From Octopus sinensis (lineage: Eukaryota), in NCBI RefSeq assembly GCF_006345805.1, contig NC_043012.1:40734001-40798000 (forward strand): a stretch of DNA of 64,000 bases, given 5' to 3'. Under the pieces are notes generated by a model. That model was not told where the DNA came from, did no database searches, and saw only the letters and a program-made list of their open reading frames with translations. The position numbers and the translations under genes are program-made. How positions within the stretch are numbered: position 1 is the first letter of the stretch; each line of letters opens with the position of its first letter. Positions 1-64,000 of the stretch are shown in pieces.

Positions 1-19
1 CATGAACTGCGTTTTCAAA

Positions 20-336
20 GTGTGTCACGAGACCAGACATGTTTTTTTCTTTATGGCAGATTGAAACATAAGGGAGGAATGCATACACCAGTCGATTTCT
101 CCCAGGACCCACAATATTTAGTGACCTGTGGAGGGCATATTCACATATTCCAGAGATAGAGGGATACAATTTTGGACAGACCGGTGAACCACAGCGTCAA
201 GTTTGGTAACTCCATAGATAACACACATACCCAACAAATAGAAAGTACTTGGGTGTGTTTGAAACAGGCTAACAAGCAACTGTGGGGTACACACCGTTCT
301 ATGATTGACTCGTATCCTTGCAAATTCATGTGCTAG
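20..336 (+). mobile_element. Merlin/ISXO2 (IS1595-like) DDE transposase C-terminal fragment, frameshifted
   Basis: Manual translation gives RFLPGPTIFSDLWRAYSHI..GY / VNHSVKF..NTHTQQIESTWVCLK..WGTHRSMIDSYPCKFMC*, matching the ISXO2 motifs SDxWxAY, VNHS, HTQxIExxW. Not in the ORF track on this strand. Confidence 0.8.
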
Positions 337-698
337 TACTTCGAGGACAACCTAATACAGGCAAAAGTATGATCGCTCGTAGTATTGCTGACATGTTCAC
401 ACATGTCAGTACTATTCAGGGAACAAGTAGCTTCCCATTTCAAAATTTAATTAACGTCGAAATCGGATCAATAGAAGAACCGAATTTTAAATTAGAAACT
501 CTACAAACTCTTAAGAAACTGGCAGAGGATCAGATAATACATCGCACACCACTTAGTATCACATCGAATAATATATTTGATCAAAACGCTCCTCCTGCCG
601 AAAGATATGCTTTCATAACACGTTATACAGAATACGTTTTTAATGCAGCCGCTCCTTTCTTAAAACACATAAAAAAGAAAATTAATCCATTTGTATGA
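318..698 (+). mobile_element. Endogenous parvoviral element: NS1 SF3 helicase fragment
   Basis: Walker A GQPNTGKS, FPFQ, Walker B IEEP and motif C region RTPLSITSNN in parvoviral order; the segment normally between KKL and the motif C region appears deleted. Confidence 0.85.
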
Positions 699-1046
699 AA
701 TATTTTAGGAGTATGACCGACTCAGAAATGAAAAAAGAAGGCGAAACAGACTTCGGTCTCCGTCTCCTTGTGGAGGCGGGGAAACTGATGGAAGCGGAGA
801 CAGAAAAAAATCCACAACTCCGACGACTCAGACAAAGAAAACGACATCACATGGGAAACACCAAAGTGGCATAAATATAGTAAAGTAATGGAGTCGCAAT
901 CCGAAGCGCCATCTGCTGAGCCGTTAAAAAAAATTTTAATTTTCCCTTGATTATATAAATAGTAATATCGAGGGGAAGTAACAGGAATAAAAGCAAGCAT
1001 TCAGGTAGGACTCCACAATGAGAGGTCTTATCGGAATGCTCTCCCC

Positions 1047-1965
1047 GTGCCTCTTGCAGCATCTAAAAACACTGAGAAGACCGCGGATTCTGCTACCCAT
1101 GAAGTTATTGCCATTGGGCTACCAGAAGACATGGCTGATCTTCAGGCATTTGCTGCCAACTCAGCCAAAGACCTAGGCTGCGTTCCCCCAACGGGTGCTC
1201 TCCGCCTTGGACGACCTGGCCCAAAACCCAGGCTCATCAAGCTGTCTTTTTCAGACCACGCTGAGGCAACCTCATACCATCTGGCCTCAGTTAAAGCTGG
1301 GCGTGAAAATCGAACTACCTTCCGAACACGTCCAGGCTTACCACCCGATGTACGTCCGAAGCTACGTGTAGCGACTTCCCTGAACCGGAACTCAGCTCTG
1401 CAAGAAAGTTTCAGTCTTCGTGAGGATGGACAAACCTGGAGATTTGTTAAGACTGGTGAAACGTGGAAGAGAGATACCAGCTGGTCTGAGTGCTCTCTAC
1501 CCACAATAACTGAAAATGGAAAAAAAACTACAGCAACTCTGGGAAACTAAACCAGAAAAACCTGCCATCCTCTACACACCATCATAAACTGCAAGCAGGG
1601 TACAAATTGTTGTCCTTAAATGCTCGCAGTTTATGCAACAAAATATATCTGTTCAACTCCTACGTCAGAAGTATTGACCCTGACTTCATCACATTCACGG
1701 AAACATGGGCACATTCCTTACTCTGTGATGGGGTTGTCAACATTACTGGCTACAACCTTTTCCGCAAGGATCGCATTAACCGCCGTGGTGGTGGTGTGAT
1801 GGTCTACGTTTGTTCAAATTTTTCGGTAATTCCTTGACCTGATTTGAACGAATCACAAGAAGTTTTTTTCTGTGACATACGTATGACCATGTCAACACTC
1901 CTGCTTGGCATTGTTTATCGTCCCCCAAATTACCATCAAAACACACAGCTTTGCGATATCCTCCG
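1047..1965 (+). mobile_element. CR1/L2-like LINE fragment: ORF1 C-terminus plus ORF2 APE endonuclease N-terminus
   Basis: 1047-1550 has the ORF1-like RLGRPGPKPRLIKLSF; 1607 onward gives LNARSLCNK, ITFTETW, GYNLFRKDR..RGGGVMVYV, and after a frameshift GIVYRPP. Confidence 0.85.
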
Positions 1966-2600
1966 AGCTGCTGCCAGGAAAACAGCCACTTGTTAACTTT
2001 CGCACATTCACTCAAGATAGCGGAGAATATAAATATGGATGAAGTACCTTTGACATTTGACCTGCCTCTCACTTGGACAGTTAATAAAAAGGTCACTCGT
2101 CCCTCACACTGAAAACAAGTGGCCATGAGAGAACGCATTTTACCTGTGTTCTGAGCTGCACAGCATCTGGACTAAAGATTCCACCGATGGGGACCTTTAA
2201 GCGGCTGACAATGCCAAAGGAAAAATTCCCAAAAGAAATCGTGGTGAAAGTCAATAAGAAAGGTTGGATGATGGAGAGCCTAATAACGATTGGCTGAGAG
2301 AGTGCCACGCCAAGCGACCTGGGGGGAGTTTTTCACACAAAAACAAGCATTGCTCGTTATGGACAGCATGAGGGCACATATAACAGATTCAGTGAAAGCT
2401 GCCATCAAGAGTACCAACTCAATTCCAGCTGTGATTCCTGGGGGCACCACTAAGTATTCGGAGCCACTGGACATCAGCGTGGACCGGGCATTTAAAGTGG
2501 CTCTGCACCCTGAGTGAGAGCGACAACGAAGAGGCTGAAGTGAGTGACGAGATTCGGACACTGAAGAAGAGGACTTTGATGGTTTCAGTGCACTGGAAGA
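1965..2600 (+). mobile_element. pogo/Tigger-type DDE transposase fragment
   Basis: NMDEVPLTFDLP, KTSGHERTHFTCVLSC, VNKKGWM, LLVMDSMRAH, IPGGTTKYSEPLDISV across frameshifts. Confidence 0.85.
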
Positions 2601-2659
2601 AGATGAAGAAGGTGATCAATGACTTTTGACCTGGTAGGCTGCAGTATGTGTGTGTGTGT

Positions 2660-4020
2660 ATATGAAGAAATAACCGGCACCACATTTAAATCTAGGAAAT
2701 CTCCTCCACCAAATAAACATCTCGATAACTTTGAACAGGAATTATGGGAGACTATCAAAAACATCAAATTTAAAAATCACCCATTGAGGTATAATAAGAA
2801 CTCTTAAGGGTAAGAATGGCATTCTAACCCATTCTGATAAAACCAGTAACATTTACAATATTGACATCTTTACATACACAAAGAAATTACAAAAAAATAT
2901 AAAATTGTACCTTTTAACACACTTAGGAAACTAAACCTTGAGATTAGAGAAATAATGTTGGACTATTACCTGGAAGAAAAAACTGAACCTTATACTCCCA
3001 CTAGACCGAGAATCACACTCAAGGACCATAAGGAAAACTTTCTTGGTAACACGCAGGTCAGATTGATTTGCCCTACCAAATCTGACTTAGGTAAACTGAG
3101 TAAACTTATTCTTGACAAATATTTACCAACTATATGTAACAAAATTAAACTTAGCCTTTGGAAAAATACACAAGGTGCATTAGATTGGTTTTCTGCCATT
3201 AAGGTTAGTGATAATAATAGAAGTAAATTCATCCAATTTGATATACAAAATTACTACTCCTCCATAAACCCTATTATATTAAATAAGGGTTTAATTTTTG
3301 CTAGGAGACACACCAAATTAAGTATGGGGGAGATTAGGGTTATTTTAACAGCTAGAAAAACATTAATAGAGTTTGATGATAAACTTTGGGCTAGAAAAGA
3401 CACACCCAATTTATTCGACATCACCATGGGATCGCCGGATTCAGCGGAAGTGACTGAGTGACTGATTTGGTTGGGATGTATTTACTCGATAACCTTAGTA
3501 GGGAATTCCCTGAATTAAAAGGAGGACTATATAGGGATGACGCTTTATTTTTGGTAAATAATACATCAAATAGGAGACTGGATCTACTGAAAAAAAGACT
3601 ACATAAATTTTTTAAAAGTTTTGGCCTATCCATAATTATTGAAAATGAAAATTATTCTGCCAATTATTTGGATGTCAATTGCAACCTTACTAATGGGATA
3701 CATGAACCTTATATTAAACCCAATTCTAACTTAGTTTATATAAACCGTTCTAGCAATCACCCCCCTCAAATTAGAAGGTCACTAGTGCGTAGCATTAGTC
3801 AGAGAATCTCTTATCTATCCTCAAACGGAGACATTTTTAATAAGCATTGTGATAGAAATAATACAGCATTGCTGAAAGCAGGCTACAAAAGTAAAATATG
3901 GTATATACCCAAGGGGAATCCTTCAAATACAGGTGGAACTATTTAGAACAACACCAATAGATTTAGGACAAACAATAACTGTAGGATTAGGAAAAATAGG
4001 ATATATATATATATAGGAAA
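2660..4020 (+). mobile_element. Penelope-like element copy 1, RT region, degraded and truncated
   Basis: DKTSNIY, ITLKDHKENF..VRLICPTKSDLG, FIQFDIQNYYSSI, FDITMGSPDSAEVTDLVG, GGLYRDDAL, NRSSNHPP; frameshifts. Confidence 0.9.
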
Positions 4021-4074
4021 AAAGCTTTAATAGCAGTAACTGATTAAATTCTACCTCCTTCCTCCTCTCTCTGT

Positions 4075-4530
4075 GATTCTTGTAAAAATCATTAACAACC
4101 TGCACCTCTACAATATAAGACTGTCATTTTGCTTCTCATTCGGATTCCCTGATATTTTCGCATGATTGTACCCTAAATCTCTTCACAAAACTGGATTATG
4201 AACTATAAGGACATGCACATATTCTGTAAATTCAAGACTTTTCATCGGATCTCCAAGAATCGAACTTATCTGCGATTCTTGTAAATTTCAATAACAATCT
4301 GTTCCTCTACACGATATGACAGGCACTTTGCTTTTACTCAGACTTTCCTCTACATGATGTGGCAGTCACTTTGCCTCTTACTCGGATTTTCAGAAATTTT
4401 GCATGACTGTATCCGAAAATTTCTTCACACAACTTGATTAAAAATTCAATATGAGCTATATGTAGACATGCACAAATTCTGTAAGTTTAAAACCTTTCAT
4501 CGGATCTCCATGAATCGAACTTTCTTCAAT
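4075..4530. repeat. Diverged tandem duplication, unit about 200-250 bp
   Basis: gacatgcaca.attctgtaa.tt.aa.ac.tttcatcggatctcca.gaatcgaactt and gattcttgtaaa..ca.taacaa.ctg..cctctaca each occur twice. Confidence 0.6.
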
Positions 4531-4594
4531 GCAGTTAATCTTACAACTTCTTTTGTATCTACCCCTTTTGATGTTTGGGAATTCTCTGATGTTT

Positions 4595-4682
4595 TTTCGG
4601 CTGACGAGTACGAGCCATCTGTATTCACTGCATTTTTTGTAGCTTATTAAAGATGTCCTCGTACGAAACGATCGTACCGAGA
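4595..4682 (+). ncRNA. Type I hammerhead ribozyme upstream of PLE copy 2
   Basis: Stem I TCGG/CCGA, core CTGACGA 4601-4607, stem II GTACGAG/CTCGTAC (extendable by CATCT/AGATG), GAAA 4665-4668, palindromic stem III ACGATCGT, GUA triplet 4674-4676. Confidence 0.9.
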
Positions 4683-4869
4683 TTTTAATCCATTCTTGTT
4701 GCTTTTTTCCTATTTGTAATCACCCCACTTATCGTATGGTTAACACCATATAGATTTCCGGTGCATCCTAGTTAAGGACCATATTCATGTGAATTCTTTA
4801 GAATCCACTTGAATCTCAATTACTTAACCGAATATATATATATATATATATGTATGTATATATGAATAA

Positions 4870-7215
4870 ATGGAGTTGTTCAATATCAACGCCCCTCTTA
4901 AGGATATTCCTATTCCAACAAAGAAAGCTTTCCTTAAACAACTTGTCAATAAGACTAATGCATTTACCATCCGCATCAGATGGCTCACCTTCTTCCACGA
5001 CAATAAGGACTTACAACAGACCAGTAATGACATCTCTAATGAATATAAAAAAGTTATTTAAATCGAAGGGTACCCCTCCATCTAACCCTAGATTGAAGCA
5101 ATTCGAGGATGATCTTTGGACCATCGTAAAGAATATAAAATTTCATCGGTCACCCTTCAGGAATAAGCACATTAGATATCTTAATAACGTCTCTAGAGAT
5201 ATCAATAACTTAGATTACGTCCTTGTTCAATCGGATAAAACCAGTAACATCTATAAGCTTACCAAAAGCCATTATTTGGAACTGCTCGAAAAGGAGATCC
5301 ATAAAAATTACAAGACCACCAGTAGGAATACTCTCAGGCAGGCCAACCTAGAAGCTAAACAGATTATGGAAACTTACGGATTACAAATGAAGACAGAACC
5401 ATTGAACCCCAGACAAGCCAGGTTCATTTTAAAAGACCACAAGCAGAACTTCCATACTAACCCAGTATTACAACTTATATGCCCTTCCAGCTCAGACATT
5501 GGTACTCTTAGTAAATATATATTAGATAAATTTCCACCCAAGAAATTTTTCCCCTACCTTTATAGATAATACCACTTACAATTTAAAAGTCACTAGGAAA
5601 AGTATCTGGTTCGTAATTCCATTTGGAAAACAAATTAAATCGAACCTTCCATTGCAGTTCCGCAAAGCGGTTACTAGGAACTTTCCAAATAAGGCCAACA
5701 CTAAATTTATTCAGTTTGATATATCTAGCTTCTATTCATCAATCAACCCTATTATACTTAATAAGGCACTCTGACATACACACAATAAAGTAGGTCTCTC
5801 TAGGGAAGAAATTAATGTGGTACTGGCTGCTAGGAAATCATTCATCAAGTTCAATAAGTTGTGGGTCCGGAAGAATACTCCAAATACGTTTGATGTATTA
5901 ATGGGAAGTAGAGATAGCGCTCCGATAGCCGATTTGGTCGGAATATATCTTCTTTCTGAAATGGCCGACCAGTTCCCAGACATCAGTGGAGGTCTTTATC
6001 ACGACGATTGTCTGCTTTACCTCCAAAACATTTCAAATCAAAAAATACAGAAGACTAAGAATAGATTAGGTTTTTTTAGTAGCATGGGCTTTCACATCAT
6101 TTTTGACGATGAGTTAACTAAAGCCAGCTTCTCAATTTACAAAACAACCCGTACTTTCCATACCATAAACCTTCCACAAATCTCAAATATATTAGTCTTT
6201 ACAGTAATCATGCTAGGGCAATTACTAATAATTTATTTAAAAACATTTCACTTAGATTATCTAAATTATCTGCCAATGTTGACATTTTTAACAAAAAGGC
6301 AGACTTCCATAACGCCGCCTTGATAAAAGCTGGTTATAAAGAGAAAGTGTCATACACTGATTCTACTCAATCTAGTCCTATATCTACTTGTAATAGTAAG
6401 AGTGATTTTAATTCTAATAGTGTAAGCAGCGCAATACACAATATAAATTCTTAACCTCAAATTTCCACCCAAGAAACTTTTCCCCTACCTTTATAGATAA
6501 TACCACTTAAAGTCACTAGGAAAAGTATCTGGTTCGTAATTCCATTTGGAAAACAAATCAAATCGAACCTTCCATTGCAGTTCCGCGAAGCGGTTGCTAG
6601 GAACTTTCCAAAAAATTCTATAGAGTCGCTTTCTCCAACACTAAGAATCTCTCACAATACCAATCTGCTAAATAAAGGTTCTTTATCTGGGAGTTACATT
6701 AATCTCGTTAATTCCAACCCCTTATATAATAAGAATAATGACGGTATTATTATTAATAATAATATTAATTGTATTAACAATAATAATAATCACAGCAATA
6801 AAAACTTGGTTCGATCTCTGAGGACAACCCCAACAGAATTAAATTTTTGTCTAATAATTCAAAGATCAAGAATTCTATATACCAGTGTAAAATTTCTTTC
6901 GGTACCGATGTCTACTTCCCAGTTATCCAAAAGAATTTCAAACCATTATTCATCGTTTAGGGATAGCAAAAAACGCCATAATACAGGGCTAAGTAAATCG
7001 GTTTGGCATCTTAAAGACAACAATAAAGATTTTAAGTTAGATTGGTTCATACTGTCCGTATCCTTTCCTTTCGATAAGGGCAAGAGATTTTGTAACATTT
7101 GCAACTCTGAACTCTTCCATATTCTCTTCTCTTAGAATCAACTTGTTAACACACTTCTAGAGCAATCGTACAAATGTAAACACTGACAGAAACATACCTT
7201 TAACTCATATAAGTG
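4870..7215 (+). mobile_element. Penelope-like element copy 2 (RT plus GIY-YIG endonuclease), frameshifted and internally rearranged
   Basis: Starts MELFNINAPLKDIP at 4870; SDKTSNIY, LKDHK, FDVLMGSRDSAPIADLVG, GGLYHDDCL; C-terminal KRISNHYSSFRD..TGLSK..CNICNSELFHILF. Confidence 0.9.
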
Positions 7216-7281
7216 ATTTCGCCGGTCTTTATAGTTTGAACAGTTAGTTTAACTTGCACTTTACTTGAATAGAGAAGTACA

Positions 7282-7490
7282 ATGACACAGTTTTTAAAAT
7301 TGACTCAGTATTTACATACAAGAGACACAAGCAGTACACTAGTACATGGAGAACCCTTATTTACAATAAAACCCTTCATTGACTGTTCAAAACATAAAAC
7401 ATTGTATGAACCAGGGAGATATTTATCTATTGATGAGGGCACGGTGGGCTATAAAGGCAGAGTGCGTTTTCGACAGTTGCTTTGCGGGAG
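7282..7490 (+). mobile_element. piggyBac transposase fragment
   Basis: FLKLTQYLH..FTIKPFID..YEPGRYLSIDEGTVGYKGRVRFRQ, typical SIDExMVxFKGR motif. Confidence 0.85.
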
Positions 7491-7799
7491 CAACTGCTTT
7501 GACGAAGACGCATCCTTTTGTAATGCTCGCAATGCAGAGTAGATAAAACAAACGACAACTGAGTCTTTACCAACTGAACCGTCACCATGTAGTGGATTTT
7601 ACCTGATTACTGGATTTTACCTGAAGAAACGGACCCTGAGGAAGGAAATGTTTTCTACGCTAAACTGAGCTAAAGGTTTTTATACAGTGAGTTAAATTCG
7701 GACTATTTAACACAACACAACACGTGGTATACAGGGTTGAATGAGGCCAGGGAGCGAGGGATAGTCACCCCAACTCTGATCAGATCGTCGTAGGGTTGA

Positions 7800-8540
7800 C
7801 TGTGGCTAACATGGAGTTGTTCCTGCATTTGTGAATTGCCCAACATGCAATGCCCCCTGCGTTGTTCGAAATGGAACTCATATGTTTCCATGTAGGATGA
7901 TGGTTCGGTGTCGGAGACAAAGGGAAACAGAATGCAGGTTTTCAGTGTCTATCTTCAAGAACACCTTTTTGGAGCGAAGCCGTTTACACCCATGGAAAGT
8001 TCTTTTGTTCATCAATCATTTCCTAACAGAAGATTGGTCACATAAATTTGTTATGGAAAATTTAGATATAACGCTTGCCACATCTGTTGATTGGCAATCT
8101 TTCTGCTTTGAAGTTTGCCTTCATTGGGTTGAAAATTGCCAAGCACAAATTGGAGGCCAGGGATCGCAGAGGAAATTTGTGAGACAGTTTTAGTTCGAAG
8201 AAAATACAACCGAGGTAGGCTTGTAAAGACTATTTGGCTTTTCGGGGGTATCGAACGGGAAGCGAAAAGGAAATTTTTGATATCTCTGTCATCAGAGTGT
8301 GGGGAAGGGGAAAGACGCAATGCTTCAACTCTTATCCCGTTAATCAGATGCTACACCCGTCAAGGTTCCATTATTTACTGTGACTGTTGGGGTGCTTATA
8401 GTTCTCTTCAAAATTCAGGTTATACAAATTAACCATAGTCAGAACTTTGTCGATCCGGCAAACGCATTAATTCACACACAGACCATCGAACAATTGTGGG
8501 GGACCCTCAAGAGAACTGTTTTACGGCCTGGAATTAAATA
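7800..8540 (+). mobile_element. Merlin/ISXO2 transposase, nearly complete but frameshifted
   Basis: N-terminal CPTC..C Zn ribbon, SIFKNTFLERSRL, IGG(P)G, RRKYNRGRLVKTIWLFGGIER, IYCDCWGAY, INHSQNFVDP..HTQTIEQLW. Confidence 0.9.
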
Positions 8541-9400
8541 GTGTTCCATGAAGCAATGGGAAAAGCAATTGACACAGGTTAAAAGATAAGAGAACCCGCG
8601 ACTCACAGGCCATAGTCCAACCAGATCAATGCGGACGTGTCGAAAATGGGCCTTCATAAGAGGAAAGTGTCCAAGTGGGGCACGAATGTGCCGCTGAATC
8701 ATGGAACGTTGGCACTTGGAGCAAGTGCGTGTCCAAGAGGTAATAATGTGACATATTCGGCCAAAAAAAACGAGCAGTGATAAGTCTAAGGGTAGCAGCG
8801 ATGCCAGGATGTGATAAGGAGTGCAGTGGAAGTATCACAAAGAATGGTACCTTCAGCTGACGGAAGCGGAAGATAGGCAAACTGGCAACAGGAGAACTTA
8901 GGCAAAATTAAGTCTAACGTCGCCAAAGGTGGTTGCTCCTGCGAAATGGCAGTTAAGTCATCGCAGCAGGAGACGAAAGAGAACAGACTGGAAGGCAAGA
9001 AAGAGCATCAGCCGGAACGTTCTCTTTCCCAGGTATATGATGAATGTCACTGGTAAATTGTGAAATAAATTCCAAGTGACGGAAAGCACAAGGCGAGAGT
9101 TTGTCCGTTTTAGATGACAGGGCAAACGTAAGAGGCTTACGACCAGTATAGATCACAAAATCTTGACCTTCGAGTTGATGCTGGAAATGACGAACCGATA
9201 GAAAGACCACTAGGAGCTCATGATCGTAAGTGCTGTATCGTCGCTCAGCTGGTTGCAGTTGGCAAGAAAAGAAAGCCAGAGGTCAAGTACAATCATCCAC
9301 TGTGTGTTGCAGCAGGTGCTTATACCTATTTCTTACATCTGTAGGAGTTAGCACTTCCTTCTCTAAGCTTGGATTCGAAATCGAATCCAAGAATCATCGG
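8540..9400 (-). mobile_element. Ty3/Gypsy pol fragment (RNase H plus integrase N-terminus)
   Basis: PLAFFS..AERRYSTYDHELL, VRHFQHQLEGQDFVIYT..KPL, HIPGKENVPADALS, HSLSHPGI, CSKCQR, FRHVRIDLVG. Confidence 0.9.
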
Positions 9401-10499
9401 TCGTCAAATACCAATGCATGTATAGGCGCAAAATTTAAAGATCCTTTGTTCTGTCAAAAAGTGATTGACATCTCCCTTTGACCTGCGACCTCAGCCATGT
9501 CAGGCGAAGTTCAACTGGACACACGTTGACCTACTTAGTATGTCTATCTGTTGCAATATGTCTATCTTTCTAGCTGTTTGAAATATTATCAATACAAGGG
9601 AAAAACAGACAATCGGAGCTGACACACCAGCAGACACCCCGCGTTTTGGAGACGACAGAGAAAATGCCTACAGGCTACTGTTTCGAATGATTCACGCACA
9701 CACCCACACAAACATATTCATCTTTATTATGTGCTCTATACAAGCAATGCGTAGCATTTGCTTACAATTGTATGTAGTGTATTTATAATCCATGTAAATA
9801 AATCCCTTTTTAATCATGAAACAATTTATGTATTTATTAATACACACACACATCCACTACACATCCTTCACCAGCCATCTACAGTATGTTATAACCAAAG
9901 CAGAGCAACTTCCAATCAGAGATGCTACATATATAGGAAAAACCAAACAAAATATGAGGAACTCTTCAACAGACAACACAGAAACTGTCACTCCAAAAGA
10001 TTCCGTTGCCCAGCCATTTACTATAAGACTGTTTTAATTACAATACCAAAATGACTTTTGGCAAGATTAATGAGTTTACATTCGGGTGTTTTATTGAAAG
10101 TTGGCTTGTGGTCCTTCAGTGTAAAGTAAGTTGCCGGTTTGCCTGTACCAGCATCACAACTTATTCACTCACCAAAACTTAAAAATTTCAAAACATGTCA
10201 ATCGCTAATCTAACACAAATTTCAGCTGACCTAATCATAAGTTTTCCAGGTTTCTCCAATCTGTCACTGATGTTAGGTGGCGCTACTTGCTGATACTTAT
10301 ATGGTCAACAGTACTTACAAGGTAGACTATTTTTCTTTTTATTTGTTTTGTTCTATTTATTATTATAACCTGTTTGCTTTTAGCTTCAGCCATGGTTCCA
10401 ATGAATAAAGAAAATACTATTCCTGCTAAATACAAACACCAGATATTGTTCAAGACAAAATTGAATTTTTGAAAAAAAAAAACCCACTCAAAAACTCGA

Positions 10500-11100
10500 C
10501 AGTAATGCATCTGTAAAAAGTCTACGAGAATTATACAGCACTGGATCTTTCACGATTTATGAGAAAAAGAAATATGAAACCTGACCTCAGAAAAAGGAAG
10601 ACATCTCAAGAAGTACAATAGATCATAAATCACTTGCAACTAAAGAGTAAGGTAATATAAAATACTTAGTGATAGCTTTTACCAACCCTGTCTGTTGGTA
10701 AAAATTTTGGACAAATATTTTCGTAGTTAGGAAGAGCAGATTCTTATTGCCAAAGTCTCTCCACTGTGTTGTTTTGTTTTTAAGACACCATCAACACTGA
10801 GAGGTATTGCTCAAATATTGTCCATCCATTTGTAGGCCAACTCACTGAAAGTGAAATTAATAAATGCATACTTTCAGCAAGATGGAGCTACAGCCCATAC
10901 TTCGCGCATCACCATGGCACTACTTCAAGAATTTTTCAGTGAACAGATTATTTCGAAGGGACTTTGGCCACCAAGATCATCTAAATTTAACAGACTTTTT
11001 AATTTTTTTTCTTTTCTGGGGAGCAAGTAAAGGATCAGTGCACAAGAATTGCCCAAAAGCCATTAATAATATATTTATTACAATACTGACATAAAAGCTT
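10500..11100 (+). mobile_element. Tc1/mariner (maT/rosa-like) transposase remnant
   Basis: Frame not in ORF track: FQQDGATAHTSRITMALLQEFFSEQIISKGLWPPRSS..FFLFWG. Confidence 0.8.
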
Positions 11101-11525
11101 TCTTTTAAATTCATTTGGAATTAACCTCTGTGTCTAATTTTTAACCAAAGAGTTCAAAGATGTGGGCACCCAAACAAGCACAATGATTCAAAATGAATAG
11201 AGTGTGATAGTAGTAGGAGTGGCCTCATGCCTCCTATTGTTTCAGGCAGAGGGGCTCTAAGGTGCCCTTACAAAGATTGAATTTGGGCTTTCTACCATGC
11301 AAAACACCTAACACCCTTAGCCTGACAGTTCTCTTTACAAGGAAACGGTTTCAATACAATGAATTGCCACCTGTGGTAAGGTATGAAGATTTAATAAACT
11401 ATTCAGTATAAACACGATACATATTGGACACAAATCATTGATCGTAAAAAACAGTAAAATGGGACTTTCTATTTTGAGGGGGTAGAAAGCCATTTCATTA
11501 TCATAATTTTTTACACATCATAGTT

Positions 11526-12380
11526 CAGTGGTTCCCAAACTATGAGTCGCGACCGACAGATGGGTCGCGAACGGAATCTTAGTGGGCCGCAAAAAGTTAT
11601 AAAATTACGCATTAGCTTTGATTAACGGTCTATCGAGATAGTTCAAGACTCATGTTTTCAATACCAGACTTGTTGTTTTATCAAGCAGTAGGCTTTTTCA
11701 CGAACTTAACAAATCAGAGGTTGTCATTTTCTCAAGTTATTTATTTGTACGTAATCGTAAAAAGGAAAGGTCTGTTTTTACCTATTTACAGAGAACTTTA
11801 ACTAGGCGAAGTATAACACTGATTGAGCCGATAACAGTTACTACTTCAAGGTTTTGCATTAGTGTTAGTATTTACACATACACAGGGTATAGAGACGTTG
11901 AAACAGTTATAGAACGTTTTGTTTCACATTTAATATAAATAGTAAAAACATTAAATAAATAAGACATTATGGATTTCCCTAGTAAGTTAATAAATTATTT
12001 AAAAAGGTATAATAGTGATCACCAGGAGGCTATCAATTAACCAATGAAATGATTGGAATAGATAGCAGCTAGACAGTAGATACATCAATAGAGTCTATCA
12101 GATAAACGGTTTAAATAGCATCACATCGATTGAAAGGACGTTTATCATTAATTGTAGAAGTTCGTATGACCCCAAACATATTTTCATTCTGTCAAATCTC
12201 TTGGTAAGTCGAAATTATCTGTCCTTCTAAATTCGATTTTTTCGTATTTACTCAGTTCTTCATTTTATGGATAAATGGTTAAAAAAAGGCAGTTGAAGCT
12301 GATGACGATGAGTCTTCAGTGGATCGAAACGAAGAAAAGACCAATCAATCAAAACTAAGCCAGTCAAACCGTGTTCTTTC
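11526..12380 (+). mobile_element. hAT (Charlie/Buster-like) element 5' end, cut off by PLE copy 3
   Basis: Terminus CAGTGGTTCCCAAACT..GGGTCGCG typical of hAT TIR/subterminal motif; MDKWLKK start at 12267. Confidence 0.65.
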
Positions 12381-12506
12381 TGTTGTGAGTTTGCTACCCA
12401 GGTATCGGTTATCTTTCGAATTATCCGTAATAAGATAATTCATTTATCTACTTAAATATTCATATACAGCTTCGCTAAGAACCTGCTACCTTAAACGATA
12501 CCGCAA

Positions 12507-15129
12507 ATGGAGTTGTTCGAGATTAACGCATCCTTTAAGGACATTCCTATACCACCAAAGGAAGCCTTCCTTAAGGAAATTGTCTGCAAAACAAATGTAT
12601 TCATCAACCGGATTAGATGGCTCGTTTTCTTTCATGATAACGAGGATTTAAAACAGAACCAGTCCGCAACATCATCCGAATATAAGAGGCTTTTTAAGTC
12701 GATGGATACACCACCACCTAACCCAAGACTGAAGAAATTTGAGGATGACTTATGGGGCATTGTAAGGAAGATTAAATTCAGGAAGTCGCCCCGGAGGAAT
12801 GAACACCTCAGATACCTAGAGAAAATTACTAAGGATATCAACAGGTCAGACGGAATCCTGGTCCAATCTGACAAAACAAGGAACACGTACAAGTTACCTA
12901 TTAACCAGTACTTAGAATTACTCAGAAAAGAGATCCAGAAGAACTATAGAACCACAAATAGGAACACACTGAGAAAAGTCAGCTTGGAGATTAAGAAAAT
13001 AATGGTTAATTATGGAATTCAAATGAGAACACAACCGCTTAACCCAAAACAACCTAGATTCATCGTTAAGGACCACAAACCAAATTTCCACACCAATCCA
13101 GCATTAAGGCTCATATGCCCTTCTAGTTCTGACATCGGTTCCATCAGTAAGTACATTTTAGACAAATACATTCCTAGTTTAGTCAATAAGCTTAAGCTTA
13201 ACCTTTGGGCGAACTCCACGCAAGTCGTAAATTGGTTTTCTTCCGTTTTCTAATAAAAACAGCACTAAGTTCATTCAGTTCGATATTGCTAATTTCTACC
13301 CCTCGATAAACCCTAGTGTACTCAATAAGGCCCTATGGCACGCGCATAATAAGGCAGGCCTCACAAGGGAGGAAATTAATATAATTCTAGTAGCTAGAAA
13401 ATCCTTTATACAGTTTGAAGATAAGTTATGGGTCTGTAAGGATACTCCCAACGCGTTCCATGTGCCAATGGGAAGCTCAGATAGCGCCCAGATAGCCGAT
13501 TTGGTCGGAATCTATATTCTCTATGAATTAGCCGACTAATTCCCGGACATCTGCGGCGGTCTATATCGAGACGATTGTCTTTTTTACCTACAGAATGCTC
13601 CAAACAGGATACAGAAAACTAAAAATAGATTAGCTAGGTTCTTTAGTAGGATGGGCATGAACATAGTTTTCGACAACAAACTAAGGCCAATTTCTTAGAT
13701 GTTACCCTAAATCTGCATAGCAATTCTTACTACCCCTACCATAAACCTTCTACAAACCTAAAATATGTCAGTATTTTCAGTAACCACGCAAAAACTATCA
13801 CAGATAATTTAGTTAAAAATATTTCTTTAAGATTATCAAATTTATCTGCCAACGTCGACATTTTTAAGCAAAAAGCGGAATTCTATAATGCCACCCTGTC
13901 AAAAGCCGGTTATAGGGAAAAGGTAGCATATATCGACCCGGCCCATCCGAAACCAGTATTTGCTCATCAGGATAAGTTAACTTACAATAATATAAATAAT
14001 ATAAGTAGTGATGGTAGCTCTAGCAATGTTGACACAAATAACATAAGTTGCAGACCAAGGGAGACCATCGAAAGCCAAAACCCATTCTTCAATACAGAGA
14101 TTCCCCCCTTAATGTAAGGGTTAACACTCCGAGCCAGTCCAAGAACAGAAAAAACTATATCTGGTTTGTGATTCCTTTTGGGAAACAAATCGGATCTAAC
14201 CTCCCTTTACAGTTTTGCCAAGCCATTGCCAGGAATTTTCCCAGAAATTCGAGATATTACTCCACTATTAATTCGCACAAAGTAAGGATTGCTTTCTCAA
14301 ATACTAAAAATCTCTCACAGATAATTGCCTCCCATAACAATAAGCTGCTAAATAAGGTCTCATCACCCATGAGCAGAGACACCGCCCTGTCAAATTCCAA
14401 CGTAACATACAGTAATAATAATAGAAATAGCACAGATTTTAGCAGCCTTCATAGCAGCATTGGCGTTAGCAATAGTAATAAGGATAAGAGCACTGGCCAG
14501 GACAACAAAAGGAGGGGGGTCTCAACAATAATAGTAGCAGCGTTCTTAACAACAGTAGTTTTACGGATAATAACAATCACAGCATTCCCAGAAACAGGGA
14601 ATGTGCAGGTGATATTGCCTTAAATAGTAATGAAAAGAGGATGAATAGTATTGTGCCCAAATCCAGCAGTAATTTTTACACCCATCATAGAAATAAGAAC
14701 GCTGTATTAGTATCGGAAACTAATCCCAATAGATTAAGGTTCTTATCATATAACTCCAAAATTAGAAACACCACTTACCAGTGCAAAATTTCTACTGGAA
14801 CCGATGTCTACCTCTATATTGGCGCAACCTCTTCTAAATTAGCCACATGGATCTCCAACCATTTTTCCACGTTCAGAGATAAGAGTAAACAGCACACCAC
14901 GGGGCTAAGCAAATTAGTCTGGCGTTTGAACACAAATTCATCTTTTACGCTGGAATGGTCAATATTGTCGGTGTCCTTACCGTTTGATAAGGCCAGAAAA
15001 ATCTGTGCCCTATGTAATTCCGAACTTTTTCATATTCTGTTTGCCCGAGGCCACGTAATAAACTCGATTGTCGAGAGATCTTTCAGATGTTTACACTGGA
15101 AAAAGCATACCTTTCACTCATACCAATGA
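12507..15129 (+). mobile_element. Penelope-like element copy 3, near full-length RT plus GIY-YIG, several stops/frameshifts
   Basis: MELFEINASFKDIP start, QSDKTRNTY, VKDHKPNF, FIQFDI, PMGSSDSAQIADLVG, GGLYRDDCL, SNHAK, Asn/Ser-rich linker, YQCKI..YLYIGAT..NHFSTFRD..CALC..CLHWKKH. Confidence 0.93.
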
Positions 15130-15653
15130 AGTCTAATATAGACAACCCCTGGATTTCCTACAAAATTAATTTATGATATCTCATCCCTTTAGTTTATAAG
15201 ATTTTCTCATAATTGCTAAGAGCTGCTACCAATTCCAGTAGTCCCCTCGTCTCTTGTCACTACTATTGTGGGCCCTCTCTGCCCACTCCCTCTTAAGTTG
15301 ACACATTCGAACACACAGACACAGTCCTTTCACCTCCTGACTTAATTTTCTGTCAGCCTTCTACACACACATTAAGACAATTATACACACCCACACATAC
15401 GAGCACTCATTCATAAAATAAATCAAATATAAACACCAGTCAAACGGAATGCATTCCCTCACCTTAATACTCTTTTACCTTCCTCCTCCAACCTCAATTG
15501 AACCCTTGAACTCTAGTAACTGCCAATTTCTCCTACATTCAACCAATCTGACGTCACCCCCTATAAATAGACACTATCATTATCGCTATGGGCTCCTCGA
15601 GAGCAGTCATCTAAAAACTTGTTGTGCATTTTGTTGGCGAAAGAAGTTCCTGG

Positions 15654-15739
15654 ATTTTCCTGATGAGAAAGCTGCATAATGGACTCCTTATTCATTCGGA
15701 ATTAGGAATTTTGCAGACTTCGAAACATATGTCGAAAAT
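15654..15739 (+). ncRNA. Type I hammerhead ribozyme 3' of PLE copy 3
   Basis: Stem I ATTTTC/GAAAAT, core CTGATGA 15660-15666, long bulged stem II, GAAA 15722-15725, palindromic stem III ACATATGT, GUC 15731-15733. Confidence 0.88.
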
Positions 15740-17039
15740 AAAATAAAGGAATTTGTTAAATCTTCGCTCAGCTCCATTCTTTCCTATACAAGGCTTTATG
15801 CCTATAATAAGTAGTTCTCTTAGAGAGGTACATCTGCTACAGGACACACCCTTCACGCCATTATTGAAGGTTACCAAGTGAGGTCCTCACTTTAGAAGGG
15901 TGTCTCCATGTTGTTAAACTGCCTTCCTCTTCACATGTGGGCCACATCTTCCATAATGTCTTTTAGACCCTACTTTAATGATTGTGGCAGGATTGGCTCA
16001 TCTGCGCACGAGTGAAACCCCTGTAAAGGATCGTTCTGCTTCGACTTCAATACTGCTGCCGCCTGGCCCCACTCAAAATTAATTTCTTTTTTTTTATATA
16101 CTGGAGCCAATTTACTACTTTAATTTCCCAGGGATGGAAACATTTCTATTTTTCGGTGCTAGCCACATATGGAAAGCTTTCTATACTGCTGTTGGCATTG
16201 TTAATTTTTCCACTGGTCATGTTTTTGTCACTCACCATTTCCCTGTTTTATGTCAGTACTTTTCATTGTTGTTGCTCTTGTTGCTGTCCCCATTCACCCT
16301 CTGAATGCTTGATGTGCCATAACTGGTGACATTGCACATTTTTTCTACAATACTCTCAGCTTCTAGTGGGTCAATAATACTCCGGTTGTTCTCATTGTTG
16401 GCGTTGCTCTCTCTCCAGTCATCTAGTGGAGCGAATAAGAGATGAGGAGGAAAGTCTTTGGCTGTAGGAGGAAGTTATCACTCTTAAAGGGAAAGTGTTG
16501 ACATCTTTTACAAGTAATGTTTTAAAAACTTAAACGAGCATTTCTTTTGGAAAACAAAATATTGCCCCAGAAGGGCCAAAACAACCCAAGAACACCAGTC
16601 AAAAGATTACTGGCGTTCTTAGTAACATCTGATATATTCCACAGCAAATATAATAATAATAATGCTTTCAAATTCTGACACATGGCCAGCAAGTTCAGGA
16701 TAAGCGGTAGGTAAGTAGATCGACCCCCCCCCTCCTCCCCCATGTTCAACTGGTGCTTGTTTTATCAACCCTGAAAGGATGAAAGGTAAAAGCTGGCATC
16801 AATGGAATTTAAACCTAGATGATAATAATAATGATAATTACTATCATAAACAAAAAAAAAAGTCACAAACTTGAGGGAAGTTTCAGTTAAATTGTGTTGG
16901 TTCAAGGAGGATAAAAGGCTAAAATGACTTTGGTGTCATCTGAACACAGAACAAAGACTGCAAAGCATTTTACTCTGATTCTCTAAGGACGGTGCCAGTC
17001 TATCACTCAATGTACTTTTTATAATAAATTAAAAATATT

Positions 17040-17590
17040 GGGGGAAAAAAAAAAAAAAAATTTATATCAATTGATAGTAATTTTTTTTTTGAATTGATAT
17101 TAAAAATTTAAATATCAATTCATATTAAAAAATTTGAAATTATATCAACATCAAAAATTGAGGGAAAAAATGGGTATAAATTGATGTTCTTTTCTACTCT
17201 AGGCCCTAGGTCAGGGGGGGGACAGTCAATTAGATCAACCCCCAGTACACAACTGGTACATAATTTATCAACCCCTAAAGGATGAAAGGCAAAGTCAACC
17301 GCAGCGGAATTTGAACTCAGAATGTAAAGACATGAAATACCACAAAGCATTTCACCCAGCGTGCTAACAATTCTGCCAGCACACCGCCTTTGATATCAGT
17401 TGATATTAAATATGAAAAAAATAAAAAACTGATTTCAATTGATATTAAAAATTAAAAACTGATATCAATTGATATTAAAAATAAAAGAAATTGATATCAA
17501 TTGATATTAAAAATAAAAAAAAAAAACGATACCAAATGATATTAAAAATTAAAAAAACTGATATCAATTGATATTAAAAATTTAAAAACC
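17040..17590. repeat. Tandem array of about 28-30 bp units with palindromic core ATATCAATTGATAT, interrupted by a SINE at about 17200-17390
   Basis: About 10 degenerate copies of (c/t)tgatatcaattgatattaaaaa starting just 3' of the DONSON stop. Confidence 0.8.
17200..17390 (-). mobile_element. tRNA-derived SINE family B (representative; other copies near 20690-20830, 24860-25040, 42090-42270, 43400-43550, 55250-55400)
   Basis: Recurrent ttatcgaccccgaaaggatgaaaggcaaagtcgacctcggcggaatttgaactcagaac; B-box-like gttcaaat on the minus strand. Confidence 0.75.
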
Positions 17591-17623
17591 ACAAACAAAA
17601 AAATTAAAATTAACAAAATATCA

Positions 17624-17950
17624 TCATGATGACCAGACAAAACCATCAGGAGTACAAGTGATATCTGAAACGGAATGTTTAAATGCTGAAACGAGAGAAG
17701 TAGAAGAAAAAGCAGAACCGACTTTGTTATTTAGGCTTTTGCTAGGAAGCGGATTCGAGGAGGCATGCGTCGTTGGAACGTTAAGCGCTAACGTTGGTTC
17801 ATGAGTGTGAAGGGATAAGGTGAAGCTTTGGTCTTGTGTCTGGCGGATCAACTTGACCAGTCTTTGGACATGTGTTGGCAAGATCGGTCCAGCCATCTCC
17901 AGCACGCTGACTTTCTGTCGGTCCTTCTGTAAGGCTGTGCTGTGTTTTAC
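17624..17950 (-). CDS. DONSON: DONSON coding exon 10 (terminal)
   Basis: cctcag|VKHSTALQKD..LEMAGPILP..HTHEPTLALN..GFVWSS*. Confidence 0.92.
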   Translation of the reverse strand, partial: VKHSTALQKDRQKVSVLEMAGPILPTHVQRLVKLIRQTQDQSFTLSLHTHEPTLALNVPTTHASSNPLPSKSLNNKVGSAFSSTSLVSAFKHSVSDITCTPDGFVWSS

Positions 17951-20900
17951 CTGAGGTGGAAGAATTAAGAAACACTAAAAGAATTGCTGCCAAAGTGAGG
18001 CATGCCTTGCACTACAATATACAATACGTCCAATTTTCTGACACAGTATACCTTGGACTACAATATAAAATGTGTCCATCTATTTTGACATACAATACCT
18101 AAGAATACAATATTAAACATGTCCTATTTTCTGACATAGTATATTAAGATGGCAAGGAACCCATTTAAAACCTTCACAATGAAATCTTTTAAGAAAGAAA
18201 AAGTTAATGGTTTATTTTTAGAATATTTGTAAGGTAGGTGTAAGAGGCTGGATCTGACCAGCTGGAACACAGAACAGGTAAATATTTTGGCTGAATATAA
18301 TCAGTCTAACCCTTAAGCATTCAGATTATTTATTCAAATATAATACTCATTAACCATTTCGCTACCGTATTTATTTTGAGATGCTCTGTGTTTCTTTCAA
18401 TTATTTTAAATATAACAAAGAATTTAGTAAAATAACTTAGTTATCATTAAGCTAGTGTTTGGAACATAAATTGTGACTAAGGCTTGGTGGAATATATTAA
18501 TTCAAACCTTATGAAAACAAGACATTTTACCACAGAGCCGGTTTTGGCCGGCTTAGTAACAAAAGGGTTAATTCACATTGTCTTGAATTAATCGCACATA
18601 ATTTTGTAGCTTTGAGATTTAATTACGATAATTTTCAGAATGACATTGTAAAGTAGGTGTGAGAGGCTAGATCTAGCCAGTTTGTACATAAAGCAGGTAC
18701 AATATATTGGCTAGATATGGCCAGTTTAAATGCTAAAGAGTTAATCTGGCAACCAGTCTGACACCTCACCCCACCCACATCACCTCGCAGGCATTCAAGT
18801 GACCCCCCCCCCATCAGCTGGGAGATGACTCCCTCTTTCTTGCCCCACTCTTTCCATCAGCATCAGAGGTTCTGTAAGACCTGATGGAAACTGTCTTTCC
18901 TCTCAACTAAAAGATAAAAAAAAAAAAAAAGTATTGTTGATTTACCAGCAAGAAAATAACAACCAAACCACAAGGAAGGATACATTTGATAATGTGGTTC
19001 CAGCTTTAACACCCTTCATCTTGGGTCTGCTTGGACAAAACTAACATGGGATGGGAAAAAGAACTGCAAATTACCTTCAGTGATTTCAAGGCAGCCCCTT
19101 TGAAAGCATTTGGCGATAAAATGGTCGGCGGGATGCCATGTTGTGGACCAACAGCAGCGATGCAGGCTCTCCAGTTGAGGAGGAAATTAAACAGGGCTTG
19201 GACGTCAACGTCTTGGTCTAGGACTAGCACCGATTCAGGGCGGCAGTCAATCTGTTTAAAACCTTCACGACGACTGAAATCTTTTATTAAGGAAAAAAAA
19301 AAGTGTGAAGCTGGAGGGCGATGAGGGAAAGGCATTAAAAGGAGAGATAACAAGGGGAGGGGGCATAAAACTACCACCCACCCACACACAATGTACGGGG
19401 AACAGAGACAGAGGTGGGAGACAAACTTCTGAACTATACAGCCACGTGTTCCTATATTTATATCAGTGTAGTGATCAGACAACACCTCAAGGAGGCAGTG
19501 GCCAGTGACGGAGACCCTTGGCAATAATATAATGGGCTTCGGAAGACCTGTCAAGTGAGGATCACAATCCTGGCCGACGCCTGTGTTTTGCAACAGGCAC
19601 CCGCACCAGTGGCACATAAAAAGCACCCACTACACTCTTGGGAGTGATTGGCGCTAGGCAGGGCATCGAACTGGAGGAACTGTGTTCAATTAGAATGAAA
19701 CCTGGTGCAGTTTCCCCAGTTCTCAGTCAAAGCATCCAACCCATGCCAGCATGGAAAAACAGACATCAGGTGATAATTATGATGTCAGATGTGGTTATGT
19801 AAGTATATTCCTGGCAATGCACTTCCTCCCACTGCTACAGTTCTCAAATGATAAACACCCAGTTGGCTCGGCTCACAGGCCAGTGTATCTATACACACAC
19901 ACATCCACCGACTTACACACTGCTGTGTGCGTCTTGCCACGGAAGCAACCAAAGTGGACTCACAACCAAAACAATGATGTAGTCAGTCAGTGACAGAGTG
20001 GAAGGGGGGGGGAGACAAGGAGAGAGTGGGGAAAAAAAAAAGAGAAAAGGCTGCCTCTCCAAACACACAGAGTAAACAAGGGGAGATAAGCTATACTATC
20101 TCAAACATTTCAAAGGTCCAGAGAGCAACTTGCTGGTTTGGTTTAAAGCCATTAAACTACTTGGATACGCAGCAAAGATATTCCAAGAGTGAAAAACTAC
20201 ATATTACATAATTGGGGGAGGGGGTATGTAAAGAAAGGAAGATATCTTAACTATATCACATAACAAGCTTACTAGGGGAAGCCTTTGCCTGATTGATGAA
20301 CTGCAAGAAATAGCAGTCAAATTCAAAGGACACATAGGCAGTGTAGTGTTAGATAAAGAAGATAGGACTGTTGATTAGTTTATGGTAAACTAAATCCATA
20401 AACTCAGATTAACTACACAATTCATCACCACTGCCTGGTACTTGGGGTACCAAGAATTACATCTTCTGCCTCATAATATTCTAGAAGCTGTGGTTTCTCC
20501 ATTCTCTCCTCTACCCATGTCAGAGGTTAGGCACTGGCATTACCACCCCCTCCTCCAACATTCCCTTTGGTCGACATTTTTCATTTTACAAATTACGGAC
20601 ATTAAAAAAAAATTGAAACAGATTCAAGGGAGATAACTGCCAAACACGTCAAAAGTTGTATTCTTTTCTACTTTAAGGTACACGGCCTAAAACTTTGTGG
20701 GAGGGGCCCAGTTGATAGGATGAACCCCACTAATTCAACCTCTCAGCGGAATTTGATCAAGACGTAAAGACAGACGAAATACCACTAAACATTTCACCCT
20801 GCATGCTAACGATACTGCCAGCTCGTCACCTTACAAAGTTATATTACCGAGTCACTGATTGAACAGATTTATGACAAAAGACACTCCAGCTGTGATCATC

Positions 20901-23900
20901 CAATCTAACTATATAGAAAAGAATTAAATCTGTAATTGACAACTTTCATAGAAACAAACTTGTAAAACCCCGGTTGAAGCAGTGATGACATCACACTTCA
21001 CATTAGCCCTTACTGAGTAAATCATAAGGGAAAGGATACAGCCTGACCATGTTTGGGTTCAATGAAGGGAAGTTTTTCTTATCAAGCCCAATACTTTCTA
21101 ACCACACAGCAGCACCCTCGTCTGCTATGAAGCCATCTTCTTCTTCCGCCTCCTCCTCCTCCTCTATTTCTTCATTTGGCTGGAAATTCTGTTTCAACTC
21201 TTCAGGGTTGGAACTCGGTACTGTGTTCTCTTGCTCTTCAAATAAATCAACTTCACCATCAATATCACCATCGTCATCAGCAGCTGAGGAATTATGTGAA
21301 CCGATGCTTCAGGGGTAAAAGAAAAAGAAACAAAAAAAAAAAGTCTTCAGACATCATTGCACAAGACACAACAGAAGAGAATGGTATTTAAACCAGCCCA
21401 ACCTGACACAAATATTCTTCTAGACCTGGCTTTTCACACCTACCCTGCAACATCATTCTAAATACAATCACATAGGCGTAGGAGTGACTGTGTGGTAAGT
21501 AGCTTGCTTACCAACCACATAGTTCCGGGTTCAGCCCCACAGCATGGCACCTTGGTCAAGTGTCTTCTACTATAGCCTCGGGCCAACCAAAGCCTTGTGA
21601 GTGGATTTGGTAGACGGAAACTGAAAGAAGCCCATCGTGTATATATGTATACATATATATATACATACATATGTACGTGTGTGCATATGCTTGTGTGTCT
21701 GTGTTTGTCCCCCACCCAATCGCTCGATAACCGATATTGGTGTTTACACCACCACCCCCGTAACTTAGCGGTTCAGCAAAAGACACCGATGGAATACGTA
21801 CTAGGCTTACAAAGAATAAGTCCTGGGGTCGATTTGTTCGACAGTGCTCCAGTATGGCCAGTCAAATGACTGAAACAAGTAAAAGAGTATTGAAATAGCA
21901 AAAGCAACAGGATAAATGCATGATTCACTAAAAACAATATGAATAGGGAAATAAGCAGGACATCGGAGAGAGTAACGGGAATGCTGAAGAGTTGAACCAC
22001 GTCGGAAGGTGTTTCGGAAGTTGACAGCACTGTACAAAGATCAAATATTTCCATGGAGTTCTGTCATTGTTATTTGTCCCAAAACCACTTTGAGAAATAA
22101 CCCTTCAGTGAATAGATATCTACTCATATGGCCTCAAAGTTTAAAACATTAACACAGGGATGTGTGTGTGTGTGTGTGTGTTGCTGGTGTAGTGTAAGAA
22201 GCACCCTTTACACTGTCACAGTGGTTGGCATTTAACCCTTTAGTATTTAAACCGGCCATATCCGGCCAAAATATTTAATCCGTTTTATGTTCAAACTGAC
22301 CAGATCCAGGCTCTCACACCTACCCTACAATGTTATTCTACATTAAGTAATTACACCATCAAGATCTTGAAGATATGAGATAATGCATGATTAATTCAAA
22401 TCAATGTGAATCAACAAGCATTATGTTTGATAGAATAATCTGAACACTAAGGGGTTAAGGCATCCATCCATAGATACCATGCCAAATCAGACTGGAATCT
22501 AGTGCAGCCCTCCAGCTTACCAGTTCCAGGTAAACCATCTATCCATGCCAGCATGGAAAGGAGACATATGATGAGGATGTGTGCGCATGTGAAGACGCAT
22601 GGCCTAGTGGTAAGGTTGCTGGACACAGGATTGCAAGATCAAGCTTTCATTTCCTGGACTGGGTTTTGCATTATGCTCTTGAGCAACGTACTTCATCTCA
22701 CACTGCATACCATGCAGCTGCTCAGGCAATGTCGATTTGATGGAGGGAGTGAACTAATGTATGGCAAATGCATTTTATTGCCATAAACGCTTGGAGAATG
22801 CATCATATATCATCATTTAGCATCCGCTTTCCATGCTAGCATGGGTTGGACGGTTCAACTGGGGTCTGTGAAGCCAGAAGGCTGCATCAGGCCCAGTCTG
22901 ATCTGGCAGTGTTTCTACGGCTACACACACGTGTGCGTGGATGTGTGAATGTATATATAAGCACACATACTTGTATAAGTACAGATGCATACCCGCAGAT
23001 ATATGGGTATATACCCCCATACATACTGCCTCTTCCTACTTCCCCCACAACTGGTTTCTTGTCCACCACACGGTCAATTTGCTGTTACCATGCAGTATCC
23101 CAAATGGCAATTTAAGGCAGTAAGCAGTCTCCTTCAGGTTAAGAATCTGCAGGGTGGTGTGACATAACCAGAGTTACACTCTGGTAAGACAGCAAACAAC
23201 CAAAATGTTTTCTTTTTTAGGGAAAGGCTATGATCATGGTTGTATACAGCAGTCATTGGCAACCTGCCAGGCTGAGTGGGTCGTCTAATGAATCACTTTC
23301 AAATTTTAGTAGTCTGGCCCACCAGATAATGAGCCAGGTCTCATGCGGCCTGCTTCTGGAAAAAGGGTTACCATGCTTGATTTACAGGGTCCTTACAGAT
23401 TTGTCCTGAATAACTGCAGGAGAGTGGAGTTGTGTCACCCAAGATGACATGGTTTATCACCAAAGGAGGTCATGGAGCAAACTGAAATCAAGGGGCAAGA
23501 TTAAACGAAAGGGTTAAGACTGATGTGAACCGGTGACCAGAGTTACAATTGAAGAGAGTTCCAGCCTTGACCACCTCGTCTCTTCCAACATAGTGTATCA
23601 AGGACTACATCAGCTGATGTGCACTACACCACTTTCTGTAACAGATCTGGTTGCTAGTTCAGTCCTGATCCATGCAACAACTGAAGAAAAATTGTTCCAG
23701 ATATGACCATTCCATCAATAATTCAGATACTACTTATTTAGAATAACATTTTTTTTTTTTTGTTTTAAGACAGTGGGTTAAGATATGAGGAAGATTTGAC
23801 TGCTATATCTCGTGGGTAGAGCAACCATATAAACCAGCACTTCATAGGTTACGACTATGAAGGTTCCAGTTGATCCAATCAACGGAACAGCCCATTTATG

Positions 23901-26900
23901 AATTAATGTGCAAGTGGCTGAGTACTCCACAGACAAGTACATCCTCCATGTAGTTCTTGGAGATTCAGCATAACTGTATGATCAAGCTGGCCCCTTTGAA
24001 ATACAGACAACTCATTTTGCCACCAGAGCGAACTGAAGCAACGTGAAATAAAGTGTCTTGCTCAAGAACACAAGGTGCCGTCAGGAATTGAACTCATGAC
24101 CTTACAACTGGCAGTTGAATAACCTAACCACAGTACCACATGCCTTCACAGAGCAACCATATAGATTCCTTGGTCAGCTTGACATGTAGAAGGTCAAATT
24201 TTGGGATCTTGGTTCAATCCTTAGCAGTAACCACATTCATTTCATTTACACAATTTTGATTCCAAGGATGGCATGAATATCACCACATCCTCTACTAAGA
24301 TGGCCACTAGTATGTAAATATGAAACAAGGACTTAAGACTCATTGTGGTTGTTTCAAATAAGCTGTTGCTAATTGCTAACAAGAGAGGCATGAATGTCAC
24401 CCAATCTCTCTCTCCCTTCCCCCTGCCTGGGGTTGTCCTTACATAAGAAATCAATCGTCACCTCCTCACCTAGAATTTCTAGATACTGGACCCCCACTGA
24501 TATTGGAGTCTTCAGATTCCAGGGAGGTCCTTTCAGTGCCTTTTGGATTACACGGCATCTTGAATTCAATCCCTGCCAAGGAATAAATAAAATAAACTTA
24601 GAAAAGATGGTTTCAAAATTTTAATATTTTCAAAACAAAAAAAAAAAATGAAAGGAAAATATTTTATAAAATTTTTAGAGTATGTAAAAAATCAGATACT
24701 GCCATCAAGCTGAAGGAGCCATGTCAAATCAGAGTGGGACTTGGTGCAGCACACCCCTGCTCCAGCTGGCCAGCTCTGGTCAAGCCGCCCAACCCATGCT
24801 AGCATGGACAACAGACATTAAATAATCATGTTTCTTTATTACCCACAAGGGCTAAACAGAGGGGACAAATAAGGACAGACAAATGGATTAAGTCGATTAC
24901 AATGTCCCCAGTGCGTAACTGGTACTTAATTTATCGACCCCGAAAGGATGAAAGGCAAAGTCGACCTCGGCGGAATTTCAACTCAGAACATAACAGCAGA
25001 CGAAATACAGCTACGCATTTCACCCGGCGTGCTAACCATTCTGCCAGCTCGCCGCCTTAGATAATCATTATCTATCAAGGTGTGTGGCTGAGTGGTTAGG
25101 GTGTTGAAACCACATATTACAATAGTGTGTTCTTTAACAAAGCACTTCCTTTCACATAGCCTCAGTCCACTCAGCAACAGACCAGTGTCCCATTCTGTGG
25201 TGATCTATTGTCATTTTATGCACCATGGAAACCAGGCAACTGCCCCGTCCCCTGAGTCCTAGGAATTATGATTGCAATATCCAACGAGGTTAACTGCAAA
25301 TATCTTCGCCAAGGAAGGACAAGTGGTAAGTCATCATTATCACCAATGAGTTAACATTTGCCTCCTTCCTGTCAATGTGGGTTGGATAAGTTTGTAGCAC
25401 AGCACATTTGCCATCCTTCTTGCTTATTTCATCATCACTTCCATGAGGCCTATTGTCATCAGTCAACATCTATTCTGATTAGCTTCCATCATGGGACGAG
25501 ACAATTGTATAAAACTCTTCGGATACAGGTAGCATTCTCCATTTTGGCCAACATATGCATAGACAGAGAGAAAGATTACAATTCATTAATTGAACACTTA
25601 CTGACAACACTTTCCACAGAAAGAGGGGCTTGGAGACATTAAGACATTACATACATACTAACACTGGGATGCTGGTCACAAACAACCTCATTCATATGAT
25701 GAGGATAACCGTTTAGAACAATTATACGGTACCCAGACAAGGGTCAGTCCATGTACATGTGACCGCACACACACACGAGACTTCATTCAGAGAAGCAAAC
25801 TTCTCAACCAGACAGAATCATATCCCTCTCTCTCTTTCGGAGAGGTACAAGTACTTACACGCCTACCAAATTCAATCACAAAGCTTTGGTCAGCCTGGGG
25901 CTATAGCAGAAGACACTTGCCCAAAGTGCCACGCGGTGGGACTGAACCCGAAACCATGTAGCTAGGAAGCAAGCTCCCTAACCACGCAGCCATGCCCGAT
26001 GCCCACACATAACTATCACAAACTTCGACAATAAGGACTTATGAAACCACACACCTTCCTTTTTCAGAGCTTCCCGGAGTCCTCGAGTTGTCGGAGTAAG
26101 AACTGCTGAGAGGGTGGAGTCATTCTTCGAAGTCTTCATCCTTTTGAAGAGCACAGTGAACTGGTGCGTACAGACGTATAGATAAGGGCAATAACCTGAC
26201 CTTAACTGACTGAATGCCGATAGGAAACTTTCTGACCTGCAGAAAGACAGAAGAAACACTTGCAAAATGAACACACACAAACGGAGAGATATCATCATTT
26301 CACACCCTTTTTTTTATGCTGGCATGATTTGGATGGTTTGAAAAGACCTGACAAGCAGCAGGACCACATCGAGTTGCAATGTCTGCTTTGGCATGGTGTC
26401 TGTAGCTGGATGCCCTTAATGCCAATCACTTTACAAAGTGTACTGGTTGCAATTTTCATGCCAGCAGCACATTGCCACACTGCAATGGGTTAGAGCAGTA
26501 CACACTAAGGTCTATGTTTTACAACTGGATGTTTTTACTGTTGTTAACCCATACCTGCTTTTGCAAACAATGTAACTTTTATTCCGCTCCTCTTTGAGAG
26601 TGCAAGAATATCAACAAATGTTGCTGTTTTTAGCTAAACACTCTTCAAATCATGTAAACATTCTCTCTCTCTCTCTCTCTGTGCTCTTGCCTGATAGGGC
26701 TGGGGTCACCCCAGGTTAGCAAGCTGAAAGGCATTGCTGTGCATAGAACCAGCCAGGTCCATTAGCGCCCCCATTGCCATCCTCCAAGGTGATGTCAGCT
26801 ACCACGGGACCTCTTCCAGCCCACAGTTGTTGTGTTGAACAAGAATAAGGCCCTGGTACGATGTATGTAAATCTATATACACATATACCTACAACAGGCT

Positions 26901-29048
26901 TCCATCCAGTTTTTGTGTATCAATCCCACTCACAAGTCACCACACAGTGAGATAGAACTTAAGACCGTGTGGTAACAAGGTGGTGAAATGTGTCCACACA
27001 CATATATGGTCTTGTGGTTAAAGAGATTTCTTTCAATCTAACACAGCTTCAAGTTCAGTCCCACTGAATGGCATCTGGGACACATCTGCTATAGCCCTGG
27101 GCTGGCCAAAAGCCTTGTTACTGGATTTGGTACACAGAAACTAAAAGAGCTTGGAGCGCACACACACGTGTGTGTGTGTTTATGTATGTGACGGTAAGAA
27201 CTGGTACTTATTGACCCCAAATCGATAAAGAGCAAAGCTGACCTCGGCAGGAATTGAACTTGATGCTAATGACTTGCAGCTCCCTGCCTGAATTGTTATT
27301 GTAGCTGCCATTTGATGTCATCTTGTCCTTATGACTTCAATGGATTACAATTATACGTTCGTCGTGACAGGGGACACAAAGCCACAGATTTGAAAAGAGG
27401 AACAGAATCAATTAAATTCTGCCAGAATGTATGACCGGTATTTATTCCCCTGGATGTTGACAACCCCCACCTTCCAACCACTAAAACCTTATACATAAAA
27501 AAGGCCAAATACTATAAGATGCCACATTAAAACACCGAGTCAGCAACCAATCAGATACAAGAAATATACAACACTATACAAACCAGTCAGATAACAGTGA
27601 AGAGTATACTTCATCTCCAAGATTGATGCTGCTTGAAGATCTGGAAATAAACAACAGCACAATACAGACAAGGAAATATGGTAGCTTGTGATAAGTTTAA
27701 TTAGTCACACCAACTCGTTAAATGCTAATCATGTCACACTTGTCTCACTCAAGCACACTTACCGACACATCAACCTTTATTTTTGTATTTACCTTGTAGC
27801 TTGACTTCACGACTACTCTCTCTCCATGTATTCACCCCTTAAGCAAGACACTTGGTCCTACCATATTGCTCCACTCAGCTAAAGGGGTCAGTCTGCCTAG
27901 TTACTCCAAGATGTGACCGACAATAGGGAAGAGCACCAAGCAGTAGAAACCATGCCAGATGCTGAAATGGCACCATCTACCGACTCATCTGTTGGTGTTG
28001 GACAGCCTAACCCATGCCAGCATGGAGAAAGGGACATTAAAGTAAGAAAGATGGTGACAGCATATAACAATTCATCACCTACAAAACACTAGTAGTCTTC
28101 TATTTACAGATACAAAAAAAGAACCATTCCATTTCAAAACATCCATATGAAGGAATAGTCACATGAATTACACAACACAGTATGACCATATCTTCATGTC
28201 ATCTGTCTCTTATTTAGATGGATCCTTTACCATTTCTTTTACTGGTTTCAGTCATTGGACCAAGGCCATGCTGGGGCACCACCTTCAAGGGTTTAATCCA
28301 ACCAACCCCAGTAGAATAAGCTTGATACTTAGTCCTTTGCCAAACTGCTACATTACGAGGACGTAAACAAACCAACATCAGTTGACATTGCACATCTGCT
28401 GCTGTTTTGTAGTATCAGTTGCACCAGCAGAAGATTCAGGATGTCATGGTTGGAAGGAGAGAAGGAGAGTTGCACCAGCACTGGCTGGGCACACAGTTGA
28501 AATCAGTAGAGCAACATGAAATTAAGTGCCTTGCTTAAGGGCACAACATGCATGATCCAGGAATTGAACCCACATACTTATGATCATGAACCCAGCACCC
28601 TAACCACTATGCCACATTTGTCTCTACATACAGACACATTAACCAAACAAATGCTACTACACAACAATATCAGACACACATTGTGAACAGTAACAACAAC
28701 AAAGAGTGAAGCCTAGTTTTGAAGTTCTTACTTTTCGTGAGTGATTCTTGGGAATATTTTCACCCAGGGAAGATTTGGGTGAACCCAATACAAAGTTTCT
28801 CTGTGAAAATGGGATCGCCAGGAAGTCTCTGGAAGTATCTTCAACTAAAATGTAGAAAATATATATATATATAAGAGGATCATATGAAAAAATGTGCAGG
28901 CTCTTTCCTCTCAAGAATTTTCCTGCTTAAAACCAAGAGAAAATATAGCAAAATTTTAAGTGATTCTCTCCCCTGAAGCACCCCCCACCATGTCTACCAA
29001 TATAGAAGTCTCCAGCAAACAGTGCGTGTACATGCATGAGTGAATGCG

Positions 29049-29086
<38 letters not shown>

Positions 29087-30306
29087 TACACACAGAGTTG
29101 GCCAAATGCCACCTGACAGTAAATCGACACTTTAATTCTAAGATTTATTTATGAACAAATTTAATAAAAGCATTGAAATATATGAAACATCATGAAAATA
29201 GTTCAAACTGAAGTCCTTGAGTGACACATTTTTCCATTCAAAACGATACAGAATTAGAAATAGTACTTATGGAATTTAGATTTACTGTCAGGTGGCTTCT
29301 TCCCAACTCTGTATGTATGTGTGTGTGTATATATACATACATATACACACACACATACATATATATACACACACACATATATATATACACACACACACAC
29401 ACATACATTCAGGCATGGTTCAGTTTATGAAAACCTCTCATCACAAACAAATTAGTTTATGAACCAGAAAACATCTCGGGCAATGAATGGTATCTGGCAT
29501 AAGAATAACTGATGACAAGCTGAGGGCACCAATAAGGGGGACATCAGTTGCCATCTTACTTTTGCTGAGTTTCTGTTTGCAGACATTTCTGGTGACCAAA
29601 CAACCTCCAAGAACAAATTAAATCAGTTTATGAGGTTTCACTGCATTGGTTAACAATGTTGCAGAAATACATCTAAGAAGATGCAAAAACCATGACTGGA
29701 ATAGTTTGGGACAAAATGACAATCCATGGAAAACCCAACAATAAGCCCCCTTGTTCAGGAGGGTACTAACATTTGCAGAAGGCATCATTTCAGGAAGTTG
29801 ACTTGCTAAATAATTGTTCACACCTTCAGCTTCTTCTGAGCTCCTTAAATTCTTGCACCAATCAAAAGATGAAGAAATAAACCGCATCTTCAGTTTTAAA
29901 CTCCAATCAAAAGGTAAATCTTGACAAAAATCTTCCTTTTTAGTTACGGTTGGAACATCGGACACCTGCAGAAAGGAGAATGAAAAGACAATGTCACAGT
30001 AAATCACAACAACAGCCTTGTATTAAAGAATTTAGATCCAAAATCACATGGCTCTGAGTTCAATCCCATGGCAAAGGACCTTGGGCAAGTACATTCTTCT
30101 TGCTATAGCCTACTCTTTTACTTGTTTCAGTCATTTGACTGCGGCCATGCTGGAGCACAGCCTTTTAGTCGAGCAAATCAACCCCGGGATTTGTTCTTTG
30201 TAAGCCCAGTACTTATTCTATCGGTCTCTTTTGCCGAACCGCTAAGTGGCGGAGACGTAAACACACCAGCGTCGGTTGTCAAGCAATGCCAAAGGGACAA
30301 ACACAG

Positions 30307-30341
<35 letters not shown>

Positions 30342-31672
30342 ACATATACACAACAGGCTTCTTTCAGTTTCCTTCTACCAAATTCACTCACAAGGCATTG
30401 GTCGGCCCGGGGCTATAGCAGAAGACACTCGCCCAAGATGCCACGCAATGGGACTGAACCCGGAATTATGTGGTTGGTTAGCAAGCTACTTACCACACAG
30501 CCACTCCTGTGCTTCAGGTTTATCAATGAAATTTGGTGGATGGAAACTGAAAAACTGTCATGCATACTTGTGTAAATAAATCATCTGGCTTTTAGACCAG
30601 GTGTAATTATATTCCTGCATGATATTAAGGGAGGGGGGGGCAACAAAAAAGAGCATCTTGTAAAGCACTGCATCAAGTGACACCCAGCCTATATCAGCAT
30701 CAAAAAATTCAGACATAAAAACACTGATGTTTTTATAGTTTTACTGTGTGGTAAGAAGTTTGCTTCCCAACCACATGATACAAGGGTCTTTGGTCAACCT
30801 CAGGCTGATCAAAACCTTGCGGATGGATTTGGTAAACGGAAATTGAAAGCTCTTCACATATGAGAGAGAGAGAGAGAAACAGAATGAGTGTGTGCGTCCA
30901 CACAACCATTTGACAACTGATGTTGACTTGGAGCAAAGATTTTTGCCAACATGACAGTCCTGGTTTAGGACAAATGCTGCAACAATCTTTACTCCAAAGT
31001 ACTGTTAATGAATATCTCTCATGAGATTTAAAAATAGCAATTCTCTGATGTTGGTTTGTTTGCATCCCTGTAACTTAACAGAAGAGACTGATCGAATAAC
31101 TAGCTGGGGGGTGGGGAGTACTAGGAATTATTCATTTGACAACACTTCAAGGTGGTATCCCAGCAGCTGCAGCTCAATGACTAGAACAAGATGAATAAAT
31201 AAATATATATATATATCTCTTATAAAAGGCAGATTTTGTCTGCCTCCCTTTGGGAGTTATACAAATCTACAATATAGGATTTCTTCTTCAATTACAATTT
31301 ACCTAGCATTTTTGAGAGTACAATGCATCGCGTCATGCCAGGTCCAGTTTTTAAAATTTAAACTCCAATTAAGCAAAATTTACAGAAAACTCACATTCTG
31401 GTGTGTGTGTCAAATGCTTTTCTTAGTCTGGTTTACACCACACGCAAACGCACACACACAGTGGGCAACGAATAAAGTGAAACTAGATGTAATATTTGTT
31501 TCTCTCTATCACGCTGATAGATACATGAGTAAAATGTATGGGAAGCTAACACATAAGTGTGAGTGAAAATGTTCTTGGAAGAGAGTAAATAGCCAGAGAT
31601 AGTGATTTGAGGAAGACTTTAAATAACCGTAGTGGCTTGTGTTAGTAATAAAGTAAACATACACTCATACAT

Positions 31673-31703
<31 letters not shown>

Positions 31704-31708
31704 TACAC

Positions 31709-31739
<31 letters not shown>

Positions 31740-34700
31740 GTATTGAAGCTTGAGAACAATCAGATACATTTGCAACACATCTGTTGAAAATATTATTGTT
31801 CACACACATACATATACATATATACATACAGACAGACACACACACACACACATGATCCAGCATGGCCACAACCTCAAGGCTGAAACATATAAAAGAATAA
31901 CAGAATATAAATGTGTGCATGTGTGTGAGAGAGAGAGTGTGTGTGTATATGTATGTATGTATGTATATATATATATAATAATGCGGTTTTTTCAACAGCT
32001 TGAACTAAAAGTCAGAGGGGAATGGGATAAACTACTTATATTAACTTGCTATAAAAGCAGGTAGTAATTTTATCTTGTCCTTATTCATAGTGCAAGTTTT
32101 GAAGAGTGCATTTCGATTTTAACAGCTATTTTTTTCAAAGCTATATTGGAACAGCCTAGAAGACGAGCCTCATCCTGAAAGATCTGTAGAACTCGACAAG
32201 GACATCCTGAAAACCTGGTGGAACAAAATCTCATCGTAACTGTTGAGGAACTAGCAGAGAAGCTTGGATTTGGTCATTCAACCATTCATTGAGACCTGTG
32301 TGCTATCGGAAAAGTCAGCAATTGGGTCAATGGGTTCCTCACGAACTTTCCGAGTCTAATTGCATGCAGAGAGTGAATGTATGCTTTTCTTTGCTGTCAC
32401 ATCTCACCACTACTGCGCTATGTATATCTATATATATAAAACTGTAGTTGTGAGAGTGTCTGTCCCCTTCGATTTAGATTCCTAACTACTCCCACATTTT
32501 GCGGTGCAGTTTAACCAAATTCGGGTAGCTTATAGTCGTGATTCATATCGAGCCCGTCTGAGTATTAGCGCGCGTCTACGATGAGTCTACGATTTAAAAA
32601 TAATTTAACATCATTTTTTATTCCATTTTAATGCATAATTTTTCGTGTGTCGATGGCGGCGGAGTTGGCATCCACGCTCACACCTGCACCTGTGGGGAAG
32701 GGAGTGTAAGGAAATCAACGTCGTAATGCGTTGTCAAGGAGACCAGCGTTCTTTTAGAACAACGACTTCATGGCTTGAAGACACCAAAACAGAAATGGCT
32801 AAGAAAGCGTCTACATGAGTCTACGATTTAAAAAAAAATTACCATCGTTTTTTTTCCATTTTAATGCATTTTTTCGCTATTATATAAGGGAAGTAACTCT
32901 CTAAAAATGTCTACGATGAGTCAACGATTTTTCAAAAAATTTACCATCATATTTTTTCCATTTTTAATGCATTTTTTGCTATTTTTTGGCTATAACTCTA
33001 AAAATGCTTATATAGTTATTTCCCTTACAAACCCGAGCAACGCGATACTGCTAGTATATATATATATACAGAGATGCAGCATGGAATCTTGTCAGTGAAA
33101 AGGACGTTGTCTCAAAGCAACGAAAATATTTTGGCAAATTAAATTTATATGTTGAAGTTAATCTAACAGTTCTTGTGTTTTAAATGGCTTATAAACACCT
33201 CCCACACTGCAATTATTTATATATATTCATTTACTTGTTTCAGTCATTTGACTGACGCCATGCTGGAGCACCGCCTTTAGTCAAAGGGGAACAAACAGAT
33301 ACCCAAATGCATATATACACACATACTTCTTTCAGTTTCTGTCAACCAAATCTACTCATAAGGCTTTGGTTGGCCCAAAGCTATAGTAGAAGACTCTTAC
33401 TCAAGATGCCACACAGTGGGACTGAACCCGGAACCATGTGGTTGGTGAGCAAGCTTCTTACCACATAGCCACTCTTGTGCCTTTTCTTCTTATATATATT
33501 AGAAATGGAAACCAAAACAATTGAAGAATTAATTTAAATCATTAAATGATTAATTCAACTAAAATTTCATTATTTTATGCAAACAAATGACGAATATAGA
33601 ATAACTTGACCCCTTTTTCCATGCTTGCCTGGGTTGGACGGAATTTGCAGAGGTAGACTCTCTCTCTATGGCCGAATGTCCTTCCTGTCCCCAACCCTTA
33701 GCAGGCAACACAGGATTGTTTGCATAACGTTCCCATACAACCATGACAACGTTAGGTGAAGGAGACAGTGCACAGATGAATGTATAAAGCCCAGGATTTA
33801 TGCATTTTTCTTGTATATCATTTAGCCACACCTATATATATATATATATATATACACACACATACAGATATGAACTCTCATCAAAGACAATGTATGAGTG
33901 TTCAGCAATTTCCCCCCAACAACATGCACAAATGATTTGTTTATAGGGATCAAATGATCGTGCTGTACAATCAGCTCACTCTCTCCATCAAATCAACATT
34001 GCCTGAACAGGGGCACATTGTACCACACGACAGAAGCAATATGAAATGAAGTGTTTTGCTCAAGAACACAACACACCAGCTGGTCTAGGAAGTGAAACCA
34101 CAACCCCCTGATCACAAGTACAACATCCTAACTACTTAGGCCATGCATCCTCACATGCGCACACACACACACACACACCATTCTTTCAGCTTCTGCCAAT
34201 CAAATCCACCCAGAAGACACTTGCCCAAGATGCCAAGCAGTGGAACTGAACCTGGAACCTCGAAGTTGACAGGTAAACCTATTACCACAGTCACTCCTTG
34301 GTAAAGTTTAAAGAACTGATAAATTGAAGTATAAACAAAAACACATTATGGTATTTACTGATTCACGTCCCTTTACACCAAGATTGGCTTAGCCATTCAC
34401 TAATTGCAGTACCAGCATAAATTAGTTTGCTTGAGATAGACAAATTGCAACAAACCTGTTCGGCACTATCTTCATTTCTTTTTGCTTTGCAGGGATCTTT
34501 GGAAAGTAAATGGTGAATGCCATGGTTGGTAGTTTTGCTTCTGAAATCTTTAACATTATTTGTCTGGAAGATAACAAAAAAGAAATTTTAAGACAGTTTT
34601 ACAAGAGGAGCTATAAAATAAATAAGTACTGGGAATATACTGGAACTTTAACAACAATGGAAAAATAAATGGAAAAGCCATCGGTCCAGATGGAGGATAT

Positions 34701-37700
34701 GTAAACGGAACCCTCCTCCCCCTTTAATTTTTTCCCCATTTCTTCATGAAAGTTTTTTTAGTGAGATACGTACAAATATAAGATTGATTCTGGAAAAGAT
34801 TGTAAAATTTTAATTTTTAAAAAAAATCACACACCCCCATTCAAGCAGGCTATTTACATGCTAGAAATAACAGCCAAATCTCACAAAACTGCGATAAGTT
34901 GTCATAATTGGGTAATTTCTGTCAATCAACGTGTATTCAGTTAAAGAAAGCTAAAATTACTCCAAATACAATTTTAATACGAAATAACTTCTAAAATACG
35001 AAGTTTCAAACTGGTCAAGAAAAATTAAAAAAGAAATGAGTCATATTGAAAAGATCCAGTCTTTTTTTAATGAAATTTTCTACAAATATCTTTCGTGTAG
35101 TATGGGAATATGGAGGAAAAATAATAGGTGGTTTGTAAAAATTCATGAGTCTGCTTGGCTTCCCTTATAACTTTTTGAGAGAAAAAGAAGGGTACTTTTT
35201 TTTTTATTAAATTTTATACAAATGCCTTTCGTGCAAATTACGATCATATTGGAATTTAATATGGGAAAAAAAGGGAAAATGCTGAAGGTGTGTTGTGGAC
35301 AAGTTCGAATTGAGCAATTTTTTTCTTTCCGTTTTCTTCTGAGAGGTAACTGTAGGAAACTTCGTTACAAAATAAAAGCTTCTGAAAGCCCGTTTCATGT
35401 GAATTTTCGATAACACTTACGCCCAACTAAAAGAAAATCCTTTCTTTTTCAAACAAATTTCGCTTTAATTAGAATCTACATTATCTGAAGCGTATCTGTT
35501 GAAAATTTCAATTAACAAAAGAAACGAAAAAGGAAAAAAAAAAACCAATCCATTTTCTGAAATTTGAGAGGAAAACCGCCCAGGGCGGAGGTCACGAGTA
35601 CAAAAGCCATGAAATACAATCATTCGACTAAAATGAGTGGCTACAGTCAAAACTGAACCAGCACCGACCATTGTTCGGGTGAATGAAAGCCAAAACAGAT
35701 ATTTAATACGCACCTCTTTCGTTGTTTCCTGGCAACTTCAAATTTAAACAGTAAAACACTTCTGAACGCGTGGACGGTGTGCGAGGATATATGTGTGTGT
35801 ATATATATATCGGGTTTATGCCCAAAATTTGCTGCAACACTCACCTTGCGCCCTGCTGAACGATTAGAAGTGACCTACTTGGTGTCCACGAAAATAAACG
35901 ATCGTGATTAAAATTGCAACTTAACCCTACCATTGATAGCTTACTAAATAGGGTCAGTCCAAACAAGTGGTTTTCAACCATTCTTTCTGGCCCAAAGACA
36001 AACCTAACTGTTTTTAACCCTAACCTTAGTTTGCTTGTAAAAATAATTTATTTACTTTGTTCGAAAAATATTATTTAATTTCCTTTTGATATGGATTCAG
36101 CCTTGAAATACAAACATAGGCGCGAGTCGTCGTAGGATCGACTACTTACGTCTAGCTAGCGCGGATGCGAGAGTGCGCGCACTGGGACCACTGTTCGCTA
36201 GTAGTACTCTCTTTACTCTTACTTGTTTCAGTCATTTGACTGCGGTCATGCTGGAGCACCGCCTTTAATCGAGCAACTCGACCTCGGGACTTATTCTTTT
36301 GTAAGCCCAGTACTTATTCTATCGGTCTTTTTTGCTGAACCGCTAAGTTATGGGGACATAAACACACCAGCATCGGTTGTCAAGCATTGCTAGGGGGACA
36401 AACACAGACACACACACGCATATATATATATACATACATATATACGACGGGCTTCTTTCAGTTTCCGTCTACCAAATCCACTCACAAGGCATTGGTCGGC
36501 CCGGGGCTATAGCAGAAGACACTCGCCCAAGGTACCACGCAGTGGGACTGAACCCAAATCAAAATTAAATACACAGAAAAGCATGAAAGTGAAAAGAATT
36601 TTGTGTTTGCCTTAAATAATAGTAAATTAAATATACTCCATTTTCTGTAAAACAATGTTTAATAATTCATGCTTGAAACGGGTTCAAATTTCCCCCGTTC
36701 CTCCAGTTTTTAATTTTGAACTTTTTCATCCATTTATTTCTTTGCCGGTCTATTTAATCCCTGTCCGTTTATTCGTAAAATATATTTGTCAACTGAATGT
36801 GGCGATCCTTAGACGGTATTTACTGTTTTAGCCCCCAAAAGGTACTATTTAAGAACAGTGGTCCCGGTGCGGGCCAGCTAGTGATGACTAGTCGATCCTT
36901 TGGGTTTCTGTTTTATTAACTTTATTTAAAAAAACTATTTACTTTGTTTGGTAGTCGTTGTAGGATCGACTAGTCACGACTAGCTAGCGCGGATGCCCGA
37001 GTGCGCGCACCGGGACTACTCTTCTTAAAGAGTACCGAAATCCAGACCGTGGGCCAGTGGTTCCCAAACGCAGCAGAAGGGAGTCCGTCACTCATTTGAA
37101 GATGATGGGTAAATATAAGGATCTTCATTAGGGAATAATAATAATAAACCCAGTCCCACTGCGTGGCACCTTGGGCATGTGTCTTCTGCTATAGCCCCGG
37201 GCCGACCAATGCCTTGTGAGTGAATTTGGTAGACGGAAACTGAAAGAAGCCCGTCGTATATATGTGTATGTGTGTCTGTGTTTGTCGCCCTAGCATTGCT
37301 TGACAACCGATGCTGGTGTGTTTACGTCCCCGTCATTAGCGGTTCGGCAAAAAAGACCGATAGAATAAGTACTGGGCTTACAAAAGAATAAGTCCCGGGG
37401 TCGATTTGCTCGACCAAAGGCGGTGCTCCAGCATGGCCGCAGTCAAATGACTGAAACAAGTAATTAAGAGAGAGCCTGCTGAGTGTTAAAAAGCATGTAG
37501 ATAACGAATATGGAGAGAAAAATGTGCTCTTTATATCAACCCAGCTAACAGACCCTTTCAATGTCCCTAAGGGCCATGGGAAAACTCATTGAAATAAAAG
37601 TAAGCACGTGCTATATTCCCTCGTAAATTGGATTTTGGGGAATTTTTACCATATTTTTTCGATTCGGTCTTCTGCACAAGAATACGATTATGCAAAAAAA

Positions 37701-38201
37701 AATAAAATGTCTTTTTTTTTTAAATCCCCTAATTTAAAACCTTTTTTTTTTTAATTCGTGGTTTTAAAATAGGGACGGAATCTAGAATTGTTCTGGGAAC
37801 CAAGTTTTCTATTAAGGAAAATTCATAAAAACACAATTAGTCTCCATATAATAATAATAATATAAAGAGAGGCAACGAAGCGAAAAGCAAGGTTTTTTTT
37901 TTCCCCTTACCTCGGAAGTGTCCAAAATGTCGAAAAGTCGAATGGAATTGGTTTTCGGTCGAATTTCTTCGGTCGTCGAAGAAATGGTTCGAACTGGAGT
38001 GGAACTATTTCGTCTGAAAGGATTTTTATGTTGATAGAAAGAAGAAAGACTGGCACAGGGTGAAACCTGGTCGCTTCTGTTCGACAAATCATCCAGCTTC
38101 GACCTTTTTCTCAGCGAAGAATTCTGGTTCTCCTGCAACCGTTTCTTCCTTCGTCTCATCACTTCAGAAGGTTTCTTCCAATTCGGCGACGTCTCCGCCA
38201 T
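17624..38201 (-). CDS. DONSON: Protein downstream neighbor of SON (replisome/CMG assembly factor), 10 coding exons, 613 aa
   Basis: Exons 38201-37911, 34563-34456, 29965-29771, 28844-28732, 27640-27584, 26236-26055, 24572-24470, 21306-21040, 19273-19075, 17950-17624 sum to 1842 nt, all GT-AG with matching phases. Motifs LPFDWSLK, YWVHPNLPW..FPR, LLSDW, CPYLYVCTHQFTVLF, TPTTRGLREAL..EGIEF, GIPPTILSP.AF.GA, GPILP, HEPT. Confidence 0.95.
18354..18567. mobile_element. TTAA-flanked piggyBac-type MITE
   Basis: ttaa|ccatttcgctac ... gtaacaaaaggg|ttaa. Confidence 0.55.
19075..19273 (-). CDS. DONSON: DONSON coding exon 9
   Basis: tttcag|RREGFKQIDCRPESVL..FNFLLN..GIPPTILSPNAFKGAALKSLK|GTAATT. Confidence 0.92.
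19274..21039 (-). other. U12-type GT-AG intron (DONSON intron 8, 1766 nt)
   Basis: 5' site GTATCCTTT at 21039-21031; branch motif TTCCTTAAT at 19294-19286, 13 nt from the AG at 19275-19274. Confidence 0.9.
21040..21306 (-). CDS. DONSON: DONSON coding exon 8 (acidic region)
   Basis: ctgaag|IGSHNSS..EEEEEAEEEDG..WLESIGLDKKNFPSLNPNMVRL|GTATCCTTT. Confidence 0.9.
21475..21887 (+). mobile_element. tRNA-derived octopus SINE family A, full length
   Basis: Head gtgtggtaag (A box) and gggttcagcccc (B box), ccttggtcaagtgtctt core, internal (TA/TG)n, tail cagtcaaatgactgaaacaagtaaaagag. Confidence 0.85.
22236..22454. mobile_element. TTAA-flanked piggyBac-type MITE
   Basis: ttaa|ccctttag ... ctaagggg|ttaa; internal sequence resembles 18240-18330 and 18640-18740 in reverse. 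Confidence 0.65.
24470..24572 (-). CDS. DONSON: DONSON coding exon 7
   Basis: ttggcag|GIEFKMPCNPKG..SRNS|GTGAGG; phases 1/2. Confidence 0.85.
26055..26236 (-). CDS. DONSON: DONSON coding exon 6
   Basis: ctgcag|SESFLSAFSQLRSGYCPYLYVCTHQFTVLF..PTTRGLREALKKE|GTGTGT. Confidence 0.92.
27584..27640 (-). CDS. DONSON: DONSON coding exon 5
   Basis: ttccag|SSSSINLGDEVYSSLLSDW|GTTTGT; phases 2/2. Confidence 0.85.
28732..28844 (-). CDS. DONSON: DONSON coding exon 4
   Basis: ttttag|LKILPETSWRSHFHRETLYWVHPNLPWVKIFPRITHE|GTAAGA. Confidence 0.9.
29771..29965 (-). CDS. DONSON: DONSON coding exon 3
   Basis: ctgcag|VSDVP..LPFDWSLKLKMRF..MPSAN|GTTAGT. Confidence 0.9.
30110..30505 (-). mobile_element. SINE family A copy (further partial copies near 25860-25990, 30720-30850, 33230-33475, 39480-39680, 45035-45190, 47520-47820)
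   Basis: Reverse complement of the same head/core/tail consensus. Confidence 0.85.
32110..32400 (+). mobile_element. mariner transposase N-terminal remnant
   Basis: SLEDEPHPERSVELDKDIL..TVEELAEKLGFGHSTI..LGQWVPHELSE (WVPHEL motif). Confidence 0.8.
32427..33054 (+). mobile_element. Non-autonomous Helitron-like element
   Basis: A|TC 5' end (tctatatatataaaactg), subterminal cccgagcaacgc motif, CTAG|T 3' end, no TSD, internal repeat gtctacgatgagtc..cgattt three times. Confidence 0.7.
34456..34563 (-). CDS. DONSON: DONSON coding exon 2
   Basis: Polypyrimidine ttatcttccag|, 36 open codons TNNVKDF..SAEQ, donor CAG|GTTTGT; low sequence conservation, inferred from phase fit. Confidence 0.7.
36205..36555 (-). 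mobile_element. SINE family A copy in DONSON intron 1
   Basis: Same consensus, head truncated. Confidence 0.8.
37150..37462 (+). mobile_element. SINE family A copy in DONSON intron 1, opposite orientation to 36205-36555
   Basis: Same consensus, head truncated. Confidence 0.8.
37911..38201 (-). CDS. DONSON: DONSON coding exon 1
   Basis: ATG 38201-38199, MAETSPNWKKPSEVMRRRKK..KNPF; donor GAG|GTAAGG, phase 0. Confidence 0.85.
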
Positions 38202-38389
38202 TTGCTTTCAATTATAAAAGACAAAATATAAGTATTTATGTGAGAAGATGTGATTCTTGAGATAATTAACTTCTTCGTTACGAAGATTATTTGTACTTTC
38301 TGTGATTCTTGAGATGATTTATGCGATGTCTGGTTGACCTTTGGCTTTTTAAACCGACCAAAAGAAAGATTCTCGAAGACGAACTCGAG

Positions 38390-38402
38390 TTTCGCGCCGA
38401 AA
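38390..38402. promoter_or_regulatory. Overlapping double E2F-like site TTTCGCGCCGAAA upstream of DONSON
   Basis: Matches TTTSSCGC and resembles the DHFR TTTCGCGCCAAA element; about 190 bp 5' of the ATG in a CpG-containing region. Confidence 0.6.
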
Positions 38403-38581
38403 ACAATGTTGCATTCTGGGAAAGTTCATGGTAACCGGGACAACAGAGTTACTTCCCTTATATTCGACCCTGACATCCACTAACTGGTTGCTCGATGTAC
38501 TAGAAACAACAGTTAAGTTCCTATTCACAACTTACACCAGCCTTAGGGAACCTTTTTCAAAAAGCGGACCGCATTGAGAGG

Positions 38582-38890
38582 CGGCCGATGGCGATCTTTC
38601 ATCTCTAGTAGACCTTTCCGTCGATTTCCGTAAAAACTTCTTTTTTTTTTTACATATGGGCTTGCGATCTCCCACACCCCATCAAACACACACACACACG
38701 CACACATGTACATCAATGCTCCCATTCACGGTAACTTCAAAAGAACTTCCCTCGTCATACAATCGCTTTCTCTTAGTCTCTTTCGCTCTCATTACTTCAA
38801 AAGTTCCCGCAAGCCCATATGTAAAAAAAAAAAATTTTTTTACGGAAATCGACGGAAAGGTCTACTAGAGATGAAAGATTGCCGCGGCCG
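38582..38890. repeat. Inverted repeat, about 85 bp arms (38582-38666 / 38808-38890)
   Basis: atctttcatctctagtagacctttccgtcgatttccgtaaaaa..tacatatgggcttgcg and its reverse complement. Confidence 0.9.
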
Positions 38891-38920
38891 ATTGGTGAAA
38901 ATTACATTTTTCGGATTTTT

Positions 38921-39107
38921 GGCATTCTTTCGATATAACTCGACAAAATCAAAACATTTCACTTCGGGTATTTCCGTGGGTTGTGGAGTCATAAATATAA
39001 CGAAATGATGCCGTAAAACCCGCAAATTTCCAAACAGAAAACAGAATCGAACGGAAATACCCGAAGTCAAATGTTTTGATTTTGTCGAGTTATATCGAAA
39101 GAATGCC
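38921..39107. repeat. Inverted repeat, 57 bp arms (38921-38977 / 39051-39107)
   Basis: ggcattctttcgatataactcgacaaaatcaaaacattt(c/g)acttcgggtatttccgt, one mismatch. Confidence 0.9.
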
Positions 39108-40094
39108 GAATTAAAAAAAAATCATTGTTTATGATACGAACAATCCGAATTTTTTGCTTAAATCCAGGCAATGTCTATGGGGTGAACTATATTGAAAAGT
39201 ATCAATATGGCAGAGCGAGAAAGAAACAAGGAGGGCATCAGGTAGCCGTGATATGTGCTAGAAATAACAGCTAATAGCCCTTAAATCACGCAATTTTTCT
39301 TCCTGGTTTTGCACAATCATATGAATTCCTGTGTGTAGATCACTTCACAAAAATTTTCTGAAAATTCCAAAAAGAGAAAAGTTTGTTTTAGATGTCTGAG
39401 CGAGACACAACCCCCCCCCCCGGTTATGATAGGGTTATAAGGGGGTGGAGTGCTTAAACCAGCATTTTAAATATTTTTTTTCTTTTACTTGTATCAAGTC
39501 ATTTTGAATACGGCCATGCTGGAGCACCGCCTTTAGTCGAACAAATCGACCCCAGGGCTTATTTTTTGTAAGCCTAGTACTTACTCTATCGGTCTGTTTC
39601 GTCGAACTGCTAAGTTACGGGGACGTAAAGGCACCAACATCGGTTGTCAAGCGATAGTGGAGGGGAAAACAGACACAATACACACACACACACAACACAC
39701 ACACACACACACACCACACACACACACACACACACATACATACACACACACAGACATAGGCTTGTAAGGACTTCTGAAGTTTTAATAAATTCTAATGAAT
39801 AGAGTCATATGAATCGGTCGAACAGACATGTAAATGATTTTAAAAGGGAAAAAACACCTCAACGAAGGTTTTTTTGTTTTTTTTTTGCGAAAAATCGCCC
39901 AAATTTGTCCTGTTCAAGAAGGTATGGTCTGACATGGAATAAAGGAAAATTTATATAAGACATTCTATTGTAACAAAATTGCCCGTCAATGATAGGCTAT
40001 TCAGCTAGAATATTTCAGTTAAGCAAAAACTTCGAATTTAAAGAAATCGAAATTTGAAAACAAAAAAATGCTTAATCTATAAAAAAAATAATAT

Positions 40095-41158
40095 TCGTGG
40101 CTGTGTGGTAAGTAGCATGTTTACCAACCACATGGTTCCCGGGTTCAGTCCCACTGCGTGGCACCTTGGGCAAGTGTCTTCTACTATAGCCTCGGGCCGA
40201 CCAAAGCCTTGTGAGTGGATTTGGTAGACGGAAACTGAAAGAAGCCCGTCGTATATATGTATATATATATATATGCGTGTGTGTGTTTGTGTGTCTTTGT
40301 TTGTCCCCCTAGCATTGCTTGACAACCGATGCTGGTGTGTTTATGTCCCCGTTACTTAGCGGTTCGGCAAAAGAGACCGATAGAATAAGTACTGGACTTA
40401 CAAAAGAATAAGTCCCGGGATCGAGTTGCTCGATTAAAGGCGGTGCTCCAGCATGGCCGCAGTCAAATGACTGAAACAAGTAAAAGAGTAATATCTCAAT
40501 ACGATTGAAATTTACTATAGATAAACGAGTTTGAAATAACTATTTAAAAATTCAGTGAAAATAAGAATTATATTTATAAAGACAGAATCTTTTTTATCCA
40601 CAAAAACCAAATTCCAAACATTGAAGTCATAAGAGATACTGAGTTGTTCCCCTTAGAATATTTTGTTTGATTTTTTTTAAGGAAAATTCTTGCTGCAGTG
40701 GATCTCTCTATCAGCCTTCCAGAAGTCCAGAGCCTCCAGAAATCTGGGCACACCATGGAATACCGTTCATACCCTGTACCCTGCACTGAATAAACAACCC
40801 CACCTTTTGAAGTTGGTTAACTTGCATGTAGTGTGTTAATCTGTACCAGTATCTGATGAATAAAATTGTTCCTATTTCCCTTCCTTCAGTTTTCATCCTA
40901 TAAACAATATACTCTACACCTGGAATAGTACTCTTTTACTTGTTTCAGTCATTTGACTGCGGCCATGCTGGAGCACCGCCTTTAGTCGAGCAAATCGACC
41001 CCAGGACTTATTCTTCGTAAGCCTAGTACTTATTCTATCGGTGTCTTTTGCCAAACCGCTAAGTTACGGGGACGTAAACACACTAGCATCGGTTGTCAAG
41101 CGATGTTGAGGAGACAAACACAGACACACAAACATATATACACACACACACACATATA

Positions 41159-41217
<59 letters not shown>

Positions 41218-41830
41218 CGACGGGCTTCTTTCAGTTTCCTTCTCCCATATCCACTCACAAGGCTTTGGTCGGCCCGAGGCTGTAGCAGAAGACACTTGCC
41301 CAAGGTGCCACGCAGTGGGACTGAACCCGGAACCATGTGGTTCGTAAGCCAGCTACTTACCACACAGCCACACCTGAATTCTTAATGGATAAACAAACTT
41401 TAAATTTTGCTCTCTACTTTTCTTACTGTATTTCATATTTTATACAGGCAGGGCTGTGTGGTAAGAAGCTTGCTTCCCAACCACATGGTTCCAGGTTCAG
41501 TCCCACTGTATGGCACCTTGGGCAAGTGTCTTCTTCTATAGCCACGGGTCAACCAAAGCCTTGTGAGTAGATTTGGTAGACGGAAACTGAAAGAAGCCTG
41601 TCGTATGTTTGTGTGTGTGTGTGTCTGTTTGTGTCTGTGTTTCTCATCCCACCATCGCTTGACAACCGATGCTGGTGTGTTTACGTTCCCATAATCTAGC
41701 GGTTCGGCAAACAAGACCGATAGAATAAGTACTAGGCTTACAAATAATAAGTCCTGGAGTCGATTTCTTCGACTAAAGAAAAAGCCCTTTAATACGGTGC
41801 TCCAACATGGCCGCAGTCGAATGACTGTGA
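40095..41830. mobile_element. Three SINE family A copies in alternating orientation: 40095-40490 (+), 40930-41372 (-), 41447-41830 (+)
   Basis: Same consensus; the last two are head-to-head about 75 bp apart. Confidence 0.85.
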
Positions 41831-44800
41831 TAAATAAAAAGAATATCTATTTTTTCAATGTCTCTAGAAAACCAGAAGCTCCGAAGCTCCTGGACATTTC
41901 CTGTCCCCACTTCTCCTGCTTTCCGAATCGTCGGTCCGGTACTGTGGGCAATCCTTCGGTATTGGTATACCATGTCGTTCAACCACACAACGTTCTCTCA
42001 TGACGTATATAAAGAGGTTAGACTGAAATAGAGGATTAACTACGTCTATTAATCTTTTCTGCTCAAGATACTGGGCCCGAAATTTTGGGGGAAGGGGCCA
42101 GTCAATTTGATCGACTCCAGTGCGCAACTGGTACTTAATTTATCCACCCCGAAAGGATAAAAAGTAAAGTCGACCTCGGCGGAATTCGAACTCAGAACAT
42201 AAAGACAGACAAAATGCCGGTAAGCATTTTGCCTGGCATGCTAACGTTTTCGCCAGCTTGTCGCCTTAGTATAGTAAGGATTGCTTTAATTTAATTTTTT
42301 TCTCTCCAAAACAACCCAACCTACCTCGTGTTTTATCGATTCATGGACGTATTTATTTTCTTATGAAATCAATTATCCATCGAAGCTTGTTATTTATCTA
42401 ATCTTTTCCAGTGAAAAGAGCCTCAATTAGAGCAATAGATCATAGACATCAGATGACATCTAGGTTTATTTGGTTATCTATAAGTAAACATGGTGACAGG
42501 CGAAGGAGATTTTTGATGCTCCAGTGATTTTCGATGTTCTATTTTATATTATCATTGAAGTGATTATTGTGAATAAAGCACTTCTTCCACTTTGGTAGAA
42601 AATATATTTTGTAGGACTAACATATTTAGCGTTCCCGCCAAATCTGTTTCTTTTTGAATCAGCAACCCTACCGAGTGGACGTGACCAACCTTCTCTGAGG
42701 GAAAACCCCTACATATAGAGAAGTTCTCTTCTAAGCGGGAACGGAGACGGTAATTTTGGCTCACACAAGTGAACATTTGTGAACAGTCTCGTGGACTTGG
42801 CTACTGGTTCGCCCTTAAGGACAATAAATATGTGCATATATTTTTTTGTATATTCCTTCCTGATATATGACTTCCACAAATGTACCCTGTTTATATTTCT
42901 AGCAACTCGTAGCAGTTGTCAACATTTTGTATATAGTGAAGAATTAAGTGTACCTATAACAAATCAAGTCCAATGAATAAATAATTTTTAATCATGGATC
43001 GGTTCACGCATTTGTTTACTTTAAAGACATACACATTCCATTTGCAGCTGTTTTCCATGATTCACACTTAACCACTATATATATACACACACACACACAT
43101 GTAACTAGCTTCTGTACGATTTCAGTGTACCAAATTCCACTCAGAATTCTTTCTTCAACACGAAACTACAGCAGACAGCACCCGATGAACTTTACCACCA
43201 AGTCTGCGCTATTTTGTTTCGTATACACTTTTACTATCAAATGATGCAATCGTTTCAAAGGTTGTGAAGTAAGTGCTGATTAAATATCCAGTTTACGAAG
43301 AAGAAACTGATATCTTACATTTGGGACATGTCATGATTTGACTGTGACATGTGGAGATCTATATCGGTTTTAAGATTTTGCACAAGATTAGCAAATTCAG
43401 GGATGTGGGTCAATGACACCGATCTCAGTGCTCGACTACTTCTTATTTTATCGACCCCGAAAGGTTAAAAGGCAAAGTTGACCTTGCAGATTTGAACTCA
43501 GAACGTAAAGACAGAAGCAATACTGCTAAGCATATACTCAGCGCGCTAAAGATGGAGATCAATGTTATTTTAAAAAATCTATTTATTGATGTTTACGGCG
43601 TTGATAGTGTTCCTTTTTTATTGCTGTTGTTGTTGTTGGTGGTGGTCATATTATTAGAGTTGTTATTGTTATTGTTGATATTCCTTATGTTGTTGGTAAT
43701 GATGTTTATTGGTGTTTTTGTTGTTGTTGTTGGTAGTGGTGTGCTGGTAGAGGTGCTAGTGGTGATGGTGGTAGTTTTGTTGGTTTTCATGATGTTGTTA
43801 GTGTTGCTGTTGATATTGGTTGTGTTAGTCATTATAATAGGGGTCTACCCTCTCAAATGTTTTCCTGTCCAAGGTATAGGTCAGTCACTATCCATAGTTA
43901 TTCCTGAAAGGACATAATTAGGCGGGGAGAGGGGTTGTGAATAAAATAGTACATCAATGAGGTGCTACTTCTGTAGTAAAAAACTAGCTTATATGGAGAA
44001 TATTTCACCCATTGCATAACTGAGTACAACCAGAGAGAGAGAGAGAAATAGAGAAATAAACAGACTGATAAAGAAGGTGAGTGGAACTATCTGGTTTAAT
44101 CCATTGTACAACCTAGAAGTCATGAACACAAGAAATTTCCTACTATTTGTAAAACACCATTTCACATCAGTGTACAAATACTTTCACTTCTTCAATTCAC
44201 ACAACATTAAGGTCAGTTACTCCTGTATGGACAGTACAGATTTGAATACTACAATCAGAAACATTTGCATATAGAACCACTATTGCATCAACCAATATGT
44301 AACTATTAGAATTCATTGCTTTATCTGCTCAGGCATCCTGAATCTCCAAAAAATTCATGGTTTTAATCCTTGAGTAAGAAAGGAAGGCAGTACTTTGCTT
44401 ATGACCCACTACAGGGCCTTTCAGACTGGCAGGAAGGAGGAAGAATGTCATCCTCCAGATGGAAACCTGTTTCAAATGCTTGCAACACAGTGAATTCTAT
44501 TTAAGGCACCCAAGATGTCAGATGGTGGTTGTGTCTACCATCTATGTAAGTCATAGCAGGATTTGAACTCATAATGCTATGGTATCCAGTCTGGCAGGCT
44601 CACAATTCTGCCAATCTACCCCCTTTGAATTACCACTTTCTTATCGGTCTTGAATGGATGGACAAAATCAATTTCGGCAGGGTCTGAGTTCATAGTGTAG
44701 AGAAGCAGTGCCATGATGCTTTTTGTCCGAGCCGCATAACATTGACATCCATAGATGGCACTGAAAAGAATTATGTGGGTCTAGCTACAAATATTTCCAT

Positions 44801-45222
44801 TTCTCCTGGATATTCTGGACAGTCCCATCTACTTCATATTTATCCTTAAATCCATATTATTTTCCTAGGCCTAATTTTAGGTCTGTTTTTAAGATTCATA
44901 TTTGTACTTGAAGGATTGTAATCTAGGAATTTCTGAAGCCACTGTTAACTAGAGCCTTGTTACAATAGTGAGTTGCTTTATCAAATATTTCTTTAGGTGT
45001 GGTTGTGTGGTATGAAGCTTGCTATAGGTGCAGGCATGGCTGTGTGGTAGGAAGCTTGCTTTCCCAACCACATGGTTCCGGGTTCAGTCCCACTGCATGG
45101 CACCCAGGGCAAGTGGCTTCTACTGTAACCTCGGGCCGACCAAAGTCTTGTGAGTGGATTTGGTAAGCCGAAAGTGAAAGAAACCTGTTGTGTATATACA
45201 TACATACATATATATGTATGTA

Positions 45223-45272
<50 letters not shown>

Positions 45273-46530
45273 AAATAAGAAAATGGAGAAATACATCTAA
45301 ATCAATATCAATTACCAGATAGTACTCAATCACATACTTTATTAAGCCACCACATAAGAAACTATAGGGTTAAACATAAAAAAAGTAGAGCAAAACAGTG
45401 TACATAAAGGAGTATACATAAAAAAGTGTACATAAAAGAGTAATGTTATACAATAAGTAGAATATATATAAGAGAATATAAATATAAGTAAATATTAATA
45501 TAAATATAGATTACATCTTACAGCTGTTTCAGCCATGTAGATAAGTATGTCTCATTTTACTCATATTAGCCTTTTATGGTAGGTCAATATGTAGTTATAA
45601 ATGAGACATTTACAAAAATATCATAAGGCCTCTTCGGAGATTATGTGATATAAATCAGTCTATATATATACCTATATGGGTGCAGGTACATACCCATAAT
45701 ACATCATATACATATACATATGAGTGCATATACTCACACTCCTATACATATAAATATACATATACATAATGATATAAATAATATAAATAATATAGATCAA
45801 TAAACATACATATGTTCCACATTCAATGTTACAGTTTTTCAACTTAATATTGTGATATTACAATGTAGAAAACATACACATATTAATACCTAAATGCAGA
45901 TATACAGAGTCAAGAGTACATTATATTAATTCTTATTAATTTCCAAAATGTCATTAAAGTTAGCATCATTATCATTGCCAATACCATTAATGCTACCAAT
46001 ATCATCATTCATATTATTATTAATAACGCTAATACTAGAAAAACAATTTATAGATTCCATTATTAGCAATATAGTCACAATAGTACTACAATACCATGTA
46101 AAGTGTTAAATATCCGCATATACATACGAAGTATGAAGTACCACATACATATATACATACTTAAATATATATCTGCACACTCACACGTATAAGAACAACC
46201 TATACTTATACCCACCCATGAATAAATATTCGCATATACATATACACATATCTAAATACGCACCTGCGTACTCATATGTACGAAAAAAAACATACACCTG
46301 TATATCCACCCATGAACATACATATACATACAAAAACATACATACACATATGCACACACCTCGACACCTCCACCCATATTCACTAAATCACAAAATATAT
46401 GTCTGCCCATCAAAAGACGTATATATACATACACAATAAGTAAACAGAAGTTATTATTAATTAAGATATAAGTACATATTGGATATATGTTATCCCATGG
46501 AGGGTTGCATTTACAACCCCTATCTCAATT

Positions 46531-46567
<37 letters not shown>

Positions 46568-47039
46568 AATCCCCACCCCCCAAAAAACTAAGAACAAACA
46601 CAACAAGAAAAAAACAACAACACAAGCATGTGGTACATGCTAAGTATTAGCAGACGCTCAAGGAAGGAGGGAAGGAAAAAAGGTAGTTTTACGTTTCGAG
46701 CAAAGCTCTTTGTTAGAAATAGGGGACGGAGGAAAGTCTAGGAGAAAAGGAAGATGGGGGAAAATATCCCCAACAATCCACATATGGTTACATTTATCTT
46801 TATATATATAAAACTGAGAATGTGTGTCTGTCTGTCTGTGTGTTTCCCTAAAACTTGAGAACTACACAACCAATTTCATTCAAATTTTACACATGTCTTA
46901 TTTGGGTCCAAGTAGTGTCATGGGCAAAAAATTTCTAACTTCTTGCCCAAGGCGAACCCACAGCAATATCATATCTTCTCCACTATTTCAGTCTTACGTG
47001 TTAAAAGTGAATCAAAAACATCTCTCTAATATATGTATA

Positions 47040-47420
<381 letters not shown>

Positions 47421-47913
47421 ATATAGATGTACAGGTAATATGTACACATATATATGCATACATATATACACCCATACACACATACACACACATACACCCA
47501 CATACATAAGTGCAGGTGTGTCTGTGTGGCAACAAACTTGGTTTCAAAACACATGGTCCTCAGTTCAGTCCCACTGTGTGGTAACTTGGCATGTGTCTTC
47601 TGCTATAGCCTGAGACCAACCAAAGCCTTGTCAGTGGATTTGTAGACAGAAACTGAAAGAAATTAATTGTATGTGTATATATATGTAAGTCTATGTGTGT
47701 GTCTTTGTGTTTCTCCCTCATCACTACTTCACAACTGGTGTTCGTTTATTTACATCCCCATAATGTACTGGTTTCACAAGAAAAAACTGATAGAATAAGT
47801 ACCAGGCTTATCAAAATTTAAAAAAGCTCTACGCAGTGTCTCACAATTTTGTTTGCCCACTCAGTTGTATCTATCAATTTATCTTTGTGTGTGTGTGTGT
47901 ATACATACATACA

Positions 47914-47947
<34 letters not shown>

Positions 47948-47952
47948 ATATA

Positions 47953-48000
<48 letters not shown>

Positions 48001-48069
48001 ATTTCGTAGACAGGAACTGAAACAAATCAATCATATATATATATGTATGTATATATGTAAGTATATGTG

Positions 48070-62234: not shown

Positions 62235-62496
62235 CTCGAGCCACACCTGGTTCATAAGGTGTATAGGTTCCCCACCGGATGGGACGCCGGTCTGTCGCAG
62301 GTGAGCTGCAAAATGCAGGAGGAAAGAGTGAGAGAAAGTTGTGACGAAAGAGTCAGCAGAAGTTTGCTATTACCTTCTGCCGGAGCCGCGTGGAGCATAA
62401 GTGCTTCGCTCATAAACACACACATCGCCCCGTCTGAGATTCGAACCCACGATCTCTCGACCGCGAGTCCGCTCTCTAGCCACTAGGCTATGTGCC
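62235..62496 (-). mobile_element. tRNA-derived SINE family C
   Basis: Minus-strand head ggcacatagcctagtgg (A box) ... gttcgaatc (B box) followed by a non-tRNA body. Confidence 0.65.
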
Positions 62497-62527
62497 AACA
62501 ACCCACACACCACACACACACACATAT

Positions 62528-62558
<31 letters not shown>

Positions 62559-62569
62559 ATATATATTAT

Positions 62570-62615
<46 letters not shown>

Positions 62616-63312
62616 TATATAATTATATATATTATATATATATATATATATTATATATATATATATATATTCGAGGGAGTAGTAGACGACGCCTGCTCAA
62701 GGTTCTACGCAGTGGAAACTGAACCCAGTCCCATGTGGTTGGGAAACAAGTTTCTTACCACAGAGCAACGCCTGTATTACATTTTAATTTATATATTTTT
62801 AGTATTTCTTTTCTGTTGTTGTTGTTTTGTTGGATTCGTTATTTCTAAATGTGAAACAGGTCGACATCGTTTATTATTATCACCGTTGATTGACATCGAC
62901 GACGCAGAATACCGTCTTGGCTTAATTTGTGTTGCTTGTTTACGATACACGAAGAAAAATATTTGAAATATGAAGGAAATGTAATTCTGATAGATTAAGT
63001 AATTAAGATGGATTAAGTACAGCATCGGTTGTTTAATGCTAGAAATGTGTAATTGATTTATTTCACAGGCGCACGCGCGAACACATGCACTCATATATAT
63101 ATATACATACGCACAAAAATACCCCTTCACGCACACACAAATGCACGTATCTTAACACACACACATATTTCCAAACACACGAAGTAATAAAGATATAGAT
63201 ACCTAGAGTAATAGTCATACAAATACATTGACTGAGAGTTCCCTATGCATTTGTGTGTGTATGTTTGTGTGTGCACGTGCATGTATGCGTGTATAAATAA
63301 ATATATATACAT

Positions 63313-63314
<2 letters not shown>

Positions 63315-63365
<51 letters not shown>

Positions 63366-63382
63366 CAGTCAGACAGACAGAC

Positions 63383-63432
<50 letters not shown>

Positions 63433-63494
63433 TAGACAGACAGACTGACAGACAGATAGATAGAAGATAGATAATAGATAGATAGATAGATAGC

Positions 63495-63558
<64 letters not shown>

Positions 63559-63579
63559 TAGAAGATAGATAGATAGGAG

Positions 63580-63611
<32 letters not shown>

Positions 63612-63654
63612 GAGATAGATAGATAGATAGATAGAGATAGATGATAGATGGATG

Positions 63655-63716
<62 letters not shown>

Positions 63717-63733
63717 AGATAGATAGATGGATG

Positions 63734-63785
<52 letters not shown>
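63315..63785. repeat. (GATA)n / (GACA)n microsatellite
   Basis: Direct observation. Confidence 0.97.
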
Positions 63786-64000
63786 TTCACTATATAAATA
63801 TATATATATATATATCCATACATATCTAAGTTAGATAATTAAGATATGTTTCTACCAAAGATTGGCCCAAGCCATAGGATAAGCTGAATCCTTTTTAAGT
63901 CAAGTTTTGTGGTATCATGGTCCATTCGGGTAGTGAGTTCTTGTTGAGTGGGTTGTATCCAGGTATACGTGGCTTATTTGTCCCGATTTCGTTTAAAGGT

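Follow-up and report, generated by a model that had tools for sequence, protein, structure and literature searches.

The core read-through piRNA clusters of Aedes, Culex and Anopheles, as presented by Qu et al. (10.1101/2022.08.22.504762), lie directly behind an expressed gene, extend over tens of kb, occur in poly(A)-type RNA and capture antisense pieces of non-retroviral viruses. The mammalian piC-DoGs described by Konstantinidou et al. (PMC11615739) are dense antisense transposon fragments immediately downstream of a coding gene with intact exons; in the same report, read-through was not generally tied to the presence of transposons downstream of a gene. Among molluscs, unistrand clusters are reported for the slugs Arion (PMC11615739) and Deroceras (PMC12506671) and for Lymnaea and Crassostrea (PMC6128900), with fragments packed on one strand, a composition unlike the genome average and piRNAs from the strand opposite to the fragments. 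Drosophila flamenco and flam-like clusters (van Lopik et al., PMC10643416) were detected from DNA strand bias alone, and the flam-like candidates with small-RNA data in that study produced one-strand piRNAs. Octopuses have piRNAs (PMC12479628); we found no description of read-through-fed unistrand clusters for cephalopods, and the O. bimaculoides piRNA locus tables of the same source could bear on the novelty of such clusters.

The locus described here, a block of about 53 kb behind the Octopus sinensis gene DONSON, shares the layout described above for the mosquito, mammalian and mollusc clusters, with piRNAs from the opposite strand as a prediction, and, like the flamenco type, was recognized from strand bias. 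In contrast to the mosquito clusters, its viral pieces are of the ssDNA parvovirus-like kind, the host is a cephalopod, and both piRNAs and read-through are predicted. The piC-DoGs are described as mostly ERV and L1, whereas this block holds at least ten classes, with many DNA transposons, Helitrons and Penelope elements. The slug, Lymnaea and Crassostrea clusters, as their reports present them, are not tied to host-gene read-through, viral insertions or SINE exclusion. Flamenco spans hundreds of kb and has its own promoter and a Gypsy-driven bias (PMC10643416), unlike this block, in which all classes are biased and one of the three Gypsy pieces lies on the minority strand. The closer model is the mosquito and mammalian read-through cluster rather than the Gypsy-specific flamenco, which the sequence-only reading had used as its model. 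We regard the block as a likely unistrand piRNA cluster, whose precursor probably arises by DONSON read-through along the minus strand.

Organization of the block downstream of DONSON

The window, a stretch of 64,000 nucleotides on contig C16, contains only part of the block. The whole one-sided, SINE-free transposon and virus block lies at about 40,697,260–40,750,705 of this contig (53,444 bases, from −36.7 kb to +16.7 kb relative to the window start), and its predicted precursor strand is minus. It contains Penelope, LINE, Gypsy, Helitron, Merlin, pogo, Tc1, hAT, piggyBac and Crypton-like elements and a parvovirus-like virus, the latter as two NS1-like pieces antisense to the predicted transcript. 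We searched Pfam with 150 of the 180 ORFs of at least 42 aa and compared the block by tblastn with ORFs taken from other loci; the reversed block, used as a control, gave no match. The features of the window part are as follows.

1..16704, no strand: window part of the block, predicted precursor strand minus
1..354 (tblastn 99–354), plus: Merlin transposase 3′ piece, counted as one event; the last of about 7–12 partial local copies, 92–99% alike and confined to the block
309..707 (Pfam Parvo_NS1 309–695), plus: parvovirus-like NS1 helicase fragment (Pfam, tblastn), with 69–80% DNA identity to the second NS1 at −20 kb
966..1990, plus: LINE 5′ part, with endonuclease at 1526–1966 by tblastn and an ORF1-like frame at 966–1550 by eye; the CR1/L2 label is that of the sequence-only reading, a putative clade
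1988..2659 (Pfam DDE_1 2287–2514), plus: pogo-type DDE_1 fragment (Pfam), with a 99% duplicate at −9.6 kb
2685..3940 (tblastn 2685–3937), plus: Penelope-like element 1 (PLE 1), RT remnant (tblastn)
4870..7225, plus: Penelope-like element 2 (PLE 2; tblastn)
7273..7540 (Pfam 7273–7539), plus: piggyBac transposase fragment (Pfam, tblastn)
7805..8568 (Pfam ISXO2/Merlin 8133–8429), plus: second Merlin family fragment (Pfam, tblastn)
8559..9315 (Pfam 8629–9282), minus (minority strand): Gypsy RNaseH–integrase fragment (Pfam, tblastn)
9338..9863, plus: Penelope-like 3′ piece, overlooked at first (tblastn)
about 10024..10632, minus (minority strand): Penelope-like RT remnant, overlooked at first (tblastn, E 0.002); a 97% copy on C15 adjoins a minus-strand PLE frame
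10752..11073 (tblastn 10863–11073), plus: Tc1/mariner DDE fragment (tblastn)
11526..12368, plus: hAT element 5′ end, truncated by PLE 3; assigned by family comparison, other copies running on into a hAT transposase of the same direction
12367..15789 (tblastn 12438–15126), plus: Penelope-like element 3 (PLE 3), near full length, at most 95% identical to dispersed copies
15790..16704, no strand: link, bridged to PLE 3 by RNA contigs; of 40 candidates scored, none gave it a second match
16705..17588, no strand: interval separating the block from the DONSON stop, with two copies of a SINE kind and a tandem repeat rich in AT (17410–17588), where RNA contigs break
17624..38201, minus: DONSON, ten coding exons, stop at 17624–17626, the predicted source of read-through

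The gene named in the sequence-only reading was verified: three exons of minus-strand DONSON match PDB 8q6o_R, and ten coding exons were mapped to 17627–38201. The block does begin directly past its stop; the distance is less than 1 kb (edge 16705, stop 17624) and not about 1.5 kb as first stated.

Strand bias and SINE exclusion

The families and strands first named for positions 1–16,000 were confirmed by Pfam and tblastn, and the original count of 11 fragments to 1 became 12 plus to 2 minus (binomial P = 0.013). When the orientation count was carried upstream, the bias grew to 22 plus and 3 minus independent insertions (P = 1.6e-4), local duplicates having been collapsed and two items omitted, a weak 'parvo' match of 36 aa on the minus strand (−35.3 kb, E 0.002) and, at L001:6324, a motif spotted by eye that resembles Merlin. 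ORFs of at least 180 aa number 24 on the plus strand versus 0 on the minus strand, and coding bases, counted with a library built from other loci, 19,262 versus 1,021. It should be noted that pooled control fragments also skew to plus (10,251 vs 3,142 bases), from few elements. Gypsy stands at 2 plus and 1 minus; the bias is carried by all other classes, whereas a strictly flamenco-like cluster calls for a bias driven by Gypsy LTR elements. Unrelated insertion mechanisms share one orientation here, which points to sorting after insertion, with selection as the putative cause.

Transposon-coding DNA makes up 37.9% of the block, compared with 3.35% in ten fixed-position 40-kb control stretches and 0% in the DONSON body, whose introns contain SINEs and zero coding transposon matches. 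The poverty in SINEs and microsatellites noted earlier for positions 1–16,000 was borne out: the 53,444 bases hold no SINE copy of at least 100 nt, where the control rate predicts about 20, and the longest of 164 SINE-free gaps in the controls is 16.6 kb. Young SINEs (at least 93% identical to a neighbour, and thus at least as young as the elements of the block) would be expected about six times and were found zero times in the block (P = 0.002).

The CpG observed/expected ratio is 0.32–0.39 in DONSON, 0.56–0.72 in the block and 0.8–0.9 over most of the sequence flanking it upstream. The local Merlin copies show transitions at 8 of 52 CpG sites versus 15 of 478 non-CpG sites (P = 8e-4), and this excess indicates that they were methylated once duplicated, like the gene bodies here. 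Self-matches within the block are direct in 95 of 100 cases, and inverted repeats are almost absent.

Transcription of the block

We used contigs of four runs of the long-RNA type from two studies (X1, X3, X14 and X15), counted as RNA because spliced joints are present and not from the run records, none of which lists them as RNA; DONSON introns are spliced in all four (CT..AC on the plus strand). The block is transcribed: unstranded contigs from spliced runs of both studies cover it and bridge junctions unique to the locus at about 8560, 9330, 9940 and 15790. In X14, a single contig of 3,463 nt spans 13264–16725 with 9 differences. Contigs reach 16725 from the block side and 17589 from the DONSON side, breaking at the SINEs and the tandem repeat; among the contigs of the four runs, none joins the last DONSON exon to the block, and continuity between the two is a prediction. 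No splice joint inside the block was found among the joints listed. Contig depths in X14 (271 for DONSON exons, 59 for the link–PLE 3 contig, 12 for an intron contig) give a weak hint of a gradient. In favour of RNA cover, the DONSON intron bin 20077–20743 is empty in X1 and X3 (0.1 and 0) with the block covered. On the other side, the bins 16075–16741 and 12073–12739 are nearly empty in X1 between covered stretches; uncovered bins in one run were not read as absence. In one RNA contig the Merlin–pogo joint extends 300 bases beyond the assembly's copy, so that the block likely varies between individuals.

The minus strand is the predicted RNA strand. Mutation asymmetry and RNA editing showed no polarity (A>G 6 vs T>C 4 among Merlin copies), and an excess of T over A on the strand predicted for the RNA was set aside as strand evidence, being confounded by A-rich transposon frames.

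The lack of AATAAA behind DONSON reported earlier was reproduced: the minus strand has none between 11740 and 17624, with ATTAAA at 16119 and 15974 and TATAAA at 17018 and 17061. The argument drawn from it proved weak, since AATAAA falls below expectation at this locus alone. On the predicted RNA strand of seven blocks, 330 were seen versus 236 expected, a ratio of 1.4 (controls 1.5–1.6), and a general shortage of poly(A) signals in such blocks was rejected. The first AATAAA past the stop lies at 5.9 kb for DONSON, 5.2 kb for POLH and 2.2, 2.1 and 0.7 kb for the others, and ATTAAA occurs within 0.4–2.5 kb of the stop in all genes compared.

Similar blocks at other parvovirus-like insertions

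Five of the eight other parvovirus-NS1 sites examined sit in comparable one-sided, SINE-free blocks, and SINE-free runs longer than 30 kb occur at six of nine NS1 sites examined versus none of ten controls. The strand of NS1 foretold the majority strand in all six other blocks (C10, C12, C14, C19a, C27 and C29), and long ORFs named by Pfam in seven other blocks number 56 on the majority strand versus 2 on the minority strand. The surroundings are mixed or ordinary at the C5 and C19b NS1 sites, at C1425 and at two of three further PLA2-domain sites. A search of viral contigs revealed no exogenous NS1 relatives.

In four of the other blocks the start lies 3–8 kb beyond the final coding exon of a gene that was verified, and the transposons are antisense to that gene: DIPK2A, POLH, an FKBP-TPR gene and a conserved unnamed gene (P0013). 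The best PDB matches of the FKBP-TPR gene, on C29, are other FKBPs, with FKBP6 at E 7e-8; its domain order agrees with that of FKBP6, of which it may be an orthologue. An ESM Atlas search with a DIPK2A exon and the 'longer' search with a C6 exon gave no match, and the C27 flank exons were identified by eye only. At C10 and C14, no upstream gene was found within the 35–45 kb searched. On the far side of three blocks lies a converging gene or exon (GNL2 at C19a, FABP at C29, an unnamed frame at C12), and there the layout alone cannot tell which gene reads in. Multi-exon Piwi-domain genes, PIWI and AGO taken together, are present on C4, C10, C24 and C26; with the piRNAs reported for octopus (PMC12479628), they were taken to show that the host possesses a PIWI pathway.

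Discussion

The stronger bias upstream, the presence of the block in RNA assemblies and the same anatomy behind other genes at parvovirus-like insertions lend support to the unistrand-cluster reading first proposed from the sequence. The defining sign of a piRNA cluster would be 1U-biased reads of 26–31 nt from a single strand, predicted here to be the minus strand. In our model, RNA polymerase II would pass the 3′ end of DONSON and yield a minus-strand precursor across the block, antisense to 22 of the 25 insertions, which would be cut into piRNAs against all the transposon classes named above, from Penelope to the Crypton-like elements, and against the parvovirus-like virus. Antisense insertions would be retained because they add guides, and those in sense orientation would be purged, as would SINEs.

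A long 3′ extension or a non-coding transcript yielding no piRNAs, with sense insertions lost merely for disturbing transcription as in introns, is compatible with the RNA cover, the gene-body-like CpG decay and the antisense bias. It does not account for the viral pieces, the SINE gap or an amount of transposon coding DNA eleven times that of the controls, and DONSON's own introns contain SINEs and no such coding DNA; we consider it unlikely. The cluster may instead be driven by a promoter of its own, located close to the DONSON end or within PLE 3. The poor X1 cover at 16075–16741 in an otherwise covered block, the shared anatomy of C10 and C14, where the search around the predicted start revealed no gene, and the stand-alone clusters known in Aedes (10.1101/2022.08.22.504762) would fit this. 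However, contigs of X14 and X15 lead from PLE 3 across the unique link to 16716–16725, less than 0.9 kb from the stop, four other blocks begin behind gene ends, and the CCAAT/TGACGTCA/TATA string at 15535–15570 points to the plus strand and is part of the PLE family, so that a separate promoter seems rather unlikely.

If the block were a neutral nest, built by recent insertion and local duplication, its bias and SINE gap would reflect few events and little time; the Merlin and pogo pieces duplicated locally at 92–99% and the probable variation at the Merlin–pogo joint fit this view. This explanation is largely refuted and very improbable: the bias survives the collapsing of duplicates, young SINEs are missing, and the layout recurs elsewhere in the genome, on strands that had been predicted beforehand. 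Alternatively, the transcript might enter a different silencing pathway, for instance by pairing with RNA of transposons or viruses to give endogenous siRNA. A 22-nt class alongside piRNAs, reported in Lymnaea (PMC6128900), would be a parallel, but inverted repeats are nearly lacking and slug clusters of like shape are reported to yield 1U piRNAs (PMC11615739); to this route we assign the least probability.

If small RNAs confirm the read-through-fed cluster behind DONSON, a cephalopod would join mosquitoes and mammals as a host of read-through piRNA clusters, and the blocks on C16, C12, C19, C29, C6, C27, C10 and C14 form a short candidate list for existing octopus small-RNA data. A wider reading, possible although doubtful, is that the octopus has a genome-wide set of piRNA clusters fed by read-through of proliferation and germline genes (DONSON, POLH and the FKBP6/Shutdown-like gene), which would hold a heritable record of parvovirus-like infections and keep out the abundant host SINEs and microsatellites, sparing the host's SINE-laden mRNAs from piRNA attack. 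If it is true, SINE-free gaps in the DNA sequence would suffice to map such clusters, and all three bilaterian branches would have read-through clusters. The blocks contain most of the parvovirus-like insertions found in the genome, a record of unknown cephalopod viruses, and the exclusion of SINEs makes it testable how clusters avoid guides against host transcripts.

Extent, Composition, and Strand Bias of the Block

The stretch of transposon and parvovirus-like fragments behind minus-strand DONSON is a real, strongly non-random feature. The families and strands that a sequence-only reading had assigned in 1–16000 were recovered by Pfam and by tblastn with ORFs from other loci, the hAT and Tc1 assignments being settled via copies of their families. 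Its strand count of 11 to 1 has become 12 plus to 2 minus (P = 0.013), because two Penelope-like pieces had been overlooked, and the bias itself stands.

Features at the DONSON locus (window coordinates; the window is C16:40,734,001–40,798,000)
9338–9863, plus: Penelope-like tail, overlooked earlier
about 10024–10632, minus: Penelope-like remnant, overlooked earlier
38201 to stop at 17624, minus: DONSON, ten coding exons

With 200 kb of DNA upstream of the window added, the SINE-free run measures 53,444 bases (−36,739 to +16,705, negative positions lying upstream of the window), three times the size first proposed. The bias persists into the upstream DNA: after collapsing local duplicates (a Merlin piece many times, a pogo piece once), the whole block holds 22 plus to 3 minus independent insertions (P = 1.6e-4), in agreement with its long ORFs, a measure free of repeat libraries (24 plus, 0 minus). 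The upstream part carries on the plus strand two Helitrons, two Gypsy pieces, two Penelope-like pieces, a near-complete L1/Tx1-type LINE, a second pogo family, a second parvovirus-like insertion, and a piece whose relative gives Pfam QRICH1 and which we take to be Crypton-like; on the minus strand it carries one LINE 5′ end.

Close to the far edge of the block, the first Merlin-derived copy has at its left end an inverted repeat of ~60 bases (L004:5800–5960, window about −34.1 kb). The closest Merlin copy beyond the block is 84–86% alike; this relative, at L053–L056 (C16, 15.09–15.13 Mb), lies within a smaller mixed-fragment region with 6 plus and 0 minus long ORFs and a SINE gap of 14 kb. Upstream of DONSON, outside the block, is an RTE-type LINE remnant, labeled from its motif (48050–50463, plus).

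As controls we used ten 40-kb stretches at the preset position 12.0 Mb on C2, C4, C8, C11, C13, C15, C17, C18, C20, and C22. The poverty in SINEs and microsatellites noticed earlier is borne out: SINEs cover 0.28% of the block versus 3.6–11.5% of controls, as found with four copies from the window, which other SINE families could escape, and microsatellites 0.46% versus 2.2–10.2%, while coding transposon cover is 37.9% versus 3.35%. No SINE-free gap longer than 16.6 kb occurs among 164 in the controls. About six SINEs having a neighbor at least 93% alike would be expected in the block, so a young age is not by itself enough to account for the gap. Loss of SINEs might stem from self-tolerance or from avoiding double-stranded RNA.

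Evidence for Transcription

Four small assemblies (X1, X3, X14, and X15; 4 of 24 listed, from two studies) were aligned to 1401–21400 at 96% likeness. Their status was judged from splicing and not from record labels: the DONSON intron 17946–19071 is spliced in all four, with CT..AC ends, and intron 19273–21040 in three, so that the assemblies represent RNA. An Octopus vulgaris protein matches the DONSON exons at 88–100% identity, and the protein of another gene in this genome is listed by NCBI for Octopus sinensis.

One X14 contig (13264–16725, 9 differences) and X15 contigs (13495–15753 and 15724–16716) pass from the third Penelope-like element (12367–15789, plus) into the single-copy link up to the block edge (15790–16704); dispersed relatives of this element are at most 95–97% alike. 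The Merlin–Gypsy junction is spanned by X1 and X15 contigs with 0 differences, and X1 spans two further junctions. X1 and X14 carry a Merlin–pogo joint resembling that at −9.7 kb and reaching further into Merlin than the genome assembly. In X1 and X3 one DONSON intron bin is empty and the block is covered. Counting against this, 16075–16741 is scarcely covered in X1, and the four assemblies, whose contigs are unstranded, hold none joining the last DONSON exon to the block.

The lack of a canonical poly(A) signal noted earlier is real behind DONSON, and AATAAA occurs 28 times in the block there versus 35 expected, but seven blocks together show no depletion relative to controls. A scan for a converging gene on the far side of the DONSON block found none.

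CpG observed/expected is 0.56–0.72 in the block, 0.32–0.39 in DONSON, and mostly 0.8–0.9 upstream. Among Merlin copies, 8 of 52 CpG sites are changed versus 15 of 478 other C and G sites, five times the rate. Octopus methylation lies mainly in gene bodies, and given this the CpG decay of the block fits germline transcription.

Similar Blocks Elsewhere in the Genome

The 2.7-Gb Octopus sinensis genome has NS1-like sequence in 10 places. Among eight other NS1 sites viewed over at least 30 kb, five (C10, C12, C14, C19a, and C29) lie within SINE-free runs of 34–72 kb, C27 has a smaller one-sided block, and C5 and C19b are mixed, low-CpG DNA. With the DONSON block included, NS1 sites fall in such runs in 6/9 cases versus 0/10 controls, with P = 0.003 being generous because regions were lengthened after a first look. 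Four further sites viewed over 20 kb each, C1425 and three with a PLA2 domain, comprised a single co-oriented case and three mixed or ordinary ones; a further block, on C6, was reached via two adjoining Penelope-like matches. A Pfam family was found in 58 of the 134 long ORFs of seven blocks, 56 of them on the majority strand (counting ORFs, not events).

Genes were sought where the antisense transcript of each block would begin.

Genes at predicted transcript starts
end C19:42,566,121: DIPK2A; first minus-strand element 3 kb beyond
end C12:57,457,895: POLH, 3 kb ahead of its block
C29, about 12,989,700–13,004,000 (L121–L123), end near 13,000,300–13,004,000, plus: FKBP-TPR gene fronting the C29 block
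end C6:54,283,600: cephalopod-conserved gene, 4 kb from plus-strand elements

At C27 minus-strand exon-like frames were seen by eye, and no gene was found within 35–45 kb at the predicted start of the C10 and C14 blocks. C19a, C29, and C12 also have a gene or frame converging from the far side and are therefore weaker cases. The C29 gene encodes one FKBP domain followed by TPRs, an arrangement shared with the piRNA biogenesis factor FKBP6/Shutdown, of which it may be an ortholog.

About 15 kb of the C29 block (13,020,000–13,035,000, L041–L042), with CpG observed/expected near 0.1 and strong C-over-G skew, is probably a tandem array. On its majority strand, the C14 block holds an intron-free 366-aa ankyrin-repeat frame (L023:5312–6409, minus) adjoining an NS1 fragment.

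Three separate parvovirus-like insertions have a capsid-like frame that ends immediately upstream of NS1, with both on one strand and no more than about 40 bases between them.

Capsid-like/NS1 arrangements
L003:8400–9775 (window about −21.6 to −20.2 kb)
L039:4319–6817, with a PLA2 domain at the start of the capsid-like frame
L118:1363–2502

Parvoviruses usually place NS before VP; the genes here may therefore be in an atypical order, or the template may have been circular. Broken, intronless Piwi-domain copies on small scaffolds (C9497, C8702, C12468, and C7758) are possibly processed pseudogenes.

Proposed Model

Polymerase likely runs past a weak DONSON 3′ end and transcribes the minus strand of the block; the resulting transcript would lie antisense to almost every insert and would enter PIWI processing. 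Antisense inserts would be retained, and sense inserts and SINEs would be lost. This layout matches that of read-through piRNA clusters in mosquitoes (10.1101/2022.08.22.504762) and mammalian piC-DoGs (PMC11615739, which also treats slug unistrand clusters); related work treats flamenco-like clusters of Drosophila (PMC10643416), unistrand clusters of Lymnaea and Crassostrea (PMC6128900) and of Deroceras (PMC12506671), and octopus piRNAs (PMC12479628). Unistrand clusters are already known in slugs. Titles and abstract openings in the piRNA, cephalopod, endogenous-virus, parvovirus/densovirus, and SINE-depletion literature, a coverage mostly outside subscription papers, gave no earlier description of these octopus loci.

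Taken together, the block is a candidate read-through piRNA cluster, most likely a further instance of an established type of system in a lineage new to it, and its sister loci are already listed.
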